This document shows positions 1 through 64,000 of a stretch of DNA of 64,000 nucleotides, one piece after another. The stretch spans positions 106,070-170,069 of the forward strand of contig JBBTSO010000005.1 of NCBI GenBank assembly GCA_038064695.1, given 5' to 3'. Numbering within the stretch: position 1 is the stretch's first letter; every line of letters starts with the position of its first letter. The translations under genes and the position numbers were made by a program. Source of the DNA: Patescibacteria group bacterium (GTDB taxonomy: Bacteria; Patescibacteriota; Minisyncoccia; Phycocordibacterales; Phycocordibacteraceae). The notes beneath the pieces are model-generated. The model was not told the DNA's origin. It worked only from the letters and a program-made list of their open reading frames with translations, and did not search any database.

Positions 1-319
1 GCACGATAGAGAGTTTATCAATAGCGACCACAGTTGAGGTAGTTCCTCCTTGAATAGCGGCAAAATAAAAAATCCATGATAGTGCCCCCGCGACTCCAGA
101 AAGCGCGATAAAAATCCATGCCTTGCTGGTAATAGTTTCAAGTCCAGCAGCAGTCAATTTTCCTAGAACAAGTGACACGCCGAAAAGAAACACCGCCATG
201 ATAATGCCACGCACCGTGGTTGCCATGGTTGAGTCAATGCCGGTGAGCCCAATTTTTCCAAAAATAGCGACTAAGGAGGCGAACAGAGCGGCGAGTGAGG
301 CGTATAAAATAGAAAGCAT
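1..319 (-). CDS. EamA/DMT-family small membrane transporter, N-terminal part (gene continues past window start)
   Basis: Own translation of the minus strand from ATG at 317-319: MLSILYASLAALFASLVAIFGKIGLTGIDSTMATTVRGIIMAVFLFGVSLVLGKLTAAGLETITSKAWIFIALSGVAGALSWIFYFAAIQGGTTSTVVAIDKLS. This is a typical EamA-domain 4-TM N-terminus and stays open to position 1. Absent from the ORF track because it is truncated. Confidence 0.55.
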   Translation of the reverse strand, partial: MLSILYASLAALFASLVAIFGKIGLTGIDSTMATTVRGIIMAVFLFGVSLVLGKLTAAGLETITSKAWIFIALSGVAGALSWIFYFAAIQGGTTSTVVAIDKLSIV

Positions 320-336
320 ATACAATACTATAGCGC

Positions 337-1014
337 ATGAACAGTAACACTCAAGTGCAGATGCCCGAAGTCTGGAAAACACTTCTTGAAGAGGAGTTCC
401 AAAAACCGTACTTTGTATCACTGAGGGATGCCGTTCGCGCTGAATACCTCACCGGTACCGTGTTCCCCCACCCCACGAAACTATTTCGAGCGTTTGAGTT
501 TGTAAAACCAAACGAGGTGCGCGTCGTTATCCTTGGGCAAGACCCTTACCATACGCCGGGAGTTGCTGATGGGCTGGCATTTTCTACACTTTCCCAAAAT
601 AAAATCCCGCCTTCGCTTCAAAATATATTTAAAGAAATAGAGTCAGAATTTAGCTTTCAATGTGAAAAAAATCCTGACCTTTCGCGGTGGGCTACACAGG
701 GCGTACTGCTCTTAAACGCGTCCCTTTCAGTCAAAAGTGGGCTCGCAAACTCACACGCTCCCTACGGGTGGCACACCTTCACTGATGCGGTGATTTCAAA
801 AATTTCTGACACACAAAATGATGTAGTTTTTTTACTATGGGGGTCTTTCGCGAGTAAAAAAAGTATTCTTATTGACTCTGCTAAGCATCTTATTCTCACC
901 TCTCCTCATCCGTCACCTTTTTCTGCCTATAGTGGTTTTTTTGGAAACGGGCATTTTCTTAAAGCAAACGACTACCTAAAAACCCACGATCGTGGGGAAA
1001 TCAACTGGAGATAG
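337..1014 (+). CDS. ung: uracil-DNA glycosylase (family 1 UNG)
   Basis: Catalytic water-activating loop GQDPYH and C-terminal HPSPFS (HPSPLS-type) motif. Length and order match Ung. The true start may be the internal Met (MPEVWKTL) at 361, because the annotated start is only 17 nt from the divergent EamA start. Confidence 0.9.
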   Translation: MNSNTQVQMPEVWKTLLEEEFQKPYFVSLRDAVRAEYLTGTVFPHPTKLFRAFEFVKPNEVRVVILGQDPYHTPGVADGLAFSTLSQNKIPPSLQNIFKEIESEFSFQCEKNPDLSRWATQGVLLLNASLSVKSGLANSHAPYGWHTFTDAVISKISDTQNDVVFLLWGSFASKKSILIDSAKHLILTSPHPSPFSAYSGFFGNGHFLKANDYLKTHDRGEINWR

Positions 1015-1082
1015 GGAGAAGAAATTGACGACTTGGAACCCCTAGCGTACCATCACGAGTATATAAAGTAATTTATTTTTTT

Positions 1083-1376
1083 ATGACAACACTAGGAAGC
1101 AGGGAGGGTATTAATGTCCCTACGGCATTGGCAGCAGCTTTTGTTATGTTTGCAGCGGCAGATTTTCTTGCAGAAAGTGCCTATGCAGCAACAATGGCAT
1201 CGTCTGAATTAAGTGATGCTGAGCGACACTCAATTTTTCAAGAGTGGATGAACAATATGAAAGCAAACTGTCGCTTTCCCTTCTGTTTGGCTCCTTCAAC
1301 GCGAATGATTACTGAAGGGTGGGGGGTGTGCGAAGTACACGCGCAAACGTTTGATAAACTTGCCGGTAGAATTTAG
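1083..1376 (+). CDS. small membrane-anchored protein with C-terminal C-x4-C-x14-C-x2-H motif (member 1 of tandem trio)
   Basis: 97 aa with an N-terminal hydrophobic helix (ALAAAFVMFAAADFL). C-terminus NCRFPFCLAPSTRMITEGWGVCEVH. No recognised family. Confidence 0.45.
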   Translation: MTTLGSREGINVPTALAAAFVMFAAADFLAESAYAATMASSELSDAERHSIFQEWMNNMKANCRFPFCLAPSTRMITEGWGVCEVHAQTFDKLAGRI

Positions 1377-1410
1377 TTGTTTACAGTGGGAGGTTAGATT
1401 TTGAATTTTT

Positions 1411-1656
1411 ATGACCGTTGCCGATGCGACATATTATCCTCGTGAGAGTAGGAATGTTGAAGCAGCTCTCATCGTGTTGAGTGTAGTAACGGCAGTAGTT
1501 GCCGTCGTATGGTACGTGAACGAAACAGGGAGAGGTGACGAGCCGGTGTACCACTGCGCGCGTGAAGAATGCCCCAACGCCGGAGTGTTCTTAAGCAAAG
1601 GACGCCCCTATTGTTTTTTTCACTACCTCTCTTCTCGCGCGGCAAACGATAATTGA
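1411..1656 (+). CDS. small membrane-anchored protein with C-terminal C-x4-C-x13-C-x2-H motif (member 2)
   Basis: 81 aa with TM helix ALIVLSVVTAVVAVVWYV, then YHCAREECPNAGVFLSKGRPYCFFHY. Confidence 0.45.
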   Translation: MTVADATYYPRESRNVEAALIVLSVVTAVVAVVWYVNETGRGDEPVYHCAREECPNAGVFLSKGRPYCFFHYLSSRAANDN

Positions 1657-1687
1657 CTTTTACAATAGTTAACGTAAGTTAAAGCAT

Positions 1688-2017
1688 ATGTCTTTATTAC
1701 GCGGTGAGGCAAATGCTCTTACGATGGGACGACATAGAGTCGATAATGGTCCTTTAATCACCGTATTCGGCTCAATAGCAGCTGTAGCTCTTGCTGCATT
1801 GACTGTGTACGCCAAAGGGTCTTTTGACGATCCTGTTGAAGGTATGCGTGATTCAAACTTTAACACCACCACACCCTTCGCTGAGAATAATCAGATAAAA
1901 CCAGAGGACCCGTGTCCAGGTACAGGCATATTCCCTTGCGGTAAACCAACCTACGCTGGTTTGGATTACTGTTTAGAGTGTTATGAAAAAATTGCAGCGG
2001 ATATGAGCGGAGACTAA
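1688..2017 (+). CDS. small membrane-anchored protein with C-terminal C-x7-C-x10-C-x2-C motif (member 3)
   Basis: 109 aa with TM helix ITVFGSIAAVALAALTVYA, then CPGTGIFPCGKPTYAGLDYCLECY. Confidence 0.45.
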   Translation: MSLLRGEANALTMGRHRVDNGPLITVFGSIAAVALAALTVYAKGSFDDPVEGMRDSNFNTTTPFAENNQIKPEDPCPGTGIFPCGKPTYAGLDYCLECYEKIAADMSGD

Positions 2018-2298
2018 ATATGTACTCCTTCAGCCTTCAAGAGTTTTTCCTTTTCCCCTCGTAAACCGTTGTAACCACCAAGACCATTTTTTGCGACTAC
2101 GCGGTGACACGGGACATTGGTGTCGCGATTTGAGCGCATAATAGCTCCTACGGCACGAGCGGCGCGAGGATGCCCCGCGAGAGTAGCTACTTCTCCGTAC
2201 GTGAGTGTTTTCCCTTTTGGAATTTTTTTAACTTCCGCGATAACGCGTTTAGAAAAATCAAAACGATCTTTAATTGAAGAGAGTTTCTGTGTGTGCAT
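2014..2298 (-). CDS. methylated-DNA--protein-cysteine methyltransferase (MGMT/Ogt) DNA-binding/active-site domain protein
   Basis: PCHRVV active-site motif and GHPRAARAVGAIMRSNRD...GGY signature of the Ogt C-terminal domain. There is no N-terminal Ada/Ogt domain. The ORF is open up to 2430 with a Lys/Arg-rich extension, but that would overlap the upstream nuclease by 161 nt, so the internal Met at 2298 was chosen. Confidence 0.7.
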   Translation of the reverse strand: MHTQKLSSIKDRFDFSKRVIAEVKKIPKGKTLTYGEVATLAGHPRAARAVGAIMRSNRDTNVPCHRVVAKNGLGGYNGLRGEKEKLLKAEGVHI

Positions 2299-3127
2299 CT
2301 TTTTTCTTTTTAGTACTGCTAACAACCTTTTTTGACACTGTTTCTTTTTTCTGACTGCCCGCGTGCAATTCTTTAAAGGCTTTACCCGCAGCTTCTCGAT
2401 ACAGACAATGTTCACACGGCTTTCCTCCAAAGGAGGTTCCTACGGGAGGTATGGTATCAGATGAAAGAACTTCCTTCATTTCCATAAGTAATGGTTCAAC
2501 CCACGAGTCATCTCCTGTATATGCAATGAGGTTAATATCAAAGTCTAACTTTGCGTCAAAAGCATTGATTGAATCGTCCTGGCGTGCGTTTGCGTACACA
2601 AAGTATCCAACCGGTGAGACCTTAAACCCATTTTGCTTAAAGAGCCACTGGTACACTTCCATTTGTTTCTTATACGAGTCATAGAGGTGATCTACACTGT
2701 TCGGGCCTTCTGCTTTTGATGTTGCTTTGTAATCAACAATGAGTAACTCCCCATTAGGACGTACCCACACATCGTCAATGCCTCCTCGCACATAAAAACC
2801 AGAGGGAGTGTGGTGAGTCCCGATACCTCTGCGTAGCGCGTCTCGCCACTCGTCCATTCGTTCGTCTTTAAACGGTACCGCTTCAACCCCGTACTGGCGT
2901 AGAATGGGGTGCACGGTCCCCGCTTCACGGTGAATATCAAATTCTCTCTTAAATAGTTCGTCAACCGCGTTGTTGAGCGTGAACGACGGCATAGAGGGAC
3001 GTGACACCCCGAGGCGAAGGTCTAAGTACGAGCAACGCTGACACTCTGAAAACACATCAACCTTCGTTCGGCTGATTTTGAATGGCTCGCTACTTCCCGC
3101 ATCATATACTTTTCTTTTATACGCCAT
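2270..3127 (-). CDS. PD-(D/E)xK nuclease, Cas4/RecB-like (DUF83-type) with putative Cys4 cluster
   Basis: RecB motif II LLIVDYKATSK and Q-motif QMEVYQW. N-terminal CQRC plus C-terminal CEHC give four Cys as in Cas4 Fe-S nucleases. Lys-rich C-terminal tail. No CRISPR array or other cas genes nearby. Confidence 0.7.
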   Translation of the reverse strand: MAYKRKVYDAGSSEPFKISRTKVDVFSECQRCSYLDLRLGVSRPSMPSFTLNNAVDELFKREFDIHREAGTVHPILRQYGVEAVPFKDERMDEWRDALRRGIGTHHTPSGFYVRGGIDDVWVRPNGELLIVDYKATSKAEGPNSVDHLYDSYKKQMEVYQWLFKQNGFKVSPVGYFVYANARQDDSINAFDAKLDFDINLIAYTGDDSWVEPLLMEMKEVLSSDTIPPVGTSFGGKPCEHCLYREAAGKAFKELHAGSQKKETVSKKVVSSTKKKKDAHTETLFN

Positions 3128-3133
3128 AGAGAG

Positions 3134-3961
3134 TTATGCTCCACATAATTGCACACTTTCCTTCACAATGTCTTGGTGTTTTCTGCGAGGAATACCTGCG
3201 CGCACCAAAACCTCAGGGTTTGATGAAATATCTCTACAGAGTGTTACTTGATTTGCCAACAGCTGCGACTCCTCTTTTTTGCTAATAGAGGTCAGAACAG
3301 TAATTGGGTAAAGTCCTGTTTCCTCAACAAGCGTGGCAAGGTTTTGGTCTTGTGGGTAATTCCACCCCATGAGAGTGATGCCGGCACACGTTGCGTATTC
3401 AATGGCATGGCTAGTAAATTTTGTATTGGTTACAAGCCATGCACTACTGGTGGGAGAAGGTACGCCTCGGTCTTTTGCGCCATACTCAATGTCCCAAAAA
3501 CGCGCGCGGACATAGAGCGCGGTTTTGAGATCAGTTTTAAAACCGGGAACGTTGTGAAATTTTAACTCCGCGCCGATGGTTTCATTGCCTTTTCTTAAAA
3601 CGACATCTACTTCGTGCGACGTACACCGTCCAGGAATAATTTGACGAACCTGAGCATCGTACCCACGAGCACGCATTAGTTCGCAGAAGTAATCTTCAAA
3701 AGGAAATCCCGTGGGTCCCATTTCCAAAATGGCGCGACGCATGGAATAGCGAGCTGCGAGTGTTCGTTCTTCTTTTTTTAATTCTAAAAACGCCGAACGG
3801 TAAATTTCACCGGTGGTCATGCCGTCTTTTATTTTTTGTGACACACGTGCAGCGGTGCGTGCCACGACTTCACGAGGTGCCCCAGAGCGCGCGAGTGACG
3901 TTTCCAACTTCTGAACGTCAAACGTCTCACGGGTACCGTCACCTTTTATAATGATGCTCAT
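3134..3961 (-). CDS. ATP-cone domain fused to Mrr-like (type IV restriction endonuclease-fold) PD-(D/E)xK nuclease domain
   Basis: N-terminus IIKGDGTRETFDVQKLETSLARSG...RSAFLEL is an ATP-cone of the kind found in NrdR and RNR. The C-terminal half FEDYFCELMRARGYDAQV...SHEVDVVLRKGNETIGAELKF has the Mrr_cat D...(D/E)xK arrangement. No zinc ribbon, so this is not NrdR. Confidence 0.7.
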   Translation of the reverse strand: MSIIIKGDGTRETFDVQKLETSLARSGAPREVVARTAARVSQKIKDGMTTGEIYRSAFLELKKEERTLAARYSMRRAILEMGPTGFPFEDYFCELMRARGYDAQVRQIIPGRCTSHEVDVVLRKGNETIGAELKFHNVPGFKTDLKTALYVRARFWDIEYGAKDRGVPSPTSSAWLVTNTKFTSHAIEYATCAGITLMGWNYPQDQNLATLVEETGLYPITVLTSISKKEESQLLANQVTLCRDISSNPEVLVRAGIPRRKHQDIVKESVQLCGA

Positions 3962-3975
3962 TCAGACAGTATAAA

Positions 3976-5136
3976 CTAGACCAAAACACCACCTCCCACG
4001 CACTCATCTGTTTCGGGATTATACAAAACGATACTCTGTCCCGGTGCCACTTGTACTGGTTTTTTAAAGCGAAGTTCCGTGCCGTGCACTGAAACAGGAA
4101 TACGTTCTCCGTGGTAACGAATCTGTGCTTCAAGCAAGGAGGACTGCACATCGCTTCTAATCCAATGCATTTCTTTTACATTGCCAACCGCGCTCAAACC
4201 ATATTCTTCAACATAGGGCGAAAGAATTAATTCATTTGCATCAATATTTTTTTTAACGACGTATAATTTCTCGCCAGATCCTAAAGGAAATCGCTCTCCG
4301 AGTGTGTAAAATTGAACGCCATCATGCGTTCCGATCACCTCACCTTCGGTATTTTTTAGGTGTCCTGGCACAACCGGAATGTAGTGCTGGAGAAATTCAC
4401 GCATATCAACATGGCCTAAAAAACAAAGCCCCTGCGAATCGCGCTTTGTTGCGTTTGGAAGCCCTGCCTCATTTGCAATGCGACGCACTTCTGTTTTTGG
4501 TAACTCCCCTACGGGAAACAACGTGTGCGAAAGGTCGTCTTGAGTTAGTGTCCATAAAAAATAACTTTGATCTTTAGCCTCATCCACTCCACGCAATAAT
4601 TTGTAATCTTTGTTCCTCGCATAAGCAGAGCTTGCGTCCAGCGTTCGCTCGGACGTAATGACACTTGCGTTACTACGTCCCTCACTCACTCGGGCGTAAG
4701 CGGAGCTTTCGCTCGGCGTTCGTTCGTACGTATCAGTGCGGACACTGTCACGTACTTCTCTCACTTGAGCGTAGTGTCCCGTGGCAATAAAATCAGCGCC
4801 TTCTTTTTTTGCCTGTTCCCAAAATGCGCCGAATTTTATTTCTCGGTTACACGCAACATCTGGGTTAGGCGTCCGTCCAGAACGATACTCTTCAATAAAA
4901 TAGTCTACGACGCTCTTTTTGTACTCTTCTTCAAAGTCATAAGAAAGAAATGGGATTTCCAAATGCGCCGCGACACGCATTGCGTCCAGTCGATCTTGCC
5001 CTGAGGTACAGGGTAAAAAGTCCGGCTCCCATACCTTTAAAAACACCCCCACGACGCGGTACCCCTGTTTCTTTAAGAGGTACGCTGAAACAGCAGAATC
5101 CACCCCACCGGAGAGGCCTACAAAAACAGTTTTCAT
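3976..5136 (-). CDS. mnmA: tRNA-specific 2-thiouridylase MnmA, carrying an approx. 45-aa in-frame repeat-derived insertion
   Basis: PP-loop VGLSGGVDSAV, ATGHYA, DQSYFL and CFLG motifs. The ORF is open to 5334, but homology starts at MKTVFVGLSGG (ATG 5134-5136). The inserted segment VREVRDSVRTDTYERTPSESSAYARVSEGRSNASVITSERTLDASSAYAR is absent from typical MnmA. Confidence 0.9.
   Translation of the reverse strand: MKTVFVGLSGGVDSAVSAYLLKKQGYRVVGVFLKVWEPDFLPCTSGQDRLDAMRVAAHLEIPFLSYDFEEEYKKSVVDYFIEEYRSGRTPNPDVACNREIKFGAFWEQAKKEGADFIATGHYAQVREVRDSVRTDTYERTPSESSAYARVSEGRSNASVITSERTLDASSAYARNKDYKLLRGVDEAKDQSYFLWTLTQDDLSHTLFPVGELPKTEVRRIANEAGLPNATKRDSQGLCFLGHVDMREFLQHYIPVVPGHLKNTEGEVIGTHDGVQFYTLGERFPLGSGEKLYVVKKNIDANELILSPYVEEYGLSAVGNVKEMHWIRSDVQSSLLEAQIRYHGERIPVSVHGTELRFKKPVQVAPGQSIVLYNPETDECVGGGVLV
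4620..4745. repeat. imperfect tandem approx. 40-nt repeat with CCGAGCGA core inside the mnmA coding region (in frame)
   Basis: Two related units were read directly (gcataagcagagctt...cgttcgctcggacg and gcgtaagcggagctt...tcgctcggcgttcg). They encode the duplicated SSAYAR peptide. The core matches the intergenic repeat at 11.5 kb and the uvrB insertion. Confidence 0.6.
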
Positions 5137-5200
5137 CAGCTCAGTGTAACAAAAAAGCACCGAGGATATATCTCGATGCTTTTTGAACAAAGAAAGAAGG

Positions 5201-5452
5201 TTATCTTCGAAACATTCCTCGAAAGCCTCTTCTAGCTGTATAGAGTCCAAAACCGGCTGCACCACCAAAAAAACCGAGCATACCAGTTTTCTCTGGCCAA
5301 GAAATTGAAGAAAATTGCTGGTAATAAGAATCATTTTCTCCGATTAGATGAAAGAAATCTTTTTCTCCATCCAACGCATCAATGAGGGTAAAAAATTCAT
5401 CTCCCGCAAGAACTGCAAGAGCAGATCCAAAGAGTAAAAGATCAACTTTCAT
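5201..5452 (-). CDS. small secreted/membrane Gly-rich hypothetical protein
   Basis: 83 aa with signal-like N-terminus MKVDLLLFGSALAVLAG. It is only plausible if mnmA starts at 5136; otherwise it overlaps the mnmA extension. Confidence 0.3.
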   Translation of the reverse strand: MKVDLLLFGSALAVLAGDEFFTLIDALDGEKDFFHLIGENDSYYQQFSSISWPEKTGMLGFFGGAAGFGLYTARRGFRGMFRR

Positions 5453-5549
5453 ATAGTGTATTAATTATTTGTATTTGTGACGAGTATGCAGGAAATAAAT
5501 AAAATGTTTTGTTCCCTGCCTTGCATTATATACTATACTATATAATTTG

Positions 5550-6527
5550 TCAATTTTTTAAAAATCGTCTATTTTCCACATGCTCATCAAGAGTGCGCCC
5601 ATAGTGCATTTCCCCGTCAAAACCTGTTAGATAGTAGAAATAGGGTGTTTCCACAGGGTTCACCGCGGCTTTGAGCGACTCAAGCCCTGGGTTGGCAATA
5701 GGCCCTGGAGGGAGTCCCTTATTTTTGTACGTGTTGTATGGCGAGTCGGTAGTAACCAGTTCATCGAACGTTGGGCTAAAGGTATCTATGCCAAAAATGT
5801 ACCCGAACACTGCGTCTACCTGAAGCGGCATACCAATTTTTATGCGCTTCCATAAAATGCCTGAAATAATTTGCCGTGTTTCATACTGACGCGCTTCTTT
5901 TTCTAAAAGAGACGCCATCGTTACCACTTCAGAGAGCGGGACACCGAATGCCACTATATCTTCCTTAAGTACTGTTATTTGTTTTTCAAATTCACTTTCC
6001 ATTGTACTAATGACTGTTTCAGGCAACACGCCATCAGAAAACAAATATGTTTCAGGAAATAGATACCCCTCGTGTTCTTTTGCTTGCGTGATGAATGCCT
6101 GCTCATCAAACGAAAGGAGAGCTTCACTTAGCAGGCGCGCTATATCGCGCACCGTTGAACCTTCAGGAATAGTAACTTTTATTAAGGGAAGTCCAGTTTC
6201 TCCTTTTAGAGTTCGCGTGATGACGTGAAAAACAGAGAGTGGTCGTTCAAAACTATACGCACCGGCACGGATATTATTTTCTCCTCCTACAAGACGTACC
6301 GCATTGGTAAAGAAAAAAGATGAACGGATAACATCTTCTCGCTCAAGAATGGAACCGACTTCACGCACACTTGACCCCCCCGGAATAGTAACAGCCATGT
6401 TTCTAGGAAATGAAAAAGGAGGTATAACGTACAGAATGAAAAAAGTAACCAAACACACTGCCACAACCACTCCGTACGAGTACAGTGGCCTCCCAATAAT
6501 GCGCTGAAAAAGGTCATGAATGATCAT
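5550..6527 (-). CDS. mltG: endolytic murein transglycosylase MltG (YceG family)
   Basis: N-terminal TM helix, YceG-like domain, conserved GLPPGPI motif near the C-terminus, about 325 aa. Confidence 0.85.
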   Translation of the reverse strand: MIIHDLFQRIIGRPLYSYGVVVAVCLVTFFILYVIPPFSFPRNMAVTIPGGSSVREVGSILEREDVIRSSFFFTNAVRLVGGENNIRAGAYSFERPLSVFHVITRTLKGETGLPLIKVTIPEGSTVRDIARLLSEALLSFDEQAFITQAKEHEGYLFPETYLFSDGVLPETVISTMESEFEKQITVLKEDIVAFGVPLSEVVTMASLLEKEARQYETRQIISGILWKRIKIGMPLQVDAVFGYIFGIDTFSPTFDELVTTDSPYNTYKNKGLPPGPIANPGLESLKAAVNPVETPYFYYLTGFDGEMHYGRTLDEHVENRRFLKN

Positions 6528-6536
6528 AGGCAGCCA

Positions 6537-7790
6537 TTACAAGGGAATATTATCAGGTGGTTCTAAGCGCGTGCCGTGCACGCGCGAAAGAGCGCTGGAG
6601 CGCGTTATGTGTGGCAAGTGAAATAACGTAGCAAGTTCAGCAGTGTTCAGTACCGTTACTTTTCCATAGTAAGGCGGGGTGAAGTGCGTGCGGCGGCGAT
6701 AAAGGTTCAATACATATGCTTCATAAAGCCAGGGTATTGCGGCAAAGATATCTGAGAGTGGCCAAGAAATTCGTTCACGTGGATTATAGGCACTGAACCC
6801 ATTTAATTTTGGATCAGAGAATTGGTCAAAGAGCGTGTCCAGTCCCTCTGCGCGTGCCTCATCATACACATCACGGTCTGCCATATAAAGTGCCCTCACG
6901 CCACAGTCAAACGAGGGGCGTTTCAACGCGTCTTCAATTGCCGCAATAATTTCTTGTTCAGTTTTTGGAAGTTGTCGAGGGTCCCCAACGTCACCAATAA
7001 TTTTTCCAATTTCATGTGTGGCATCAGTGTGCAGACTATCAACTTCACGTTGCCAAAAATGTTTTCGCTCCCTCTGGTGGGGGCGAACGATGAAAGAGAT
7101 GTAGAGATGCTGTTTTTCAGGAAGTGAGATAAGTGAATCCAAGAGCGCGTGAAAGGGGCCACTCTGATCCTTTTCTTTCTCATACGATTCATACGTTTTT
7201 AACGGGTAAGGATCTGGTTTTAAAAGTGTAAACTCGCGCGCCGCAAGTTTCATTGAAACAGGGCTGAATGCTACCTCACGCGCGTAGTCGCGTGGCTCAT
7301 CAATATCAACGTCTTTATATTCGCTTCGCAAACGCAGCTCAAACGCCTGACGATGTGCCTTTGGGATGCGTACAAAAAAACGCACGGTACCGCCCGTTGC
7401 AGCAATCTCAAAGCTCCACGGAAGGCGCACTCTTCCGGCAAGTAATTCCTCTGTTCGTGAAATAGATTCACGGTAGTAGAGCGAGTAAAAAACTATCTCC
7501 ATAGGATGGGCAGTTTTGGGGGTGTGTTCACCAGGCTTTAACTCCAACATCACGTACGGAACTGAAGCAACGTATTGTGACCGCACATACGTAAGCCAGA
7601 GTGGAATAAACAGTGCAGTAAGGAGGAGCGGAAGCCACAAAGGCGCCAGCGCCCATAGAAAACCAAAAAAACCTGCGACGACGTTAGGAATGAAATACAC
7701 CCCGAGAGGAATAAGTAAAAGGAGTGAGAGCGCTAAAACGCGCAACAATACGCGAACATCCATGGATAAAATATACCATTTAAAAAACAC
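6537..7790 (-). CDS. hypothetical membrane-anchored protein (2 N-terminal TM helices plus approx. 330-aa soluble domain)
   Basis: 417 aa with no Walker or other recognised motifs. Translationally coupled after mltG (10-nt gap). Confidence 0.5.
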   Translation of the reverse strand: MFFKWYILSMDVRVLLRVLALSLLLLIPLGVYFIPNVVAGFFGFLWALAPLWLPLLLTALFIPLWLTYVRSQYVASVPYVMLELKPGEHTPKTAHPMEIVFYSLYYRESISRTEELLAGRVRLPWSFEIAATGGTVRFFVRIPKAHRQAFELRLRSEYKDVDIDEPRDYAREVAFSPVSMKLAAREFTLLKPDPYPLKTYESYEKEKDQSGPFHALLDSLISLPEKQHLYISFIVRPHQRERKHFWQREVDSLHTDATHEIGKIIGDVGDPRQLPKTEQEIIAAIEDALKRPSFDCGVRALYMADRDVYDEARAEGLDTLFDQFSDPKLNGFSAYNPRERISWPLSDIFAAIPWLYEAYVLNLYRRRTHFTPPYYGKVTVLNTAELATLFHLPHITRSSALSRVHGTRLEPPDNIPL

Positions 7791-7836
7791 CTCCCCACTT
7801 TTGGGAAGGTGTTTTTTGGTACGATTTCAGTGTCTT

Positions 7837-8865
7837 TTATTTCTTGAGCGCGTACTTACCATCGGCAAGTCGAGAGAACTTTGGATTTTGTAAGTTAACC
7901 AAGATCGTGTTGGTTTTTACAAAACGTTCTTTGAGCACTTTATCAATAATTTGATCTCGAGTCAGCGCTCCGTGTTCACGAAGTACATTTTCAATAATGG
8001 TAGCGACAGGTCCCTCGCGGTATCCCCACTCTTTGAGCGCGTACTGGCCACGTCCAACCAAAACAAAGCGATCACTCTTAATAAGCTCGTTGTGCGTCGT
8101 TGCTTCGTGTGCTTTTTTACCAAACAACTCACGAATTGATTTTGCTACTTCACGGAAGTGCATAGGAGAGCCGTTACGTTTCATAACGAGGTACGCGTAG
8201 TCAGCAATATTCTTTACTTTTATTCCAGGAGCAGACGTACGACCCCACTCATTGAGAGGATTTTTTACCAAACATTGAGACAATTCAAGCCAGCGAAGAA
8301 TGGTGTCACGGTTTCGGTGCTTTGCGTTTACGCGAGAAAGACACCCCATAACGTGAGTGACGAGTGCGTCTTCGGTGAGTACGTCAGAGGGACGAACTTT
8401 CTGGTGAACTTCTTTTAACGCGCTTTCAACTGCTTTTGCGATATCTGAATCTACAAACCAACGCTTGCCGAAGTCTTTATCTTCTTTTGCTTGCTTAAAT
8501 GAGTCACCAACCACCAACATAAAGTAAAGGTGATTCTGCATTTCAAGATCTGGAGCCAACGTGTTTAGAATGGTTTTTTCAGTCAAAATTCCCCCTAAGT
8601 CTCTAATTGAATCTTCGAGTGCTGAAAAAGAACCAGCCTCTTTCACAAATGCATCAGATTCCTGAATGAGTTTAATGGCATGATTTTCAATTTGTCGAAC
8701 GCGCTCACGCGTAATGCCGTACCGTTTCCCAATAGCATCCAACGTCTCAGCCTGTCTGCCCGAGGCAAGGCCGTAGCGCGAAAGAATAACGTCACGAGAA
8801 CGATCAGGAAGATTTTGAACTAAACGCTTCGTAACGACAGCTGGTTTAAAGGTTAGCTTGGACAT
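7837..8865 (-). CDS. sigma-70 region-4-like HTH protein with C-terminal HARE-HTH winged-helix domain
   Basis: N-terminal LSRYGLASGRQAETLDAIGKRYGITRERVRQIENHAIKLI (region-4-type HTH). C-terminal HFREVAKSIRELFGKKAHEATTHNELIKSDRFVLVGRGQYALKEWGY resembles the HARE-HTH of the RNAP delta subunit. Confidence 0.6.
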   Translation of the reverse strand: MSKLTFKPAVVTKRLVQNLPDRSRDVILSRYGLASGRQAETLDAIGKRYGITRERVRQIENHAIKLIQESDAFVKEAGSFSALEDSIRDLGGILTEKTILNTLAPDLEMQNHLYFMLVVGDSFKQAKEDKDFGKRWFVDSDIAKAVESALKEVHQKVRPSDVLTEDALVTHVMGCLSRVNAKHRNRDTILRWLELSQCLVKNPLNEWGRTSAPGIKVKNIADYAYLVMKRNGSPMHFREVAKSIRELFGKKAHEATTHNELIKSDRFVLVGRGQYALKEWGYREGPVATIIENVLREHGALTRDQIIDKVLKERFVKTNTILVNLQNPKFSRLADGKYALKK

Positions 8866-8985
8866 TGTGTTATTGGTTGTTTTCTAATAATTACCTTCTA
8901 CCTTTATATCATAAAAATAATTTAAAGTCAAAGATACTGTTTTCCACACCCTGACAAGGGCACGGCAACCGCTTTAGGCGCAGGA

Positions 8986-11376
8986 TTATGGAATAAAATT
9001 AATGATTTTATTTTTAACATAAATGACTTTTTTTGGCTTAAAATCTACATATTTTGACAATTTCTGATCATTTTTTATGCGAATAAACACCTCCCCTTCT
9101 TCAAGGTCTCGGCTAATGCGGATAGACCCTTTAGTCTTACCTCCAACCTGAACAGCAATTTCTACCTTATCCGAAGTTGCCTTTGCAGGGTCAAAAATAG
9201 GCCACATTTCTTGATGAATAGAGAAATGGTTTCCGATCCTTTCCCAAAGCTCTTCTGTAACATGAGGAGCAAAAGGGGCAATAAGTATAAGGAGTGTGTC
9301 ATATTGTTTTTTGCCAATTGTTTTTTGTTTCTCAACTTCATTAACAAAAATCATTAGTGCTGAAACAGCGGTGTTGAATTTGAATTTTTCAATATCTTCA
9401 GAAACCTTTTGAACAGTTTGGTGAAGTATTGTTTCAAGCGCAGCAACGTCTTCACTGCGTACTGAATCACGCAAACGCAATACACGTTCTATAAAACGTC
9501 GCGAACCAACCAACCCGTTGGTAGACCACGGGACGGTGTTTTCAAACGGTCCCATAAACATTTCATACACGCGCATTGAATCAGCGCCAACTGAATGAAC
9601 AATATCGTCAGGATTGATTATATTCCCCCACCGTTTGCTCATTTTTCTCCCATCTTCCGCAAGAACAAATCCAAGAAATTCAAGACGAGTAAATGGCTCA
9701 AGCGTGCTTACCAAGTTGATGTCATATAAAAATTTATGCCAAAACCGCGCATAAATAAGATGTCGGACCGCATGATCTCCTCCCACATAGACGTCTACCG
9801 GCCCCCACTTTTTTTCAATGTTTTGGTTTACTAACTCAGACGCGTTATGCGGATCCATAAAACGAAGCCAGTACCAAGAAGAACCGGCCCATTGCGGCAT
9901 AGTATTTGTTTCTCGTTTTGCATCTCCACCACAGGACGGACACGGTACGTTCACCCAACTCTCAATTGCGGCAAGCGGTGACTCTCCTGTTCCCGTAGGT
10001 TCATAGTGATCAACGTCGGGTAATAAAACCGGCAAGTCTTTTTCTGGAACGGGAACGACGCCACACTTTTTACAGTGGATGACCGGAATCGGTTCTCCCC
10101 AATAGCGCTGTCGTGAAAATACCCAGTCCTGAATTTTGTATGATGTTTTACGTTTAGCAATACCCATTTTAACCATCCACTCAACCATCTCGGCAATCAG
10201 TGTAGGAGAGATGGTTTTTCCGGTAAACGGCCCTGAATCTTTAAGAGTTCCTTCGTTGAGGTGCGCGTTTACGAATGTTCCATCACCCACCACTGTTCTT
10301 AGTGGAATGTTATATTTTTCAGCAAATGCCACATCGCGTTCGTCATGACCAGAGCAACGAATTGCTCCGGTGCCAAAATTCATTAAGGCGAAGTTTGCCA
10401 CCCACACTGGCATACGCGCACCTTCTCGGTAAGGATCTTCAACATAGCACCCTGTAAACACCCCAAGTTTTTCTTTTCCCTCAGTTCGCTCAAGCATTGT
10501 TTTTGAAGCCATCAATGACACAAATTGCAGTACCTCCTGTTCTGTTTCAAGACCCTGCACTAGTTTCGGCACCAACGGATGCTCTGGAGCTAGTACAACG
10601 TACGTGTCAGCGTACATCCACGCCGGATATGCGCTAAATGTTTCAATGGCAAAATCCTGGTCAACAACAGGGTGAGAAACGATTATGCCTTCCTTTTTTC
10701 CAATCCAATTTCGTTGCGCTTCCTTAATGTGCTCTGGCCACTCGGTGAGGGAGTCCAGGTCTTGAAGCATGCGGTCAGCATACTCAGTAATTTTCAATAC
10801 CCACTGACGCATAGGTTTTTTTGTGACAGTGCTGTCGCAGCGCTCACACGTGCCGTCAGCATTCACATCTTCATTCGCAAGTCCTGTTTGGCAGGACGGG
10901 CACCAGTTTATCGGTTCAAACGATTGATGCGCGAGGCCTTTTTCAAAAAGTTTAAGAAAAATCCACTGCGTCCATTTATAAAACGCGGGGTCAGTCGTGT
11001 TAATTTCACGAGTCCAATCATAGTTAAAACCGAGCAGGGCGAGCTGATTCTTGAAGTTGGCAATGTTTTTCTCAACCGCGACGCGTGGGTGTACTTTATG
11101 TTTTATCGCAAAATTTTCTGCAGGCAACCCGAACGCATCCCACCCCATGGGATGCAATACCTCAAACCCATTCATTTTTTTATATCGGGAATATATGTCA
11201 GTCGCTATGTACCCTTTTGGATGCCCCACGTGGAGCCCTTCACCCGATGGGTACGGAAACATATCCAGAATGTACTGTTTAGGTTTGTCAGTTGAAGCAT
11301 TCGTCTTATAGAGCGACGCCTCCGCCCAGCGTTTCTGCCATTTTGATTCTATTGCTTTATGATCGTACGGCTCCAT
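8986..11376 (-). CDS. leuS: leucyl-tRNA synthetase (short bacterial form)
   Basis: HIGH-type PYPSGEGLHVGHPKGY, KMSKRWGN, and editing/CP1 region present. 796 aa. Confidence 0.95.
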   Translation of the reverse strand: MEPYDHKAIESKWQKRWAEASLYKTNASTDKPKQYILDMFPYPSGEGLHVGHPKGYIATDIYSRYKKMNGFEVLHPMGWDAFGLPAENFAIKHKVHPRVAVEKNIANFKNQLALLGFNYDWTREINTTDPAFYKWTQWIFLKLFEKGLAHQSFEPINWCPSCQTGLANEDVNADGTCERCDSTVTKKPMRQWVLKITEYADRMLQDLDSLTEWPEHIKEAQRNWIGKKEGIIVSHPVVDQDFAIETFSAYPAWMYADTYVVLAPEHPLVPKLVQGLETEQEVLQFVSLMASKTMLERTEGKEKLGVFTGCYVEDPYREGARMPVWVANFALMNFGTGAIRCSGHDERDVAFAEKYNIPLRTVVGDGTFVNAHLNEGTLKDSGPFTGKTISPTLIAEMVEWMVKMGIAKRKTSYKIQDWVFSRQRYWGEPIPVIHCKKCGVVPVPEKDLPVLLPDVDHYEPTGTGESPLAAIESWVNVPCPSCGGDAKRETNTMPQWAGSSWYWLRFMDPHNASELVNQNIEKKWGPVDVYVGGDHAVRHLIYARFWHKFLYDINLVSTLEPFTRLEFLGFVLAEDGRKMSKRWGNIINPDDIVHSVGADSMRVYEMFMGPFENTVPWSTNGLVGSRRFIERVLRLRDSVRSEDVAALETILHQTVQKVSEDIEKFKFNTAVSALMIFVNEVEKQKTIGKKQYDTLLILIAPFAPHVTEELWERIGNHFSIHQEMWPIFDPAKATSDKVEIAVQVGGKTKGSIRISRDLEEGEVFIRIKNDQKLSKYVDFKPKKVIYVKNKIINFIP

Positions 11377-11465
11377 AATTATTACTGAGTATACCGTATC
11401 TAGCGTTCAATAAAAAAACCATATCTCTGCTCCTTCAAAGCGAGGACAATGCACATTTTTGAGAC

Positions 11466-11600
11466 TTAGACCCGGGCTCGTTTCTCACTTAAGCGAGGCG
11501 ATACTTGTTTTGAGGAGAGTAAGACTTGGGCTAGCGCCCTGGAGCGCTCTCCGAAAAATGAGTATCACCGAGCGACTCTCTACTTTCAAACGAGTGAAGA
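11466..11600. repeat. intergenic palindrome-rich repeat element (family with copies inside uvrB and mnmA)
   Basis: gagacttagacccgggctcg...gagagtaagacttgggctagcgccctggagcgctctc...tatcaccgagcgactctc. Compare uvrB 39925-39995: agactaagacttgggcaagcgccccggagcggtctc...atacccgagcgacc. Confidence 0.65.
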
Positions 11601-11628
11601 GAGTATTTAAATAGATTTAAATACTCTT
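11600..11628. promoter_or_regulatory. perfect 13-bp AT-rich inverted repeat AGAGTATTTAAAT-AGA-ATTTAAATACTCT (operator or terminator-like) between the membrane-protein gene and leuS
   Basis: Read directly. Perfect 13/13 arms. Too AT-rich for a canonical intrinsic terminator stem. Confidence 0.4.
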
Positions 11629-11654
11629 GAGCGAGCGCTGAAAGCAAGCTTTGC

Positions 11655-12197
11655 TTATTCTTTGAATTTCTTAACCCCAATATACACAAGCACGATGAGT
11701 GCAAGTCCCACAATGCCTAGACGAATGTAATCACCCGCTGCTTCCCAATAACGAACTGAAGCGATGATGAACGAGAGAACACCTCCGTACGAAAGTCCTG
11801 CGGACACTGCGGGAGACATACGAAGCACAAACCCAAGTCCGATTGACAGCGCGCCGAGCACCACGAGCGCGACAAATACATTTTGTGAGTACGCTTTTCG
11901 CTCATCTTCATATTCCATCTGACAGGTAAAGAATTCGTTACAATAACCCTTCGGTTCAGAGAGGTCTACTGGTTTAACGTCAGTGTACGGCGGATTCCAC
12001 TGCCCCCCAACGGCAACACACGATTCTTCAGAATCCAAAACGGGGCGTACTTGCTGTTGTACACAGAAATCTTCAAACTTCGGTTCAGGCGTTACCGTCT
12101 GAATCGCTACCGCAAAAAATAAGTTGAGAATAATAATTATGCCAATTGAGAGTGCCCACTTCAGCACACCTTTGCCTTTAAATTGGGTTGCATCCAT
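11655..12197 (-). CDS. hypothetical membrane protein (N- and C-terminal TM helices, Cys-containing ectodomain)
   Basis: 180 aa with hydrophobic segments ALSIGIIIILNLFFAVAI and VFVALVVLGALSIGLGFVL...GLALIVLVYIG. No family recognised. Confidence 0.5.
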   Translation of the reverse strand: MDATQFKGKGVLKWALSIGIIIILNLFFAVAIQTVTPEPKFEDFCVQQQVRPVLDSEESCVAVGGQWNPPYTDVKPVDLSEPKGYCNEFFTCQMEYEDERKAYSQNVFVALVVLGALSIGLGFVLRMSPAVSAGLSYGGVLSFIIASVRYWEAAGDYIRLGIVGLALIVLVYIGVKKFKE

Positions 12198-12206
12198 ATA
12201 GAAACA

Positions 12207-13307
12207 TTATACCTTAAATTCAATGACGTCTCCGTCTTTCACCACGTACTCCTTACCTTCCGTACGCACCCGTCCTTTTTCGCGTGCTTTTGCAAATGAA
12301 CCCGCTTCAACGAGATCAGTGTACGCAACCACCTCCGCGCGAATAAATTTATCTCTGAAATCAGAGTGAATAGCTGCTCCCGCGACAGGCGCGGTAGACC
12401 CAATCTGAACGGTCCACGCGCGCGTTTCTTTCTCTCCTGTAGTGAAGTAACTCATCAAACCCAAAAGGGTATACGCTTCTCGGATGAGTTCATCTACTCC
12501 ATTATCAAGAACGCCGAATTCGCGACGCAAACTTTCTTTTTCTTCGTGAGAAACGTCACGGAGTTCTCCTTCAATTGCTGCGTCTACCGTAACGTACGAG
12601 GCCGTGGATTCGTTAAAAAAATGTTTGAGGTTATGCCACCGCTCATCGTTCATTTCGTCTAAGTTATGCCCGCCTGCTTTTCGGTTCAATACGTACATCA
12701 TTGGCTTCATGGTCAATAAGTGAACAGTAATGAGCGCAGCGTGATCAGTTTCAGTGAGGGGCGCCTGGCGAGCAAGCAGCCCCTGGTCAAGGGTTGCCTT
12801 TACCTTAACTAACGCCTCCTGTTCAAGTACCGCCTCTTTTTTACCCTGTTTTACATCGCGCTCGAGTGTTGCAATGCGTTTAGTTACTGTTTGTAAATCA
12901 GCCAGAATGAGTTCTAGGTTAATGATGCCCACATCGCGAAGCGGATCCACCTGCCCCTCTTCCACGTGAGTAATGTCCGCGTCTTCAAACAGTCTGACGA
13001 CGTGTGCTATGGCGTCCACTTCACGAATGTGTGATAGGAATTGATTTCCTAAACCTGCCCCTTCTGAAGCACCGCGAACTAATCCCGCAATATCAACAAA
13101 CTCAATGGCCGCAGGAATAATTTTTTCTGATCCAGAAAGAGTGGAGAGAACTTGGAGGCGTGGGTCTGGCACCGCGACAATTCCGACCGAAGGGTCAATG
13201 GTGCAGAAGGGGTAGTTTTCAGCAGGGACAGCTTTTTCAGTCAGTGCATTAAAAAGCGTGGATTTCCCCACGTTTGGTAACCCCACGATGCCTACCGATA
13301 TATTCAT
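12207..13307 (-). CDS. ychF: ribosome-binding ATPase YchF (Obg-family GTPase with TGS domain)
   Basis: G1 GIVGLPNVGKSTLFNALT. YchF-specific helical insert and C-terminal TGS-like region. ORF open to 13334; start set at MNISVGIVG. Confidence 0.9.
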   Translation of the reverse strand: MNISVGIVGLPNVGKSTLFNALTEKAVPAENYPFCTIDPSVGIVAVPDPRLQVLSTLSGSEKIIPAAIEFVDIAGLVRGASEGAGLGNQFLSHIREVDAIAHVVRLFEDADITHVEEGQVDPLRDVGIINLELILADLQTVTKRIATLERDVKQGKKEAVLEQEALVKVKATLDQGLLARQAPLTETDHAALITVHLLTMKPMMYVLNRKAGGHNLDEMNDERWHNLKHFFNESTASYVTVDAAIEGELRDVSHEEKESLRREFGVLDNGVDELIREAYTLLGLMSYFTTGEKETRAWTVQIGSTAPVAGAAIHSDFRDKFIRAEVVAYTDLVEAGSFAKAREKGRVRTEGKEYVVKDGDVIEFKV

Positions 13308-13323
13308 TTTCCTGAGTATAAAA

Positions 13324-13354
13324 CAAAAAACCACCTATTCAAAGGTGGTTTTTT
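13324..13354. terminator. bidirectional GC-rich hairpin (CCACCT-ttgaat-AGGTGG) flanked by A6/T6 runs
   Basis: aaaaaaccacctattcaaaggtggttttttg read directly. Lies between the small lipoprotein ORF and ychF. Confidence 0.55.
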
Positions 13355-13356
13355 GT

Positions 13357-13518
13357 TTTAATTCCAGTTAATTTCTCGGTAGGCTTCTCGCATTGCATCA
13401 CCGGCTTCTTTTAAGTTTTCTTGCCAATCTTCATTTATTGCAAGCCCAGCGCAACCGGCGAGTATAGCAGCACAACTGGCCAAAGCACCATAACTCAAAA
13501 TTTTTATAGTTTTATCCA
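13357..13518 (-). CDS. small putative lipoprotein (53 aa) with LAGC lipobox
   Basis: Own translation: MDKTIKILSYGALASCAAILAGCAGLAINEDWQENLKEAGDAMREAYREINWN. Signal peptide plus L-A-G-C lipobox. Below the ORF-track size cutoff. Confidence 0.35.
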
Positions 13519-13630
13519 TAATGTTATATTTAACAAATTAACAATCCACCACGAAACGGGTAAATTTGAATTAGAATACCCTAATTCGAAAATTAATACC
13601 AGTAAATCTGCAGTAGACTTGTGGAATAAT

Positions 13631-13876
13631 CTACAAATTCACATTAACATTATTTAAATAAAAAGTCAATACATTAAGTGTACTTTCAGTTTCCCGGGTT
13701 TCTACAGGTAAAACGGGTTGTTTTTCAAGAGTTTCGTTTAGTATACGAGTCTGTTCATCCTCTTCCGCTATGCCAAACCTATGTGTAACAAGCGCCACAA
13801 CAATCAAAAGAGCGGCAAATAAAACAAGGAGGTTTTTCCGCTCACTTTTTGTCATTACCCTTTCTTGGGCAGCCAT
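13631..13876 (-). CDS. small membrane protein, hypothetical
   Basis: 81 aa with TM helix LLVLFAALLIVVALV. Confidence 0.35.
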   Translation of the reverse strand: MAAQERVMTKSERKNLLVLFAALLIVVALVTHRFGIAEEDEQTRILNETLEKQPVLPVETRETESTLNVLTFYLNNVNVNL

Positions 13877-13908
13877 ACAGCTAAACTATACTCTTCTCAC
13901 AAAAGGTT

Positions 13909-14490
13909 TCAAATGCCTTTTTTGCCAAGCTTTCGGACAAAGTGTAACCACCGCTTGTGAGTTTTAACGGAAGCTTTTTCCGAAGAAGAGAAAATATTTA
14001 TCTTTGTGGTGAATCCTGAAAATCCTAATATCCCGCGAGAAAGCTCGTTAGTAAAGTCACCAAAAAGGAGGTACGAAAGGAGTGGGTGTGCAAGTGAACA
14101 GATAAATATACGAGCAGTTTTACCTCTCATTTTTTGATGCCACCCAAGTCCGTTTTTGAAAAACTGGAATGCAAATCCAGGTAACCACACTCGGTCAAAA
14201 AGCCCTTTGAGGAGCGCAGGAATGCTGTACCACCAGTTGGGGTACAAAATGACCACGTGGTTGGCCCACGTGATGTTTTCTTGGAATTGAATTAAATCGG
14301 GTTCAAGTGCCTGTATCGTTTTATACCCACGATGTAAAATGGGATCAAACTGCATTTTCCCAAGGTGTTGTATGCGAACCTGGTGCCCTCCTTCTCGTGC
14401 CCCCTCCCCATATGAGTTTGCTAAGGCACTCGTGAATGTTGGCTCAGGGTCAGGATGCCCAATGAGTATAAAAATATTTTTTGACTCCAT
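13909..14490 (-). CDS. flavodoxin-like fold NAD(P)H dehydrogenase (quinone) family protein (Flavodoxin_2; MdaB/KefF-like)
   Basis: N-terminus IFILIGHPDPEPTFTSALANSY, typical of Flavodoxin_2 FMN-dependent reductases. 193 aa. Confidence 0.65.
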   Translation of the reverse strand: MESKNIFILIGHPDPEPTFTSALANSYGEGAREGGHQVRIQHLGKMQFDPILHRGYKTIQALEPDLIQFQENITWANHVVILYPNWWYSIPALLKGLFDRVWLPGFAFQFFKNGLGWHQKMRGKTARIFICSLAHPLLSYLLFGDFTNELSRGILGFSGFTTKINIFSSSEKASVKTHKRWLHFVRKLGKKGI

Positions 14491-14495
14491 GAATA

Positions 14496-14726
14496 CTACT
14501 CACCGCGAAACATTTTTTGTAGTTCTGCCTGATTTTCTTTGGCGACGGCTTGCATAGCCATCATTTGGTTTTCACCACGCTTCACGCGTTCTTGAATTTT
14601 TTTTGCCATAGAAGTAAAAAACTCAGGATTCTTTTCAACCATGCTTATAACCTGCTCCTGCATTTCCTTTGGCATCCCCTTAAGCTGCTTAGCCATGAGG
14701 GCCTTCATCATCATCCGTTTAAACAT
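14496..14726 (-). CDS. small Met/Lys-rich helical hypothetical protein
   Basis: 76 aa, MFKRMMMKALMAKQLKGMPKEMQEQ.... No family recognised. Confidence 0.35.
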   Translation of the reverse strand: MFKRMMMKALMAKQLKGMPKEMQEQVISMVEKNPEFFTSMAKKIQERVKRGENQMMAMQAVAKENQAELQKMFRGE

Positions 14727-14764
14727 ATGTGTCCTATTCTACCAGAAATCTAAAAAGACGGTAT

Positions 14765-14962
14765 TTAATACGCATCCGGGTTAGCGGTACAGATAGCAAA
14801 GCAAGTAACTTTTGCTTTCATTCCTAGTTCTTTAATACAGCGCGTAATGCATGGCCCGGTGTTTAATTCGTAGGAAAGCACGGCGACAACACCTAACGCG
14901 AAAAACGCAGCTGCATACACCATATATAACCGCTCACGGTTTACTATTTGTTCTCCGCTCAT
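14765..14962 (-). CDS. small membrane protein with C-terminal C-x3-C-x11-C-x3-C motif
   Basis: Start set at an internal Met to avoid overlap with the divergent MTHFS gene. TM helix then GPCITRCIKELGMKAKVTCFAIC. Same architecture as the 1.1-2.0 kb trio. Confidence 0.35.
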   Translation of the reverse strand: MSGEQIVNRERLYMVYAAAFFALGVVAVLSYELNTGPCITRCIKELGMKAKVTCFAICTANPDAY

Positions 14963-15064
14963 AGAGGTAATTTTTATACTGTACGCTCTTAGTATTTTTT
15001 CGCAAGAAAGGTCATTTTGATAGAAACTTTTCACATCGTACAAAGAGGTGTATGTTGATTTTAG

Positions 15065-15493
15065 ATGAGTATTACTGCTCCGCTTTCGTGCCAATCCATA
15101 ATTTCATTTAATTCACTAAAAGATGAGCCCAACCCGCGCGTGTTCCTTGAACAATTTCCTACCTCGCCTGTGTATATGGTTCCTTCTACGAAGGACACCG
15201 ACCCCTTTGCCGAGGCAGAGAAAGTAACAGTAATGTTTCAAAATAAAAATGTCTGCGTATTAGTGCCAGGAGTGACCTTTGATATACACGGCACGCGTCA
15301 CGGACGCGGTGGGGGCTGGTACGACCGTTTTTTGTCGCGCCTTCCTCGTTCATGGCTCAAGATTGGGGTCACAACCCCGGAGCATCTTTCACACGCACCA
15401 TTAAAAAGAGAAGTATGGGATGAGCCTATGTCGCTACTCGCACTTATTCATCAAGACACGCTTACTTTGCAAAGCGTGCGTAAAAAATTATAG
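15065..15493 (+). CDS. 5-formyltetrahydrofolate cyclo-ligase family protein (short)
   Basis: VPGVTFDIHGTRHGRGGGWYDRFL matches the MTHFS signature G-x-G-x-GGGYYDR. Only 142 aa, so it covers the C-terminal half of the fold. Confidence 0.6.
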   Translation: MSITAPLSCQSIISFNSLKDEPNPRVFLEQFPTSPVYMVPSTKDTDPFAEAEKVTVMFQNKNVCVLVPGVTFDIHGTRHGRGGGWYDRFLSRLPRSWLKIGVTTPEHLSHAPLKREVWDEPMSLLALIHQDTLTLQSVRKKL

Positions 15494-15718
15494 GAGCACT
15501 ACCGCTTCGTTAGACGATACTTCCAACACTCCGTCCTCAACAGAAAACTCGCTGTTGCCACTCTCTGTGCGGATCGTGGCAACACCTTTTTTAAGAAGCA
15601 CCACATATGGCTCGTGATGCGGAAGTATGGTTACCATCCCCTCAACGGTAGGGAGCGACACCGAGAGTGCTTCTCCGTCAAAAAGATTTTCGTGTACTTT
15701 TGCAATGATGACACGCAT
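15488..15718 (-). CDS. atpC: F-type ATP synthase epsilon subunit (beta-sandwich domain only)
   Basis: IIAKVHENLFDGEALSVSLPTVEGMVTILPHHEPYVVLLKKGVATI. Last gene of the atp operon. The C-terminal helical hairpin is absent. Confidence 0.8.
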   Translation of the reverse strand: MRVIIAKVHENLFDGEALSVSLPTVEGMVTILPHHEPYVVLLKKGVATIRTESGNSEFSVEDGVLEVSSNEAVVLL

Positions 15719-15727
15719 AGAGACAAT

Positions 15728-18026
<2,299 letters not shown>

Positions 18027-18029
18027 ACA

Positions 18030-19583
18030 TTATAGAGAAGCGGTTTTCACAAAGGTATCCAAGGCGCTTTTGAGTGCTTGTTCTGATGATTCGCTGATGA
18101 GTCGATCCGTACGAATAGCGTTCAACACAGATTCGTGTTCTCGATCCATGTACGCCAAAAATTGTTTTTCAACCACGCCCATTTTTTCCGGTGGGAATGA
18201 ACCGAAGTGTCCGTTCGTTGCTCCGTAAATAACAACTACCTGCCGCTCAAATGCCATTGGTTCGTGTTTACCTTGGTTTAAAACCGCGCTCAACCGGCGA
18301 CCGATATCAATGCGTTTTTTAGTGTCTTCGTCCAAGTCAGACGCAAACTGCATAAAGGCCTCCAACTCTCTGAACTGCGCAAGGTCCAATTTAATACGCC
18401 CGGCAACTTTTTTCATTGCTTTTGTCTGTGCGGCACTCCCCACGCGAGATACTGAAATACCAACGTTAATAGCAGGACGACTCCCTTTGTTGAAGAGGTC
18501 AGCTTCAAGGAACATCTGTCCGTCGGTAATGGAAATAACGTTGGTAGGAATGTAGGCTGAAATGTCTCCTTCTTGTGTTTCAATTATAGGCAGCGCGGTC
18601 AGCGACCCTCCTCCTTTTTCTTTAGAGAGTTTTGCGGCACGCTCCAAGAGACGTGAGTGGAGGTAGAAAATGTCACCAGGGTACGCTTCACGTCCTGGCG
18701 GACGACGGAGCAACAATGAGAGTTGGCGATACGCCACTGCTTGTTTTGAAAGGTCGTCGTAAATAACTAATACATCCTTTCCTTTCTCCATAAAGTACTC
18801 GCCGAGCGTTACCCCTGCGTACGGAGCTAAGAATTGAAATGCCGCTGAGGAAGATGCAGGAGCGGTTACTACAATGGTGTACTCCATCGCGCCACGTTCA
18901 GTGAGAAGTGCCGTAATGCGTGCCGTCTTTGACTCTTTCTGACCAATGGCAACGTAAATACAAATCGGTCGCGTATCCTTTGGCTCATTTTTTTGGTTTA
19001 AAATCGCATCAATAGCTACTGTTGTTTTACCCGTCGCGCGGTCACCGATAATCAATTCACGTTGTCCGCGCCCGATTGGGATCAACGCGTCAATTGCTTT
19101 TGTTCCTGTATGAATAGGGGTATCAACGGGAGCACGGTCAATAACGCCGTACGCCTCGCGTTCAATGGGAGCGAAGCCCGATGCTTCAACCGGTCCTTTG
19201 CCGTCCACCGCTTCGCCGAGTGGGTTTACGATACGGCCTATAAATGCATCGCCAACTGGTATTGAAAGCAACTTTCCCGTACGGCGCACAATCATTCCCT
19301 CAACCACGCGCGAACCTTCTCCGAGAATGATGGCCTTCACGGTGTCTTCTTCCAAGTTCAAAATGAGTCCAAAAAGTTGTGTGTCATGCGTAAGCGCGTC
19401 TTTGACGGTGCTCACACTCGATTCATCAAAAACAATCATTTCTGCCATTTGCGCGCCGAAGAGACCTTCAATTTCAACAATACCGTCGCCCACTTTTCGC
19501 ACCACTCCCACCTCTTCACGCTCAGCTTTTGGTTGTAGCGTTTCTATTTCTTTCTTGAGCCGCTCTAAGATTGTTTTGTCCAT
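18030..19583 (-). CDS. atpA: F-type ATP synthase alpha subunit
   Basis: [20 protein letters not shown]-loop. 517 aa. Confidence 0.95.
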
Positions 19584-19586
19584 ACG

Positions 19587-19937
19587 TTATTGTTGAGTAA
19601 TTTTTTGATAAAGTGACACGAGCGTGCGACGATACGACGCGTCTATTAATGACCCTCCTTTTCTAACCACATATCCGCCCACAATGGAAGGGTCCACTTT
19701 TGTTTCCACCGTGCCTTCACCAAGGTGAAGCGCGTGAGGAACAAATTTTTTCCCTTCTTTTTCAGATGCCACCGTAAGCTGAATCTGATCGCTATCTGGG
19801 GTGCGTTCAATGATGCGTGCTACCTGAGGAAGCAGCGACTCGTGACCTCGCTTTTTCATATACGCAATAACCTCATCAATCTTCCCTCCTTCACGGAGCG
19901 GTGCGATGATTGTTGCATAGTAGTGAGCGAGTGACAT
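19587..19937 (-). CDS. atpH: F-type ATP synthase delta (OSCP) subunit, short form
   Basis: C-terminal VDPSIVGGYVVRKGGSLIDASYRRTL matches the delta C-terminal domain. Only 116 aa. Operon position between atpF and atpA. Confidence 0.7.
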   Translation of the reverse strand: MSLAHYYATIIAPLREGGKIDEVIAYMKKRGHESLLPQVARIIERTPDSDQIQLTVASEKEGKKFVPHALHLGEGTVETKVDPSIVGGYVVRKGGSLIDASYRRTLVSLYQKITQQ

Positions 19938-19940
19938 ACG

Positions 19941-20390
19941 TTATGCTATTTTTTCTTTAAGTATTTTTTCTGCGGCAAGAATGGCAACTTTCACCATTTC
20001 TTTTTCGCTTTCAGCTAATGCCGCGCGCTTCAACTCCTCAGCTTGCGTACGCGCTTCGCTTAGTACTCCCTCTGCTCGCTCCTGCGCGGTTTTTAGAATA
20101 TCGGTGCGCTGATTTTTTGCCTCGTTGACCGCGCGTTCAACCACTGCGCCTGCTTCTTTTTGTGCAGAAGTTAAAATGCCTGTTTTTTCCTGTTCAATGA
20201 CCGCGCGCGCTTCTGATGCTTCACGGGCATCATCTAACCCTTTTTTGAGCACCGCCTCACGCTCCGCTAACACGTGCATTAACGGCTTGTACAAGAAAAA
20301 AGTAAGTCCACCGAACACGATAAGGAAGTTAACTCCTTGTGCGATGAGTAGTTTCCAGTCAACACCGAAAGCGGCAAAAAGCTCCCCCAT
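19941..20390 (-). CDS. atpF: F-type ATP synthase subunit b
   Basis: Single N-terminal TM helix, then a long charged Ala/Glu/Lys-rich helix. Confidence 0.85.
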   Translation of the reverse strand: MGELFAAFGVDWKLLIAQGVNFLIVFGGLTFFLYKPLMHVLAEREAVLKKGLDDAREASEARAVIEQEKTGILTSAQKEAGAVVERAVNEAKNQRTDILKTAQERAEGVLSEARTQAEELKRAALAESEKEMVKVAILAAEKILKEKIA

Positions 20391-20397
20391 GCACTTT

Positions 20398-20658
<261 letters not shown>

Positions 20659-21411
20659 CTAATGCTCTCCGTGTGGGGTAACTGCAATTTTGATAAAGAA
20701 GAGTGTTAGAAGCGCAAATACGGCTCCTTGAATTACGCTCACAAATGCTTCGTATAAAACCAGTGGCACGGGGGCGATATACGGAACAAAGAAAAGTGCC
20801 AACAAGATTAATACTTTCCCCGCAAAAATATTTCCAAAGAGACGAAAGGAAAACGTAATGAGACGAGCCACCTCACTGATTAGCTCAATAATGCCTACAA
20901 TGAAGCCAATCACTGAAGTAAAATTAACAAATTTTGAAAAATATTTCAAGAATCCGAGTGCTGCAATACCAGCAAATTCAATAACAACGAAAGAAATAAT
21001 GGCGAGTGCTATCGGTGCATTTAGATCGGTGTTGACAGGGTACAAAAGAGGAATAAACCCATGGTGCGCTTCATCGTAGAAACCAAGTGCTCCAATAAAT
21101 GGGAAGAGTCCGAAAAGATTTGCTGCTGTAACATACACAAAAATGCTCATGATGATGGGAAAATACCTTCGCGCGAGTACATCATCTTCTAAAACTTCAC
21201 GTACGTAGTTGTAAACACCAAGCACCACTTCCTCGACTGCCAACTGTCCTTTTGAAGGCGCAACTTTTAAATTTCTACCTATAAAGAAAGCAGCGACAAG
21301 GAGTAAAACTACCACCACCGAACTAGAAATTAACGTTGGGGTAATGGGAAAACCCCAGAGATCCCCGAGGTGGTACGGGGCAATAGAAATATGCAGACTT
21401 TCTGCAGCCAT
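20659..21411 (-). CDS. atpB: F-type ATP synthase subunit a
   Basis: Polytopic, with conserved Arg in the C-terminal helix region (ARLITFSFRLFGNIFAG). First gene of the operon. Confidence 0.9.
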   Translation of the reverse strand: MAAESLHISIAPYHLGDLWGFPITPTLISSSVVVVLLLVAAFFIGRNLKVAPSKGQLAVEEVVLGVYNYVREVLEDDVLARRYFPIIMSIFVYVTAANLFGLFPFIGALGFYDEAHHGFIPLLYPVNTDLNAPIALAIISFVVIEFAGIAALGFLKYFSKFVNFTSVIGFIVGIIELISEVARLITFSFRLFGNIFAGKVLILLALFFVPYIAPVPLVLYEAFVSVIQGAVFALLTLFFIKIAVTPHGEH

Positions 21412-21455
21412 ATGGATACTAGTGTATCATAAAAGCATTACAAACAAACAAAAAT

Positions 21456-21758
21456 ATGAAAAATTTTGTCGCGTTTATTCGTGAACAGGGAGTGATAGGC
21501 CTCGCCATTGGTTTTATTTTAGGAGGCGCTGTTTCTACCGTCGTTGCGTCGCTTGTTAAAGATATTATTAATCCCCTTTTGGGAATTTTGCTTGGCTCTG
21601 TGGGAGGGTTAGCAACCGCACATTTCTCAATTTTAGGAGCTCAAATTATGTGGGGTAGTTTCGTATCAGTGCTTATAAACTTTTTGGTGATTGCAGCAGT
21701 CGTCTACTACGGATTCAAAGGCCTTGGGTTAGACAAATTAGACGTAAAAAAACCGTAA
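21456..21758 (+). CDS. mscL: large-conductance mechanosensitive channel MscL
   Basis: VIGLAIGFILGGAVSTVVASLVKDIINPLLG is the MscL TM1 signature. 100 aa, two TM helices. Confidence 0.85.
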   Translation: MKNFVAFIREQGVIGLAIGFILGGAVSTVVASLVKDIINPLLGILLGSVGGLATAHFSILGAQIMWGSFVSVLINFLVIAAVVYYGFKGLGLDKLDVKKP

Positions 21759-21762
21759 AACA

Positions 21763-22395
21763 CTACGGAGTGAAGGCTTTTCGCAATTCCTCCATTTTCT
21801 GGGGGTTTGAAAGCGCTTCATAAACACGTAACCTAAAAGGCAATCCGCGGTAGTATTGCCCCTCAAAACCGGTTGTAGCAAAAGCAATAAGTTCATCAAA
21901 CGTTACCGTGCGCGGAGTTATCCGTTCGCCCGGATCAAGTGTTACCTCAGACACTTTTGTGCACCCTTTTCCGATGTACACGTAGACAACCGCGTCTGTT
22001 TTGGTTGCGGGAGCATCCGTATAAAACAACGTGAGCGTCTCTGCCTGGTATCCCGTTTCTTCTTTTAATTCTCTTCGAGCTGCCTCATCTGGTGTTTCTC
22101 CTGCCTCTACCCTTCCACAAGGAGCAGTAATAACCGTCTCTCGATTTGGCTGCGAATCTTCAATCAGTAGTATTCTCCCGTCGGGGAGTATGGGAAACAC
22201 GATCGCGGAGTCAGCGCGGTGCGCCATTTCAAAGGTGGCATATGACCCATCAAACAATTTCTGTTGCCACTGGTAAATATCAAAAATAATTCCCTCAAAA
22301 ACTTTCTTTGCGTCTTTCGGAATTCTACTTTCCCTGTACGGGGGCTGTGTTCCCATTGATATTAAAAATATACCATGGCAGGGCACACAGTCCAC
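21763..22395 (-). CDS. NUDIX hydrolase (ADP-ribose pyrophosphatase-like)
   Basis: Nudix box GRVEAGETPDEAARRELKEETG. The true start is probably the internal MGTQPPY. Confidence 0.8.
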   Translation of the reverse strand: MDCVPCHGIFLISMGTQPPYRESRIPKDAKKVFEGIIFDIYQWQQKLFDGSYATFEMAHRADSAIVFPILPDGRILLIEDSQPNRETVITAPCGRVEAGETPDEAARRELKEETGYQAETLTLFYTDAPATKTDAVVYVYIGKGCTKVSEVTLDPGERITPRTVTFDELIAFATTGFEGQYYRGLPFRLRVYEALSNPQKMEELRKAFTP

Positions 22396-22410
22396 TGGTG
22401 ACTAGTTGTT

Positions 22411-22956
22411 CTATTTGACTAACACTTCTACCGTTCTGTCAATAAGCGCGTCAGTAGGGAGCGACACAAAACCTAATGAACGAGCAAGGGAAATGCTCGC
22501 GTCATTTCCGCATGCGATCTGTACATAGAGTCGAACCCCTGTGTTTTGTGTTACGTAGTGAGCAAGTGCCATTTCACAAAATTTTTTCATAAAACCCGCG
22601 CCACGAAATATCCCATAGGAACGGTACGCTACCGTGTGCCACTCACTCCCCTCACCGAATTCACGATCAGTAGTGGGGAGTGCTTTTGGCCCACACCACA
22701 CGATGCCTGCCAACACGTCATCGGGAGTCACCGCCACGTACAGTGTTCTTCCTTGTGCATACCACTCTTCAAACGAACCCGTACCAAATCGTTTTCGGTC
22801 AGACGTTACCGCGAGCTCAGTGTCAGAAGTATCCAGTGAGTACTTTTTTAATTGCTGAAGATGGGTTTCAGAAAGTCCCTGCATTACGCGGAGCGGAACG
22901 CCACTTTTGGTGTTGACCGTTCCTATGTCGTGTAACTCAAAGAGCGGAGTGGTCAT
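22411..22956 (-). CDS. putative GNAT-family acetyltransferase
   Basis: RGAGF at the acetyl-CoA site position and an overall GNAT-like pattern. Weak. Confidence 0.4.
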   Translation of the reverse strand: MTTPLFELHDIGTVNTKSGVPLRVMQGLSETHLQQLKKYSLDTSDTELAVTSDRKRFGTGSFEEWYAQGRTLYVAVTPDDVLAGIVWCGPKALPTTDREFGEGSEWHTVAYRSYGIFRGAGFMKKFCEMALAHYVTQNTGVRLYVQIACGNDASISLARSLGFVSLPTDALIDRTVEVLVK

Positions 22957-24134
22957 AGAATACCGAACGTTTTACCCACTTCGGTAAATTTTTCTACCGC
23001 GAAAATAATATCTTCTTCAGTATGCGCGGCAGAAATTTGTACCCGAATGCGCGCGGTCCCTTTCGGCACCACCGGGTAACTAAATCCAATGACATAAATT
23101 CCCTTCTCGTATAACGCGCGCGCCATGTCGGTCGCTTTCTTTTCATCACCGACCATAATGGGAGTAATGGGGTGTGGTGCGACCGATACAGAAAATCCTG
23201 CTTCTTTCATCCGACTTCTAAACAGTGTGGTGTTACTCCACAAGGAACTACGAAGTTCGGGATGCGCTTGAATGTGCGCAAGTGCCGCAATGGAAGTACC
23301 CGTAATAACCGTATCCAAGCTGTTTGAAAAAAGGTACGAGCGAGATTTTTGCCGTAGATACTCAGCAACGCGCGCGTTGGTTGCGGTGAACGCACCTCCC
23401 GCGCCTCCGAGTGCTTTCCCAAACGTGCCGGTAATAAAATCAATTTTCCCTAAAACCCCTTCTGCCTCAGCAACACCACGACCGGTGTCTCCCATTACTC
23501 CCGTTGCGTGCGCGTCGTCAACAAACACGAGCGCGTCATATTTTTCCGCAAGCGCGACAATGGATTTTAATGGCGCAATATGTCCATCCATTGAAAAAAC
23601 GCCATCGGTTGCAATAACCCGGTACCGCTTATCTTTGGTACTGATGAGTTTTTGCTCCAAGTCGGCCATATCCATATGCGCGTACACCAATCGTTCGGAT
23701 TTTGTTAAACGAATAGCATCAATAATGGAAGCGTGGTTTAGTGCATCGCTAATAATGGCGTCTTCTTCGGTAAAAAAAGTCTGGAAAAGACCGACGTTTG
23801 CCATAAAACATGACGAGTAAAGAACGGCATCCTCGCACCCTACAAACTCAGCAATCTTTTTTTCAAGTGTTTTATGTATTTCCTGAGTACCGCAAATAAA
23901 CCGAACTGAGGCAAGTCCATACCCCCACCGCTCTAACACCTTCTCTGAGGCCTCCGCGAGCAGCGGAGACCCTGAAAGTCCAAGGTAGTTGTTTGCGCAA
24001 AAATTGAGCATTGTTTTATCGCCAACGGTGATTTCTCTTCCCTGGCGCGAGGAAAGTACTCGCTCTTCTTTGTACACACCTTCGTCACGAAATTTTTGTA
24101 ATTCTTGAGTGAGATTATCAATAAAACGTTTCAT
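22953..24134 (-). CDS. kbl: 2-amino-3-ketobutyrate CoA ligase (glycine C-acetyltransferase), PLP-dependent
   Basis: Class-II aminotransferase fold with PLP-lysine region GTFGKALG. Sits next to tdh. Confidence 0.8.
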   Translation of the reverse strand: MKRFIDNLTQELQKFRDEGVYKEERVLSSRQGREITVGDKTMLNFCANNYLGLSGSPLLAEASEKVLERWGYGLASVRFICGTQEIHKTLEKKIAEFVGCEDAVLYSSCFMANVGLFQTFFTEEDAIISDALNHASIIDAIRLTKSERLVYAHMDMADLEQKLISTKDKRYRVIATDGVFSMDGHIAPLKSIVALAEKYDALVFVDDAHATGVMGDTGRGVAEAEGVLGKIDFITGTFGKALGGAGGAFTATNARVAEYLRQKSRSYLFSNSLDTVITGTSIAALAHIQAHPELRSSLWSNTTLFRSRMKEAGFSVSVAPHPITPIMVGDEKKATDMARALYEKGIYVIGFSYPVVPKGTARIRVQISAAHTEEDIIFAVEKFTEVGKTFGIL

Positions 24135-24135
24135 A

Positions 24136-25335
24136 CTAGCCGTTAATAGAGAAAATAATTTTAGGGTGCGCGTTCATTGCGTTTTCAAAACTCTCTGGAG
24201 TAAACGACGAGAACGGGTAGAGTGTCCCTTCTCCTTTCTTTAGGATGGTATTCCAAATGGCATCTTGAACACCATTTGTTTTATCTGAAAGTACTCGTTG
24301 AGCAATTTGCCAGGTGCGAAAAATTTCGCGACCAATAATGTTGTGCATGGTGAGTCCTCGCACAATAACTCGGTTAAACTTCGGGATAGTAAGATCGCCG
24401 TCTTTGATACCAAAAAAGACCACGTGACCTCCGCGCCTCGTCGCGTCAATGGCGTTATTGACTGAAGAAAAGGGACCAGCCATTTCGAGAGAAACATCAA
24501 CGCCTTTCCCGTAGGTAATTTCCATAATGCGCGCTATTACTTCAGGATCACCTTCCCAGTCATGAGTTTTGGTCTTTTTTTCAATCTGAATTGTTTCGTG
24601 AGCCCCAAGTTCTCGCGCGATGCGTAAATTTTCAGGATTGACGTCTATGGCAATTACTTTTGCGGCACCGAAATTTCGCAAAAGTAAAATAGAAAAAAGA
24701 CCGATGGGGCCACACCCGAACACCGCGACACGTTGCCCTCGCACGTCGACGCGGGTAGTAGAGTGTACTGCGTTTCCAAACGGGTCAAAAATAGATGCTA
24801 TTTCTGGACGAATGCGCGTCTCATCAATGGCCCATAAATTTTTTGCAGGTATTTTTACGTATTCCGCGAAAACACCATCAATGGAGATCCCAAGAATTGA
24901 TTCATTCATACAAACATTAGCTTCACCTACGCGACACTGGAAACACGTGCCACACGTAATATGCGAGTCGCCCGATACGAGCGCACCCACCTGTATTTTT
25001 GCTTTGTTGTGCGGATCACTGTCCAAATACAGACGTTCAACCATTGACCCCTGTTCTACAATCTCCCCTACAAATTCGTGCCCGTTGATACGGAGTGTTT
25101 TCCCTTCACGTTGGAGTGAGTCGTGTACCAAATCTTTAAACGCGCTACGGTGCCAGAGCCCACGGTCGCTCCCACACACGCCTGCAAATCGAACTTTTAT
25201 AATGACTGCGAGTGCATCGTCTGGATTTTTTTTCTCATCGAGCGTGGGTCGCGGAACATCTCTCAAAACAAAACCTTTACTTCCCGACCAGCCGTCGGCA
25301 ACTGAGTCAAATGTGAGGGCTTTCACGGTATCCAT
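24136..25335 (-). CDS. tdh: L-threonine 3-dehydrogenase (Zn-dependent medium-chain dehydrogenase)
   Basis: GVCGSD...GHEFVGEIV zinc-ADH signature, GxGxxG Rossmann GCGPIGL. Operon with kbl. Confidence 0.8.
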   Translation of the reverse strand: MDTVKALTFDSVADGWSGSKGFVLRDVPRPTLDEKKNPDDALAVIIKVRFAGVCGSDRGLWHRSAFKDLVHDSLQREGKTLRINGHEFVGEIVEQGSMVERLYLDSDPHNKAKIQVGALVSGDSHITCGTCFQCRVGEANVCMNESILGISIDGVFAEYVKIPAKNLWAIDETRIRPEIASIFDPFGNAVHSTTRVDVRGQRVAVFGCGPIGLFSILLLRNFGAAKVIAIDVNPENLRIARELGAHETIQIEKKTKTHDWEGDPEVIARIMEITYGKGVDVSLEMAGPFSSVNNAIDATRRGGHVVFFGIKDGDLTIPKFNRVIVRGLTMHNIIGREIFRTWQIAQRVLSDKTNGVQDAIWNTILKKGEGTLYPFSSFTPESFENAMNAHPKIIFSING

Positions 25336-25381
25336 AAGATCTTAGTATATACCAACCAAAATACCATTCCGTCACACGGCT

Positions 25382-26056
25382 CTAAAACACGAGCAAATGA
25401 GCCGGTTTTTCAGAAAGGGTAATGAGTACCTTTTCTCCATCGTGGATGACTGCTTCGCCTTCAAAATTATCAACATACACGAGCGCGGGACCGCGGTGTA
25501 TTTCAACCGTAAGTGAAGTCTCTTGCTCTGGTAAAAACAACGGGGCCAGGTGTTCCGCGGTGTTGTTAAATGCAACCCCGATACCAGATTCAAAAGTCTT
25601 ACGGGTGATGCTTTGAAAATATCCCGTGGCACCAAGCGCAGTTGCCACCACTACCCCGTCTCCAATAATGTTAGAAAATGTCTGTGTATTGGTATGGAGT
25701 GAGAAACGAACTGCGTGGCGAGGATTTTTATTTCTTACCACCACGTCATTTAACGCGTACCAAACCACTCCGGCAGTTTCTACTTGTAGTTTTAAAATGG
25801 TCCGAACGGTGTATGCTTTTTCCGACAAACGCTTGAGCACGTGATCCAGCGGGAGCGTGGTGCACAACGTACACGTCGCGCTATTTTTTATGAGTAGCTT
25901 CGGAACAGTCGGAAACCGCGCTTCGGAGCGAAGAAAAGTGCCATCGCCCCCAAAACTAATAACGACGTCAGGGTTTTCATTAACAACGCGAAATCCTGCC
26001 CGTTCAACATCTGAACGTAACGTTTCTACTTGTTCACCAAAAAGGGCGATATTCAT
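25382..26056 (-). CDS. nadK: NAD+ kinase
   Basis: GGDGT, NDVVV and DGVVVATALGATGY motifs. Start set at MNIALFGE (ORF open to 26083). Confidence 0.85.
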   Translation of the reverse strand: MNIALFGEQVETLRSDVERAGFRVVNENPDVVISFGGDGTFLRSEARFPTVPKLLIKNSATCTLCTTLPLDHVLKRLSEKAYTVRTILKLQVETAGVVWYALNDVVVRNKNPRHAVRFSLHTNTQTFSNIIGDGVVVATALGATGYFQSITRKTFESGIGVAFNNTAEHLAPLFLPEQETSLTVEIHRGPALVYVDNFEGEAVIHDGEKVLITLSEKPAHLLVF

Positions 26057-26089
26057 ACAAACACTATACCGGAGCCAAAACAACGTGCC

Positions 26090-26434
26090 CTAGCTCGCCT
26101 TCTGAATGTCTTCAACGTCTTCACTTATTTCTTCCACGTTTTCGTGAATTTCTTCAATATCTTCCTGAATTTCATCAACATCTTTTTCAACCTCGCGGAG
26201 TGACATCGTGTTACGATTGACGGTCATTTGAATAAAAAGCGCAAGATAAATGGCCTCAAGCGAAACAACGGTAGTCAAAACCAAAAGAACCATATCCCAG
26301 GGAGCTACTCCAAGTACACCCACCATAAAGGCCCCTAAAAAAGCGAGCGTATGCACTGCAATTGAAGAGGGAGAACCCATCCAGTGGGTAATTTTTTCAT
26401 ACATCCCGTGGTGATGGTGGTGGTTACGATCCAT
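26090..26434 (-). CDS. small 2-TM membrane protein with native penta-His N-terminus and acidic C-terminal helix (DUF1003-like)
   Basis: MDRNHHHHHGMYEK..., two hydrophobic helices, then C-terminal EVEKDVDEIQEDIEEIHENVEEISEDVEDIQ. Confidence 0.5.
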   Translation of the reverse strand: MDRNHHHHHGMYEKITHWMGSPSSIAVHTLAFLGAFMVGVLGVAPWDMVLLVLTTVVSLEAIYLALFIQMTVNRNTMSLREVEKDVDEIQEDIEEIHENVEEISEDVEDIQKAS

Positions 26435-26540
26435 AAAAATATACCCAAAGTATACACGGTATTTTTAAATTCTATGGAATTGCGAATTTAAATAGGTACG
26501 ATATACTATTCGTACCTCAAAAAGGTACAATAATTTGCAT

Positions 26541-26613
26541 GGGCCCTTAGCTCATTTGGTAGAGCGCCTCATTTGCACTGAGGAGGCGGGGGGTTCGAAT
26601 CCTCTAGGGTCCA
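26541..26613 (+). tRNA. tRNA-Ala (anticodon UGC)
   Basis: Cloverleaf folded by hand: acceptor GGGCCCT/AGGGTCC (one G-U), D arm GCTC-ATTTGGTA-GAGC, anticodon stem CCTCA/TGAGG with loop TTTGCAC, T arm GGGGG-TTCGAAT-CCTCT, discriminator A. No encoded CCA. Confidence 0.9.
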
Positions 26614-26616
26614 CAA
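26599..26616 (+). repeat. 18-nt direct repeat copy 1 (= 3-prime end of tRNA-Ala, ATCCTCTAGGGTCCACAA)
   Basis: Identical 18-mer recurs at 26772-26789, 173 nt downstream. Confidence 0.8.
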
Positions 26617-26627
26617 CATAAAAATTG

Positions 26628-26652
26628 CCCAGCTCATGCTGGGTTATTTTTA
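26628..26652 (+). terminator. intrinsic terminator hairpin CCCAGC-tcat-GCTGGG + T-run after tRNA-Ala
   Basis: Read directly. Confidence 0.55.
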
Positions 26653-26705
26653 TGGCGGTTGAGTGTGGGAGGATTCGAAAACCGGAAGCGCGACGGCGCT
26701 GAGGT

Positions 26706-26744
26706 GGGGTCGCAAAAATTTTTAGCAAAAAATTATTAGTGACC
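26706..26744. repeat. GGGGTCGC-AT-rich-GTGACC unit, copy 1
   Basis: ggggtcgcaaaaatttttagcaaaaaattattagtgacc. Near-identical unit at 26887-26927 (181-nt period). Confidence 0.6.
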
Positions 26745-26771
26745 GATGCGTGCTGAGCGAAGCGATGACAC

Positions 26772-26789
26772 ATCCTCTAGGGTCCACAA
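26772..26789 (+). repeat. 18-nt direct repeat copy 2 (displaced duplicate of tRNA-Ala 3-prime end; att-like)
   Basis: ATCCTCTAGGGTCCACAA identical to 26599-26616. Followed by a second hairpin+T-run (ATCCCGC-ctg-GCGGGAT at 26801-26829). Confidence 0.8.
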
Positions 26790-26886
26790 AAGACAGAAAC
26801 ATCCCGCCTGCGCGGGATTTTCTGCTTTTGTGGAAGGCACAGGTATATTTTTCTTTGAACGAAGTGAGAGGGAAAAATACCGAGCC

Positions 26887-26927
26887 GGGGTCGCGGAAAA
26901 TTTCTGTCAAGAAATTTATTTGTGACC
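26887..26927. repeat. GGGGTCGC-AT-rich-GTGACC unit, copy 2
   Basis: ggggtcgcggaaaatttctgtcaagaaatttatttgtgacc. Preceded by ataccgagccgggg, which carries the CCGAGC core of the dispersed repeat family. Confidence 0.6.
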
Positions 26928-26941
26928 ACCTTTTGCTTGTT

Positions 26942-27100
26942 TTAAGCGTTATTTAACACGTGCTCAATAAACTCAGGCATTGAAACCCCTACTGCCGCGA
27001 GGGACTTCGGAAGAAGTGAATTTTCAGTGAGACCAGGGAGTGTATTCACTTCCAAAAAGTAAATACCTCGGGGGGATACAATAAAATCACTGCGCCCTCG
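26942..27100 (-). pseudogene. displaced, diverged duplicate of the ddl 3-prime end (last approx. 47 codons), preceded by an in-frame stop
   Basis: Own translation: ...RSDFIVSPRGIYFLEVNTLPGLTENSLLPKSLAAVGVSMPEFIEHVLNNA*. Intact ddl at 30281-30450 reads YSRSDFIVSPRGIYFLEVNTLPDLRDISLFSVALGSVGVNMSEFIEHILKLVYEK*. A 49-nt stretch (27043-27091) is identical to 30381-30429; the flanks are about 60 percent identical. Confidence 0.75.
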
Positions 27101-27149
27101 TTCAGGTACCAACGATTATACCTCAACCTTTTTTAGCGCAAGCAACTGC

Positions 27150-27155
27150 TATAAT
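27150..27155 (+). promoter_or_regulatory. TATAAT -10-like hexamer immediately upstream of the hydrolase gene
   Basis: gcaactgcTATAATacc read directly. No convincing -35. Confidence 0.25.
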
Positions 27156-27162
27156 ACCACCC

Positions 27163-27831
27163 GTGTCTACTATTATTGTTCTTCATGGATGGAAACATAG
27201 TCTTGCTTCGTGGGAAGAATTTCGAATGCAGTTTCCCGTTGATACCGTTATCACTTTTGATTTACCAGGATTTGGCGACGAACCACTACATCTAGGGTGG
27301 GGCGTACCAGAATATGCTGGATGGGTTAAAGAGAAAATTGCTCCGTATACGTCTAAAGGTCCAGTTATTCTCCTCGGACACTCTTTTGGAGGAAGAATCG
27401 CTGCATACATTGCTATCCAACAACCACCATGGCTCGAGCGCCTCATTCTTTATGGCGCACCTCTTATCTACCAACCAACAATATGGGTGCGCTTCCGGGC
27501 AGGGATTGCAAAAAAAATAAAAGCTTTTATACCTTTTAAAAAATACATTCTCAACGTGCTCTTTCCTGAAAGCCACAAACCCGAGTACTACAAAATATTT
27601 AAAAAAATTGCTACGTTTGATTTAAAAAATGAATTACAACACATCACCGTACCAACTTTATTTGTATGGGGTGACAATGACACCGAAGCTCCACTCCGTC
27701 TTGGTCGGATAGCGGCAAAACTCATTCCGCAGAGTTTAATGGTAATATTGCCAAAATCGGGTCACAATATACACATCGACTCACCGTATCTATTCTATGG
27801 CGTTGTTAAAAAATTTATTGAGGGTAACTAA
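27163..27831 (+). CDS. alpha/beta-fold hydrolase
   Basis: IIVLHGW oxyanion-strand start and nucleophile elbow GHSFGG. Likely GTG start; 222 aa. Substrate unknown. Confidence 0.75.
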   Translation: MSTIIVLHGWKHSLASWEEFRMQFPVDTVITFDLPGFGDEPLHLGWGVPEYAGWVKEKIAPYTSKGPVILLGHSFGGRIAAYIAIQQPPWLERLILYGAPLIYQPTIWVRFRAGIAKKIKAFIPFKKYILNVLFPESHKPEYYKIFKKIATFDLKNELQHITVPTLFVWGDNDTEAPLRLGRIAAKLIPQSLMVILPKSGHNIHIDSPYLFYGVVKKFIEGN

Positions 27832-29155
27832 TTTTATTTTTCCTTTCGTAGATTTTTGCTATATTCTTCAATTAGAAGAATATAGCACAAGGCGCTACTT
27901 AGTTGCGTTAAAAAAATTCCTTTTCAGACGAAATCTCCAACAACGCCAACGACTTGTCTTAACACAACGAATAAAATTAACCTTGTTTCTGAGCGTTGCT
28001 ATGTATCTTGGAATTCTGACTAGTATTTATATCTTTACATCTGGAACAACTGCTCTTGTGTCCTACTTAGGAACTACAATACTAATTCCCTTAATCGTTG
28101 CTTTAGCAGATACAGTTATTACACCTGGTACATACCTTTTAAAGAAACGGATTAGAGCGTCTGCGCAACGTAAGCTTAAAAACTATAAAAACATTGTCAC
28201 TATCGTAATCGCTGGCAGTCATGGCAAATCGACAACAAAGACGTTTTTGTACGAACTACTACGATACCACTACAACACCAAGATGGCTCTGAGAAATATT
28301 AATACGCCAATGGGTATTGCTGATTGGATAAACAAAGAATTGCATGGCGGGGTGGATATTTTGATAGCAGAAATTGATACGTATTGGGTAGGAGAAATTA
28401 CTGATTCATGTCATATGCTTCGGCCCCGTCATGCGATCGTAACATCACTAGGCGAACAACATCTTGTTCGATTTAAAAACCAAGAAGAATTGCATCAAGC
28501 GCTACTTGAGACATTCACCTGTACCACAATAGATGGTTTGAAATTGGCACCACGAGAACTGAAAAATAATCTAGAGAAAAAAGGTTTAAATGACATCATA
28601 TATGTGGATGATATTCCGTACTACGCAGGGAGAAAGATAGAAACTCCGCAACTTTCTGAGACACAAAAAAAAGATCTCTCTTTGGCGCTTCGTATGGCAG
28701 AGGAATTTAGTATTCCAGAACATATAGTGGTCGATATTTGCTCGAAACTTACACCGCCTGATCGCAGGCAGGTTCAAAGCAAAATGCACGGCTTTGAAGT
28801 TGTTGATGATTCATACAATATTAGTTTTGAAACCGCACAAAAAGGTATCACCAGAGCGGCTGAGCTTGCAAAAGAAAAAAACAAAAAACTACTGATAGTA
28901 ACTGCGGGTATTCCTGAGCTGGGAAAAGAGAACGCGCAAGCGAATACCAAACTGGGGCAACAGATGGCTATCACAGCAAATTACATCGCTATATTGAAAT
29001 CTGACTTTCACAAAGCAATAATCGAAGGTATACCAAAAAAGAGTAGCTATTCTCTATACCCTTCTATTGACGATTTCTGGCTCGCTACTGAGTCATTCCC
29101 CAAGGACGAGTGGTTAATTCTTGTACAACCAGAACTAACTGATTTATATTATTGA
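27797..29155 (+). CDS. membrane-anchored Mur-ligase-family protein, MurF-like (UDP-MurNAc-peptide ligase family)
   Basis: Two N-terminal TM helices, then Mur ligase P-loop VIAGSHGKSTTKTF, central-domain acidic/His residues, and the C-terminal VVDDSYNISFE (MurF-type IDDSYNANP). Confidence 0.7.
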   Translation: MALLKNLLRVTNFIFPFVDFCYILQLEEYSTRRYLVALKKFLFRRNLQQRQRLVLTQRIKLTLFLSVAMYLGILTSIYIFTSGTTALVSYLGTTILIPLIVALADTVITPGTYLLKKRIRASAQRKLKNYKNIVTIVIAGSHGKSTTKTFLYELLRYHYNTKMALRNINTPMGIADWINKELHGGVDILIAEIDTYWVGEITDSCHMLRPRHAIVTSLGEQHLVRFKNQEELHQALLETFTCTTIDGLKLAPRELKNNLEKKGLNDIIYVDDIPYYAGRKIETPQLSETQKKDLSLALRMAEEFSIPEHIVVDICSKLTPPDRRQVQSKMHGFEVVDDSYNISFETAQKGITRAAELAKEKNKKLLIVTAGIPELGKENAQANTKLGQQMAITANYIAILKSDFHKAIIEGIPKKSSYSLYPSIDDFWLATESFPKDEWLILVQPELTDLYY

Positions 29156-30291
29156 TCAATAAATTTTTCTACAATTGAAGAGTCATAGTCAAGCCTCTGT
29201 GCGTCAAATTCCACCTGTCGTTGTCGAGCATTTTCGATGAGTAAACTGAATTGTTGTGTATATGGTTCACCTGTAGCCTCCCAGAGATAGAAAGCGAGTG
29301 ACCCGGGGATGGAATTTACTTCGGTCAAATAAAGCACGCGGTCCTTAGTGTACATAAAGTCAATACGCACCATCTGACTCTGTCGAGTGGCTCGAAATAC
29401 CTTTTTGGCTGTTTCTTGAATTTCTGATCGCAAAGATTCAGAAATATCAGCAGGAAGCTCTCGATTGAGTGAAGCCATGCCTTGTTGTGCTGTTTTTTTG
29501 CCACCTTTTTCGTACTTTTCCGCAAAACTGAGAAATGCTTCTTTTGAAAGAGGGCGTTCAATCTCGCTTGTCTCAATAACTCCGTTATTTTCTCTCACTG
29601 AACAGTTGTATTCAACAAAGTCTGTAAGTAGGGTTTCAACCAGTATCTCATTATCTACATGCGAGGCTTTTAAAAGAGCTTTTTCAAGTTCAATTTTTGA
29701 GTGTGCGATATCTAGTCCAATTGACGACCCCAGATGAACTGGTTTAACGATGAGATCATCGCCTAGCGTACGACAACACTTTTCAACAATCTCCTGAGTG
29801 TTTTTACGAATTTCTACTGAGGTGAATGACAAACCTGGTACAGTTCTCACTCCTTCTTGAGAAGCTAAATTTTTAGTAATCTGTTTATTGAGTGCTATTA
29901 CGGAACCTTCGATTGAAGGAGATGAATGGGCAATGTTACATGTCTCAAGTAATCCTTGCACTTTTCCACCCTCGCCACCTCCTCCATGAAAAGCCAATAA
30001 TGCTGCATAAGGATAAATGCTTTTTGAAAAAAAACCATTAGTACGCACAAACCCTCCATGTTGGTTTTTTCCAAAAGAAACTGAGACACGTTTGTTTTTT
30101 AAAAATCCTTTTCGAGATTTTAACTTTGGCAAATAATAAAAATCGTTTTCTTTTGAAATATAAATAACGTGCGGAGTATAAACTTCTGTGTCTAAGGCTT
30201 CTAGAGCCTGCAATCCAGTCACGACAGACACCTCGTGTTCGGGTGAAGTTCCCCCAAACATAAGTAATATAGGTTTTCTTTCACTTTTCAT
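29149..30291 (-). CDS. ATP-grasp ligase of the D-Ala-D-Ala ligase family (second, divergent copy)
   Basis: Ddl-like N-terminus ILLMFGGTSPEHEVSVVTG and an ATP-grasp C-terminal half (YTKDRVLYLTEVNSIPG). 380 aa, highly diverged from the adjacent ddl. Confidence 0.7.
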   Translation of the reverse strand: MKSERKPILLMFGGTSPEHEVSVVTGLQALEALDTEVYTPHVIYISKENDFYYLPKLKSRKGFLKNKRVSVSFGKNQHGGFVRTNGFFSKSIYPYAALLAFHGGGGEGGKVQGLLETCNIAHSSPSIEGSVIALNKQITKNLASQEGVRTVPGLSFTSVEIRKNTQEIVEKCCRTLGDDLIVKPVHLGSSIGLDIAHSKIELEKALLKASHVDNEILVETLLTDFVEYNCSVRENNGVIETSEIERPLSKEAFLSFAEKYEKGGKKTAQQGMASLNRELPADISESLRSEIQETAKKVFRATRQSQMVRIDFMYTKDRVLYLTEVNSIPGSLAFYLWEATGEPYTQQFSLLIENARQRQVEFDAQRLDYDSSIVEKFIDQ

Positions 30292-31252
30292 ACACGAGTT
30301 TCAGAATGTGCTCAATAAATTCACTCATATTAACACCGACAGACCCTAATGCTACTGAAAATAGTGAAATGTCTCTTAGGTCGGGCAGAGTATTCACTTC
30401 CAAAAAGTAAATACCTCGGGGGGATACAATAAAATCACTACGCGAGTAATGTCTGAGCCCCAAAGCGCTATGCGATACCGCGGCGAGCGACTTTAACTCC
30501 GCACTTTCACGATCAGAAAACGACCCTGGACAACGCTCTATGGTGCGCGGGTTGTATTTTGTTTCGTAATCAAAAAACGTGCTTTGTGCTGGTAAGACAA
30601 TTTCAACGGGGGGCAAGCGGTAAACGGGCTCTCCACGAAGTCCCTCAACCACGCCCACCGTTGCTTCTTTTCCTGGAATGTATTCCTCTATCAAAATTTG
30701 AGGAGAAAACTGGAATGCGTTTTTTACTCCCGTTTGAAATTCAAAGAAGTTCTTTGCGAGTGTTACACCCACTGAAGAACCCGCACTCACCGGCTTAATA
30801 ACTGAGGGTTGCGGAAAATGCCGAAACGCATGTAGTATTTCACGATCAAGGGTGTCAGAAACTGAAAGCGTTATTCCGTAGGGAGTTTTTACCCCCATAC
30901 TCTCTAGCGTTTTTTTAGTAAGCACTTTATTCATCGCAACAGATGAAGCGTACGTGCGACTGCCGGTGTACGGAACACCTATGCGCTCTAGTACGCGCTG
31001 AACACCTCCGTCTTCCCCATACTCACCATGAAGCGCATTCCACACGACATCAACTCCCGTTAAACTTTTCTCAGGGGACGCAGGAACGCCACGAACAAAC
31101 CACTCACCCCCTTTATCAATAAAAATGTCTCGCGTTTTGTACTGCTCCGAAAATGAATGCGCTAACTGTTGCAGTACCGCGGCACCTGTTTTTAACGAAA
31201 CATCATGTTCCGCTCCCACTCCTCCGCGAATAACGGCGACAGTTTTTTGCAT
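30281..31252 (-). CDS. ddl: D-alanine--D-alanine ligase
   Basis: VAVIRGGVGAEHDVSLKTG, EEYIPGKE and SRSDFIVSPRGIYFLEVNTLPDL. 323 aa. Confidence 0.9.
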   Translation of the reverse strand: MQKTVAVIRGGVGAEHDVSLKTGAAVLQQLAHSFSEQYKTRDIFIDKGGEWFVRGVPASPEKSLTGVDVVWNALHGEYGEDGGVQRVLERIGVPYTGSRTYASSVAMNKVLTKKTLESMGVKTPYGITLSVSDTLDREILHAFRHFPQPSVIKPVSAGSSVGVTLAKNFFEFQTGVKNAFQFSPQILIEEYIPGKEATVGVVEGLRGEPVYRLPPVEIVLPAQSTFFDYETKYNPRTIERCPGSFSDRESAELKSLAAVSHSALGLRHYSRSDFIVSPRGIYFLEVNTLPDLRDISLFSVALGSVGVNMSEFIEHILKLVYEK

Positions 31253-31291
31253 CGTTATCCAATAATACTACAACCTTTTGTAAGTTCGTTT

Positions 31292-33181
31292 TTAAATTTC
31301 AATAATTAAAGGAACCAACTTAACAGTCACTTGAACAAATTGTGGGTCGCCATTGAGGTCATCACAACTTAAGGTAAAAATAGTTTCCGTGGTGAGTGCT
31401 GACGAATTGCGTAAACCTGATGAGGTAAGTCCTGAAAAAGAATCGCCATTCGTTCCCGCGATGCTACACGAACCACTTTCAATGTCAGTTGCGCTCCAGG
31501 TCAATGTCGCTGCAGTTTGTGGTTGTACCAGTTCAGATGCAGTAAAAGAAAGCGCGGCTGTAGGGAGTGATTCTTCAACACCGTCCGAAGGGCCCGTGCA
31601 GGCATTAACATCCGCGAGGTCAATAAGGTCATTTCCGTTATCGTCTAGCCCGTTAGCACACTGGGGGTTTGGAGATTCCGTTGTATCGGCAAGTGACGCG
31701 CAGCCATAGTCATTGGGATAGTCTATGAGCACATCTTCACCTGCATCATTATTTATCCCGTCTGAACACTGAGGATTGGGCGACTCGGTCGTATCAGACC
31801 CATCGGCACAACCGGGATCTGCGAGGTCTGTGTACGCGTCACCGTCATTATTTACTCCGTCGGCACACTGCGGAGTTGGATTACCAATGGTGATTGTGTG
31901 TGAGGTCCAGCCAGACTGCGCGCCCGCACTGTCTTGAGTTCGTGCCTTCACTATATATGAGTTTTGCGTAGCCCATTGGTAAAGGGTGCTTAAAAGCGTG
32001 TTTGACGTCGTGTATCCGCTCGCCGGAAGATTCAAATCAACGATTCCATCATTATTCCAGTCAACTCTGTAGCGAACCGTGTTGTTGTCGGGGTCGGATG
32101 CACGAAACGAAAACGTATAGTTGGCGCTCGTCACTCCTGTTGAAGGAGCAGTGATCGTGGGGACGTTTGGAAGTTGATTATACGTTACCGTCGCCGTATC
32201 GGTAATTTGATTCGGTGCAGAACCACCATTACATTGGTAGAGATCTGAAATGAGGTTACAGTAGGTGTTCGGACCACCTCCTCCTGACCAACTATTTACG
32301 GCACAGGTCTGTGAGCCAACGCAGGCAGTACCAGAAGGATCGGCGTTATTGGTACACTGGTTATTGGTGTAATAGTTACTATAGCTTGGTGGTGGTGGGC
32401 CTGAGCTGCACCACAAGTCAGTGACGTCCGTTACTCCTGTGTCTACCCACACACCTGGCGTTGCTGAGTACACTTCACTATCACAGGTGATGCTGTATGT
32501 TTTTGTTGTGGTGGGAGTAATAGTTACAGAACCGCTCGTGTTTCCCCCTGTAGAAAAGTTAGTGCCATTACAGAGAGTTGCGCGGGCTGAAGTCCAAGAA
32601 ATTAAAACAGAGCTTCCCGCGGTCACCGTTGTAGGAGAGACGGTTAAGTCAACGCTCGGGTCCGGTGGTGGCGGTGGATCATTGACGGTCACCGTGTCAG
32701 AAGCAGTTGCGGTAGTACACGAACCCTGACATTGAAACTGTCGGTGTGTCCACGTTCCACCTCCGTTGGAGGTACTCGACTGACATGTCCCTCCGTTTGG
32801 AGAACAACTTCCAGCTGGAGAGTAACTAATGTTTGTACTACAATTATTTGATCCAGGAGCGTCTTCAATATACGAGTCTGTTTGAACAAGTGTGCACGCT
32901 GGCGTTTCATCGTAACAAGTAACGGCGTACGTTTTAACTCCACTTGAACTTGGATATACTGTGGTGCTTCCGCTCTTTGCGTTCCCTGTTGAGAATCCGC
33001 TCCCCACACACTTCCACGCATCAGTTGAACTCCACGTAATGGTTACTGCTCCTTGCGTATATTGAGTTGCGGGAGTCGCGGTAACGGTTGCTGTTGCACC
33101 AAAAGCAAGCGTCGGGAAAAACAGTATGCTAATCATAAGCAACCCGAAGAATGAAAAGGAATTTTTTAAGTACAGCACCAT
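31292..33181 (-). CDS. large secreted Thr/Ser/Cys/Gly-rich surface protein with three Cys-flanked Asp/Asn-rich putative Ca-binding repeats
   Basis: Signal peptide, then 629 aa of low-complexity Thr/Cys-rich sequence. Three approx. 36-aa repeats: PQCADGVNNDGDAYTDLADPGCADGSDTTES, PQCSDGINNDAGEDVLIDYPNDYGCASLADTTES, PQCANGLDDNGNDLIDLADVNACTGPSDGVEES. PPPPPDP linker. Confidence 0.7.
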   Translation of the reverse strand: MVLYLKNSFSFFGLLMISILFFPTLAFGATATVTATPATQYTQGAVTITWSSTDAWKCVGSGFSTGNAKSGSTTVYPSSSGVKTYAVTCYDETPACTLVQTDSYIEDAPGSNNCSTNISYSPAGSCSPNGGTCQSSTSNGGGTWTHRQFQCQGSCTTATASDTVTVNDPPPPPDPSVDLTVSPTTVTAGSSVLISWTSARATLCNGTNFSTGGNTSGSVTITPTTTKTYSITCDSEVYSATPGVWVDTGVTDVTDLWCSSGPPPPSYSNYYTNNQCTNNADPSGTACVGSQTCAVNSWSGGGGPNTYCNLISDLYQCNGGSAPNQITDTATVTYNQLPNVPTITAPSTGVTSANYTFSFRASDPDNNTVRYRVDWNNDGIVDLNLPASGYTTSNTLLSTLYQWATQNSYIVKARTQDSAGAQSGWTSHTITIGNPTPQCADGVNNDGDAYTDLADPGCADGSDTTESPNPQCSDGINNDAGEDVLIDYPNDYGCASLADTTESPNPQCANGLDDNGNDLIDLADVNACTGPSDGVEESLPTAALSFTASELVQPQTAATLTWSATDIESGSCSIAGTNGDSFSGLTSSGLRNSSALTTETIFTLSCDDLNGDPQFVQVTVKLVPLIIEI

Positions 33182-33182
33182 A

Positions 33183-34109
33183 TTATGGAATTATAGAATA
33201 CGGCACATACCCCGCTTCAAATGTGTGCAGAAACTCACTGGGGATGGCTGGCTCTATAAAGTCCGCAAACTGATATCTTTGGAGAATGAACTCGTTATTT
33301 TCTTGATTTCTAGTGATTCCATAGAAACTGGCCGCATCCAGCGCCGCGGCATCAACAGCTGCTGGAACCTCACCGAGAGCACTCAGTTCAAAGGGAAACT
33401 CACCTTTTACTGAATATAGACTAAATCGTTTGGTGACTGGATTAAAAAACGCAATGTGTCCCCCGCGTGGAGCAACTAACGCAGCTTGCCCAATATATCC
33501 AACGGGACGGTCAGGTAATAACACCATTTTGTCTTTTAAAAGATAGTCATACGCCACCACGCCGTCGGGAGAAGAATAAATTAAAATTTTTGGATTCTCA
33601 GAAACGAGATACGGCTTAAACCCAACACCAATAACTTCTTTCTCTTCGGTATCAATATTTTGCAATACGACATTCCAGTCAGAAATGTTTTCTGAATAGA
33701 GTGTACTTCCAAAAGGCACATTGAGTTCTGCGTAGGCAACATAGGTGCCGTCAGGAGAGAAAGAAATAGCATCTTTTATGGATGAAGCGTCACTGATAAC
33801 TTTATTTCCCTCCGCCGACTCTAAAAAAATAACATTACCAATCTGGTTAGGCCAACGTACGATTGAGACGGTCGTTTTTGTGTTTGGCAAGCGCGCTCGC
33901 GCCAGTACTGACCCGTCATTTATAAAAGGGAGCGGAGTAAGTTTTTCATCACCCACTTCATACGCATCCGCTTTTATATAATTTCCTATAAGAATCTGAG
34001 TTGGCTCACGTTTGTCGGTGAGCAAAATTTTAGAAAAGAAAAACCACCCAACCACAGAAAGTAACAGTAATGAAAGAATAACAAAAGCAAAATACCTTTT
34101 CTTTATCAC
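33183..34109 (-). CDS. membrane-anchored putative beta-propeller protein (TolB-like repeats)
   Basis: N-terminal TM, then repeated SFSPDGTYVAY and SSPDGVVAY motifs of the WD40-like/TolB beta-propeller type. Confidence 0.5.
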   Translation of the reverse strand: MIKKRYFAFVILSLLLLSVVGWFFFSKILLTDKREPTQILIGNYIKADAYEVGDEKLTPLPFINDGSVLARARLPNTKTTVSIVRWPNQIGNVIFLESAEGNKVISDASSIKDAISFSPDGTYVAYAELNVPFGSTLYSENISDWNVVLQNIDTEEKEVIGVGFKPYLVSENPKILIYSSPDGVVAYDYLLKDKMVLLPDRPVGYIGQAALVAPRGGHIAFFNPVTKRFSLYSVKGEFPFELSALGEVPAAVDAAALDAASFYGITRNQENNEFILQRYQFADFIEPAIPSEFLHTFEAGYVPYSIIP

Positions 34110-34142
34110 GTTAACATTATACCATTGGACAAGAATATCTCT

Positions 34143-35369
34143 CTACCTTTTCCGCAACGCTTTACGATGACGCCCAATTGAAAAGCGATGCGCTTCGCTG
34201 TTTGCCAAAAGAATTGCGGCTTCGTGGGGAAAAGTTATTTTTGGGTTTCCCAACACTTCCCGAGGCCGGTGTTTTTCATCTTTCACCACCGACACAATGT
34301 CGCCGCTGTAGCCTAAATCAAAAAGTGTTTTTTTAGCACGTGCTACGTGCGCCTTCCCGCCGTCAATTACAACCAGGTGAGGTAGAGGCCACTCGCGGTG
34401 TGAAAAACGTCTCGTCAAAACTTCATCAAGCGCTGCGTAGTCGTCCCCCGCTTTTCCATTTCGAATGGTAAATAGGCGATACTGACTTTTTTGTACCTCA
34501 CCATCCTCAACTACCACCATCACCCCTCTCGGCGAACTACCCCGAAGGTGCGCCACATCAAACGCCTCAATGCGGTATGCAGTACTTTCTGGTTTTTTTA
34601 GCTCCTCTTTAATGAGTGTTAAATCCTGAATGTGTCGAAGCGCAAACACTTTTCTTTTTAACACTTCAGCTTCTTCAAAGTGGTGTGTTGCAGCTTTCGC
34701 GTTCATTTCTCGTTCTAAGCGTTTAACCAAACCGGCTTTGTTGGCAGAGAAAATATCAATAATAGCCCTGATTGTTTTTTGATACTCACCCTTATTAAAC
34801 GTTTGCGGATAGAGTCCGATAGATTGATTAAAGCGGATTTTTTTTTCTTGTGCTGGAGTTAGCTTTCCAGCACCCACAGGAAATTCTGTATCAAAAAACG
34901 GGAAAATTTTTCGTATAATTTTTAACGCTTCGCGTAATGCTACAGCACTTGGAAATGGTCCAAACAACTCTTTTACTGTTTTTGCGGGAAATCGCTGAGC
35001 AAGTTCGCGTTCTCGAACTACTAAGACCCTGGGAAATGTCTCCTTAGTCACCACGATAAAATTCCAACTTTTATTATCCTTGTTACTCGTATTTCCTACG
35101 GGAGTATATTTTTTAATAAGTTTTGCTTCTAAAATAAGTGCCTCTAACACTGAGTCAGTTTGCTCAAATTCAAGGGTTGATGCGTCAGTAACAATTTTTT
35201 CAATCAGTGGGCTCCGTATTTCTGCAATGTTTGATGCAAAATAACTTTTTACACGATCCCGAAGCGATGTTGCTTTGCCCACGTACAGCACTTCTCGTTT
35301 TGACCCGCGGAAAAAGTACACTCCGGGAGCGTCAGGAAAATCTTTAAATGAAACGTCTTTTTTGTTCAT
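34143..35369 (-). CDS. uvrC: excinuclease ABC subunit C, short form lacking C-terminal (HhH)2 domain
   Basis: GIY-YIG PGVYFFRGSKREVLYVGKATSLRDRVKSYF, UvrB-interaction region, and RNase-H-like endonuclease domain (RIEAFDVAHLRG...VVVEDG). Ends at 408 aa. Confidence 0.85.
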   Translation of the reverse strand: MNKKDVSFKDFPDAPGVYFFRGSKREVLYVGKATSLRDRVKSYFASNIAEIRSPLIEKIVTDASTLEFEQTDSVLEALILEAKLIKKYTPVGNTSNKDNKSWNFIVVTKETFPRVLVVRERELAQRFPAKTVKELFGPFPSAVALREALKIIRKIFPFFDTEFPVGAGKLTPAQEKKIRFNQSIGLYPQTFNKGEYQKTIRAIIDIFSANKAGLVKRLEREMNAKAATHHFEEAEVLKRKVFALRHIQDLTLIKEELKKPESTAYRIEAFDVAHLRGSSPRGVMVVVEDGEVQKSQYRLFTIRNGKAGDDYAALDEVLTRRFSHREWPLPHLVVIDGGKAHVARAKKTLFDLGYSGDIVSVVKDEKHRPREVLGNPKITFPHEAAILLANSEAHRFSIGRHRKALRKR

Positions 35370-35408
35370 TTTGACTAACTATACCAAACAGGGTACCGTG
35401 CGGGCAGT

Positions 35409-35747
35409 ATGGCTGAATCACTAGATGCAAAGCCGACACTAACGATTGAAAGGGTTGCTTTACTCATAGCATTTGCGAGTCTTATATATTATTACTTCAC
35501 ACCCGACATTGACTACTCAAGTGCCACGCTTGAACTGACTCCTGAACAGGAGGCTGACCGCGTCGTTACTTTTTATGAAGGACTTGGATATGACGAAGTA
35601 TACAAAGACTATGAAAACGGTGTGTGTATTGAAACTGGCGGACCACACGTACGTGCTTTTGAAACGGTCTGGAGAGGATCGATGACAGGAGGAGGAATGA
35701 TACGAGATGTAATGCGACGGTGTCTCGCGTGTGGAGAACTACTGTAA
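35409..35747 (+). CDS. small membrane protein with C-terminal CLAC motif, hypothetical
   Basis: 112 aa with TM helix VALLIAFASLIYYYF. Confidence 0.4.
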   Translation: MAESLDAKPTLTIERVALLIAFASLIYYYFTPDIDYSSATLELTPEQEADRVVTFYEGLGYDEVYKDYENGVCIETGGPHVRAFETVWRGSMTGGGMIRDVMRRCLACGELL

Positions 35748-35761
35748 CGATAGGAATAAGT

Positions 35762-38437
35762 CTATAAAACTTTCTTTACATATTCTGCTGTGTAACTTCC
35801 TTTGGCGCGGGCTACTTCCTCTGGTGTACCTTTTGCCACGATTTTCCCTCCACCCACTCCCCCGTCGGGCCCAATATCAATGAGATAATCAGACGATTTT
35901 ATCAAATCCATATTGTGTTCAATGGTCAAAACCGTGTTTCCTTTGTTTACAAGAGACTGCAAAATTTCTATAAGTTTTTTTACGTCTTCATAGTGAAGCC
36001 CGATAGTCGGTTCGTCCAAAATATAGATCGTTTTTTCCGTGTGCCTGCGATACAGTTCTGAAGAAATTTTTACACGCTGTGCTTCTCCACCTGAAAGTGT
36101 TGTAGCACTTTGCCCAAGTTCTAAATACCCAAGCCCAACATCATAGAGTGTTTGGAGCCGGTCCGCAATAGCGGGAATATCATTAAAAAACTCTAACGCT
36201 TCTTCAACGGTCATCGTGAGTACATCGTGGATATTTTTCTTTTTGTAGGTAACTTCTAAGGTTTCCTTCATAAACCGGTTTCCGTTACAAACGTCACAGG
36301 TAACGTACACGGTCGGTAAAAAGTGCATTTCAACCGCAACCGTTCCGTTTCCCTGACATGCTTCACATCGCCCTCCTTTTACGTTGAAAGAAAATCTTCC
36401 TCCCTTCCACCCACGTGCCTTCGCTTCAGACGTTGCGGCAAATAGATCGCGAATATGTGAAAACGCGCCGGTATAGGTTGCGGGGTTAGAGCGTGGTGTA
36501 CGCCCAATGGGACTCTGGTCAATCAACACCACGCGCGAAAGATATTCCGCGCCCGTAAAGGAGGTGCAGTTGTATATTTTTGCCGTTCGATAGTTACGCT
36601 CTAACTTTGCGCGCAAGTTTTTATAGAGAAGTTCATATACAAACGACGATTTCCCCGACCCCGAAACACCCGTGACTGAAATAAACTGCCCCAACGGAAC
36701 ATCAATATCCATATTTTTTATATTGAAAATGTTTCCTCCGCGCACTTTTAACTCTCCGAACTTCTGTGTGCGACGCTCCGCGGGAATTTCAATTTCCTCT
36801 TCTTTACGTAAATATGCGAGTGTCTTAGAATTGCTGTCATTCCTTTTTGCGGAAAGCAGTTTATCTAACCATCCTGCGACCACAATATCGCCTCCGTGCA
36901 CTCCCGCTCCCGGTCCAATATCTACTAAAAAATCCGAGGCGAAGATAGTATCCTCGTCGTGTTCAACTACAATAATAGTATTTCCTGCATCCCGAAGTGA
37001 CGTCAATGTTTGAATAAGGCGCGCGTTGTCTTTCTGATGAAGCCCAATCGTTGGCTCATCAAGCACGTAGAGCGCGCCCACCAATCCACTCCCCAACTGA
37101 CTTGCAAGCCTAATACGTTGTGCTTCTCCACCTGAAAGCGTGTTGGCGGTACGGTCAAGCGTCAAATACCCAATACCCACGTCAATCATAAACTGCAGGC
37201 GGTTTAAAATTTCCTTCACGACCGTATTTGAAATTTCCTGTTGTTTTTTGGTGAGCTTGAGACCTAAAACAAAATCCTGTGCGTCAACAATAGACATATG
37301 GGTTAAGTCCACGATGTTTTTCCCAAGTTCTTTTCCCTCGCCACCCAAGTACACACGGAGCGCTTCCGGACGAAGGCGTTTTCCGCTACACACTGGGCAC
37401 TCGTCGAGCGCAAAAAAACCCACGGTCCCAAGCCCGTTACATTCAGGACACGCGCCGTACGGAGAGTTGAATGAAAACAACCGCGGCTCAATTTCGGGAA
37501 ACGACGACCCATCTTCAGGGCAAATAAACTTGGCCGAAAGCAAACGTGGCTCGTCCACCCACTGGGTCAAAGACCCAGCGGAAGAAATGAACTGAGGGCT
37601 TTCAATTTTAATGAGCCCGCTTGATTCCCGAAGTGCTAGTTCTACTGCTTCGCTTAAACGTTCACTCGCGTCTGCTTTTGCAGTGTCAAACTCAGAGAGA
37701 AATATTTCATCCACCACCAAGTCAATGTCGTGGCGCTTGTTTTTATCAAGCTCTATCCGCTCGCGGAGCGAATATTCGCTTCCGTCTACCACCACTCGCT
37801 CAAATCCTTTTCCAAGGTAATCGTAAAGCATTTGGTAATACTCACCTTTTCTCCCCACCACCACTGGTGAGAGGATTTTTAACTTCGCGTTTGAATATGC
37901 TACCCCTTTGACGGTTTTTGATGTTTTTTTTAAATCAATGTCCGCAATGGACTTTAAAATAATTTTGAGAATTTCCTCTTTAGAAAGTTTTTCAATGGGC
38001 ACGTCGTGGTGCAAACAGTACGGCTGGCCCACACGCGCGTAAAGAATGCGCAGATAGTCATAAATTTCAGTAATAGTTGCGACCGTTGAACGAGGGTTAT
38101 TACTTCTGGACTTCTGATCAATAGCAATGGCGGGCGAGAGACCGGTAATTTCCTCCACGTCCGGCTTCTGCATTTGGTTCAAAAACTGCCTGGCGTACGC
38201 GGAAAGTGACTCCACGTAGCGCCGTTGTCCCTCGGCAAAAATAGTATCAAAGGCAAGTGACGATTTTCCGGATCCTGAAAGCCCCGTAAACACCACCATT
38301 TTGTTACGTGGTATTTCCAACGTAATATTTTTCAAATTGTGCGTCTTGGCACCCCGTATAACGATTTTCTCCGTCCCTAAATCAGGGGTTTCAATGACAT
38401 CTTTGACTGGTTTTTTAGAAGACATACACGTAAACAC
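35762..38437 (-). CDS. uvrA: excinuclease ABC subunit A
   Basis: Two ABC modules with Walker A GLSGSGKSS and GVSGSGKSS, zinc-finger Cys pairs, signature LSGGEAQR twice. Confidence 0.95.
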   Translation of the reverse strand: MFTCMSSKKPVKDVIETPDLGTEKIVIRGAKTHNLKNITLEIPRNKMVVFTGLSGSGKSSLAFDTIFAEGQRRYVESLSAYARQFLNQMQKPDVEEITGLSPAIAIDQKSRSNNPRSTVATITEIYDYLRILYARVGQPYCLHHDVPIEKLSKEEILKIILKSIADIDLKKTSKTVKGVAYSNAKLKILSPVVVGRKGEYYQMLYDYLGKGFERVVVDGSEYSLRERIELDKNKRHDIDLVVDEIFLSEFDTAKADASERLSEAVELALRESSGLIKIESPQFISSAGSLTQWVDEPRLLSAKFICPEDGSSFPEIEPRLFSFNSPYGACPECNGLGTVGFFALDECPVCSGKRLRPEALRVYLGGEGKELGKNIVDLTHMSIVDAQDFVLGLKLTKKQQEISNTVVKEILNRLQFMIDVGIGYLTLDRTANTLSGGEAQRIRLASQLGSGLVGALYVLDEPTIGLHQKDNARLIQTLTSLRDAGNTIIVVEHDEDTIFASDFLVDIGPGAGVHGGDIVVAGWLDKLLSAKRNDSNSKTLAYLRKEEEIEIPAERRTQKFGELKVRGGNIFNIKNMDIDVPLGQFISVTGVSGSGKSSFVYELLYKNLRAKLERNYRTAKIYNCTSFTGAEYLSRVVLIDQSPIGRTPRSNPATYTGAFSHIRDLFAATSEAKARGWKGGRFSFNVKGGRCEACQGNGTVAVEMHFLPTVYVTCDVCNGNRFMKETLEVTYKKKNIHDVLTMTVEEALEFFNDIPAIADRLQTLYDVGLGYLELGQSATTLSGGEAQRVKISSELYRRHTEKTIYILDEPTIGLHYEDVKKLIEILQSLVNKGNTVLTIEHNMDLIKSSDYLIDIGPDGGVGGGKIVAKGTPEEVARAKGSYTAEYVKKVL

Positions 38438-38486
38438 ACCCGCTTCGGACGATGTATGTACCTATCGTACCATAAAGACGTTTAAG

Positions 38487-38678
38487 TTACGGGGATTTTA
38501 CGAGACGAGAGGCAATTTTTGACATAATGAAGAAAAAGGCAGCCCAAATAATAACTTGACTACCAATCAAACCTACCTGTTCAACGGTACTCAAAGAATT
38601 CCACGCCTCAACGATAGGTGTCACATCTTCACCTTCTTTTGGAGAAGCTTTTTCAAGCAATGGACCTAGTATACTCAT
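38487..38678 (-). CDS. small membrane protein, hypothetical
   Basis: 63 aa with C-terminal TM helix VIIWAAFFFIMSKI. Confidence 0.35.
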   Translation of the reverse strand: MSILGPLLEKASPKEGEDVTPIVEAWNSLSTVEQVGLIGSQVIIWAAFFFIMSKIASRLVKSP

Positions 38679-38711
38679 GAAACCTATTTTATACTAGTTT
38701 TTTAAATATGT

Positions 38712-38770
38712 CAATCTTCCTGCAAATACCTCATTTTAGGCCTTATTTTGCGGGCTGGTTCGATAGGTAG
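38712..38770 (-). repeat. displaced duplicate of the uvrB 3-prime end (last 16 codons + stop), approx. 395 nt downstream of the intact copy
   Basis: RC translates ...PARKIRPKMRYLQED*, the same peptide as the uvrB C-terminus. 54/58 nt identical to 39111-39168, then abrupt divergence. Confidence 0.8.
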
Positions 38771-38938
38771 ATAAATAATTACCTTATATGGTAATTATTT
38801 TTATATATGAAAACAGTAAAAACCCGCCTGAGGCGAGTTTTTGTTTACATTTTTCACTGAGAAAGACACTGATCATTCTCCAGAGATGTGTTTCAGTGAT
38901 GCACTTAGCCAAAAATCCACCATACGGCGGATTTAATA

Positions 38939-39076
38939 CTAACGAATTTTGTTTTCGTTAGGGAAATAATCAAGGTGATTTTCTGCATTCCAATAACCCA
39001 ATACAAAACCAGCAACGACACCGGCTATAGCAGTTAGAGACATTGAGATGATAAGATCGCGTGTATTTTGATTCAT
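38939..39076 (-). CDS. tiny (45 aa) putative membrane peptide inside the segment between the uvrB 3-prime-end copies
   Basis: Own translation: MNQNTRDLIISMSLTAIAGVVAGFVLGYWNAENHLDYFPNENKIR. Below the ORF-track cutoff. Confidence 0.25.
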   Translation of the reverse strand: MNQNTRDLIISMSLTAIAGVVAGFVLGYWNAENHLDYFPNENKIR

Positions 39077-39110
39077 ACAACTTGCATAGTATCATTCAAA
39101 GTGAAATTTG

Positions 39111-41276
39111 TCAATCCTCCTGCAAATATCTCATTTTGGGCCTTATTTTACGGGCTGGTTTAACGGGTTTTGGTAACTTTTCTTCAAGTTTAATAATTTC
39201 GTCCCGCAAAAGTGCGGCGGTTTCAAAGTCCAGCACTTTCACCACTTCTTCCATTTCTGCCTTTTTATCTTTTATGAGCTGTTTTAGGGCCTTGGGGCTG
39301 TCCGCAATAGCCATATCAACCATCAACGCCATAGCGGTCGCTCTATCACGGTCGGCTTTGAGCGAATCAGTAATGTCGTGGATAGTTTTCTTAATAGTTG
39401 CAGGGGTAATGCCATGCTTTTTATTGTATGCCAACTGCACTTCGCGACGGCGGTTTGTTTCTGCAATTGCTTTTGTAAGAGACCCGGTCATTTCGTCTGC
39501 ATACAAAATCACTCGCCCATTTACATTTCGTGCTGCACGCCCAATGGTTTGAATGAGAGATGTTTCGCTTCGTAAAAATCCTTCTTTATCGGCGTCCAAA
39601 ATTCCCACCAACTCCACCTCGGGCAAGTCCAACCCTTCACGGAGCAAGTTCACTCCGACCAAGCAGTCAAATTTTCCACGCCTAAACTCGGTCAAAATAG
39701 TAATACGTTCTATTGTTTTTATATCTGAGTGAATGTATTCCGCTTTCACTCCCTTCTCTTTCAAAAACTCCGCCAAATCTTCCGCCATTTTCTTCGTGAG
39801 TGTGGTCGTGAGTACGCGCCCTCCGCCCGCCACCACTTTTTCAGTCTCTTCAATAAAATCCGCCACTTGCCCCTTATACTGTTCCTCAGTGTTTTCTGCC
39901 TTTTTAGCGAGGGTGTCCCTCGCAGAGACTAAGACTTGGGCAAGCGCCCCGGAGCGGTCTCTAAGAGGGATACCCGAGCGACCTGTGACGGGGCGAAGAA
40001 TAATTTCCGGATCAATGAGCCCTGTGGGGCGAATAATTTGCTCCACCACCTGTGTTGAATGTTCAAACTCATACGCGCTCGGTGTTGCGGACGTGTAAAT
40101 ACGCTGTCCGAGTCGCGCGTCTATTTCGTCAAATTTTAATGGGCGGTTGTCAGCGGCCGATGGTAGACGGAATCCGAAGTCTATCAATGTTTTTTTACGC
40201 GACTGATCCCCCGCATACATTCCTCCCAACTGCGGAATGGTTACGTGTGACTCGTCAATAATAGTGAGAAAGTCTGGCGTGCCATCTTTCTTATGAGGAA
40301 AATATGAAAGCAAAGTGTACGGTGGCTCGCCGGGTTTTCGGCGGTCAAAGTGGCGCGAGTAGTTTTCAATGCCGTTGGTGTAGCCAATTTCGCGAATAAG
40401 CGCCAAGTCATACTTGGTGCGGCGCTTCAAGCGCTCCGCCTCCAACAACTTCCCTTCTGCTTCAAATTTTTTAAGTTGCGATGCTAACTCCGCTTCAATA
40501 TCAACGAGTGCCACCTCTCGTTCTGACTCTGGTGTCACGTAGTGTTTTGCAGGGAAAAGGAAAAAAGTATAAGGTTCGTCAATAATTGACCGCGTTACTC
40601 CGTTGATGCGCGAAATTCTATCAATTTTTGTACCGTCCGGCACAACGCGATAAATAGTGGTTTCATTCACCGGCATCACTTCTATTTGGTTCCCTACCGC
40701 ACGAAAGGTGCCGGGAGTTAAATCAGCGTTCGTGCGCTCAAACTGCAACGCAATCAAAAAGCGCATAAATTCTGCACGTTCAAATGCGTCTCCGACAGAA
40801 ATTTTCCGATGCACCTTTTCATACTCGTCTGGTGAACCAAGTCCGTAAATACACGACACTGACGCCACGATAATGACGTCGGAGCGCGTCAACAGCGCTT
40901 GCGTTGAGGCGTGGCGCAAACGATCAATTTCTGCGTTAATCTGCGCTTCCTTCTCTATATAGGTGTCCGAGTGCGGCACGTACGCTTCCGGTTGGTAGTA
41001 GTCGTAATAAGAGACGAAGTAGTGAACGGCATTTTCAGGGAAAAACTCCCGATACTCTTGGGTTAACTGTGCTGCGAGTGTCTTGTTGTGGGCAATAACG
41101 AGAGTTGGTTTTTGCACCTGTTGAATCACATTTGCTGCCGTAAAGGTCTTTCCAGACCCCGTCACGCCCAGAAGGGTTTGGTGTGTATCACCACGTTTAA
41201 TACCCTTTACCAACGCCTCTATCGCCTTTGGTTGATCCCCTGCGGGTTCATACTCTGAATGGAGTTTAAAATTCAC
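39111..41276 (-). CDS. uvrB: excinuclease ABC subunit B, carrying an approx. 37-aa in-frame repeat-element insertion
   Basis: Walker A GVTGSGKTFT, DESH, helicase motifs, beta-hairpin, C-terminal UvrB/UvrC interaction domain. The insertion VTGRSGIPLRDRSGALAQVLVSARDTLAKKAENTEEQY sits between the conserved ...ILRPV and KGQV...RVLTTTLTKKMAEDL. Confidence 0.95.
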   Translation of the reverse strand: MNFKLHSEYEPAGDQPKAIEALVKGIKRGDTHQTLLGVTGSGKTFTAANVIQQVQKPTLVIAHNKTLAAQLTQEYREFFPENAVHYFVSYYDYYQPEAYVPHSDTYIEKEAQINAEIDRLRHASTQALLTRSDVIIVASVSCIYGLGSPDEYEKVHRKISVGDAFERAEFMRFLIALQFERTNADLTPGTFRAVGNQIEVMPVNETTIYRVVPDGTKIDRISRINGVTRSIIDEPYTFFLFPAKHYVTPESEREVALVDIEAELASQLKKFEAEGKLLEAERLKRRTKYDLALIREIGYTNGIENYSRHFDRRKPGEPPYTLLSYFPHKKDGTPDFLTIIDESHVTIPQLGGMYAGDQSRKKTLIDFGFRLPSAADNRPLKFDEIDARLGQRIYTSATPSAYEFEHSTQVVEQIIRPTGLIDPEIILRPVTGRSGIPLRDRSGALAQVLVSARDTLAKKAENTEEQYKGQVADFIEETEKVVAGGGRVLTTTLTKKMAEDLAEFLKEKGVKAEYIHSDIKTIERITILTEFRRGKFDCLVGVNLLREGLDLPEVELVGILDADKEGFLRSETSLIQTIGRAARNVNGRVILYADEMTGSLTKAIAETNRRREVQLAYNKKHGITPATIKKTIHDITDSLKADRDRATAMALMVDMAIADSPKALKQLIKDKKAEMEEVVKVLDFETAALLRDEIIKLEEKLPKPVKPARKIRPKMRYLQED
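39925..39995. repeat. palindrome-rich repeat element inserted in frame in uvrB
   Basis: agactaagacttgggcaagcgccccggagcggtctctaagagggatacccgagcgacctgtgacgggg. Same family as 11466-11600. Confidence 0.7.
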
Positions 41277-41307
41277 CTACCCACTATAGCAAAAGTGAGG
41301 TTATGAA

Positions 41308-41499
41308 TCATTTTCTTGAGCTAGATTTAGTTAGAAAACTAAGAGCGTATAAAACCGCAATAAAAGAAAAACCGATGCCGAGACCCTGAGACATCTCATG
41401 AGAAATTGATCCATCTCTAGAATCTATATAAAGCCCCCACATAGATAAGAGCACTGATAGCCCGGTCCCAACATGAAGGCCTGTTCTATTTTCAATCAT
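41308..41499 (-). CDS. small 2-TM membrane protein, hypothetical
   Basis: 63 aa. N-terminus MIENRTGLHVG resembles the tiny ORF at 38939-39076 (MNQNTRDLII). Confidence 0.35.
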   Translation of the reverse strand: MIENRTGLHVGTGLSVLLSMWGLYIDSRDGSISHEMSQGLGIGFSFIAVLYALSFLTKSSSRK

Positions 41500-41573
41500 A
41501 AATCTATTCTTACGTATTTATAAATTTTTGTCAAATTGTCCTATATTTTCTCAAAAACTCCTCGAAACACTTT

Positions 41574-42293
41574 TTACACTTTCCCCAAAATCATAATTTT
41601 TTGCCAAATGGAGCGTCGTAAGTTGGTGGTTAAATCTTCTATATCATTAACCGCGTCCACCACCACGGGGTCATGGACATGTTCAGCGTAAAGCGCCGCA
41701 AGTTTTCCAAGGAGCGAAAGGAGTTCGGAACAGTAATCTAAGTATCGATCAAGTTGAAATGATGACAGCCCATGAATTTGAACGTGTTCTGTTCTTAAAC
41801 TTGGATTTTGAGTGGTGACAGGGTCTTTGGTGAGCTGGTGCATATCCACCACGTGAGCATACGAGCGAAGTTCATGAAGATAATTCAAAATCCGACCTCG
41901 TTTGACGCGCTGTTCAATGCCCATTAAAAACCACAGCCCTGCGCCAAAGACAATTAAAAGGTTGATACCCGCGTCTAACCCTTGGGTGAGAGTAACAATG
42001 TCAGAACTTCCTTGCCAATTTTCTATTCCAACTTGAACCAACAGAAGCGAAAGTCCTATCAAAGAAAAAATAACAACGGCTATGAGAGTGCGGAGGAGCA
42101 TCGCCGGTTTTTGCATTCGTTCAGCACGCGCAACCGTTTCCTTCGCGGTAACCAGAATACTTCCCGAGAGCGCATAAAGTCCTGAGTCAGGAAAACGCGC
42201 ATGGATGCGTTTGGAAAGTCGCTCTAGCGTACTGATGACTTTTTCACTCTCCAATGTGCTAAACGGCAAAAGTGTACTCTTTTTTAGATTCAT
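41574..42293 (-). CDS. hypothetical membrane protein
   Basis: Start set at MNLKKS so the ATG abuts the tgt stop. Two central TM helices. Confidence 0.45.
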   Translation of the reverse strand: MNLKKSTLLPFSTLESEKVISTLERLSKRIHARFPDSGLYALSGSILVTAKETVARAERMQKPAMLLRTLIAVVIFSLIGLSLLLVQVGIENWQGSSDIVTLTQGLDAGINLLIVFGAGLWFLMGIEQRVKRGRILNYLHELRSYAHVVDMHQLTKDPVTTQNPSLRTEHVQIHGLSSFQLDRYLDYCSELLSLLGKLAALYAEHVHDPVVVDAVNDIEDLTTNLRRSIWQKIMILGKV

Positions 42294-42294
42294 A

Positions 42295-43533
42295 CTAAAC
42301 CTTTCTACTAGTATATCGCGCCAAAAACTCCTCTCGAAACGCTTCAAACCGATCCTCTAAAATTGATTGACGGATATTTTTCATCAAAGAAATAATGAAA
42401 TAGAGATTGTGTAAGGATGCCAGTGTTGCCCCAAGCATTTCTTTCGCTCTAAAGAGGTGCGCGAGGTACGCTTTGGAAAAGTGTTCTGATACGTACCCCC
42501 CTGTTTCCTCATCCACGAGAGAAAAATCGCGAATATATTCCTCGCGAAGTAAATTCATCTTTCCTCGTGCTGTGTAAATGGTAGCGCTTCGCGCAAGACG
42601 GGTTGGCTGTACACAGTCAAACATATCAATACCGTGGGCAACCCCCTCAAATAAATCTTCTGGCTCTCCAATGCCAAGTAAATGCCTGGGTTTATCAGAT
42701 GGAAGTGGGTTAATAGCCGACCTAAGCGCTTCTCCTAAGTCCGCTTTTGAAAACGACCCTCCAATGCCGTAGCCATCAAAATCCATCGCCCCCAACACCT
42801 CCGCGCTCCACTGTCTCAAATCCGGATACCTCCCTCCCTGCACCACACCAAAAATTCCCTGCTTCTTCCTTGCTTCAAGATTGTTTTGGTGTGTTGCGAG
42901 CGAACGCTCTGCCCATCGGTGAGTGCGTTCACCCGCTTCACGTTGGTACGCATAGTCAGCCGTGGGCGACGTACACTCGTCAAACGCAAAGAAAATATCG
43001 GCGCCAAGCGCGTGTTGAATTTCCACCGAACGCTCTGGCGTAAACCGATGAAGCGAACCATCAAGGTGCGACGTAAACGAAACTCCTTCGTCATCTATAA
43101 TGGCGAGTTTCCCGTGCTGAGAAAGTACACTCTCATCGAAAAAGCTTGGCATCACACTCTCGCCCTCTTGTTTGAATCCCGGGATTCCAACAAATTTGTT
43201 TGAACCATTTTCAAACCCCGCGCCAAGTGAGAATACTTGAAACCCTCCAGAGTCGGTGACGAGCGGTCCCTGGCAATTCATAAAAGAATGAAGTCCACCC
43301 GCCTCCTTCACGACATCCTCACCTGGCTGTAAAAACAAATGGTACGTGTTGGCGAGTGCCACTTCGGCCCCCACCAGTTCTTTTAAATCTTTTGGCGTGA
43401 CAGCCTTCACCGTACCTTTCGTCCCTACCGTGCAAAACGCCGGTGTGGCAAAACTTCCATGCGGAGTAGAAACGACTCCTGCACGCGCTCCACCTTCTAG
43501 GGTTTTCTCAATTGAGAAACGAATTGCACGCAT
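42295..43533 (-). CDS. tgt: queuine tRNA-ribosyltransferase homologue (zinc-site cysteines replaced)
   Basis: VTDSGGFQVFSL and GIDMFDCVQPTR catalytic regions are conserved. The canonical C-x-C-x2-C zinc site is here LVDEETGGYVSEHFSKAYLAHL. There is also an approx. 30-aa insertion after GGFQVFSLG. Confidence 0.85.
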   Translation of the reverse strand: MRAIRFSIEKTLEGGARAGVVSTPHGSFATPAFCTVGTKGTVKAVTPKDLKELVGAEVALANTYHLFLQPGEDVVKEAGGLHSFMNCQGPLVTDSGGFQVFSLGAGFENGSNKFVGIPGFKQEGESVMPSFFDESVLSQHGKLAIIDDEGVSFTSHLDGSLHRFTPERSVEIQHALGADIFFAFDECTSPTADYAYQREAGERTHRWAERSLATHQNNLEARKKQGIFGVVQGGRYPDLRQWSAEVLGAMDFDGYGIGGSFSKADLGEALRSAINPLPSDKPRHLLGIGEPEDLFEGVAHGIDMFDCVQPTRLARSATIYTARGKMNLLREEYIRDFSLVDEETGGYVSEHFSKAYLAHLFRAKEMLGATLASLHNLYFIISLMKNIRQSILEDRFEAFREEFLARYTSRKV

Positions 43534-43550
43534 GTATTTCTTCTAAAAAA

Positions 43551-43606
43551 CAAAAGTCCTTACGGAAGGGCTTGAAGCGTACATCTCCCTGGAGTAAGGA
43601 CTTTTG
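43551..43606. repeat. hairpin repeat element with conserved loop (copy A), doubles as bidirectional terminator
   Basis: CAAAAGTCCTTAC-ggaagggcttgaagcgtacatctccctggag-GTAAGGACTTTTG. 13-bp perfect arms with T-runs on both sides. Compare 46340-46393. Confidence 0.7.
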
Positions 43607-43619
43607 TTTTTATTATTAA

Positions 43620-44144
43620 CTACTCTCCCTGAGTTGCTGCTCCCTGCACTTCTCCTGAAAGAATTTCAAGTAACTCAATGTCGAAAATTAATGTCGCGTT
43701 CGCAGGAATAGTTCCTATAGCACGGTCACCGTATCCCAGAGAGGGAGGAATAGCGAGTAAACGGCGTCCACCCTTCTTCATTCCCAATACCCCACGCTCC
43801 CACCCTTGTATGACTAACCCGCTTCCAAGTTGAAAAGAAAATGGCTCCCCACGATTTAGAGATGAATCAAAAACCTCTCCGTTAGGAAGTACACCGGTGT
43901 AGTGCACAACAACAGTATCTCCTATTTTTGCTCCTTCTCCATCACCGGGCGTAATATCAAGTACTCGCAAGTCCGCCACTGTCCCCGTTGCTGCAAGTTC
44001 ATCAAGAATGGCTTGGGCATCAGTAGTGGGAGTAGCGGATGATGTTGGCAAACCACGTAACCCAAAGAAACCAAGAGCAATAAAGAGGACAATAACCACG
44101 AGAGCAAGAATCATAGCGATAGTAGTATTTTTGTTAAGTTTCAT
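43620..44144 (-). CDS. membrane-anchored FKBP-type peptidyl-prolyl cis-trans isomerase
   Basis: VVVHYTGVLPNGEVFDSS...FSFQLGSGLVIQGWERGVLGMKKGGRRLLAIPPSLGYG FKBP domain. N-terminal TM helix. Confidence 0.85.
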   Translation of the reverse strand: MKLNKNTTIAMILALVVIVLFIALGFFGLRGLPTSSATPTTDAQAILDELAATGTVADLRVLDITPGDGEGAKIGDTVVVHYTGVLPNGEVFDSSLNRGEPFSFQLGSGLVIQGWERGVLGMKKGGRRLLAIPPSLGYGDRAIGTIPANATLIFDIELLEILSGEVQGAATQGE

Positions 44145-44195
44145 AGCATGTTATTTACCAATAAAGGCTACGTGTAGGGTACCATTTCCCTCCTT

Positions 44196-45626
44196 CTATG
44201 ACGAGGTCTTTTTAACCACAGGTCCGGTGGGTCCGTCCAGAATGGTGAACCCTTCTTTCTGTATATCTTCTCTAAGCTTGTCAGAAAGGGCAAAGTTCTT
44301 TTCCTTTCGTGCCGCTTCTCGTTCAGAAATGAGTGCCTGCACTGCCTCAGGCACGGGAGTTGTTTCAACAACGTGGAGAGTCGTTTTAGAGCGACTATGA
44401 GCACTTCCAAACCCAATACCCAGTACTGAGTCAATCATAAGCACCGTGGCGCGTTTGTCAGCGCCTGGAATGGTCTCGTCTTTCAAAAGATCCCAGAGCA
44501 CTGCCACCGCCTGAGGGGTATTGAAGTCGTCATAAATCGCCTCCTCAAAACGGGTACGGTACCTAGAGTCCACTGAACCACGCCCTTGAAGGTCGGCATA
44601 TATTTTCCACGCACGGTGGAGCGCTGTTTGGCACGCCTGCACGGCCTCCCAGGTAAAATTTATTTTTTGTTTGTAGTGCGCGCCAAGTAACCAGTACCGA
44701 TACGCAAGCGGATGGATACCTCTATCTTTGAGCTGCGTGAGTGTAATGGCATTCCCTTCTGATTTTCCGATGCGAAGCGCGTCCACCGTCACAAACTCGT
44801 GATGCAACCAATACTTCACATACGGTTTATCATTTGCCGCTTCCGCCTGCGCGAGTTCGTTGTTGTGGTGAACAGCAATGTGATCAATACCTCCCGTATG
44901 AATGTCAAAGGTTTTTCCTAAATAATGCGTACTCATCGCCGTACACTCTATATGCCACCCTGGAAACCCTTTTCCCCACGGGGCGTCCCACCCAAGCTCA
45001 GCATTGAATTTCCACAACGCGAAGTCACGAGGATTCTTCTTTTCAACTGAAACTCCCGTGCGAGAGTGATCAACTGACGATGAACCACCTAAGCCTCCGT
45101 ACTGAGGAAACCGTGACGTGTCAAAGTACACCCCATCAGAAGTTTTGTACGCAAACCCTTTGTGGAGCAGCATTTCTACATACGCGCGCATACCTCCCAC
45201 ATGCTCTGAAGCACGCGGCATCGCTAGAGGGGGTTTTATATTCATTTCAGAGAGATCTGTTTTAAACGAGGCGATGTATGTATCCGCAAGACGCGCCATA
45301 TTTTCCATCGTCAGTTCTTTCCCTTCCCGCTTCAACGCAAGCGTCATTTTGTCTTCAGTGTCGTCCGCATCTCCTACCAAATGCCCGAAGTCAGTAATGT
45401 TTATAATTTGCCTCACCGTGTACCCTGCGTATTCAAATGTTCGGCGAACTATGTCTGAAAAAACGTAGGAGCGAAGGTTTCCTAGATGTACGTAGTCATA
45501 CACGGTAGGCCCGCATGTATACATTTTTACCTGCCCCTCTTTAAGAGCCATAAAAGGCTCCTTTTGTTTACTTGCCGTATTAAAAACCTGAATAGTGCTT
45601 TTCAACTTTTTCTTAAAGAAAAACAT
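44196..45626 (-). CDS. cysS: cysteinyl-tRNA synthetase
   Basis: N-terminus aligns with E. coli CysS (IQVFNT..KMYTCGPTVYD, HLGN). KMSKS-equivalent RIGKSEGN. Confidence 0.9.
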   Translation of the reverse strand: MFFFKKKLKSTIQVFNTASKQKEPFMALKEGQVKMYTCGPTVYDYVHLGNLRSYVFSDIVRRTFEYAGYTVRQIINITDFGHLVGDADDTEDKMTLALKREGKELTMENMARLADTYIASFKTDLSEMNIKPPLAMPRASEHVGGMRAYVEMLLHKGFAYKTSDGVYFDTSRFPQYGGLGGSSSVDHSRTGVSVEKKNPRDFALWKFNAELGWDAPWGKGFPGWHIECTAMSTHYLGKTFDIHTGGIDHIAVHHNNELAQAEAANDKPYVKYWLHHEFVTVDALRIGKSEGNAITLTQLKDRGIHPLAYRYWLLGAHYKQKINFTWEAVQACQTALHRAWKIYADLQGRGSVDSRYRTRFEEAIYDDFNTPQAVAVLWDLLKDETIPGADKRATVLMIDSVLGIGFGSAHSRSKTTLHVVETTPVPEAVQALISEREAARKEKNFALSDKLREDIQKEGFTILDGPTGPVVKKTSS

Positions 45627-45666
45627 AAAGACAGTATATCGCTATTTTTCACAAAATTGACAAATA

Positions 45667-45957
45667 GTGACGTCTATATACATTGTAAGTATGTTGAATG
45701 GAGAAAAAGGTGCCAGTTTCGCAAACGTAATACCTTTTCCAGAAAGAAAAAGATTTAGAACATATGGGGTTGCTGACTATGTGTGGATGGGAACTGCACT
45801 ATGCGGCGCTCTATATTTATTAAAAGAATCTGGCAGTATGATTGGACCAGATTTTTTTAAGTGTCCTTTATGTCACGGTGAACTGTGGGTTTCAGAAAAC
45901 GAACTATGCCCACTAGTATGGGTTACTCCAATTTGGCACATGGGAAATCCCGCATAA
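45667..45957 (+). CDS. hypothetical protein with CPLCHGE...C motif
   Basis: 96 aa. Followed by a hairpin terminator AAAATCCC-gttgtaagt-GGGATTTT at 46003-46029. Confidence 0.35.
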   Translation: MTSIYIVSMLNGEKGASFANVIPFPERKRFRTYGVADYVWMGTALCGALYLLKESGSMIGPDFFKCPLCHGELWVSENELCPLVWVTPIWHMGNPA

Positions 45958-46078
45958 AATTTTTTAATTTCTTTTTAAAGAAAGACGTCAACAAAGTATA
46001 CCAAAAATCCCGTTGTAAGTGGGATTTTTGATATTTTTTATAAAGAAACTGAAAAGTAGTAAGTAGTAGAAAACTACT

Positions 46079-46318
46079 TTATTTCATAATGTGCCGAGCG
46101 GCAACCATACCTAAAACAGCAGGCACTAACCCAGAAATAATTCGTAAACCAACATCAATAAGTGGGTTATCGGTAAGTTCGTGTTTATTTTCTAAATAAT
46201 CTGCAGAGAGGAATCCTGCACCGAGAAGACTAAGTCCCACAATTTCTGTAGTCTTAATTCTACTTTTAATTTTATCCATACTTTGTTTAAAGTAGTATAT
46301 TAAAAAAATAAATGTCAA
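46079..46318 (-). CDS. small 2-TM membrane protein, hypothetical
   Basis: 79 aa. Preceded on its own strand by hairpin AAAGTAGT/ACTACTTT. Confidence 0.35.
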   Translation of the reverse strand: MTFIFLIYYFKQSMDKIKSRIKTTEIVGLSLLGAGFLSADYLENKHELTDNPLIDVGLRIISGLVPAVLGMVAARHIMK

Positions 46319-46339
46319 GCATTTTTACCTAAGCGAAGG

Positions 46340-46393
46340 AAAAGACTTTTCGAAAGGGCTTGTAGCGTACATCCCGCTTGCGAAAAGCCTTTG
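46340..46393. repeat. hairpin repeat element with conserved loop (copy B), downstream of nrdB
   Basis: AAAAGACTTTTCG-aaagggcttgtagcgtacatcccgcttg-CGAAAAGCCTTTG. The loop shares GAAGGGCTTG-AGCGTACATC with copy A. Confidence 0.7.
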
Positions 46394-46493
46394 ATGGAGT
46401 GTAATATACTACCGAACGAAGTGAGAAATGAGAAAGTAAATTTTCTCATTTGAACAAGTGAAGGGAGCAAGAATTTTGTTTATAACAAAATTC

Positions 46494-47528
46494 TTACCAC
46501 TCCAAATTTCCTCCTGTTTTGTACTCAGTTACACGCGTCTCAAAGAAATTTTTCTTCTTTGAAAGGTCAATTGCTTCCGACATCCACGGAAATGGGTTAG
46601 TAACGCCAAATTGCGCAGGTAACCCCACACGCTCCAGTCGTCGGTCCGCAATGTGTTCAATGTACTGTTTAAATCCATCGGCGTTCAAACCAAAAATTCC
46701 TTTGGGAAATACTTCTTGCGCGTAGGTATACTCTAATACCGTTGCCTTGCGCACCAAGTCAATAATTCGATCTTTAAACTTTTGCGTCCAAAGGTCAGGG
46801 TTTTCTTCTTTGAGTCCGTTAATGATTTCAATACCGAAGTTTAAGTGCATGCTTTCGTCACGCATGATGTACTCAATTTGCTCCGCGCTTCCCGTGAGTT
46901 TGTTTTGGCGTTTGAATCCAAACACCACCGCGAACGATGAGTAGAAGAAAATACCTTCCAAAATAAGCGAAAATACGCACCAGTTTTCCAAAAACTTTTG
47001 ATCTGCTTCAAATGTCCCTGTTTTAAATGCACCGTCAAAAACGCCTTCGTTAAAGCCTAAAATGAATTCTTCTTTGTTGTAAATCGCGTCTACCTCACGG
47101 TACATATTGAAGATTTTTGCTTCATCCATTGCCAAGGACTCCACAATGTACTGATATGCGTGCGTGTGGATTGCCTCTTCATACGCCTGGCGCAAAAGGT
47201 ACATGCGGATTTCAGGCGAGGTCACGTGTTTGTAGAATCCCATCACAATGTTGTTGGCGGCAATAGAATCCGCGGTGGTGAAAAACCCGAGCACCGTTTC
47301 AAACGCACTTCTTTCGTCTGCCGTGAGCGCTGTTTTACTTTTCCACTGCTCAATGTCCAACTGCATTGAAATTTCGGTCGGCAACCAGTGGTTCGCGTTT
47401 GCGTTGTTGTAGTACTCCCACGCAAACTTGTGCTTCATCGGATAGAGCTGAATGACGTCAGCTTCAAGCCCGTTGATGATGCGACGATTGTTTACATTGA
47501 CAGGAGGTGCTTTTTTTATGATTGCCAT
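46494..47528 (-). CDS. nrdB: ribonucleotide reductase class I beta (R2) subunit
   Basis: Diiron ligand pattern (EAIHTHAY, EGIFFYSSF...), radical-Tyr region. 344 aa. Confidence 0.9.
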   Translation of the reverse strand: MAIIKKAPPVNVNNRRIINGLEADVIQLYPMKHKFAWEYYNNANANHWLPTEISMQLDIEQWKSKTALTADERSAFETVLGFFTTADSIAANNIVMGFYKHVTSPEIRMYLLRQAYEEAIHTHAYQYIVESLAMDEAKIFNMYREVDAIYNKEEFILGFNEGVFDGAFKTGTFEADQKFLENWCVFSLILEGIFFYSSFAVVFGFKRQNKLTGSAEQIEYIMRDESMHLNFGIEIINGLKEENPDLWTQKFKDRIIDLVRKATVLEYTYAQEVFPKGIFGLNADGFKQYIEHIADRRLERVGLPAQFGVTNPFPWMSEAIDLSKKKNFFETRVTEYKTGGNLEW

Positions 47529-47564
47529 AGTCGGAAGGTGTTAGTTGATAGTGGTTAGCGAAAA

Positions 47565-50450
47565 CTACTGACATGATTCGCAGGTCACTTCGGGCGACCG
47601 GTGGAGTTTTATTTCTCTTTTAGGAAGAGGTGCTACTGGTATTGCCGATTGCAAAGGCACTGAGTGACTCTGTGGAGTCACCGGTGCCTCAGTAGGTGCC
47701 ACTGCTACCGGACCCTCAGCGTGAGAGCGTTTGTGCGTTGAACCGAACTCCTGGGTGGAAACGGTAGATTTTTCCACCTGGGTCGCCGCCAATGAACGGA
47801 GGTAGTACGTGGTTTTGAGTCCCAAACGCCACCCGTAGAAATAAATTTCTGAGAGTTCCTTCCCGCTTGAACCATTGAAAAATATGTTCAGAGACTGCGA
47901 CTGATCAATCCACTTTCCACGATACGCCGCCGCGCGCACGAGCCAACGCATATCAACCTCAAACACTTCTTTGTATTTATTTTTGATTGCTTCGGGGATG
48001 CCCGCAATCTGAGCGATAGAGCCGTCGCGATATTTCAATTCGTTCAACATCGCATCATTCCACAAACCAATTTTCTTTAAGTCCCGCACCAAGTATGGAT
48101 TTACCATCGTAAAGTCGCCACTAATGTTTGATTCTACAAAAATGTTTTTGTAAATCGGTTCAATAGCGGGAACTGAGCCCACAATGTTGGAGATAGTCGC
48201 GGTCGGAGCAATTGCCATACAGTTACTATTTCGCATACCGTACTGTTTTATTGCTTCACGCACCACTCCCCAATCCATCGTGGTTTCGCGTGATACTTCA
48301 ATCACTTCGCCGCGCTCTTGTTCAAGAAGCGCAATGGTATCAATCGGCAATAATCCGCGATCCCATTTTGAATCTTTGAACGTCTGGTACGCGCCACGCT
48401 CTTTCGCTAATGAGACCGACGCGAGAATCGCGTAGTAGCTCACCACTTCCATACTCATGTCAGCAAACGCAACGCAGCGCTCTGAAGCAAAATCAATATC
48501 AAGTAAGTAGAGCGCGTCTTGGAAGCCCATAACACCAAGCCCCACGGGGCGGTGCTTCAAGTTAGAGAATTTTGCCTCGTCCGTTGGGTAGAAGTTAATG
48601 TCAATGACGTTGTCCAACATGCGCATTGCTACCATGACTGTTTCTTTTACTCGTTCTTTGTCAAACACACCGTTGACGACGTGGCGCGCAAAGTTTACTG
48701 AGCCCAGGTTACACACCGCGGTTTCTTCTTTAGAAGTGTTGAGGGTGATTTCAGTACAGAGGTTTGAATTGTGCACCACTCCCACGTGATCTTGAGGAGA
48801 ACGAATGTTTGAAGGATCTTTGAACGTAATCCATGGGTGACCTGTTTCAAACAACATACCGAGCATCTTCTTCCACAATTCTTGCGCGGGAATTTTCTTC
48901 GCCAATTTAATTTTTCCTTCGTCAGCCATTTTCTCGTACCGTTCGTACGCCTCTTCAAAACGCTTACCGTAGAGGTGGTGGAGGTCAGGTACTTCGTCAG
49001 GTGAAAAGAGTGTCCACTCCCTGCCATCACGAACCCGCTTCATAAACAAGTCAGGAATCCAATGCGCGGTATTGATGTCGTGAGTACGTCGTCGCTCGTC
49101 TCCGGTGTTCTTACGGAGCTCCAAAAAGTCAATAATATCAGCGTGCCAGGTTTCCAAATAGACCGCTGTTGCGCCACGGCGTCGGCCTGAGCGGTTTATA
49201 GCGACTGTTACGTCGTTTGCAATTTTTAAGAATGGAATAACACCCTGTGAACCAAATCCTGCCTTTTTAATAAGGGCTCCCGTTGCGCGAATGTTTGTCC
49301 AGTCAGTACCGATACCCCCTGCCCATTTAGAAAGCTGCGCGTTGTCTCCGTAGACTTTAAAGATGTGCTCCAGATCATCTTCCACGGTGTTGAGGTAACA
49401 ACTTGAAAGCTGCGAGTGAGGCGTACCCGCGTGAAAGAGTGTTGGCGTTGAGGGAGTGAAGTAGAGACTGCTCATTACCTGGTAGAACTGTTTCGCGTAC
49501 TTTTCTTTCTCGGCTTCTTCTTTAGCGAGCCCCATGGCAACGCGCATAAATAGAAACTGTGGTGTTTCCAAAAAGCGTTTATCTTTTCCTTTTACAAAGT
49601 AACGGTCAGCGAGTGTTTGCACACCGAGGTAGCGCAAAAGTCGGTCGCGCGATGGTGTCAGTTCACGTGCAAGCTCATCGAGGTTGTATGAGAGGAGCGA
49701 TTCGTCGTACCGTTTCTCCACGACACCTTCTTTAATATTCTCAACGAACGCGGCACGGTACGTGCTGAGGAACGCATCGTCTGAAATGTTGTTAGGAATA
49801 GTGGTAACGTTTGTGGTTTCTTCGTACAAGTCACGAAGTAACAAACGCGCAGCGAGTGCGTCGTACACAGGATCGCGTTCAATCATAGAACGCACGACTG
49901 AGATTAAGAGGCGCGAAATTTCTTTCGTCGTAATACCGTCGTACACTTCTCGTTTGAGTTGGTCCATCACCGTATCTAAATTCACGTCGCGCGACTCTTC
50001 CTCACTTAACATCTCACGCATCATTTTTAAAATTCGTGCGGGAGAAAAAATGTCAGGAGCGCCGTCATCCTTCTCAATCAAGAGCGCGTTCGCGTCAATT
50101 TTTTCTTCAACAATTTTTTTCTCCTGTTCGCGAATTTTTGCGTGCTCGTATCGATAGATAATGTAACTCTTCGCGACATCAAAATACCCGCGCTCCATCA
50201 ATCCTCGTTCAACGTTGTCTTGAATTTCCTCTACTGAGGGAATTTGTGCGGTTCCTGAGTAGCGAACGCGAATTTTTTCACCTACCCCTGCGGCGATTGC
50301 TTGCGCTTCATCGGTGTGTGGCGTCTTTAACACATCCAAAAACGCTTTTTGAATAGCGAGAGAAATTTTTTCTTGATTGAAGTCAGCAATACTGCCGTTT
50401 CGTTTTTTTATTTTCTGAGTTACCGACATGGGGTTTGTATTTCGCGTCAC
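47565..50450 (-). CDS. nrdA: ribonucleotide reductase class I alpha (R1) subunit with N-terminal ATP-cone
   Basis: ATP-cone KRNGSIADFNQEKISLAIQKAF, active-site NLCTEI, C-terminal CESCQ thiol pair. 961 aa. Confidence 0.95.
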   Translation of the reverse strand: MTRNTNPMSVTQKIKKRNGSIADFNQEKISLAIQKAFLDVLKTPHTDEAQAIAAGVGEKIRVRYSGTAQIPSVEEIQDNVERGLMERGYFDVAKSYIIYRYEHAKIREQEKKIVEEKIDANALLIEKDDGAPDIFSPARILKMMREMLSEEESRDVNLDTVMDQLKREVYDGITTKEISRLLISVVRSMIERDPVYDALAARLLLRDLYEETTNVTTIPNNISDDAFLSTYRAAFVENIKEGVVEKRYDESLLSYNLDELARELTPSRDRLLRYLGVQTLADRYFVKGKDKRFLETPQFLFMRVAMGLAKEEAEKEKYAKQFYQVMSSLYFTPSTPTLFHAGTPHSQLSSCYLNTVEDDLEHIFKVYGDNAQLSKWAGGIGTDWTNIRATGALIKKAGFGSQGVIPFLKIANDVTVAINRSGRRRGATAVYLETWHADIIDFLELRKNTGDERRRTHDINTAHWIPDLFMKRVRDGREWTLFSPDEVPDLHHLYGKRFEEAYERYEKMADEGKIKLAKKIPAQELWKKMLGMLFETGHPWITFKDPSNIRSPQDHVGVVHNSNLCTEITLNTSKEETAVCNLGSVNFARHVVNGVFDKERVKETVMVAMRMLDNVIDINFYPTDEAKFSNLKHRPVGLGVMGFQDALYLLDIDFASERCVAFADMSMEVVSYYAILASVSLAKERGAYQTFKDSKWDRGLLPIDTIALLEQERGEVIEVSRETTMDWGVVREAIKQYGMRNSNCMAIAPTATISNIVGSVPAIEPIYKNIFVESNISGDFTMVNPYLVRDLKKIGLWNDAMLNELKYRDGSIAQIAGIPEAIKNKYKEVFEVDMRWLVRAAAYRGKWIDQSQSLNIFFNGSSGKELSEIYFYGWRLGLKTTYYLRSLAATQVEKSTVSTQEFGSTHKRSHAEGPVAVAPTEAPVTPQSHSVPLQSAIPVAPLPKREIKLHRSPEVTCESCQ

Positions 50451-50587
50451 CTGAATGACATTACTGCGTTATTAATATGTGCGCATCATAGAACAGTGAT
50501 GAAAACGAATGTTGTCAAGAGTGTCGTTTTCGTCGTTACTGTTGGTCCAACTTCTTGGAAGTCCATTCTACATCATTGAGAGATTTC

Positions 50588-50602
50588 GCGCGTGTCACGC
50601 GC
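50588..50602. promoter_or_regulatory. perfect GC-rich palindrome GCGCGTG-T-CACGCGC about 140 nt upstream of nrdA
   Basis: Read directly. Candidate operator; not an obvious NrdR box. Confidence 0.3.
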
Positions 50603-50667
50603 TCACTCGACACCTGTGGATTAGAGTCACAACGGAATAAAAAATGAGTGTGTCAAACGAGGCACGA

Positions 50668-50693
50668 AAATGGCGCGTATGTACGCGCCATTT
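50668..50693 (-). terminator. perfect 12-bp-arm palindrome AAATGGCGCGTA-tg-TACGCGCCATTT just downstream of the aldolase gene
   Basis: Read directly. On the minus strand it is followed by TTTTCG. Confidence 0.45.
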
Positions 50694-50717
50694 CAGGAAC
50701 TTTTTTATGGTCACTTT

Positions 50718-51713
50718 TTAGAGCATTTCCATATTTGGCGTATATCCCCCTGCATCAGCTGCCACATTCAGCGTCAGCCGCTTCAAAAATGCAGCTTGTG
50801 CTTCATCCCACATCTCTTGGTTCCCTGCCCACGTTGACAACACCGGTTCTTGGAGCGCGCGCGAGAACGAAAAGGTAATCGGCCATGGATGCGGTTCAAG
50901 TCGCGCAATAGCATTCAAGTTTGCGGTCGCCTCAATGGGTGTTTGACCTCCTGAAAGAAATACCACGCCGCCCGCGTTTTCAGGAACAGTAGTGCGAAGC
51001 GCTCGCACGGTGCGTTCAGCAACCTCATGAGAGGCCGCGCGCATATCCGCGCTCTTCCCAGACACGGCCATACTCGTTTTTAGAATTACTTTTGTTATAT
51101 CAACATTCTTTTCTTTGAGAGCATCGTACACAATCGCGAGTGATTCAATAAGTGCACCCTCTGCATCTTCGGCAGAATGAATTCCTTCCATCAACACTTC
51201 AGGCTCTACAATGGGAACGATATCAAGTTCGTGACACACGCGTGCATATTCAGCCAAACGCTTTGCGTTTTCTTTTATCGCCGGGTCGCCGTACCCGTCA
51301 CCAACGCGCGCGACCGCGCGCCACTTTGCAAACGAAGCGCCAAAATTTTTATACTCTTGTAAACGAGTTGCCAATCCTTCTAACCCTTTGGTTACTTGTC
51401 CACCAGGAACATCTTCAAGACCTTGATCAACTTTAATTCCAGGCAAAATATTTTTTGAAAGCAACAGCTGAGGAAACGTGGTACCGTCACTCGACATCTG
51501 ACGTATAGTTTCATCAAACAAAATTACTCCTGAAAGATACTGTTCAGCACCCGGCGTGGTAAATAACAACTCGCGATATTTTCTTCTATTTTCTTCGTTC
51601 GACGGAACGTTGACCGACGCAAAACGCTTATCGGCGGTCGCTGAACTTTCATCTGCTGCTAAAATTCCTTTCCCCTGCTGCATAAGGGCACTCACGGTGT
51701 TCGTTAATGTATC
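50718..51713 (-). CDS. fructose-bisphosphate aldolase, class I
   Basis: GKGILAADESSATADKRF N-terminal signature of class I FBA, Schiff-base Lys region. Start set at MDTLTNT. Confidence 0.85.
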   Translation of the reverse strand, partial: DTLTNTVSALMQQGKGILAADESSATADKRFASVNVPSNEENRRKYRELLFTTPGAEQYLSGVILFDETIRQMSSDGTTFPQLLLSKNILPGIKVDQGLEDVPGGQVTKGLEGLATRLQEYKNFGASFAKWRAVARVGDGYGDPAIKENAKRLAEYARVCHELDIVPIVEPEVLMEGIHSAEDAEGALIESLAIVYDALKEKNVDITKVILKTSMAVSGKSADMRAASHEVAERTVRALRTTVPENAGGVVFLSGGQTPIEATANLNAIARLEPHPWPITFSFSRALQEPVLSTWAGNQEMWDEAQAAFLKRLTLNVAADAGGYTPNMEML

Positions 51714-51769
51714 CATATAAACCCTAGTATACCGTGCCCGCAAAATGAATCACAAGACACGCCTCGCGC

Positions 51770-52492
51770 TTAATTCACCTTTGATTCAGGCTGAGGTACG
51801 CCGAGAATATCAGTACACACCGCGCGCGTCGGGCGTGGAAGCTTGGCAAAAAACGCACCGGCCAATACGTAGAACATCATATGAAGCAAAATCGCCCACA
51901 CTATCCCCGCAGGAACGAAGAGAATGAAGAAAGGAATGGCAAATGCCCCGCCGAGAGAAAGCCCTGTATAGTAGAGCCCCCAAATAAAGCCCGACGTAAA
52001 AAATAAATACACATGTGAAAGGAGAAATAGCCCAATGAATGAAAATACAATAAGGTCGTACGGGACTCCTGCAACGTGGAGAAGTAAGATAAAAATACCC
52101 CCCGCCAACTGCTGCGACACCACGTCGCCTACTTTGGCAACCACATAACTTTCTTCCAACGTGAGCATGGTTTGTGTAGGAAATGTTTCATAGAGCCAGG
52201 TGGGGGCTCCAATTTTTTTTCGAAGCATACGATACGTGAAGGGAAAAACCACAAACACCATGAAAAGAAGCAGCACGTACCCGAAGCTGTTTACTTCATG
52301 AAAGAGGGTACGCACTTCCTCGGGAAATAAACCAATCAAGAGGAGCGACGCGAAACTAAAGTACAACAGTGAACGCACTGGTGCGTCAGCGAATGTCACG
52401 TGGAGACGCGACTGCAACCACGCGACATACACGTAGCGAACTAAGATTGCCACTACCACAATGAGGGTGAGCGAGAAAACGAAAGTATTCAT
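51770..52492 (-). CDS. polytopic membrane protein, possibly CPBP/Abi-like intramembrane protease family
   Basis: 6-7 TM helices. LEESYVV, LLLHVAG and LLHMMFYVLAG resemble CPBP motifs 1-3, but imperfectly. Confidence 0.35.
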   Translation of the reverse strand: MNTFVFSLTLIVVVAILVRYVYVAWLQSRLHVTFADAPVRSLLYFSFASLLLIGLFPEEVRTLFHEVNSFGYVLLLFMVFVVFPFTYRMLRKKIGAPTWLYETFPTQTMLTLEESYVVAKVGDVVSQQLAGGIFILLLHVAGVPYDLIVFSFIGLFLLSHVYLFFTSGFIWGLYYTGLSLGGAFAIPFFILFVPAGIVWAILLHMMFYVLAGAFFAKLPRPTRAVCTDILGVPQPESKVN

Positions 52493-52501
52493 GAAAGCAA
52501 A

Positions 52502-52975
52502 CTACTCAAAACGAATGGGAATTTCAAGCGCGGCATCATTCTCTGGCAACCCGGAAGGATTATCGCGTTTAAAAATGAGTGCACCGCGTTCATTATAAAT
52601 TGGTTTTGTAAAAGTAAGTGTTACCGAGAAGGGTACAAATTCTTCCGTCATCCACTCATCTTGTGCTTGTGCGATTCCTTCCGCGATAATCAAGCCGTCC
52701 CAATCAACCACGATGACGGGAAACGACGCTTCAAAAAACCAAAACCCGCGCGCCATGCCATGTACAGTGAGTGGTGACGAAATATACTGCCCCGGCACAA
52801 GTTCATCAACCACAATTAAGTCAGCTGACGCGTTTGAGTATGCTACTTCTAAAGCGGGTGGAGTGTCGGGGAGCTCGGTATTAGAAAGTTCAGGATTTTT
52901 AATAAACCCATTCCACGCCACCAAAGAAAAGAGACCGAACACTAGAATGATGAATCCGATATGTTGTATCTTCAT
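52502..52975 (-). CDS. secreted Gmad2 Ig-like domain protein
   Basis: Signal/TM anchor, then PGQYISSPLTVHGMARGFWFFEASFPVIVVDWDGLIIAEG, typical of the Gmad2 domain. Confidence 0.55.
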   Translation of the reverse strand: MKIQHIGFIILVFGLFSLVAWNGFIKNPELSNTELPDTPPALEVAYSNASADLIVVDELVPGQYISSPLTVHGMARGFWFFEASFPVIVVDWDGLIIAEGIAQAQDEWMTEEFVPFSVTLTFTKPIYNERGALIFKRDNPSGLPENDAALEIPIRFE

Positions 52976-53005
52976 ATCGCTTTAGTATATCAGGGTCAGA
53001 AAAAA

Positions 53006-54031
53006 CTATATTTCTCCAAACTCACCACGAAGCACGTCAGTCACTCCCACGAAAGCACGCGTAGAAACGTCATACTCACTGACAAAAGTTTTAATATTTT
53101 CGGTTATCTGTGCCTCAATTCTATTTTTTAAAACACGCTCTGAGGTGCCCTTCGCAAGCACGAACGAATACCACGGAAAACGCACCGTGGTCGTTTGAAG
53201 TGACCCTTGCGCAAAGGTAGCCGAAACAACGAGCGGATACCGCGTGGGAATAAAACCAAAGAGACGTCCGAACGCTTTGTAGCGCGTCGTCAATACTCCG
53301 TTAGCAAACACGACATCGTCAATATATTGATCTTCTAACACTGCGGACGACACGAAGAGTGCAAAATCGTTTTGTGAAAAAACGCGCGCGCCACGCCCTG
53401 TACCACGGAGCAACACTTCTTTTTGAGGAATAGCGATGCGCACAATGCCAAGAGAGCGAAACGCATCACGTACTCGGTCACCAAAAAAACGAAGTTGTAG
53501 AATGCTACCACTGCTTCCACCAACTGTACTTCCACCACTGTTTTGATTTTCGTATATTGCTGTTATGGCTCCACTCCCTAACAAAGTAGCCAGAATTTCT
53601 TCAGCGAGCACCGTGCTTTGTGTTTGGGTAGGGGTAGTGCCTGGCGTGGCGGAAGACGAAAACGACTCGGTCGTTACCGTCACTGTAGTAATAACTGGCG
53701 CTACTTCATCTTCATCACTCGCTTCGTTGAAAACAAGTATACTCTCCACGGCGACGTCAGAAATTATAGGAGACGTTCCTTGGGTTGCGCCAAGATTCAC
53801 CACGCTGTCGTTCACAATAACTGATGTACCTGAAGGCCACGACGTCCCGCCACTCCCCACGGGAGGGTTGTTTTCTTCTGCACCGACAAACTCCACAATC
53901 TGCGAGTCGTTGAGGTACGTTGCGGCGAGTGTTCTTTCACGCTCTACAAAACGAATACCGGATTGGTAGGTAAGCCACGCGAATGAAAAGAAAACCACTA
54001 CCGCAAGAAGCAAAAATGGGAAGCGTTGCAT
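53006..54031 (-). CDS. secreted hypothetical protein, paralogue A (shares C-terminal domain with 57710-58588)
   Basis: Signal peptide, Thr/Ser-rich linker. C-terminal YKAFGRLFGFIPTRYPLVV...VRFPWYSFVLAKG matches YRATGKLLGFIPHTFTERV...VKLPWYSFLLSPD. Confidence 0.5.
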   Translation of the reverse strand: MQRFPFLLLAVVVFFSFAWLTYQSGIRFVERERTLAATYLNDSQIVEFVGAEENNPPVGSGGTSWPSGTSVIVNDSVVNLGATQGTSPIISDVAVESILVFNEASDEDEVAPVITTVTVTTESFSSSATPGTTPTQTQSTVLAEEILATLLGSGAITAIYENQNSGGSTVGGSSGSILQLRFFGDRVRDAFRSLGIVRIAIPQKEVLLRGTGRGARVFSQNDFALFVSSAVLEDQYIDDVVFANGVLTTRYKAFGRLFGFIPTRYPLVVSATFAQGSLQTTTVRFPWYSFVLAKGTSERVLKNRIEAQITENIKTFVSEYDVSTRAFVGVTDVLRGEFGEI

Positions 54032-54067
54032 ACGTGTATCGTATCACTTGAAACAAGCGCGCACGGC

Positions 54068-55618
54068 TTACGCGTGTGGGAGCGAAAACCAAAACACACT
54101 TCCCTTTCCTGTTCCCTCTGACTCAACACCCATATTGCCTCCGTGACGCTTAATAATATTTTTTGCCATAGCGAGACCTAAGCCCACTCCTTCGGTGTCC
54201 GCGCGTTTTGCCGCGTCAGTTCGGTAGAAACGGGTAAAGATTCTATGCTGTTCTTCTGATTCAACGCCAATGCCGTGATCGTGAATAGAGTAGTACGCCT
54301 TCCCTCCTTTTTGATACGTAATAATTTGTATCACCTCCCCTTGAGGAGAGTAGTTAATTGCATTTTCCATCAATACCTCAATGACTGAGGTCAGTCGTCG
54401 TAAGTCGCCCGTCACCGTAACCTCAGCATCACCGTGAAGATTAACGGTGAGTTTTTTAGCAGCAATGAAAGAGCTCATGCGCTCCAAGACTTCTTTGGTA
54501 AGCGCCGTAAGACCAACGTGCTCTTTTCGATACGCGTACTGTTGCGAAGTTTCCTCAGTAGTTTCAAAAAGAGCGTTGGTGAGTTCAATGAGACGGTTGG
54601 AGGAGCGTTGTATATGCTCCGCGAGTGCGCGCACGTCGGGTGTGGGATTAGTGTCAAGGAGTGAACGCACGCCCCAACTGATTTGGGTGAGCGGCGTGCG
54701 AAGTTTGTGAGTTGCCACGGTAATAAATTCGTACTTCACGCGATCATTTTCAACGAGCTTACTCCAAAAGAGTCGCCCCACCACAAAAGCAACTACGGAG
54801 GTAAAGATAGGAACCGTCCAGAACTGTACCCACGGCACCGTTTGCACCAAGAGGTCGTTGAGGAAGATAAGAAGAGTGAGAAGTGCGGCGAGTGTGGCAA
54901 TGCCGGCGGAGAAAAGTGCCGCGCGCGCAAATACCACGCGGATATTAAGAAGATTTTTTGCAACTACCCCATAGGCAAGCGGTATAAGCCCAAGCCCAAT
55001 AGGAGCACCAATCAAAGGGTCGATGGGGATATTAAAAACGAGTGCGAAATTCAAGTTACCAAACCCAAACCCAAACGCATACATTAAAAGGAAGTACTCA
55101 ATGCGCTCTCGGTCGTACCCACTCATGTACGCACGCAACATAGCAATGTACGGAATGAGGGCTCCAAAAATAAAAAAGACTACCATAACAAGGTAAAGCC
55201 ACCCCCCATCTAGGTACCATGGAAAATATAATTTTGGCGTTACCTGTGGCAAAAACCAACGTGGTTCAACGAGTGCTGTAATAAATATGCCGACGGCAAT
55301 AACCGTTGAGCCAATGAGGTACCAACGCCATTCTTTTAATTTATTAATAGCCGCGAGTATAACGGCGCTCGTGGTAACGGGGATTCCCACGTCAAGCAAA
55401 TTAGTAAACCAGACAAGGTACGCCAATTCATACGTGGGCATCAGCGGCCCCAATACCATTCCTGCTTCATAAATTGCAATAAAAATAAAGTTGAGGAAAA
55501 ATGCCTGATTGATAAATCGATTCGGATTTTGTAAAAATACAAAAAGTCCTGCTCCAAGAAGGATGAAGCCCGAGATGCCGTGAATGGCAATCGTGAGGAT
55601 GAGCTGGCTCGTAATCAT
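54068..55618 (-). CDS. sensor histidine kinase with approx. 8-TM N-terminal domain
   Basis: H-box HKLRTPLTQISWG, N/G1/G2 boxes (MENAINYS, GVGLGLAMAKNIIKRHGG). Polytopic N-terminal half. Confidence 0.85.
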   Translation of the reverse strand: MITSQLILTIAIHGISGFILLGAGLFVFLQNPNRFINQAFFLNFIFIAIYEAGMVLGPLMPTYELAYLVWFTNLLDVGIPVTTSAVILAAINKLKEWRWYLIGSTVIAVGIFITALVEPRWFLPQVTPKLYFPWYLDGGWLYLVMVVFFIFGALIPYIAMLRAYMSGYDRERIEYFLLMYAFGFGFGNLNFALVFNIPIDPLIGAPIGLGLIPLAYGVVAKNLLNIRVVFARAALFSAGIATLAALLTLLIFLNDLLVQTVPWVQFWTVPIFTSVVAFVVGRLFWSKLVENDRVKYEFITVATHKLRTPLTQISWGVRSLLDTNPTPDVRALAEHIQRSSNRLIELTNALFETTEETSQQYAYRKEHVGLTALTKEVLERMSSFIAAKKLTVNLHGDAEVTVTGDLRRLTSVIEVLMENAINYSPQGEVIQIITYQKGGKAYYSIHDHGIGVESEEQHRIFTRFYRTDAAKRADTEGVGLGLAMAKNIIKRHGGNMGVESEGTGKGSVFWFSLPHA

Positions 55619-55651
55619 AACGTTCTCACCATAGAGAGAGGCACGTGCCGC

Positions 55652-56020
55652 CTATTGGAGAATGGTACGCGCAAGCGCGAGTACCTCGTTCGGGGTTGAA
55701 TTCACCTTCACTCTAAAATCAAGCGCTCCTAGGTCACGCGCGCGATCTTTATCTTCATGCGTTGATTGATTTGAAAAAACAACCACGGGAATTGTTTTTG
55801 TGGTGGCGTCTTCTTTCAGTTTTTTGAGGACATCAAATCCACTCATTTTGGGGAGAATGAGGTCAAGAAGAATGAGGTCAAATTTTTTCTCCTTCATCAT
55901 TTCAAACGCTGATTCACCATCTGCGGCAATCTCAGCTTCAAACCCATTCTCTTTCAGCTTGTTAATAATAGTCCTCCCAATAAAGGACTCATCTTCAATA
56001 TATAGAATACTTTTTGGCAT
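55652..56020 (-). CDS. stand-alone response-regulator receiver domain (CheY-like)
   Basis: ILYIEDE, phospho-acceptor DLILLDLILPKMSG, TIPVVVFS. No output domain. Adjacent to the kinase. Confidence 0.85.
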   Translation of the reverse strand: MPKSILYIEDESFIGRTIINKLKENGFEAEIAADGESAFEMMKEKKFDLILLDLILPKMSGFDVLKKLKEDATTKTIPVVVFSNQSTHEDKDRARDLGALDFRVKVNSTPNEVLALARTILQ

Positions 56021-56058
56021 AGAGATAGTATACCCCGCTTACGCAAAGCCTGAATGTG

Positions 56059-56640
56059 CTATTTCCACTCCACGGCTTCAAGGAAAGAGTTAAAATCTCG
56101 CGCAATGAGTGATGTCTCATCAATAAACCCTCCAGAAAAGTGGTACATAAAATCGCCATAAGCTACCAGCACATTGTTCGTTACATAGAGGCCGTCAGTT
56201 TTAACCCGTACTCCTTTCTCTCCCGCAACACTCGCCAATACAGGTTCGCCAATGGCAAGATCGGCATTAACGGCGTAGGGATGTTCCAACATCCACACGT
56301 CAGGAGCTACATGCTGTGGGTTTGCAAACACCGCAACGTTTATGGTGGGTGGCCCCTCACGAGGAACATCACCGGAGGCCTGGAGTGCTTCGTAATCTGC
56401 TTTCAGCATAAAACTTGTTACGTGCTGCAAGTCAGAATCGTCTTGCGCGCTTGGTGTGTGTTCAGAGACAATATATCCATCGGGGTTAGTTCGATACGTC
56501 AATGAAAACCCAAATTCATCCGATGCGTACGTCGCGACTGATTCTTCTACGGGCGCCTCACGCTCCGGCGGAGTCACCAACACAAAAATACTGAGAAGTA
56601 ATAGGATGACCACCGCGAGTCCGATGCTTACATTTTTCAT
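56059..56640 (-). CDS. secreted hypothetical protein
   Basis: Signal anchor. 193 aa, no motif recognised. Confidence 0.45.
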   Translation of the reverse strand: MKNVSIGLAVVILLLLSIFVLVTPPEREAPVEESVATYASDEFGFSLTYRTNPDGYIVSEHTPSAQDDSDLQHVTSFMLKADYEALQASGDVPREGPPTINVAVFANPQHVAPDVWMLEHPYAVNADLAIGEPVLASVAGEKGVRVKTDGLYVTNNVLVAYGDFMYHFSGGFIDETSLIARDFNSFLEAVEWK

Positions 56641-56685
56641 ATACCTACCAGTATACCGATGGTTATGAAATCAAAAAAGTGGTAT

Positions 56686-57156
56686 TTACACAGGGAGGTT
56701 TTCTTCCCAGGGAAAGTGGATCCACTCATTGGTTGGCATGACTGAAAAATCAGGCATCATTTTACAGTGATCGGTGTTCACCACGAATGTTGCTGTTTTT
56801 ACCTCGCCCGCGCTATAGGTAGATACTAAAAGTTCAGACAGCACTTTCTGTGTTTTTCCCGAATCGGCAATTTCATCAACGAGGAGAATTTTTTTATTTG
56901 AAAGATCAACGTTGGGAATATGGGTAATAGTGAGTTCCTTTTGAGACTGCGATTCGTAGGAACGCGCGGTAATGGTGGTTACATTGCGCACTCCTAAATC
57001 GCGCGCAAGTAAAGTGAGCGGCACCAAACCACCAATCGCAATACCAATCAGCATGTCGGGGACAAAGCCACTTTCACGCACGCGACGCGCAAGGAGGGCA
57101 GAGAGCTCTTCAACTTCTTGCCATGAAAGATGCTTAATGGCTGGAGCGGAAGTCAT
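56686..57156 (-). CDS. purine phosphoribosyltransferase (Xpt/Gpt-like)
   Basis: PRPP-binding motif ILLVDEIADSGKT. 156 aa. Confidence 0.7.
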   Translation of the reverse strand: MTSAPAIKHLSWQEVEELSALLARRVRESGFVPDMLIGIAIGGLVPLTLLARDLGVRNVTTITARSYESQSQKELTITHIPNVDLSNKKILLVDEIADSGKTQKVLSELLVSTYSAGEVKTATFVVNTDHCKMMPDFSVMPTNEWIHFPWEENLPV

Positions 57157-57206
57157 AGGTAGAAAAAGTATATACCACTTAGGTGAAAATAGTTAAAAGA
57201 GTCCAC

Positions 57207-57557
57207 TCACTTCCCTACAGTCCATGAAGGAACAAACCACTTTGAACACCCGATGCGCTTGCAACTCCACGCATGGTAATCCTGGTTATATTTCCAATCG
57301 TGTGGAAGATTACCCAAACACGTTTCGTCTTCCCACCGGTCCACCGCGTGAGCCCTCGTTGGTCCATCTATTTCTTCAACTAAACGCAAAGAGGACATTT
57401 CTGAACGAACGCCGTCTACAAGAAAATCGGTGGCATAGTACAGCGTGGCGCCGGCAGCGAGCAAAAAACCCCACGTAAGCGTGGGGTTTTGTAAAGCGCG
57501 TGAGGCGACTGATGACTCGTGGGGAGCGGAACCTTCTCGGGATCCAATAATCGCCAT
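57207..57557 (-). CDS. hypothetical protein with C-terminal Cys/His-rich segment
   Basis: 116 aa, CLGNLPHDWKYNQDYHAWSCKRIGC. Confidence 0.3.
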   Translation of the reverse strand: MAIIGSREGSAPHESSVASRALQNPTLTWGFLLAAGATLYYATDFLVDGVRSEMSSLRLVEEIDGPTRAHAVDRWEDETCLGNLPHDWKYNQDYHAWSCKRIGCSKWFVPSWTVGK

Positions 57558-57709
57558 AGTGTATACCCCGTAGAGTAGCAGGGTAAATCAAAAACTCCCT
57601 GTGGAAAAGTGAGTAATTGCTTTTGTATTAGATTGCATCAATACAAAAATTTGCCAAGCACGAGAACACCGACTACCACAAGGTACGACCTTTTCATAGG
57701 CGAGGTATG

Positions 57710-58588
57710 TTATCGAACATTACCAATAGAATTTTTTGCGGTGTCGTGTTTTGTTTGAAGAATGTCCGAAAGAAGCACAAGGAGCGTACCTGAATTTGAT
57801 GCGCCAAAACTCCATGATGCAATTTCAATGGTCTCTTTGTGTTTTTTCTTTGCCTCTTCTGCAATGTCGTTCGGATCAACATCGGGACTTAAAAGAAATG
57901 AGTACCACGGCAACTTTACTTTTACTTCTATGTCTTGCCCATCCTCCCCTTCAACGACCACGCGCTCAGTAAACGTGTGCGGAATGAACCCAAGGAGTTT
58001 TCCCGTTGCTCTGTAAGCAACTTCAAGTCCGTTGGTGCGAAACTCAATGTCTTCAATGTTTTCATCTTCAAGCAATACCCCCTTGGCAAAATTTTCAAGA
58101 TCCTGGCCCGATTGAAGTTCAGCAAACGCTTTAACATCTAGTAAAAAAGCTTCTTTGGTCGTTGCGTCCCATCCACGCACCTCAACGGCACTCACTGAAA
58201 TTTTTTCTCCCTCTTCAACTTTCCACCCGTATTCAACATTTCCTTTTTTCTCTTCAGCATCATCACTTCCCCCTCCTAACAAAACTGCCGTGTCGGGTGT
58301 GAGTTCTTCTCCATCGTCGGCAACGTCAATTTCATCTGGCTCAACTCCAGGAGTAGGTTTTGATTCTTCAACAGGAGCGGGGCGGTACGGAGATACCTGA
58401 ATGTCAGTGGTTGTTGGTTCGGTAGTGGATTTTGTACTTTCACCCTCCACACCATCAAGTTTAAGAAAATAATCCGTAGACGCTGCCTGGGCAACCACCG
58501 TGGCAAGCGCAAAAGTGGCAATAACTAAAAACGAAACAATGCTGACAAAAAGCGTGCCACGTTCAAACGTTACTGTTTTTGTTTTCAT
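57710..58588 (-). CDS. secreted hypothetical protein, paralogue B
   Basis: See 53006-54031. Acidic, Thr/Pro/Glu-rich linker. Confidence 0.5.
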   Translation of the reverse strand: MKTKTVTFERGTLFVSIVSFLVIATFALATVVAQAASTDYFLKLDGVEGESTKSTTEPTTTDIQVSPYRPAPVEESKPTPGVEPDEIDVADDGEELTPDTAVLLGGGSDDAEEKKGNVEYGWKVEEGEKISVSAVEVRGWDATTKEAFLLDVKAFAELQSGQDLENFAKGVLLEDENIEDIEFRTNGLEVAYRATGKLLGFIPHTFTERVVVEGEDGQDIEVKVKLPWYSFLLSPDVDPNDIAEEAKKKHKETIEIASWSFGASNSGTLLVLLSDILQTKHDTAKNSIGNVR

Positions 58589-58603
58589 AGATTTAGTATA
58601 TCG

Positions 58604-58795
58604 TTAAATTGCAAAATATACTCCTAAATAATACGGCCAAAGAATGATAGCGAGTAACCCCTTCATAAAAGAGAGGTGTAAAAACCCAACCGTAAAGAGC
58701 CATCCCGCGAGCCACACTCCACCGCCCAACGCCTCATTGTGAATTTTAATTTTATCCATACGCCCATAATACAAGCTCAAAAAAGAGCTCTCCAA
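58604..58795 (-). CDS. small membrane protein, hypothetical
   Basis: GGVWLAGWLFTVGFLHLSF...ILWPYYLGVYFAI, two hydrophobic helices. Confidence 0.3.
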   Translation of the reverse strand: MESSFLSLYYGRMDKIKIHNEALGGGVWLAGWLFTVGFLHLSFMKGLLAIILWPYYLGVYFAI

Positions 58796-59002
58796 TACCT
58801 GTGTATAACGCCCTTTCCTACTGCTACAGTTTAGCTGTTAACAACTAACATATTTTTATGGGAATAGAATTTGGCGCTTTTAATAAAATAGGGGTCAGCG
58901 ACGAAACAAGCCAGTCTCTACGAGATGGTGGAGGAACAAATATCCCTGCGTCACAACGCGGAGGAGGCAAAAACTAAAACGCGCTCAAGATATGTTGGCG
59001 TG

Positions 59003-59896
59003 TTACCGTTTTTTAATTTCAAAAGTAAACGCGTAGTCGGCTGGTTTTAACACCACACCCTCACGAGGGAGCGGTGTTACTTGCACCAGGGTAACTTCCT
59101 CCGCTTCAGTGGTGAGCGACTTCAAATCTTCAAATACATACTCCGCGGTCCCCAGTCCACTCGTGATGGTGGTGTGCACTTTTACGCGCCCTGCCCACAC
59201 GCACTGCACGTCAGCGGGGCAGCGGCTGTCTTCCACGAGTTCGCTCACCTGTATGGTGACTCCAAGGATGCTCGTCTTTTCTCCCACCTTTAAGGTAACG
59301 CGCGCAAACGTGTCCGTGTTGGTGTGTTCTCCTTCAAAATTTTGAACCACTTCACCGAAGTCATTGTTATCGGAGCTATATTTTAGGTACAGACTTTTTC
59401 CCATTGAAGGTTGCGTCGTGAACGGTTCTCCTGGTTTGCGAACAGCATAATTAACTATAATGCGCCCATCGCGATACTCCGTCGTCTGAGGAGCGATTCT
59501 GTCTCCTATAAACACAGCCTGCGTCCCACGATACCCACCCGCTTCCTTAATTGCCCCTGCGAGAAAAAAGAACGTGCCACTTCCCCCCGGCTGTTGGGTG
59601 ACCAGAAAAACAATATCTTCGTCACCGTCTCCGTCAATGTCGCCACGCGCTTCGTTGCCAAAATACTGATAGGAAGTCGTTATACTCTCATCGTCCGCGG
59701 AAACTACCTCTGCTTTCCCGTTTTCTAAATGCACCCACTCACCTGAAAAGAGGTACCATCCGTTTTTGGGGTCGGTAACCACCTTTTCATCAGTTTGCTT
59801 TTCGTTATAAATAAAAGAATTAAAGGCAAAAAAGCCCGCCACAAGCGCGCCAAGCACAACCACTGCAATACCAATATTTTTTAATGACATACTCAT
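59003..59896 (-). CDS. membrane-anchored hypothetical protein with FG-GAP/VCBS-like Ca-binding motif
   Basis: N-terminal TM. RGDIDGDGDEDIVF (D-x-D-x-D-G pattern). C-terminal CPADVQC. Confidence 0.4.
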   Translation of the reverse strand: MSMSLKNIGIAVVVLGALVAGFFAFNSFIYNEKQTDEKVVTDPKNGWYLFSGEWVHLENGKAEVVSADDESITTSYQYFGNEARGDIDGDGDEDIVFLVTQQPGGSGTFFFLAGAIKEAGGYRGTQAVFIGDRIAPQTTEYRDGRIIVNYAVRKPGEPFTTQPSMGKSLYLKYSSDNNDFGEVVQNFEGEHTNTDTFARVTLKVGEKTSILGVTIQVSELVEDSRCPADVQCVWAGRVKVHTTITSGLGTAEYVFEDLKSLTTEAEEVTLVQVTPLPREGVVLKPADYAFTFEIKKR

Positions 59897-59932
59897 ATAC
59901 TACCAAACGTGTGAAGAAACACTTCCTTACTG

Positions 59933-60442
59933 TTAGTCCACTCGGATTTCAACATTCGTGGGTAATTTTTCACGAATAATAGCAAGATCCGCCTCAGCAT
60001 AGTCGTTTCCGCGCAAGTCAAGAATTTTTAGGTGTGAAAGATTTCCCAGCTCATACGGTAAACCAGTAAGGCGATTGTATGAAAGGTCCAGCACTTCAAG
60101 CTCAGATAGTTGTCCCACTTCAGCGGGGACTCCGGTAAACTGATTCCCCGAGAGATCTAAAACGATAAGGTTTTTTAAGTGACGAACTTCCGCAGGGAGT
60201 GACCCCGTAAGCGCGTTGTCTGAAAGGTCCAATTCTATGATGTTGTTTTGCGTGAAGGTATCCTGAGATACACTCGTGAGTCCACGCCCACCCAAATCCA
60301 ACACAGCACCTTTAAAAAGTTCTTCACTTTGTTCTTCTCCATCCTGGAAAAAATAAGGAGCGTTTGGTGAGAGTTGGCTATATCCAAAAAATCCTGCCAC
60401 GATAACCAATACGGAAATAATACCTAAAATGAGTGCATTCAT
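59933..60442 (-). CDS. membrane-anchored leucine-rich-repeat protein
   Basis: Tandem LxxLxxLxLxxNxL units: LKNLIVLDLSGNQFTGVP, LSELEVLDLSYNRLTGLP, LSHLKILDLRGN. Confidence 0.75.
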   Translation of the reverse strand: MNALILGIISVLVIVAGFFGYSQLSPNAPYFFQDGEEQSEELFKGAVLDLGGRGLTSVSQDTFTQNNIIELDLSDNALTGSLPAEVRHLKNLIVLDLSGNQFTGVPAEVGQLSELEVLDLSYNRLTGLPYELGNLSHLKILDLRGNDYAEADLAIIREKLPTNVEIRVD

Positions 60443-60753
60443 ATATGAGGAAAGGGAACGGTAACAAAAATGAGCATAGCGAGAGCAACAAAAACCGCGA
60501 AGTACGCAACGATCTTTAAGAAGAAGGTTACCGCTTCCTGTTTCTGCCCCTCAACGTAGAGCGTTACCGGTTTGTAGAAAAAAAGGTACGCCATCACCGA
60601 AACAGAAAGTACCAAAAGCGACAGCATGACGACAGGAGCAAACACTTCACTCTGCCCATCGTTAGTCAGGGCCAACATTCCCTGCATAACGCCGACAACT
60701 CCTACTATATAGAGCGCCGCCAAGCTCGCCTGCAACAGTGGTTGTGGATTCAT
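60439..60753 (-). CDS. 3-TM membrane protein, hypothetical
   Basis: 104 aa hydrophobic. Confidence 0.35.
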   Translation of the reverse strand: MNPQPLLQASLAALYIVGVVGVMQGMLALTNDGQSEVFAPVVMLSLLVLSVSVMAYLFFYKPVTLYVEGQKQEAVTFFLKIVAYFAVFVALAMLIFVTVPFPHI

Positions 60754-60778
60754 TTATTCACTATAACACTGCCCGTTC

Positions 60779-61012
60779 CTACCTTCCCCTCCGCAATGAA
60801 GTCATGCTCGTGAGTGCGCAAAAGAGCCCGGTTATAAGAAACACGTCAACCGCATCAAATAACGTGGTCTCTTGATCAAAAAGGGACGCAAAAGGGAGAG
60901 GTGCGCGTTCACCTTCATTCAATGCACTGACCCCGGCCTGGTGACAAGCAATTCCAAGTCCCGCATTAACGCCTGACAAAGTGAGCATCAATAATTCTCT
61001 TCCTCGTGCCAT
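60779..61012 (-). CDS. small hypothetical protein
   Basis: 77 aa. Coding potential uncertain. Confidence 0.25.
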   Translation of the reverse strand: MARGRELLMLTLSGVNAGLGIACHQAGVSALNEGERAPLPFASLFDQETTLFDAVDVFLITGLFCALTSMTSLRRGR

Positions 61013-61018
61013 ACCGTA

Positions 61019-61711
61019 TTAGCGATGTTTGCCTTTCTCTTCTTTTACTATCTTTCCATCATCAATGGTAATAATGCGTTCAGCGTTTTCGGCATACTGT
61101 CGTTCGTGAGTCACCATAATAATAGTCTGCCCCGCGGTGTGGAGTTCTTCAAAAATCTTCATCACAATTTCAGACGCCACGTTGTCCAAGTTTGCGGTCG
61201 GTTCGTCAGCAAACAGCACCTCTGGTTTGTGCACAGTAGAACGCGCGATAGACACGCGCTGCTGTTCTCCTCCTGACAACTGACTCGGAAGGTTGTTGAG
61301 GCGATGCCCTAGTCCCGTACGTTCAAGTGAAGCGGTCGCCTCAATGTAGGCGTGCTTTTTTGTTTTACCCTGCATCAAAAGAGGAAGTGCTACATTCTCA
61401 AGCGCGGTTAGTTCCGGTAGGAGCGCGTAGTCTTGAAACACATACCCAAAGTTGTTGAGACGAAACTGGACGCGCTCGGCCTCTCCCATGGTGGCCACCG
61501 ACCGTCCCCGAATAAGTATGTCGCCCGCGGTTGGCTGGTCCAACAAACTCATTTGGTACATAAAGGTACTCTTCCCCGCGCCGCTTCTTCCCATGATGGT
61601 AATAAACTCGCCTTCAATGGCTTCAAAATCAATTCCCTTGAGAACGTGCGTCTCCACATCGCCTTGAGTGAATGATTTTTTAAGTTCGTTGGTTTTAATA
61701 ATAATCGACAT
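61019..61711 (-). CDS. ABC transporter ATP-binding protein (MacB/LolD-type)
   Basis: Walker A GRSGAGKST, signature LSGGEQQRVSIAR, Walker B LFADEPT. Start set at MSIIIKT. Confidence 0.9.
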   Translation of the reverse strand: MSIIIKTNELKKSFTQGDVETHVLKGIDFEAIEGEFITIMGRSGAGKSTFMYQMSLLDQPTAGDILIRGRSVATMGEAERVQFRLNNFGYVFQDYALLPELTALENVALPLLMQGKTKKHAYIEATASLERTGLGHRLNNLPSQLSGGEQQRVSIARSTVHKPEVLFADEPTANLDNVASEIVMKIFEELHTAGQTIIMVTHERQYAENAERIITIDDGKIVKEEKGKHR

Positions 61712-61712
61712 A

Positions 61713-62963
61713 TTAGTTTCTTCCCAAAATTGAGTCCAACGTATTTTTACGAACAATCATCCACGCGGGCACAAACCCCGCGAGTACGGTGGAAACAACC
61801 AGAAGCACGATGCGCATCATGGTTTCATTAAGGGGTGCCACCAAAATGCCGTCAGAGAACGGGAAGTCTATGGGGTTCGCCAGAAATGAGGGTACCAATA
61901 TTAAATACACGATTCCCAGTCCGATGGCCGACCCGATGAGTGCATAAAACATTGACTGGAACACATATGAGTACTCAATCGCGCGGGGATGAATACCAAT
62001 CCCCTTCAAAATACCGATATATTTACGACGCGTAATAGCGTTAATGAAAATTACAATGAACACGGTGATAATTGCTACCACAAGACCAATCGACGAAAAT
62101 GCCGCGCCGAGCATTCCGAAGGTGGCAATAATATCTTTCAAAAACTGTGGCTGCGCGTCTTCATACGTCTGCACTTTGGCGAATTCACCTACGCCACTTA
62201 AAAGTATAGAATCACGCACCGTCGTTGGATCGACTCCTGGCTCAAGTTTCACCGCAATCTCGTCCACGTTCCCATCGGTGCGTCCAATGAGACTCCGAAG
62301 CTGCGCGTCGTCCATAAATGCCGCAACTGAAATATCATCCACTTTCGTTTTAATAATTCCTTTTACCGTAACCTCGCGAGTTACCTCACCCACCTTAATG
62401 CGAATTTTAGTACCTATACCGACGTTATCCAGCGACTGAAACGCGGGGCTCTGCACGGGGATATATTGGGAGAGCAAAAAGTGGCCGAGAACAATTTTGT
62501 CATAGTCTCCCGGCTCAAGAAATGAACCTTCAATGATGTATTGCGCGATACCCGTCACTGCCTGTTCGCGAATAGGATCAATGCCAACAATTTGCGCGCT
62601 CGCCGTGTTTGGTTTGTCGGTATCTTTTCGTGTTTTGTAGTTAGCTTCCAACAGTGCCGCCTCACGGTACCGTGGCGTCACTGACTCGACTCCCGGTACT
62701 TTTTCAATGAGTGAAACGATGTTCGGGCTGTTCTCAATATATTTTTTATCTTGGAGTGATGAAATAATAACGTCTGACGTGTACTGCACGCGTGTCTGGT
62801 CTACGGCGCCCTGAATCAACCCTACCAAAATGCCGTACACCACGACCAAGTTTAAAAACGTCAAAACCATCACGAAAATAATGAGCCCCGTGGTCCACAC
62901 GCTGGTGCGCTGCAATTGGCGAAGCGCGAGATAAAAGCCAATGCGTGCGGGCCGAGGTTTCAT
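61713..62963 (-). CDS. ABC transporter permease, FtsX/MacB-like
   Basis: N-terminal TM, large periplasmic domain, C-terminal three TM helices with the FtsX pattern. 416 aa. Confidence 0.8.
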   Translation of the reverse strand: MKPRPARIGFYLALRQLQRTSVWTTGLIIFVMVLTFLNLVVVYGILVGLIQGAVDQTRVQYTSDVIISSLQDKKYIENSPNIVSLIEKVPGVESVTPRYREAALLEANYKTRKDTDKPNTASAQIVGIDPIREQAVTGIAQYIIEGSFLEPGDYDKIVLGHFLLSQYIPVQSPAFQSLDNVGIGTKIRIKVGEVTREVTVKGIIKTKVDDISVAAFMDDAQLRSLIGRTDGNVDEIAVKLEPGVDPTTVRDSILLSGVGEFAKVQTYEDAQPQFLKDIIATFGMLGAAFSSIGLVVAIITVFIVIFINAITRRKYIGILKGIGIHPRAIEYSYVFQSMFYALIGSAIGLGIVYLILVPSFLANPIDFPFSDGILVAPLNETMMRIVLLVVSTVLAGFVPAWMIVRKNTLDSILGRN

Positions 62964-62964
62964 G

Positions 62965-64000
62965 CTACTCCTTTAAAATAACCACGTCACCCGCGGAGAG
63001 TCCCGACACAATTTCTACGTCACCAAAACTGGAGGTAACACCCGTCGTTACGGTTTTTTGTACCTTTGCATCTCCCTCTTTCACCAACACGGTCTGAACT
63101 CCTCCCTCTTTTTTTACGGCGCCTACGGGAATCATCAGCACATTGTCTTTCGTGAGAGCGGTAATGACAATGTTTGCCGTCATACCGGCGCGCACGCGCT
63201 CGTCATCTTCATTAAATGCAAGGAGTGCGCGGTACGTAGACACGCCGTCACGCACGGTTTCCGCGGGGTCAACCGCGACAACGGAGGCAGGAAACTCAAC
63301 ACTCGTGCCGTACGCGTCGAGGGTTACCACCGCCGGGTCGCCTACTTCAAGGAGCGCGAGGTTTATTTCAGGGACAAAGCTCTCTATTTGTAAGGTGTTC
63401 TGCGAAATGAGAGAAATAACAGGAACGCTCGGAGTGGAAATTTCACCAAGTTTTGCGTCAATGGCGGTAACCACACCAGAAAACGGTGCAATGATGTATG
63501 TTTTTCTAAGCTGTGCTTCAGCGTCCAGCACCTGCGCGCGCGCCGCGTCAACGTCAGCCTGTTGTGCCGCGAGTGTTGAAGCGGTCGCGCCGGCCCGTTT
63601 TAAAAGAAGACTTTTTTCTGCTGACTCCAATGATGCGCGCGCATTTTTAAGCGCTGTTTCAGCACTCGTGAACGCGGAAGTAGCAGTGTTGACTGAAGAC
63701 CGCGCCGAAGCAACATCAGTGCCGTACCCTTCAAGAATAGTGCTGGTTACAGATCCGTTGGTAATGCCCTGACTCACGGCAATACTCGCGGAGAGTAAAA
63801 ATGATGAAACAGCGGAGAGTCCCGACTTAGTGGTAACAACAGCGGAAGTCAAATCAGACGAAGACGTGAGCGAAGTCGCCAGAGTCTCCAGCGATATCAA
63901 AACTGCCTCTACAGAGCGACGGCCACTCTCCGCGGTGATACGCACCTGAGCGTTGGATACGGAAAAAGTAAGTTGTGGGTCAGTCCGTGGGTTTGAAATA
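62965..64000 (-). CDS. periplasmic adaptor (HlyD/MacA-type membrane fusion protein), partial - continues beyond window end
   Basis: Coiled-coil Ala/Ser/Thr-rich region followed by beta-barrel/lipoyl-like C-terminus (GVVTAIDAKLGE, GMTANIVI). The frame stays open upstream to position 64000 (checked by hand). The track start is a GTG. Confidence 0.75.
   Translation of the reverse strand, partial: ISNPRTDPQLTFSVSNAQVRITAESGRRSVEAVLISLETLATSLTSSSDLTSAVVTTKSGLSAVSSFLLSASIAVSQGITNGSVTSTILEGYGTDVASARSSVNTATSAFTSAETALKNARASLESAEKSLLLKRAGATASTLAAQQADVDAARAQVLDAEAQLRKTYIIAPFSGVVTAIDAKLGEISTPSVPVISLISQNTLQIESFVPEINLALLEVGDPAVVTLDAYGTSVEFPASVVAVDPAETVRDGVSTYRALLAFNEDDERVRAGMTANIVITALTKDNVLMIPVGAVKKEGGVQTVLVKEGDAKVQKTVTTGVTSSFGDVEIVSGLSAGDVVILKE

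Follow-up and report, generated by a model that had tools for sequence, protein, structure and literature searches.

Which of two ends of one gene is the native one, and how did the other arrive? The question is raised by the housekeeping gene ddl in a 64,000-nt stretch of a groundwater Patescibacteria genome (the window, to which all coordinates refer). A second ddl 3' end lies 3.3 kb downstream of the intact gene, and the repeat brackets genes for an alpha/beta hydrolase, a membrane-anchored MurF-like ligase and a Ddl paralogue (ddl2). The reading that we favour, with a probability of about two in three, is a C-terminal displacement of ddl by homology-guided insertion of foreign DNA.

Two ddl ends that share an exact core

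The duplicated ddl end reported in a preliminary description of this DNA is real: positions 26930-27095 and 30278-30443 form a direct repeat of 72% identity at a spacing of 3348 nt, and Pfam and NCBIfam returned the gene content given there (hydrolase, MurF-like ligase, Ddl-family ligase). The exact core that it described also stands, but with a length of 50 instead of 49 nt, and its second coordinate ('30381-29') was garbled. Core copy A (27042..27091, minus strand) heads the downstream fragment and core copy B (30390..30439, minus strand), which encodes SDFIVSPRGIYFLEVNT, lies within intact ddl. Compared segment by segment, the copies match at 50/50 nt in the core and at 58/100 nt (58%) past it, close to the roughly 60 percent noted before, and at only 6/21 nt ahead of it, which amounts to no homology. 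As described, both copies are in frame and their C-terminal ends have diverged (same amino acid at 16/33 codons past the core), and the in-frame stop ahead of the 26942-27100 copy is a TAA that sits within a TATAAT box. A search for further core copies, suggested before for the genome and made here across the whole window, gave these two and no others (0 in 100 shuffles). Protein conservation cannot explain the identity of the core, since the same 51 nt are merely 61-77% identical between this ddl and the ddl genes of relatives; the chance of 50 matches in a row at 58% identity is about 1e-12.

Occupancy of the site among relatives is patchy. The bracketed genes are present in the window, L070 and L068, the latter two without the long fragment, and the site is empty in L009, L010, L011, L071 and L072. 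Thus ddl loci lacking the cassette exist, and one identical arrangement in all relatives, raised earlier as a possible counter-finding, does not apply. The downstream fragment resembles the empty-site relatives. Its ORF (26942..27112, minus strand) matches Pfam Dala_Dala_lig_C with E=2.5e-10. The silent tail past the core (26942..27041, minus strand; GLTENSLLPKSLAAVGVSMPEFIEHVLNNA and a stop) has 0/24 mismatches at conserved Ddl positions, a GC content of 46%, 84% protein identity to the tails of L009 and L011, and nucleotide identities of 72.9% to L011, 69.8% to L009 and 58% to L070. It is followed by the native downstream flank of ddl (26790..26941, minus strand), recognised by a motif, GGTCAC...GCGACCCCGGCTCGG, whose homologue in L010 and L011 lies in the spacer between ddl and tRNA-Ala; a terminator scan places a bidirectional hairpin at 26801-26818. 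Beyond it lies tRNA-Ala(tgc) (26541..26614, plus strand; ARAGORN, Rfam), a conserved ddl neighbour that is here on the strand opposite to ddl; L010 and L011 share this orientation, and L009, L070 and L068 have the reverse. Conserved positions, nearest relatives and flank all indicate that the downstream fragment is the native end of ddl, in line with the earlier suggestion of a displaced native end.

The intact gene is composite. Its 5' part (codons 1-271; 30440..31252, minus strand) has 48.2% GC and is closest at the nucleotide level to L011 and L009. In 198/200 bootstraps of a neighbour-joining tree of Ddl residues 1-272 the window groups with P0002, P0003 and P0005, all three with a canonical Ddl tail and an empty site; a grouping with P0007 did not occur in any. 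Core copy B is still of native type, with 75-77% nucleotide identity to L009 and L011 versus 63% to L070. The tail that follows (30281..30389, minus strand; LPDLRDISLFSVALGSVGVNMSEFIEHILKLVYEK and a stop), whose final codons overlap the ddl2 start, differs at 6/24 conserved Ddl columns, G291D and P299S among them. Its GC is 38.5% (30281-30389) or 38.9% (slice just past the core) versus 48% in the rest of ddl, and its nucleotide identity is highest to L070 (63.8%, versus 49.5% to L011). It ends in '..YEK' before the stop, as do P0007, P0051 and P0065. The closest relative thus switches exactly at the core end, from L011/L009 before and within the core to L070 in the tail. Given the mismatches, the low GC and the proximity to L070, the tail on the intact gene appears to be foreign and imported, which agrees with the proposal that an incoming mimic of the ddl 3' end replaced the native one. 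An operon of ddl and ddl2 with an aberrant Ddl tail also occurs in other lineages, there without the long fragment.

At the hydrolase side, alignment with L070 suggests that 27092..27122 (minus strand) is a donor-derived tRNA-Ala promoter and leader start that ends at an illegitimate junction with core copy A. The -10 box GGTATAAT lies at 27115-27122, and GGTATAATCGTTGGTACCT..GA.GG.GCA aligns with the hydrolase-to-tRNA-Ala spacer of L070. Judged by eye from the alignment, the L070 homology stops at GCGCA, adjoining the GCGTA of ddl, a microhomology of 3-5 nt. The adjacent 27123..27161 (minus strand; GGIIAVACAKKG and a stop) is a vestigial ddl gene end that travelled with the module: it matches the ddl stop region of empty-site L009, where 13 nt in a row are identical (TTGCGCTAAAAAA) and GGTATAAT comes next, and comparable vestiges exist in L070 and L068. 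An att site at this junction was considered and rejected in favour of a microhomology join with the donor tRNA-Ala promoter and vestigial ddl end.

The module and its history

The hydrolase gene (27163..27831, plus strand; Pfam Abhydrolase_1 and Abhydrolase_6) overlaps the start of the MurF-like gene and has only sub-threshold NCBIfam matches (MenH, BioH, EstV). The MurF-like ligase (27797..29155, plus strand; Pfam Mur_ligase_M) reaches 92.6 bits on TIGR01143 murF, for which the cut-off is 288.6. Its AF2 model (pLDDT 90.5) matches the MurF structures 4qf5 and 3zl8 best in the PDB, its N-terminal part has two hydrophobic helices centred near residues 68-73 and 92-104, and the motifs GSxGKTT, DDSYNIS and GIPELG are kept across the family. 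The third gene, ddl2 (29149..30291, minus strand), encodes a long-form Ddl-family ATP-grasp ligase (Pfam Dala_Dala_lig_N and Dala_Dala_lig_C; NCBIfam score 208 bits, below the cut-off of 245.65) and overlaps ddl by 11 nt. In its family the PGxTxxSLxP loop is shortened by a 4-residue deletion, and 12 residues are inserted after KY. The three genes occur in the same order at 48/56 Patescibacteria loci surveyed, and in most Patescibacteria they sit away from ddl. They are an uncharacterised, Patescibacteria-wide three-gene module and not a rare mobile element or exotic cassette. Of the earlier view of a possibly horizontal cell-wall-precursor cassette, horizontal acquisition is upheld by the empty sites and by tree conflict, and the cassette is corrected to a module of conserved order. 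Functional assignment of the module has domain homology as its only basis: Ddl2 might make a D-aminoacyl dipeptide-like unit, the MurF-like enzyme, which lacks the UDP-binding N-terminal domain of MurF, might ligate this unit to a membrane-associated envelope precursor, and the hydrolase might trim or edit the product.

The phylogeny of the module differs from that of the host. In neighbour-joining trees of single proteins, UvrC separates the window, L010, L009 and L011 from L070, L068, L071 and L072 in 500/500 bootstraps and unites L068 with L071 in 497/500, whereas the window Ddl2 is sister to that of L070 in 200/200. Identities between the window and L070 exceed those between L070 and L068 for Ddl2 (65.4% vs 55.3%) and the MurF-like protein (52.1% vs 44.4%), and the reverse holds for UvrC (67.6% vs 73.7%). 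When compared with the host backbone, as had been proposed, the relationships of both Ddl2 and the MurF-like protein thus conflict with UvrC and Ddl. The module may itself be mosaic, given that the window hydrolase is nearer to L068 (58.9%) than to L070 (49.8%). As the closest module, that of L070, is just 50-65% identical, direction and timing of the transfer are what we infer.

A shift in GC and codon usage, suggested as a further check, was also found. Among 43 window genes, GC and GC3 are lowest in the three of the module, with ddl2 at the bottom in GC3 (0.29), and module GC is 6.4% below the flanks, compared with a mean of -1.6% (sd 2.6%) at 47 other loci. Since the deficit is equally large at 2/47 of these loci, it is suggestive of a foreign origin but not decisive.

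Proposed route of displacement and competing explanations

Comparison shows the starting point to have been an ancestor like the nearest relatives L010 and L011, which had uvrABC, two surface proteins and DUF1003, and a canonical ddl separated by a short spacer from tRNA-Ala on the opposite strand. By the same comparison, the incoming DNA came from a related Patescibacterium with contiguous ddl, module and tRNA-Ala, as in L070 and L068, its order being ddl and ddl2 in the same operon and, on the other strand, the MurF-like gene, hydrolase, vestigial ddl end, tRNA-Ala promoter and tRNA-Ala. The change from native type through the 50-nt core to donor type after it marks a left join by homology inside ddl. 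On the right, homology could presumably not be used because the recipient tRNA-Ala is inverted, so the donor tRNA leader would have been joined illegitimately at the GCGCA/GCGTA microhomology, 50 nt upstream of the left crossover. As a result, 50 nt are duplicated, the native last 33 codons, with the core at their head, are silent 3.3 kb downstream, and the working ddl has an aberrant imported tail overlapping the ddl2 start. Core-mediated recombination that displaced the native end, horizontally and without an integrase, had been anticipated in the preliminary description and is supported by the native fragment, the foreign tail, the empty sites and the tree conflict. The route could be one-sided homologous recombination plus an illegitimate join or template switch, or a single crossover of a core-bearing circle. 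In each case the 50-nt identity can be explained only with a further assumption: both copies derive from the recipient, or a heteroduplex was repaired, or the circle had an identical core.

The specific version in which a circular intermediate with the ddl core and a replacement tail integrated by one RecA-type crossover at the identical core (Campbell-type) is, in our estimation, unlikely. A single crossover directly explains both the start of the fragment at the core and the duplication of exactly the core. Moreover, the rhs literature describes 'tips distinct, core regions always identical' (PMC2935791), and modules linked to ddl are found in several separate Ddl lineages, which have the '..AYEK' junction before the stop in common. 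However, the circle needs a 50-nt core identical to that of the recipient, and the cores of relatives fall well short of this. It would have been closed at an arbitrary position within the tRNA leader, L070 and L068 have no core repeat on the hydrolase side but a vestige of only about 10 codons, and an excised allele is not recorded, with just one member in the 90% cluster of this Ddl. If such a circle had been involved, the repeats could allow re-excision, restoring canonical ddl.

Alternatively, ddl, ddl2 and the module could be ancestral and have evolved in place. The fragment would then have been added later, either by import of part of a relative's ddl along with the tRNA-Ala/DUF1003 flank or by local duplication, and its first 50 nt homogenised by gene conversion. 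It would fit that L070 and L068 have the arrangement together with a degenerate Ddl tail, and that the tRNA-Ala side of the window resembles L010/L011 and not L070. We nevertheless regard this history as improbable. Since the sites of the nearest relatives are empty and their tails canonical, this model also needs a module insertion after the split, and it has to face the conflict of Ddl2 and the MurF-like protein with the backbone. The conversion tract would need to extend right up to the point where the homology ends, and it would be a coincidence that the two junctions are only 50 nt apart. Local duplication, including the simple tandem duplication considered earlier, cannot give 58%-identical tails beside a 100%-identical core with a silent copy that keeps 24/24 conserved positions.

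Identical direct repeats at both ends, a rebuilt 3' end of the target gene and a GC below that of the surroundings would also suit a site-specific integrative element with the 50-nt core as att site and an integrase that was lost or acts in trans. This is very improbable, as no integrase, recombinase or transposase gene is found in the 3.3-kb insert or within 10 kb on either side, which confirms the earlier remark on a missing integrase. No phage or plasmid association was found, and most Patescibacteria carry the cargo, a conserved chromosomal module, away from ddl. The right end is a donor chromosomal promoter and vestigial ddl end with no element arm, and the repeated core is absent at other occupied sites. 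Finally, a chimeric join at the repeat, conceivable in a metagenome-assembled genome, can practically be dismissed, because two more metagenome contigs cross both repeats at 100% identity (three independently assembled contigs in all) and a Logan unitig from another run covers exactly 27062-30419, the unitig expected where a true 50-nt repeat breaks the de Bruijn graph at an assumed, not tool-reported, k=31.

Relation to known systems

The module proteins share features with familiar enzymes, although all score below the NCBIfam cut-offs. The MurF-like protein has the central and C-terminal domains of MurF with P-loop, DDSYN and ELG motifs, but a helical region with two hydrophobic helices replaces the N-terminal UDP-binding domain. 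Ddl2 carries both Ddl Pfam domains but differs from Ddl by its insertion and by the deletion, which affects the loop binding the second D-Ala. As in van operons (VanA-type), a hydrolase belongs to the cluster of the Ddl paralogue; here it has an alpha/beta fold and is not a VanX/VanY metallopeptidase.

Genomic islands in the 3' ends of tRNA or protein genes that supply a replacement 3' end likewise have direct repeats at both ends, element-borne sequence that keeps the target gene intact and a composition that differs from the surroundings. Unlike them, the present insert has no integrase, ends on the right in donor chromosomal sequence (promoter and vestigial ddl end), carries a conserved chromosomal module and lacks the repeat at other occupied sites. 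Another parallel comes from Vibrio cholerae, where Kirchberger et al. 2017 (PMC5361080) proposed homology-facilitated illegitimate recombination for displaced T6SS effector-immunity modules. There too, only one of the junctions falls in a conserved homologous anchor, the other being at a non-homologous site; the locus gains foreign genes, part of what was resident moves downstream, and an integrase is not involved. In the present case, however, 50 nt of the anchor are duplicated and resident DNA is not deleted, and the mechanism is deduced from a single scar in an uncultured Patescibacterium.

In its architecture the locus resembles the polymorphic-toxin loci rhs, CDI and MafB. Jackson et al. 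2009 (PMC2935791) described C-terminal displacement at rhs tips and proposed Campbell-type circle integration. In both cases a newly gained 3' tip of different GC, with cargo genes behind it, follows the constant 5' part of the intact gene, and the old tip is silent downstream, headed by a core piece identical to the intact gene. The older vestige at 27123-27161 even recalls their strings of orphan tips. The differences concern the target, which is a housekeeping peptidoglycan enzyme and not a secreted toxin, the new tail, which is homologous but degenerate and not a non-homologous toxin domain, and the cargo, a conserved biosynthetic module in place of an immunity gene; there is also no sign of repeated diversifying exchange. 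Overall, the locus would be a clean and mechanistically ordinary scar of horizontal transfer, with an old ddl end that is silent yet perfectly preserved, in which a displacement known from rhs and T6SS loci has occurred at a housekeeping gene.

A repeated ddl 3' end around three genes

The locus, recorded in the Patescibacteria MAG GCA_964357335.1 (contig CAYHKB010000001.1, Hainich groundwater well H41), contains ddl (30281..31252, minus strand, 323 aa) and, overlapping it by 11 nt, ddl2 (29149..30291, minus strand), which encodes a long-form Ddl paralogue of 380 aa. A MurF-like gene for a Mur_ligase_M protein of 452 aa (27797..29155, plus strand) and an alpha/beta hydrolase gene (27163..27831, plus strand) complete the module. 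Beyond the hydrolase lie a 56-codon open reading frame corresponding to a Ddl C-terminus (26942..27112, minus strand; Pfam, E=2.5e-10) and tRNA-Ala (26541-26614, plus strand). The MurF-like gene and ddl2 are convergent with 3' ends overlapping by 7 nt (29149-29155), and no terminator-like site was detected between them.

The repeated ddl end and the 3.3 kb of genes that it brackets, as given in the preliminary description, were confirmed: a repeat search returned a direct repeat of 26930-27095 and 30278-30443 with 72% identity and a spacing of 3348 nt. Its core is exact as described but measures 50 rather than 49 nt (27042-27091 and 30390-30439), is present in only two copies within the window and was not recovered from shuffled sequences. 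On the 3' side of the core 58 of 100 nt are identical and 16 of 33 codons specify the same amino acid; on the 5' side there is no homology (6/21 identical). Assembly artefact is dismissed by two further contigs that cross both repeats with 100% identity, and by a Logan unitig from another run that spans exactly 27062-30419, as expected for a true 50-nt repeat if k=31, which we assumed. Protein conservation does not account for the identity of the core either: this region (51 nt) is only 61–77% identical between the window ddl and that of relatives, so that identity at its synonymous sites is not due to selection on the protein. An apparent strain difference in a 629-aa protein between the window and locus L002 proved to be a scaffold gap of Ns.

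Native and imported ends of ddl

Loci of relatives were retrieved by exact protein look-ups and share a backbone of uvrA/B/C, surface proteins, ddl, a variable region, NUDIX, MscL and ATP synthase. Five of them (L009, L010, L011, L071 and L072) are empty sites, the relatives without the module whose existence had been proposed as a check; here the tRNA-Ala region or other genes come immediately after a canonical ddl. At the occupied sites L007/L070 and L068, ddl and ddl2 lie on one strand and the MurF-like and hydrolase genes on the other, followed by a GGGTATAAT promoter and tRNA-Ala. Although the module is present at these sites, the core is not repeated on their hydrolase side, and tblastn downstream of the hydrolase found no long ddl fragment there. 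The stretch from ddl to the NUDIX/MscL/ATP-synthase block is a plasticity zone (20000-26500 and 31300-41000 in the window; also L009-L011, L068 and L070-L072), with content that differs per relative: MFS; LtrA-PAP2; GATase; methyltransferase-NADK-PTA-XFP; DUF1003-NADK-ADH-aminotransferase.

From residue 272 onwards, 24 alignment columns are conserved in at least 85% of 120 aligned Ddl homologues. The silent fragment matches all 24, and the tail of the intact gene misses six (G291D, T293R, P299S, K300V, A304S and A320V). The fragment tail is closest to L011 and L009 (72.9% and 69.8% nt identity, 84% aa), against 58% for L070, the closest module carrier. The same two relatives are nearest in the ddl region before the core (L011 64.8%, L009 63.2%, L070 58.7%) and in the core itself (L009 76.5%, L011 74.5%, L070 62.7%). 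Exactly where the core ends the nearest relative switches to L070, which matches the tail now on the intact gene (30281-30389) at 63.8%, against 49.5% for L011. Past its stop codon the fragment continues with GGTCAC...GCGACCCCGGCTCGG, homologous to the ddl-tRNA-Ala spacer of L010 and L011. Conserved columns, switch of relative and spacer homology together identify the fragment and its flank as the native 3' end of ddl and the tail that the gene carries today as foreign. A local tandem duplication is rejected, since it is the silent copy that has the canonical sequence and the two tails are closest to different relatives. GC content falls from 48% in the 5' part of ddl to 38.5–38.9% in the imported tail.

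Both Ddl Pfam domains of the intact gene score above threshold, and its NCBIfam NF002378 score is 236.4 bits (cut-off 243); its tail lacks the near-invariant G291 and P299. Where ddl stands in an operon with ddl2, in the window and in the homologues P0007 and P0051, deviation from the family consensus occurs almost only after the core: mismatches at conserved positions number 6/12, 5/12 and 2/12 in the tail and 3/104, 5/104 and 3/104 before it, respectively. G291 and P299, which belong to the substrate loop, are lost in these three of the four Ddl proteins whose genes overlap ddl2. All four, including P0065, end in '..AYEK' before the stop; in the window, P0007 and P0051 this ending ('..YEK') is due to the ddl2 start codon, which sits within those codons. 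The ddl2-operon lineages are scattered across the Ddl tree. The altered tail fits a co-transfer of tail and ddl2, and the mismatch pattern suggests that the Ddl tail may be relaxed, or its active-site loop remodelled, beside ddl2.

On the hydrolase side the junction preserves further remnants. Read in the direction of ddl, the hydrolase start is followed by GGIIAVACAKKG and a stop, then by GGTATAAT, a close match to the ddl stop and tRNA-Ala promoter of L009 that includes 13 nt (TTGCGCTAAAAAA) identical to this empty site. The first element, a vestige of another ddl end of about 12 codons (27123-27161, minus strand), directly adjoins the hydrolase start, and its ATTATA codons also provide, on the opposite strand, the -10 box for the promoter of the hydrolase. 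In L070 and L068 the equivalent place is taken by vestiges some 10 codons long, recognized by eye and translation; the module has thus entered a ddl end at least once before. After TATAAT the window tracks the tRNA leader of L070 (CGTTGGTACCT..GA.GG.GCA) and switches to the ddl core at GCGCA, where the intact ddl reads GCGTA; in this single alignment the match at the junction comprises 3–5 nt, with 6/21 identity upstream. Vestige, promoter and leader homology indicate that the insert brought along a piece of donor chromosome with the module between ddl and tRNA-Ala, probably joined at this 3–5-nt microhomology. The putatively donor-derived tRNA-Ala promoter box GGTATAAT (27115-27122, minus strand) is now directed into the silent ddl fragment, whose sole possible start is a TTG 3 bases past the box that lacks a ribosome-binding site.

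The gene for tRNA-Ala lies on the strand opposite to ddl in the window, L010 and L011 and on the same strand in L009, L070 and L068; its orientation varies even between close relatives of one sample (L009 and L011). The last 18 nt of tRNA-Ala (26599-26616) are exactly repeated 173 nt downstream (26772-26789), and two tandem units of about 170 nt (~26617-26789 and 26790-26941) fill the space up to the ddl fragment. In each unit GGTCAC is followed in turn by AT-rich sequence, GCGACCCC..CTCGG, a hairpin and T-tract, and the tRNA 3' end in copy. L010 (10057-10255) and L011 (9446-9636) each have one homologous unit, likewise bordered by a copied tRNA-Ala 3' end. Rfam detected tRNA-Ala only, both in the whole window at gathering thresholds and in 26400-27200 at E-value thresholds, and the spacer repeats match no family. 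The units could be what is left of an att duplication, or could represent a conserved small RNA linked to the tRNA.

History and nature of the module

In a neighbour-joining tree of UvrC the window, L010, L009 and L011 are separated from L070, L068, L071 and L072 in 500/500 bootstraps, and L068 pairs with the empty-site L071 in 497/500. A tree of Ddl residues 1-272 groups the window with the canonical-tail genes (198/200 bootstraps), and never with the Ddl of L070. By these two trees, occupancy by the module is patchy on the backbone. Comparison with the backbone had been suggested as a check of horizontal acquisition, and two of the three genes conflict with it. Ddl2 of the window is sister to that of L070 (200/200 bootstraps), and the window and L070 are the closer pair in Ddl2 (65.4% identity, against 55.3% for L070 and L068) and in the MurF-like protein (52.1% against 44.4%); in UvrC the closer pair is L070 and L068 (73.7% against 67.6% for the window and L070). 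The hydrolase is patterned differently (window and L068, 58.9%), so the module may be a mosaic. Metagenome contigs searched with an alignment of Ddl2 from the three ddl-linked lineages gave no match above 45% identity and no additional occupied sites.

A shift in composition is also present: GC (0.38–0.41) and GC3 (0.29–0.35) are lower in the three module genes than in any other of the 43 genes in the window, which averages 0.463 (sd 0.029) and 0.441 (sd 0.054), respectively. Low GC in itself was not taken to prove a foreign origin, since on average the module is AT-richer in 47 other genomes too. In these 47 loci its GC is on average 1.6% lower than that of the flanks (sd 2.6%), and the deficit of 6.4% in the window lies in the tail of this distribution without being unique.

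The cargo is not the rare cassette that had been supposed. An alignment scan of species-representative genomes for the MurF-like protein yielded 56 loci from Saccharibacteria, Dojkabacteria, Woesebacteria, Roizmanbacteria, Uhrbacteria, Buchananbacteria, Minisyncoccia and others. Since 48 of them share the order hydrolase, MurF-like gene and, on the opposite strand, ddl2, the cargo is a conserved chromosomal module; it usually does not adjoin a canonical ddl. In the literature searched we found no description of the three genes as a module, and neither PHROGs nor tblastn searches of phage and plasmid collections linked it meaningfully to phages or plasmids. Distant relatives of the MurF-like protein (24–27% identity over about 75% of its length) are encoded on two contigs of human faecal origin that are labelled 'Bacteriophage sp.' and carry no annotation (MT835503.1, 28747-29895; MT835658.1, 4896-5972).

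The predicted structure of the MurF-like protein (pLDDT 90.5) has its best Foldseek matches among solved structures in MurF (4qf5, 4qdi and 3zl8; E ~1e-17 to 1e-15, ~364 aligned columns), and throughout the family the motifs GSxGKTT (P-loop), DDSYN and ELG are invariant or almost invariant. The model thus predicts central and C-terminal domains that fold as in MurF, with an ATP-binding P-loop. A true MurF has three domains, including an N-terminal UDP-binding domain; here the first ~128 residues are helical with two hydrophobic segments in its place, Pfam detects Mur_ligase_M only, and the TIGR01143 (murF) score is 92.6 bits against a cut-off of 288.6. The protein is therefore not a MurF in the strict sense. 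Ddl2 likewise belongs to the Ddl superfamily without qualifying as a Ddl proper: it scores 208.4 bits on TIGR01205 (cut-off 245.65), and the second-D-Ala-binding loop is not intact; throughout the family four residues are deleted from PGxTxxSLxP, and 12 residues are inserted past the KY motif. Judged by homology, the module would provide a pair of ligases acting on a membrane-associated envelope precursor, together with a hydrolase.

One could go further and regard the module as an undescribed Patescibacteria-wide envelope pathway, in which the substrate of a Mur-type ligase without UDP-binding domain would be a membrane-bound, lipid-linked precursor and Ddl2 would supply a dipeptide-like unit. 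Lineages would exchange the module through the conserved ddl 3' end and the tRNA-Ala promoter, both serving as homology arms. The active-site loop of the housekeeping Ddl would be remodelled at every capture, G291 and P299 being lost in all three ddl-linked lineages, and the 50-nt repeats would allow precise loss with restoration of a canonical Ddl. We consider this extended scenario unlikely as a whole.

Recombination at ddl and comparison with known systems

The comparisons show an arrangement that reads, in order, as the native 5' part of ddl with a native-type core, a donor-type tail with the module, a remnant of a donor promoter, and a second native-type core with the native tail and flank. 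The proposed insertion at the ddl 3' end through the core was thus essentially right, with core and fragment being native and tail and module of donor type. A single event would suffice: a homologous join inside ddl, in register and where the core ends, and an illegitimate join 50 nt upstream of it. With the joins 50 nt apart, the core would be duplicated and the old tail shunted downstream. This could equally have come about by one-sided homologous recombination combined with an illegitimate join or template switch, or through a circular intermediate that bore an identical core and integrated by a single crossover. Since tRNA-Ala and ddl lie on opposite strands here, the clean double crossover implied by the fragment-free L070 and L068 would not have been available. 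Insertion of an integrase-borne, site-specific element is unlikely. As the preliminary description had noted, no integrase is present: Pfam detected no integrase or recombinase in the insert, and no gene called in the 10 kb to either side of it is a recombinase. Furthermore, such an island is at odds with the unrepeated core at the other occupied sites and with a right end that apparently consists of donor chromosomal sequence.

The mechanism itself is not new. The locus is a clear, datable scar of combined homologous and illegitimate recombination in an uncultured, reduced-genome Patescibacterium, and shows that even the 3' end of a core cell-wall gene can be swapped during gene transfer in this group. 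Overall interest is modest; most worth following is the conserved, uncharacterised module, which apparently co-evolves with an adjoining ddl and is a reasonable biochemical target for work on the cell envelope.

For the same anatomy at other loci both routes have been put forward, and homology-facilitated illegitimate recombination has been invoked for T6SS modules by Kirchberger et al. (PMC5361080); a literature search for illegitimate recombination accompanied by duplication yielded nothing of relevance. Like the products of homology-facilitated illegitimate recombination, the locus has one junction, the left one, inside homology to the recipient. The phenomenon is of a known kind, a homology-guided insertion that displaces the 3' end of a gene, here a housekeeping gene of an uncultured lineage. 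With C-terminal displacement loci of the rhs/CDI type it shares a displaced fragment headed by a core identical to that of the intact gene, with differing tips, and an incoming tip and cargo that differ from the constant part in composition and ancestry. In those loci each tip is that of a polymorphic toxin with its own immunity gene, whereas here the tip is that of Ddl and the cargo consists of ddl2, the MurF-like gene and the hydrolase gene.

Follow-up and report, generated by a model that had tools for sequence, protein, structure and literature searches.

How does a gene that is itself complete come to have a second copy of its 3′ end a few hundred nucleotides downstream? The question is raised by uvrB in a stretch of 64,000 nucleotides from a groundwater Patescibacteria group bacterium, the whole of which is called the window here. 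A 57-nt direct repeat on the minus strand takes in the last 16 uvrB codons, the stop codon and, overlapping the stop, a TTGACA −35 box. Copy 1, the resident terminus (encoding ...PARKIRPKMRYLQED and the stop, plus 7 nt), lies at 39104–39160 with its TTGACA at 39114–39109, and copy 2, the displaced terminus, lies at 38704–38760 with its TTGACA at 38714–38709. The copies are identical at 52 of 57 positions, their starts are 400 nt apart, and 343 nt (38761–39103) lie between them. A preliminary description had rightly reported the duplicate, which it placed at 38712–38770 with four mismatches, a spacing of 395 nt and a 335-nt insert; those figures are replaced by the ones given here and by five mismatches, four in the 51 coding nucleotides and one after the stop. 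The similarity extends 7 nt beyond the stop codon, or 10 nt if counted from the first base of TGA; on the gene-proximal side it breaks off sharply, as already described, at AACCAGCC. Self-BLASTN gives the repeat an E-value of 1.3e-15, and its local alignment score is 47, compared with a mean of 10.6 and a maximum of 15 for shuffled sequences. The displaced copy lies outside every ORF of at least 30 aa, while uvrB is full length and has a C-terminus that fits the clade motif. A uvrB ending in ED before the stop was considered as a marker of occupied sites and rejected, since YLDE is a common ending in the clade and so is YLDED.

The uvrB gene (39111–41276, minus strand; 721 aa), delimited from the ORF list and by reading the sequence, is leaderless behind an extended −10 box (TGCTATAGT); the assignment of Pfam UvrB domains rests on precomputed hits for relatives and for the uvrB of the source contig. 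The uvrA product (35762–38425, minus strand) is 887 aa long from the ATG at 38425, with a GTG at 38437 opening the frame. In the window, the spacer between the two genes measures 673–685 nt and contains two orphan leaderless genes for small membrane proteins, each downstream of one repeat copy. ORF45 (38939–39076, minus strand), which had been noticed before, encodes a 45-aa single-pass membrane peptide (MNQNTRDLIISMSLTAIAGVVAGFVLGYWNAENHLDYFPNENKIR), and ORF63 (38487–38678, minus strand) a small membrane protein of 63 aa. A consensus scan predicts a promoter for each. P1 (39086–39114, minus strand; 10/12 matches) consists of TTGACA, a 17-nt spacer and TACTAT with a TG upstream, and P2 (38686–38714, minus strand; 11/12 matches) of TTGACA, a 17-nt spacer and TAAAAT. 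The ATG of ORF45 lies 9 nt past the −10 box of P1 and that of ORF63 7 nt past the −10 box of P2, so that both mRNAs, if these putative promoters are active, would be leaderless.

Three hairpins had been described between the copies, and all three are real, at −7.5, −11.7 and −14.6 kcal/mol. The first is an 8-bp hairpin across the ORF45 stop codon (CUAACGAA/UUCGUUAG; 38939–38961, minus strand; z=−7.0). The second, terminator-like hairpin 1 (AAAUCCGCC/GGUGGAUUU; 38908–38934, stem 38913–38934, minus strand), is followed by a U-run and was found by folding, being missing from the pattern scan. The third is predicted terminator 2 (AAAAACUCGCCUCAGGCGGGUUUUU; 38808–38842, hairpin 38818–38842, minus strand), which lies between two A/U runs and may work bidirectionally. 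A fourth, absent from the earlier account, is an AT-rich palindrome with a perfect stem at the distal end of the insert (38773–38800, no strand assigned). A consensus promoter after each repeat copy and terminators after ORF45 are an arrangement that fits a recombination scar.

Next to the displaced terminus, with a 5-nt overlap, the uvrA promoter and the start of its leader recur in inverted orientation with 18/21 matches (TGGTTCGATAGGTAGATAAAT; 38756–38776, plus strand). The 14-mer of this motif occurs just twice in the 64 kb, but inverted matches of at least 18/21 arise in 11.5% of region-wide shuffles, and the motif is no more than suggestive. The uvrA promoter itself (extended −10, TGGTACGAT) and its hairpin leader occupy 38426–38472 on the minus strand, are conserved in relatives and form the right edge of the inserted block. 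ORF45 was also considered as part of a type I toxin–antitoxin pair. The plus strand at 38766–38850 folds as a hairpin plus terminator, its sole promoter candidate, TTCGAT, lacks the key A at −10 position 2, and in Rfam the best sRNA match reaches 34 bits, below its gathering score of 54. In the Rfam scan of the window, tRNA-Ala alone reaches its gathering threshold.

The origin of the second terminus can be read from the differences between the copies. All coding differences are synonymous, with 4 over 8.7 synonymous sites and 0 over 36.3 non-synonymous sites (Fisher p=8e-4), a pattern that would have a probability of ~0.011 if just one copy were under constraint. Synonymous divergence between the copies is 0.46, approaching the 0.61–0.75 that separates this genome from its closest available relatives. 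Because all four coding differences are synonymous, both copies must have evolved as working uvrB ends, in genes of different lineages, and duplication in place followed by decay is disfavored. On this codon evidence the repeat copy is foreign or allelic in origin. The earlier idea that gene ends are regenerated is borne out in one sense, namely that one copy arrived as a ready-made, working uvrB terminus. The same comparison tells an imported gene end from an in-situ duplicate and is usable on any displaced 3′ fragment.

Compared with close relatives, the DNA between the copies is an insertion. In the four closest relatives (L081, L083, L084/85 and L086), with UvrB 87–95% identical, the uvrB–uvrA spacer is 51–56 nt. 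Other relatives (L082, L089 and L180) have different, unrelated cargo at the same site. Within the window's spacer, the displaced terminus and the uvrA promoter are the sole matches to relatives. Both window copies and L082 have in common the stop-overlapping TTGACA and diverge within a few nucleotides after it, and in the empty-site relatives a −35-like TTGGAC lies in the uvrB 3′ end, upstream of the uvrA −10 box. A displaced uvrB end occurs in 0 of ~20 other expanded uvrB–uvrA spacers (L082, L089, L180/181 and 16 genome loci), and a search for a third, decayed uvrB end distal to ORF63 gave no significant match. ORF63 and a 70-aa ORF at the same position in L082 have an 18-residue hydrophobic match (E=0.03 in a single comparison), which does not amount to homology. 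The window's upstream 63-aa ORF has no match to a 62-aa ORF at the same place in L084.

The uvrB repeat is present in five independent assemblies of the same population, all of them occupied, and no excised or empty allele was found among them. A variant in one sample has no differences over 3.4 kb upstream but 5 within the 40 nt that begin at the ORF63 start codon, which points to recombination at the population level that broke at P2.

Site-specific integration classically leaves a direct repeat that includes the 3′ end of its target gene, and the same mark is found in the decayed, integrase-less remnants known as CIMEs (cis-mobilizable elements; PMC5704250). Our preferred reading, to which we give a probability of roughly 40%, is that 38704–38760 is a displaced, attR-like uvrB terminus and that the locus may be the att-type scar of an integrase-less, CIME-like insert of ~400 bp. 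The incoming segment would have recombined into the uvrB 3′ end of a recipient genome in which ORF63 already lay between uvrB and uvrA. It would have carried the synonymously diverged last 16 uvrB codons with the stop and the overlapping −35 box, followed by a −10 box, the leaderless 45-codon membrane-peptide gene and two terminators. In the simplest topology, the donor would be circular or excised, and one conservative crossover with the chromosome inside their common 57-nt terminus would directly yield the order terminus, cargo 1, terminus, cargo 2; this type of crossover is the one we infer. The circle junction would read ...CTACCTATCG, repeat, CACTTTGAATG. With 91% identity and identical runs of at most 11 nt, RecA-type recombination is unlikely, and a site-specific recombinase is therefore favored. 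Such an enzyme may have acted in trans or have belonged to a larger element since reduced by deletion, and the remnant would be integrase-less and att-flanked.

The present arrangement would leave both neighbors functional. The uvrB C-terminus is intact, and copy 1 would provide the −35 box of P1 for ORF45, the transcript of which would end at the terminators. Copy 2 would provide the −35 box of P2, so that ORF63 may still be expressed despite the terminators upstream, and uvrA, which has its own promoter, may also be kept expressed through P2. A streamlined, highly syntenic Patescibacteria genome would thus gain lineage-specific small genes between repair genes with neither damaged, the incoming DNA supplying a replacement gene end and the displaced end being reused as a promoter half.

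Several features are common to the locus and to att-flanked integrative elements and CIMEs (PMC5704250): the repeat takes in the uvrB 3′ end and leaves the gene whole, the site is empty in relatives, and, as in tandem accretion, a second cargo lies behind an internal repeat. As in CIMEs, the repeats are kept and the 343 nt hold just ORF45 and hairpins, with the repeats as putative att sites. The locus is unlike such elements in that its cargo is only 343 nt, the repeat is 91% identical and no second occurrence was found, and no related parent element was found for ORF45 or the insert DNA, which are without homologs. Its target is uvrB in a Patescibacteria genome, and its repeat would also serve as one half, the −35 box, of a predicted promoter. 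Unlike in att-flanked islands, no match to a tyrosine or serine recombinase was found among 40 window ORFs. We know of no parent element or recombinase with this uvrB specificity, and a literature search on Patescibacteria integrases and att sites returned nothing directly relevant. Acquired DNA at a conserved single-copy gene is also seen in the islands of streamlined genomes, which are kilobases long, whereas the insert here is below one kilobase and no recombinase was found. Integron cassettes offer a further parallel, being small single-ORF units in tandem at a fixed site, integrase-less, orphan and strain-variable. The units here differ from them in having their own predicted promoter and terminators and a boundary formed by the end of a housekeeping gene; the window has no match to the integrase family, neither an IntI gene nor an attC-type site was identified, and the hairpins are terminator-like.

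The cargo itself is unique in the collections searched. Searches of ORF45 and ORF63 against 5.8 billion proteins returned self matches only, and a full phmmer scan of ORF45 against 1.8 billion representatives returned itself and two weak matches to long repetitive proteins. Neither ORF has a Pfam domain. DNA of the insert and repeat has no match in phage genomes or viral contigs, and a pattern scan of one JGI metagenome collection, which evidently lacks the source contigs too, found nothing. The insert has no other copy in the window by self-BLASTN. ORF45 and ORF63 give no BLASTP alignment with each other and were rejected as relatives, and the resemblance proposed between the N-terminus of ORF45 and the small gene at 41308–41499 fails as well, with no BLASTP alignment at E≤100. 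Pfam searches of ORF45, ORF63 and 38 other ORFs of the 64-kb window found no recombinase, integrase or transposase domain. Terminal inverted repeats such as those of an IS element or MITE were not found at the ends of the 343-nt insert, and the flanking repeat is 57 nt and imperfect, as opposed to a short (2–15 bp) target-site duplication. The mobility of the insert is thus hypothetical, its cargo being just 343 nt with no relative in protein, phage or viral collections. Also counting against an att-type scar are the imperfect core of the repeat (5/57 mismatches), the lack of a distal third uvrB-end copy at ORF63, the missing recombinase domain in the 40 window ORFs and the ~20 expanded spacers without a displaced end.

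The strongest alternative, which we consider possible though rather unlikely, is allelic capture: an illegitimate, homology-facilitated recombination with the uvrB–uvrA locus of a related strain bearing another small-gene cassette. The exchange would have been homologous on one side, in uvrB or uvrA, with an illegitimate join on the other, where the repeat has a short microhomology, (A)ACCA, at its left edge. Two alternative cassettes would now stand in tandem, separated by 57 nt from the uvrB terminus of one of the strains, a one-off accident involving no dedicated element or recombinase. Two orthologous alleles are expected to differ synonymously only, as the copies do. The homology continues beyond the stop through the −35 box, with three alleles having TTGACA in common before they diverge, and since this similarity runs past the stop into a promoter of the same layout, a donor at the orthologous locus is easier to envisage than a dedicated element. 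The hot spot lies between two highly conserved genes usable as homology arms, the cargo of relatives is unrelated, the repeat occurs nowhere else, and no recombinase was found. The one-sample ORF63 variant points the same way, and the inverted uvrA-promoter motif at the junction hints at a messy rearrangement.

Against allelic capture, its topology is contrived, because it requires an illegitimate joint upstream of where the homologous anchor ends. Natural transformation with homology-facilitated illegitimate recombination offers a one-sided anchor in a conserved gene and a microhomology join with no mobile machinery, whereas the event here left a 57-nt duplication. To our knowledge, the described events replace or delete recipient DNA and do not duplicate it, nor is the process known from Patescibacteria. 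Statistical support is weak for the microhomology as well as for the inverted motif. Sliding-window identities demonstrate no recombination tract in the window's uvrA or uvrB; uvrA codons 150–430 form a mosaic segment, but the outlier there is the relative L081 and not the window. Such an accident would have to have happened three times within 64 kb (ddl, tRNA-Ala and uvrB), which is a lot, and the sharp identity block at ddl followed by ~55% divergence misfits a source at the orthologous locus.

Tandem duplication of the uvrB terminus and the DNA downstream of it by slippage or unequal crossing-over, with later divergence, would account for copies that lie head to tail 400 nt apart and for two units that both consist of a −35 box, a 17-nt spacer, a −10 box and a leaderless small membrane ORF. 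It is nevertheless very improbable, since a non-coding copy should have changed at all codon positions, and at 9% repeat divergence the remainders of the units should still align, which they do at neither the DNA nor the protein level. Still less probable is that the duplicate is a conserved regulatory device, an attenuator or duplicated promoter controlling the uvrB–uvrA operon of the clade. Each copy does contain a consensus −35 box that is followed, after 17 nt, by a −10 box, and the empty-site relatives have their own −35-like motif at the uvrB 3′ end, but the duplication is missing from every relative examined, including the four with short spacers, and no Rfam family reaches threshold. 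According to the preliminary description, its reading would be contradicted by a conserved element that keeps its spacing and lacks empty-site alleles, and such an element is not what the four relatives show. A secondary role of copy 2 as a promoter half is compatible with an att-type scar. An assembly artefact, a collapsed or chimeric repeat, can be dismissed even though the source is a metagenome-assembled genome, because contigs from other samples or assemblies (L092, L094, L095 and L099) span both copies at 99.9–100% identity and the copies, differing at five positions, are not confusable at assembly k-mer lengths.

The locus was originally taken as one of a class of small elements that home to gene 3′ ends, on the strength of displaced duplicates at ddl and tRNA-Ala as well. 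Both of those duplicates exist, but the idea is only partly supported: the DNA at uvrB is an insertion relative to relatives, yet nothing points to a class of homing elements, since its cargo is unique, the three inserts of the window (155 nt, 343 nt and 3.3 kb) have no common sequence and none has a recombinase, and the ~20 expanded spacers are without a displaced uvrB end. The structure at uvrB is of a known kind, a familiar type of recombination scar that lies at a variable hot spot, and is as yet no evidence for a new class of mobile element. We regard it as improbable that a family of integrase-less micro-cassettes, each with a promoter half, a leaderless membrane-protein gene and terminators, is inserted by a trans-acting recombinase at the 3′ ends of uvrB, ddl and tRNA-Ala. 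If it were so, every cassette would arrive with a substitute gene end that doubles as its own −35 box, the result would be an integron-like cassette system with no integron platform, and it would explain the many orphan small ORFs between syntenic housekeeping genes in the lineage.

The ddl and tRNA-Ala cases appear to be two further att-like scars, sharp blocks of identity being what site-specific recombination leaves. At tRNA-Ala, an 18/18 identical 3′ end stands at the head of two 173-nt units that have diverged but can still be aligned. The ddl block spans 60 nt at 95% identity, has synonymous differences only, giving the same answer as the test at uvrB, and is followed by an intact alternative C-terminus that is ~55% identical. 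The best metagenome match to ddl, sought for an empty site in close relatives, is just 52% identical. The 9-mer GAGGTATTT is common to the ddl and uvrB repeats.

In the ORF list, uvrB occupies 39111-41276 on the minus strand, with uvrA downstream of it on the same strand (35762-38425, or 38437 if counted from an upstream GTG). A stretch of 57 nt around the uvrB stop codon (copy 1, 39104-39160) is present again at 38704-38760 (copy 2), with 52/57 positions identical and a start-to-start spacing of 400 nt. This is the second strongest repeat in the 64-kb self-comparison (E=1.3e-15), and the two copies align locally with a score of 47, compared with a mean of 10.6 and a maximum of 15 for shuffled sequence. 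The repeat comprises 16 codons (PARKIRPKMRYLQED) and their TGA stop, extends 7 bases further, and includes a perfect TTGACA that overlaps the stop; upstream of AACCAGCC, the alignment finds the copies unrelated. The preliminary description had recognized this duplicate, and the repeat itself stands, with coordinates and counts corrected by up to about 10 nt. The window sequence is contained in contig CAYHKB010000001.1, which belongs to a MAG of Patescibacteria recovered from Hainich groundwater. Both copies are spanned, with 99.9-100% identity, by contigs of four further samples or assemblies; the arrangement is therefore real and fixed in the source population.

The 685-nt spacer between uvrB and uvrA contains two orphan small membrane-protein genes on the minus strand, ORF45 (38939-39076), which encodes one transmembrane helix, and ORF63 (38487-38678, from the ORF list). 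Each lies behind a predicted minus-strand promoter with its -35 box inside one copy of the repeat. The -10 box of P1, TACTAT with TG upstream, lies 17 nt after the -35 box of copy 1 (consensus score 10/12), and that of P2, TAAAAT, lies 17 nt after that of copy 2 (11/12). The ATG follows the -10 box by 9 nt in ORF45 and by 7 nt in ORF63, a spacing that implies leaderless mRNAs. The uvrB start, read directly from the sequence, is arranged alike (TGCTATAGT, 6 nt, GTG), so this is the normal gene design of the genome and no cassette peculiarity. No third uvrB-end copy was found distal to ORF63.

Four hairpins follow ORF45: one overlapping its stop (minus strand; folding), a terminator-like stem at 38913-38934 (minus; folding), a stronger terminator at 38818-38842 (minus; folding and pattern scan), and an AT-rich palindrome at 38773-38800 (folding and self-comparison). 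An Rfam scan returned no family at threshold in the spacer. An extended -10 box (TGGTACGAT) and a hairpin leader, both conserved in relatives, stand directly before uvrA. The promoter together with the start of the leader recurs as an inverted 18/21 copy at 38756-38776, exactly on the left edge of copy 2, and the 14-mer TGGTWCGATAGGTA is found in the 64 kb only at the uvrA promoter and at this inverted copy; an inverted match as good as 18/21 has a probability of about 0.1 in a region-wide shuffle test and is thus unremarkable.

The uvrB gene of the window is intact, and its product ends in the clade-typical ...YL-x-E-D motif. Many Patescibacteria UvrB proteins (P0001-P0095) carry a basic C-terminal tail with a conserved ...(K/R)xYLDE(D) ending that is missing from more distant homologues. 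In the predicted present-day arrangement, copy 1 would provide the -35 box for ORF45, whose transcript the terminators would end, copy 2 would provide that for ORF63, and uvrA would keep its own conserved promoter. A terminator-bearing unit could in this way sit after uvrB without silencing downstream genes, to which the event may owe its survival.

The closest UvrB proteins among 5.8 billion sequences are 95-80% identical, and the contigs encoding them keep the gene order nrdB, cysS, FKBP, tgt, uvrB, uvrA, uvrC. On relatives' contigs L081 (95% UvrB identity), L083, L084/85, and L086, only 51-56 nt separate the uvrB stop from the uvrA start, with the uvrA promoter almost directly behind the stop; these sites are empty. 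The spacer of L082 (92%) is 386 nt long and contains an unrelated leaderless ORF of 70 aa, likewise behind a promoter with a stop-overlapping TTGACA; L089 (82%) has a 1380-nt spacer with three ORFs, and L180-182 (78%) have a 386-aa esterase-like gene there. Spacers in more distant Parcubacteria range from about 55 nt to 3.3 kb. Within the window's spacer, only copy 2 and the uvrA promoter have matches in relatives. Since spacer length and cargo differ among relatives, the junction is a lineage-variable insertion hot spot, with two small-gene units there in the window.

The coding parts of the two copies differ at four positions, all third-position and synonymous (CGT/CGC, CCC/CCT, AGA/AGG, GAG/GAA), which amounts to 4 differences in 8.7 synonymous sites against none in 36.3 non-synonymous sites (Fisher p=8e-4). 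With the resident copy alone constrained, a synonymous-only pattern would have a probability of about 0.011. Copy 2 lies within no ORF of at least 30 aa and so is under no coding selection now; given this and the synonymous-only differences, it must have diverged while it still formed the end of a working uvrB gene. At 0.46, synonymous divergence between the copies comes close to the 0.61-0.75 that separate this genome from its nearest available relatives; one of the two copies was therefore imported from another lineage. The import test is clean. The locus, at a clear hot spot, is a real recombination scar with good support, of a kind already known but in an unusual host.

The observed order would arise in one step from a single crossover in the shared terminus, with a chromosome carrying the terminus followed by ORF63 as one partner and a circular or excised donor carrying the terminus followed by the ORF45 unit as the other. 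RecA-type recombination between the copies is improbable because they mismatch at 9% and share no identical run longer than 11 nt, which favours a site-specific recombinase, acting in trans or lost along with the remainder of a larger element. The remnant fits the published definition of a CIME, in which att sites are kept, integration genes are lost, and tandem accretion tends to occur at the target gene's end (PMC5704250). This att-type reading is preferred tentatively, at a probability of about 0.42. The ddl and tRNA-Ala cases described below support a systematic process of this kind. Several points speak against the favoured mechanism. No recombinase domains were found in 40 window ORFs scanned. 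The cargo is tiny and unique, with no relative in protein, phage, and viral searches. Other occupied uvrB sites show no repeat, a displaced uvrB end being found in 0 of about 20 other expanded uvrB-uvrA spacers.

The similarity also continues past the stop codon and through the -35 box, which is more in keeping with an origin at a related strain's orthologous locus. The main rival, somewhat less likely than the att-type reading, is allelic capture through one homologous and one illegitimate joint. It gains modest support from a variant in one sample, contig L093 (ERZ1292625), which equals the window over 3.4 kb (uvrB, both copies, and ORF45) and then shows 5 differences in 40 nt (window equivalent 38631-38680), 2 of them synonymous and 2 conservative, beginning 1 nt upstream of the ORF63 ATG, where this contig also comes to its end. 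This pattern suggests population-level recombination with a breakpoint at P2. However, no recombination tract was found in the window's own uvrB or uvrA, since the mosaic signal comes from L081. In uvrB and the uvrA 3' half, no relative is closer than L081, yet at uvrA alignment codons about 150-430 it is the most distant from all the others, which indicates a recombinant tract there in L081. An integrase-less cassette system is improbable. Duplication in situ followed by decay was rejected, given the synonymous-only differences and the lack of alignment beyond the 57 nt.

A displaced 3' fragment of ddl (26930-27095, minus strand, intact reading frame) corresponds to the resident 30278-30443. 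Over its first 60 nt it matches the resident gene at 57/60 positions, with 3/3 differences synonymous, and the remainder is about 55% identical. The 3.3-kb insert contains a second D-Ala-D-Ala ligase (a ddl paralogue), a Mur ligase-like gene, and an alpha/beta hydrolase, and no recombinase was found in it. Downstream of tRNA-Ala (26541-26614; repeat region 26599-26960), the 18-nt tRNA 3' end has an exact second copy (18/18) 173 nt away. These ends head two diverged, alignable 173-nt units (score 95.5 versus a null of 56 +/- 6), both containing a terminator hairpin along with a GGGGTCGC...GTGACC motif, and the locus resembles a tandem of two related mini-inserts at the tRNA end. Within the 64 kb, the 9-mer GAGGTATTT is present only three times (expected 0.4), on the minus strand at 27061, 30409, and 38724. 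Two of these sites are the ddl repeat copies and the third is copy 2 of uvrB; chance, with p roughly estimated at about 0.02, or a common recombination motif could account for this sharing.

The preliminary description had proposed small elements that home to gene 3' ends and regenerate them. Insertion at the uvrB end, a gene end supplied ready-made, and two similar scars nearby are borne out. The evidence does not establish a class of small homing elements: no sequence is common to the three inserts, none of them holds a recombinase, no second copy of any was found anywhere, and the signature is that of classical site-specific integration and its remnants. The proposed resemblance of ORF45 to the small gene upstream of uvrB was not found.

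A palindrome-bearing element of about 90 nt also occurs twice on the minus strand, inside uvrB (39893-39983) and in an intergenic region (11481-11577), with an alignment score of 66 (shuffle mean 18, maximum 29) and a 27-mer core restricted to these two places in the window. The uvrB copy is in frame and encodes RSGIPLRDRSGALAQVLVSARDTLAKKAEN, flanked by RPVTG and YKGQVADF, behaviour similar to that of Rickettsia palindromic elements. The insertion is shared by the window, L081, L083, L086, and L087, with a longer form in L083 and L086; L082, L084, and L089 lack it. Two minus-strand intergenic hairpins with the common loop sequence GGGATGTACGCTNCAAGCCC (43552-43587 and 46340-46375), the one behind the FKBP gene and the other behind nrdB, may represent a small repeated structured element or a terminator family.

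Further spacers between syntenic housekeeping genes are enlarged by orphan ORFs, at 41308-42347 and about 46081-46281. The tgt-uvrB spacer contains a 257-aa ORF and a 63-aa membrane ORF; it measures about 0-270 nt in relatives, and that of L084 has an unrelated 62-aa ORF. In the nrdB-cysS spacer, a TTGACA-17-TATACT promoter precedes a leaderless ORF for a membrane protein of about 66 aa.

Follow-up and report, generated by a model that had tools for sequence, protein, structure and literature searches.

Origin and character of the extra segment in UvrB

What are the 37 residues that set the UvrB encoded here apart from solved UvrBs, and how did they come to lie within an intact gene? The uvrB gene (39111-41276, minus strand) appears in the ORF list as an intact 721-aa frame, within which the insertion lies, and it is part of a 64,000-nt stretch of groundwater Patescibacteria DNA, hereafter the window. 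We lean, with reservations set out below, toward the explanation that the extra segment is one copy of a dispersed noncoding hairpin repeat that arrived by insertion. The membership of the segment in a repeat family, the nonhomologous loci of the family, the polymorphism of the uvrB site, and the presence of copies in housekeeping genes in both orientations and five frames are shown; the insertion itself and what follows from it are inferred.

The uvrB product matches the NCBIfam UvrB equivalogs with 942 and 934 bits, each match being broken in two at the insert, and harbors the full set of Pfam domains (ResIII, UvrB_inter, Helicase_C, UvrB, and UVR). Its translation reads ...DPEIILRPV-TGRSGIPLRDRSGALAQVLVSARDTLAKKAENTEEQY-KGQVADFIEETEKVVAGGGRVLTTTLTKKMAEDL, where TGRSGIPLRDRSGALAQVLVSARDTLAKKAENTEEQY represents the 37 extra codons (39876-39986, minus strand) flanked by IILRPV and KGQV. 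A preliminary description of this locus, made from the sequence alone, had placed 37 extra residues between these motifs in a preserved reading frame; the former claim holds on translation and on alignment with the B. caldotenax UvrB (2fdc_A), and the latter holds given the intact ORF. A phmmer comparison aligns query residues 3-433 with 2fdc_A residues 5-430 and query residues 468-698 with 428-655, blocks that place the extra segment between T427 and K428 of this chain. In helicase domain 3, this site corresponds to the loop that joins the first strand (E424-428) to the first helix (H470-483). Residues 434-465, which make up the insert, have pLDDT values below 50 in an AF2 model in which the flanks are confident; the placement of the insert in the loop opening helicase domain 3 is thus a model prediction, of low confidence for the insert itself. 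Searched against NCBIfam and Pfam at E values up to 10, the 37-residue peptide matches no family, save for one chance match at 0.14.

Alignment of filled and empty alleles, at both the nucleotide and protein levels, delimits the net insertion relative to the empty-site orthologue P0002/L005 to ≈39891-39980 on the minus strand (RSGIPL...KKAEN), with boundaries that are inferred and precise to a few bases. The empty allele reads TGSENYKGQ, and the net insertion against it amounts to ≈30-31 codons. Two independent assemblies, NCBI GCA_964357335.1 and an ENA contig from Hainich groundwater, encode this same UvrB protein, and the insertion is therefore not an assembly artefact.

The extra DNA is a hairpin with a second copy in the window

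The extra DNA corresponds to a hairpin of ≈77 nt (39905-39981), of which 39910-39976 on the plus strand is matched by a covariance model (cmsearch, 73.5 bits, E = 3e-18). The plus strand folds with -45.9 kcal/mol (z = -4.7) versus -39.0 kcal/mol (z = -2.3) for the mRNA (minus) strand; the better-folding strand of this copy is the plus strand of the window, antisense to uvrB. At the apex is a 27-nt core (TAAGACTTGGGCAAGCGCCCCGGAGCG; 39930-39956, plus strand) composed of a 4-bp GGGC/GCCC helix, an AAGC loop, and the flanking internal-loop strands, and this core recurs, unchanged or almost so, in at least 119 public stretches (see below). In the predicted fold, the 5′ arm (GGGTGTCCCTCGCAGAGAC; 39911-39929, plus strand) is the partner of the 3′ arm (GTCTCTAAGAGGGATACCC; 39957-39975, plus strand). 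At the base, direct reading of the plus strand sets the flank TAGCGA (39905-39910) opposite GAGCGA (39976-39981), with two G-A oppositions and then two Watson-Crick pairs. The AGCGA...GAGCGA flanks are common to the second copy at 11.5 kb and the uvrB orthologues and are found in 12 of 128 copies family-wide; we regard the AGCGA...GAGCG flank as clade-specific and not conserved across the family.

The preliminary description had assigned the element to 39925-39995, which is only partly correct, as this interval spans only the core and one arm, the 37 codons occupying 39876-39986. The short palindromes listed there are present. AGAGAC/GTCTCT pair within the single long predicted hairpin; the two halves of GCGAGGG/CCCTCGC both fall on its 5′ side, in the basal flank and the 5′ arm, and pairing between them would give no more than an alternative local hairpin.

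The second copy (11500-11566, plus strand; cmsearch, 70.3 bits) is found in the spacer running from the leuS start (11376) to the next gene (ending at 11655), and the core of this intergenic copy is TAAGACTTGGGCTAGCGCCCTGGAGCG (11520-11546, plus strand). It folds with -41.6 kcal/mol (z = -4.8), its helices and loops being arranged as in the uvrB copy, and the inner stem is GAGAC/GTCTC in uvrB versus GAGAG/CTCTC at 11.5 kb, a compensatory change. The similarity of these two loci, also claimed previously, is borne out by blastn (37 nt, 89%, E = 2e-6), by a 32-nt match with three mismatches for which none is expected in 100 shuffles, and by the covariance model, which finds exactly two copies in the window, the third-best score of 17 bits being a generic hairpin. 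No promoter-like or terminator-like site adjoins the uvrB copy on the plus strand. The sole plus-strand promoter-like match in the scan of the 11.5-kb region (11335-11363) is within the 5′ end of leuS, ≈140 nt upstream of the copy, and neither window copy has a T-tract terminator signature.

An insert in mnmA had been attributed to the same repeat, and this attribution fails. The variable loop of mnmA (about 4603-4761, minus strand) carries ≈46-50 extra residues and is 79 residues long versus 29-33 in most of 120 MnmA homologues, but the covariance model gives no match over it; a 30-nt match (87%) instead ties mnmA 4621-4650 to a separate repeat at 11629-11658. The mnmA insert is real, yet it is a different palindromic repeat outside of the uvrB-element family. 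The sentence linking the two genes was thus wrong in detail, and the general claim that the repeat family colonizes essential coding sequences stands on other copies (see below).

The uvrB site is polymorphic among close relatives

In the orthologue alignment, the insert is carried by the window UvrB (WIN) and by P0001, P0003, P0005, P0006, P0008, P0009, and P0029, and is missing in the nested close relatives P0002 (92% identity) and P0004 (89%). Most other Patescibacteria UvrBs, the B. caldotenax UvrB, and solved UvrBs are without it, and the length of this site is hypervariable over 120 UvrB orthologues. The site is polymorphic for the element among close relatives. We infer that the insertion probably took place in an ancestor of the clade of WIN, P0001, P0003, P0005, and P0006 and that the element was subsequently lost from P0002 and P0004.

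The frame is kept and the insert is free of stop codons in the window and in every uvrB orthologue examined (L001-L004 and L006). The core and the arm pairing are kept even where the DNA identity between uvrB orthologues is no more than 72-83%, with compensatory changes in the arms; the residues that the arms encode are unconserved, and the arms nonetheless stay complementary. The insert would be transcribed and translated as a flexible surface loop, an inference for which there are no experimental translation data, and its persistence in uvrB may be put down to a length that keeps the frame, the absence of a stop in that frame, and a site tolerant of length change.

Two further candidates were rejected at this site. 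The arms are not an inverted duplication of the target, as the empty site L005 has no similarity to them, and a local recombination tract is not supported, as sliding-window identity does not rise near the insert. Separately, the WIN insert is closer to that of the more distant P0005 than to that of the nearest relative P0001, which is unexplained.

A dispersed hairpin family in Patescibacteria and Bifidobacterium

A scan of public genomes recovers at least 119 stretches with the element, from many Patescibacteria lineages and six Bifidobacterium species. The latter are B. hapali, B. ramosum, B. santillanense, B. miconis, B. aerophilum, and B. amazonense, and one complete Patescibacteria chromosome, OY970216.1 (804,691 bp), carries at least five copies. 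The lineages concerned span many class-level groups of Patescibacteria in addition to Bifidobacterium. Each copy listed is a long hairpin (median 83 nt, range 57-117) in which the copy's own complementary arms surround a near-invariant core. Covariation extends over all 20 arm pairs and includes the apical pair 31-38, with CG versus GC at 30:11. The search pattern demanded a near-intact core, and the family-wide conservation of the core is therefore partly an ascertainment effect; ≈14 extra copies were found by the model near pattern-defined ones, most with altered cores. The core is also contained in an IMG/VR contig (L126).

Copies are single and dispersed, with no tandem arrays, at loci that are nonhomologous between genomes and in unrelated contexts; those in Bifidobacterium likewise occupy nonhomologous loci and share a common arm subfamily. 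Copies within single genomes are all diverged, with no sign of recent bursts, and since no pair of copies at different loci is near-identical over the whole element, no recent transposition event is seen. A flanking direct repeat of ≥2 nt is absent from 98 of 128 copies and amounts to only 2 nt in 25 more; these junctions were inferred from arm alignment, and short target-site duplications could escape detection. No conserved terminal repeats are found in these 128 copies, whose arms differ from copy to copy, and the flank preference is weak (A at -1 in 69/128, G at +1 in 55/128). Clustering of 2132 ORFs within 2 kb of 125 loci reveals no recurrent gene beside the element (no family in more than six loci) and no transposase, reverse transcriptase, or other mobilizing gene among these neighbors. 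The motif CGAGCGA, considered as a candidate for genome-wide enrichment, is not enriched (9 matches versus 7.1 expected).

These features bear on whether the element belongs to a known system of guide RNAs or repeat arrays (TIGR-Tas, CRISPR-like) or is an ordinary intrinsic terminator. TIGR-Tas systems have been reported from parasitic bacteria and phages (PMC12045711), and the copy-specific paired arms recall spacers. Against this, the copies are scattered singly and without an associated gene, they can lie within ORFs, and those in the window lack a T-tract; we consider this explanation very unlikely.

Copies within genes are read in five frames and both orientations

About a quarter of the public copies (33/131) lie within frames that are open for ≥60 codons on both sides. 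These coding copies use five of the six possible frames and both orientations, and their cores are translated, depending on frame and orientation, as RSGPLGQVL, ALRAARPSLT, KTWPSGPERP, VRLGLAARSA, or APGRSAKSY. Host genes, identified by eye from sequence, include those for IleRS, ValRS, CysRS, IF2, LigA, TGT, QueA, YchF, TsaD, RarA, and MiaA. Copies in opposite orientations are found at one and the same protein site in TGT (L023 versus L037) and in an O-antigen-ligase-like protein (L055 versus L085). That one core is read in multiple frames and orientations places the constraint on the nucleic acid and not on the peptide. Of its six frames, a typical copy keeps 2.5 open, versus 2.15 in a shuffled control; with so small an excess, selection after random insertion suffices, no special coding adaptation is needed, and coding preadaptation of the element was rejected.

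A first alternative is that the 37 residues are a lineage-specific adaptive insertion selected as a peptide, with the 11.5-kb similarity being incidental or derived from uvrB. In its favor, the peptide core ERSGPLGQVL is seen again in several UvrB orthologues. This alternative is, however, already contradicted by the multiframe core: unrelated genes carry this DNA core in four further combinations of frame and orientation, and it is found in intergenic DNA as well. In addition, the residues that the arms encode are not conserved while the arms stay complementary, the AF2 model has low confidence for the insert, and close relatives do without the segment. We hold it to be very improbable.

A second alternative is that the segment is an intervening sequence, of an intron-like (RNA) or intein-like (peptide) kind, whose removal leaves a mature UvrB without it. 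Patescibacteria are noted for insertions in rRNA genes, and a highly structured RNA or DNA module sited in essential genes could be viewed in this light. There is little room for this explanation: the frame is kept and stop-free in the window and in L001-L004 and L006, occurrence in both orientations within ORFs is incompatible with a splicing signal, the better-folding strand is antisense to uvrB, Rfam gives no intron match, and the 37-residue peptide matches no intein-like family.

The insertion reading also fared well on the checks that the preliminary description had proposed. The orthologue alignment is favorable (the insert is absent from P0002, P0004, and most others), as are the structural mapping to the loop opening helicase domain 3 and the count of in-frame copies elsewhere, many of the 33 being in recognizable essential genes. 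The finding that would have refuted it, namely the same 37 residues in lineages without the repeat family, was not obtained.

Strand asymmetry and the question of function

The reverse strand is the better fold in 116 of 130 copies. When the transition mismatches of the arms are counted in a strand-neutral way, 134 are wobbles on the well-folding strand versus 24 on the other (p = 1e-19). The forward strand is on the G-rich strand at 90 of 131 loci, an orientation bias that leaves the well-folding strand mostly on the C-rich strand; the well-folding strand runs antisense to its host gene 36 times versus 18 and, for intergenic copies, antisense to both neighbors in 18 versus 12.

We infer that the element was inserted into the loop that opens UvrB helicase domain 3 and that the family spreads, or is kept up, via a single-stranded form of the strand reading UAAGACUUGGCCUAGCGGCCCGGAGCG, in which the arms must pair. 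The core would probably be a recognition site for a trans-acting protein. The UAAGACUUGGCCUAGCGGCCCGGAGCG-type strand in uvrB is antisense to the mRNA, from which we infer that the structure works for the element itself, or for a process at the DNA level, rather than for the expression of UvrB.

Several observations count against the explanation that we favor: no mobilizing gene is found near the copies, target-site duplications and conserved terminal repeats are lacking, and copies at different loci are never near-identical throughout. In addition, the core and pairing kept in diverged uvrB orthologues resemble the outcome of purifying selection, which is unexpected for a decaying insert.

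The corresponding rival is that the hairpin is a host-functional structured nucleic acid, either an antisense or independent small RNA or a ssDNA signal, with a protein-bound core and with each copy under purifying selection. Consistent with this, the core is conserved and the arms compensatory down to 72% DNA identity in uvrB orthologues, the wobble bias is strongly strand-specific (134:24), one core is found across deeply diverged Patescibacteria lineages, all same-genome copies are diverged without recent bursts, and orientation is biased (90/131). On the other hand, the well-folding strand is mostly antisense (36 versus 18; 18 versus 12), and most copies would therefore need their own antisense promoter; no plus-strand promoter-like or terminator-like site is found beside the uvrB copy; Rfam is without a match, the contexts are unrelated, and the uvrB site is polymorphic; and opposite-orientation copies occupy the same protein site in TGT and the O-antigen-ligase-like protein. 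We consider this rival unlikely.

A bolder reading, which we likewise doubt, holds that the element is a strand-specific, protein-recognized ssDNA or antisense-RNA module, selected at each site even in essential genes throughout Patescibacteria, and passed to Bifidobacterium. If true, it would define a previously unrecognized type of dispersed nucleic-acid signal with a function, for instance in replication or repair priming or in recombination, and the 27-nt core would be among the most conserved noncoding sequences of the phylum.

Comparison with known repeats

If the segment is an inserted repeat, as we favor, which known repeats does it resemble? The preliminary description had termed it RPE-like; RPEs are the Rickettsia palindromic elements of Ogata et al. 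(2000 and 2002), summarized in PMC10969869. Like RPEs, the uvrB element is a short dispersed palindromic, hairpin-forming repeat in the reduced genome of a host-dependent bacterium, often in-frame in unrelated housekeeping genes without disrupting them; in both, the host protein stays intact and the insert site is compatible with the fold. The single conserved reading frame that characterizes each RPE family is not found here: RPEs are ≈100-150 bp long with a conserved peptide per family, whereas copies of the uvrB element have a median length of 83 nt and use five frames and either orientation. It also differs in host phylum, in conserving only the 27-nt apical core while the arms covary, in its strand-specific fold, and in a range of many class-level Patescibacteria lineages plus Bifidobacterium. 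The insert shows no RPE peptide homology in NCBIfam or Pfam, with the caveats that the presence of RPE models there is unconfirmed and no direct comparison with Rickettsia DNA was made. The term thus holds as an analogy only, as the peptide is unmatched, five frames are used, and the host is a Patescibacteria member; by analogy, we describe the element as an RPE-like in-frame palindromic repeat and not as a Rickettsia RPE.

MITEs (Correia, ERIC, and BOX) can also lie within genes (reviewed in PMC10969869), and the uvrB element resembles them in being small, nonautonomous, multicopy, and hairpin-forming, with occasional translational fusions. MITEs have conserved inverted repeats at their ends, are flanked by target-site duplications, and are related to an IS that bears a transposase; in contrast, the uvrB element has variable arms, lacks a flanking direct repeat in 98/128 copies, and has no partner gene within 2 kb of 125 loci.

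REP/REPIN-RAYT and IS200/IS605-derived hairpins are handled as ssDNA, show biases of strand and orientation, and have neither terminal inverted repeats nor target duplications. The uvrB element is similarly hairpin-based and strand-biased and lacks terminal inverted repeats and target duplications, and the strand-specific hairpin of such systems is matched as strand-specific folding (134:24; 116/130), which does not imply a DNA form. REP elements of one genome have stems of conserved sequence and are accompanied by a 5′ GTAG-type motif and a RAYT gene. Unlike REPs, the uvrB element conserves the loop core and leaves the stems free to vary, and its well-folding strand lies mostly on the C-rich strand, contrary to expectation for a lagging-strand template. 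In integrons, attC sites are recognized by structure, with one folded strand active and paired arms of variable sequence, and the uvrB element shares the variable paired arms, the precedence of structure over sequence, and the single strand. attC sites conserve basal R and L boxes, vary apically, and occur in cassette arrays beside an integrase; the uvrB element, in contrast, conserves its apical part and is dispersed within housekeeping genes.

Other identities were rejected. An Rfam scan of the window and 12 loci at gathering thresholds gave only tRNAs, and a scan of two copies at E values of ≤10 produced nothing beyond generic hairpin (microRNA-type) matches that skip the core. K-turn, UAA/GAN, and sarcin-ricin-like motifs did not fit the core in register on manual comparison, on which we base no claim. 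A search for a carrier among plasmids and phages, made by blastn with two copies in PLSDB and INPHARED, returned one marginal actinomycete match (E = 0.5) and no phage match. A description of the element was not found in the full-text literature searched, and the hairpin repeat appears to be undescribed so far.

Implications

The element accounts in concrete terms for some of the hitherto unexplained insertions seen in housekeeping proteins of Patescibacteria, with relevance to annotation, phylogenomic alignments, and structure prediction. As a second, unrelated repeat family acting in this way in other reduced, host-dependent bacteria, it would show that the phenomenon is general. An invariant apical core, free paired arms, one active strand, and the lack of terminal repeats and target duplications are at odds with the usual MITE model, and these features point to an unknown structure-specific mobilizing or binding factor. 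Finally, its occurrence in a few primate-associated Bifidobacterium species means that the element also marks the exchange of DNA between Patescibacteria and Actinomycetota.

Extra residues in UvrB and their structural context

The uvrB ORF (39111-41276, minus strand) encodes a full-length UvrB of 721 aa, as judged by NCBIfam and Pfam matches; the product scores 942 and 934 bits against the NCBIfam UvrB equivalogs and harbors the complete set of Pfam UvrB domains. Translation reveals an extra segment, TGRSGIPLRDRSGALAQVLVSARDTLAKKAENTEEQY, between IILRPV and KGQVADF (39876-39986, minus strand). The alignment to the B. caldotenax UvrB structure chain 2fdc_A is split, with query residues 3-433 matching chain residues 5-430 and query residues 468-698 matching chain residues 428-655, and the extra residues are therefore placed between T427 and K428. 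The preliminary description had reported an in-frame insert at 39925-39995; these coordinates cover only part of it, and the observation itself is confirmed, with its interest lying mainly in the repeat family that it reveals. An identical protein occurs in two independent assemblies (GCA_964357335.1, contig CAYHKB010000001.1, and a Hainich groundwater contig), which rules out an assembly artefact. Judged by its UvrB homologues, the organism belongs to the Patescibacteria, amid Kaiserbacteria- and UBA2163-like relatives.

In an AlphaFold2 model (57 aligned sequences; mean pLDDT 75.9), residues 434-465 fall below a pLDDT of 50, preceded by a confident strand (424-428, IILRP) and followed by a confident helix (470-483). 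The insert site is what we take to be the first strand-to-helix connection of UvrB helicase domain 3, just past the link from domain 1, and the insert is predicted, in all likelihood, to be a flexible surface loop.

Conservation of the insert among UvrB orthologues

In most of 120 aligned UvrB homologues, the insert position corresponds to a linker of variable length (20-26 residues), and this linker generally acts as a hotspot for length change or as a site that tolerates it. As a separate observation, unrelated insertions of 20-35 residues are found at exactly the same linker position in homologues P0012, P0045, P0053, P0062, P0100, P0105, P0108, P0117, and P0119 from other Patescibacteria. 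Inserts containing the peptide core (E)RSG(P/A)L(G/A)QV are present in P0001 (95% identity), P0003, P0005, P0006, P0008, P0009, and P0029 (74%). P0002 (92%) and P0004 (89%) harbor only TGSENY and TGNESY, respectively, at this site and are nested within the insert-bearing clade of a neighbour-joining tree. The pattern therefore requires a single ancient insertion followed by two or more clean losses or, alternatively, insertions that recurred at this codon.

At the DNA level, the uvrB orthologues at loci L001-L004 and L006 retain the core of the element (CGCTCCGGGCCGCTAGGCCAAGTCTTA on the coding strand) and its flanks, (G)CTCG...CTCGC; the arms are complementary inside each genome and unalignable between genomes. 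These orthologues share 72-83% uvrB DNA identity with the window, and free sites are thus near saturation. The retained pairing and core most likely reflect constraint or homogenisation. Two further features of these genes are recorded here. In P0003 and P0005, the 3' half of the element is partially tandem-duplicated, with a second CAAG(A/T)CTTACGCTC... unit at L002 ~7230-7300 and L001 ~11350-11420, respectively, stretching the UvrB loop to ~50-53 residues. The window element, with its GGGGCGCTTGCCC apical helix and GAGAC inner stem, is closer to that of P0005 than to that of its nearest relative, P0001.

Two window copies share a core and a fold

The preliminary description had likened the insert DNA to an intergenic repeat at 11.5 kb, which lies in the spacer upstream of leuS, and this likeness held: the two share 32 nt with 3 mismatches (0 expected in shuffles) and align over 37 nt at 89% identity (E = 2e-6), with flanks that are alignable further. 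The same long plus-strand hairpin is predicted for both, comprising, from base to apex, 2 Watson-Crick pairs, a 2x2 G-A loop, 11-12 pairs, a 2x2 loop, 7 pairs, and a 27-nt apical core, TAAGACTT-GGGC-(A/T)AGC-GCCC-(C/T)GGAGCG (39930-39956 and 11520-11546, plus strand). The uvrB copy folds at -45.9 kcal/mol (z = -4.7) on the plus strand and -39.0 kcal/mol (z = -2.3) on the opposite strand; the corresponding values for the 11.5-kb copy are -41.6 (z = -4.8) and -35.4 kcal/mol (z = -3.4). The inner stem carries a compensatory change (GAGAC/GTCTC versus GAGAG/CTCTC), and the outer arms pair within each copy despite having no sequence relationship between the two. A covariance model, R1, built from 41 copies of the element finds exactly these two matches in the 64-kb window (73.5 bits for uvrB and 70.3 bits for the 11.5-kb copy); all others score ≤17 bits and are generic hairpins without the core.

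Other repeats in the window

The mnmA gene harbors an in-frame palindromic repeat of ~46-50 extra residues (4603-4761, minus strand): the loop between IATGHYA and KDQSYFLW spans 79 residues versus 29-33 in most of 120 homologues. Its palindrome-rich DNA shares 30 nt (87%) with 11629-11658, lacks the 27-nt core, and has no R1 match. The insert contains a tandem SERTxxxSSAYA-type unit, and a related peptide occurs in the MnmA homologues P0126 and P0179. The insert reported in the preliminary description is thus real, but its assignment to the uvrB repeat failed; it represents a second, distinct in-frame family, and the 11.4-11.66 kb spacer harbors members of both.

Two additional repeats were observed. 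A 57-nt direct repeat (91% identity; 38704-38760 and 39104-39160) spans the uvrB stop codon and 3' end and is copied into the unusually long (~670 nt) uvrB-uvrA spacer. A hairpin pair (43546-43611 and 46340-46392; 53 nt at 77%, arms of 25 nt with 88% complementarity) occupies the spacers downstream of tgt and close to 46.4 kb. The 27-nt core is missing from this pair, which possibly represents a terminator-like repeat family.

The element family across genomes

An exact-pattern scan with CGCTCCNGGSSGCTNGSCCAAGTC, using one genome per species, returned at least 119 stretches in public genomes. These derive from Saccharibacteria, Paceibacterota and Parcubacteria, Kaiserbacteria, Adlerbacteria, Jorgensenbacteria, Nomurabacteria, Minisyncoccia, Peregrinibacteria, and Peribacteria, as well as six Bifidobacterium species (hapali, ramosum, santillanense, miconis, aerophilum, and amazonense). 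Every listed copy forms a long hairpin with copy-specific arms. In the 41-sequence seed, 20 of 20 arm pairs are changed on both sides and the apical pair switches between C-G and G-C (30:11); since the seed was picked for good pairing, its 96% paired fraction cannot serve as independent evidence. R1 finds ~14 more copies inside 8-kb loci, most with altered cores, tentatively suggesting a density of roughly one copy per 30-55 kb. The median base-to-base length is 83 nt, a flanking direct repeat is absent in 98 of 128 copies, and the flanks carry no signal beyond A at -1 and G at +1. None of the protein families encoded close to the copies is recurrent.

The Bifidobacterium copies (L018, L019, L029, L042, L065, L091, and L094) share a genus-specific arm subfamily at non-homologous loci, as would be expected of descent from a common master, and may point to cross-phylum transfer followed by local spread. 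At L029, L042, and L065, a second copy lies 120-140 nt away, and the L065 pair is situated between apparently convergent ORFs. An exact core match also occurs on a predicted viral contig (L126, IMG/VR UViG_3300037781_000105, 2973-2996), the only one among 2.9 million viral contigs.

Among described phenomena, the Rickettsia palindromic element (RPE), as summarised in PMC10969869, comes closest. The RPE-like reading of the preliminary description holds as shared behavior and fails as membership: the peptide matches no NCBIfam or Pfam family, and the element is not tied to one reading frame and combines a conserved loop with stems that vary freely. An array system was considered and rejected, as was a MITE, the element being without terminal repeats and target duplication. 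Rfam contains no family for it, and the literature searched contains no description; the latter supports novelty only weakly, as most subscription papers were not covered. Within these limits, the element may be a hairpin repeat family not previously described.

Copies inside coding frames

Of 131 copies, 33 sit within a reading frame that stays open for ≥60 codons in both directions. The core is read forward as RSGPLGQVL (phase 0, 12 copies), ALRAARPSLT (phase 1, 8 copies), or APGRSAKSY (phase 2, 1 copy), and in reverse as VRLGLAARSA (phase 1, 5 copies) or KTWPSGPERP (phase 2, 7 copies); reverse phase 0 contains TAA and has 0 copies. A DNA core conserved under five translations therefore indicates constraint on the nucleic acid. 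Hosts recognisable from their sequences include IleRS, two ValRS, CysRS, IF2, LigA, two TGT, QueA, cysteine desulfurase, YchF, TsaD, RarA, and MiaA; the apparent host gene at L097 looks spurious. In copies outside genes, 2.5 of the 6 frames are open, versus 2.15 in an arm-shuffled control, and ordinary selection after insertion suffices to explain the in-frame copies. In homologous genes of different genomes, the element occupies the same position in opposite orientation (TGT, L023 versus L037; an O-antigen-ligase-like membrane protein, L055 versus L085). Such pairs could reflect permissive sites or, purely by inference, a core that flips between its own inverted arms with length and frame unchanged.

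The strand that carries the fold

The two arms of each copy were compared under strand-neutral scoring by aligning the 5' arm to the reverse-complemented 3' arm. Of the transition mismatches, 134 are compatible with wobble pairing on the strand reading UAAGACUU...GGAGCG versus 24 on the other (p = 1e-19), and the former strand folds more stably in 116 of 130 copies. This strand is plus in both window copies and antisense for uvrB. Family-wide, with crude gene calls, copies whose well-folding strand is antisense to the host gene outnumber the others by 36 to 18, and those in co-directional spacers with this strand antisense to both neighbors do so by 18 to 12; the complement of this strand is found on the G-rich strand at 90 of 131 loci. 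A scan of the plus strand beside the uvrB copy found no promoter-like or terminator-like site, and that at 11.5 kb found one plus-strand promoter-like match (11335-11363), inside leuS and ~140 nt upstream of the copy. Given the wobbles, the stability, and the antisense placement in uvrB, the conserved fold is not a feature of uvrB mRNA. It belongs to either a single-stranded DNA form or an antisense RNA, the data being compatible with both.
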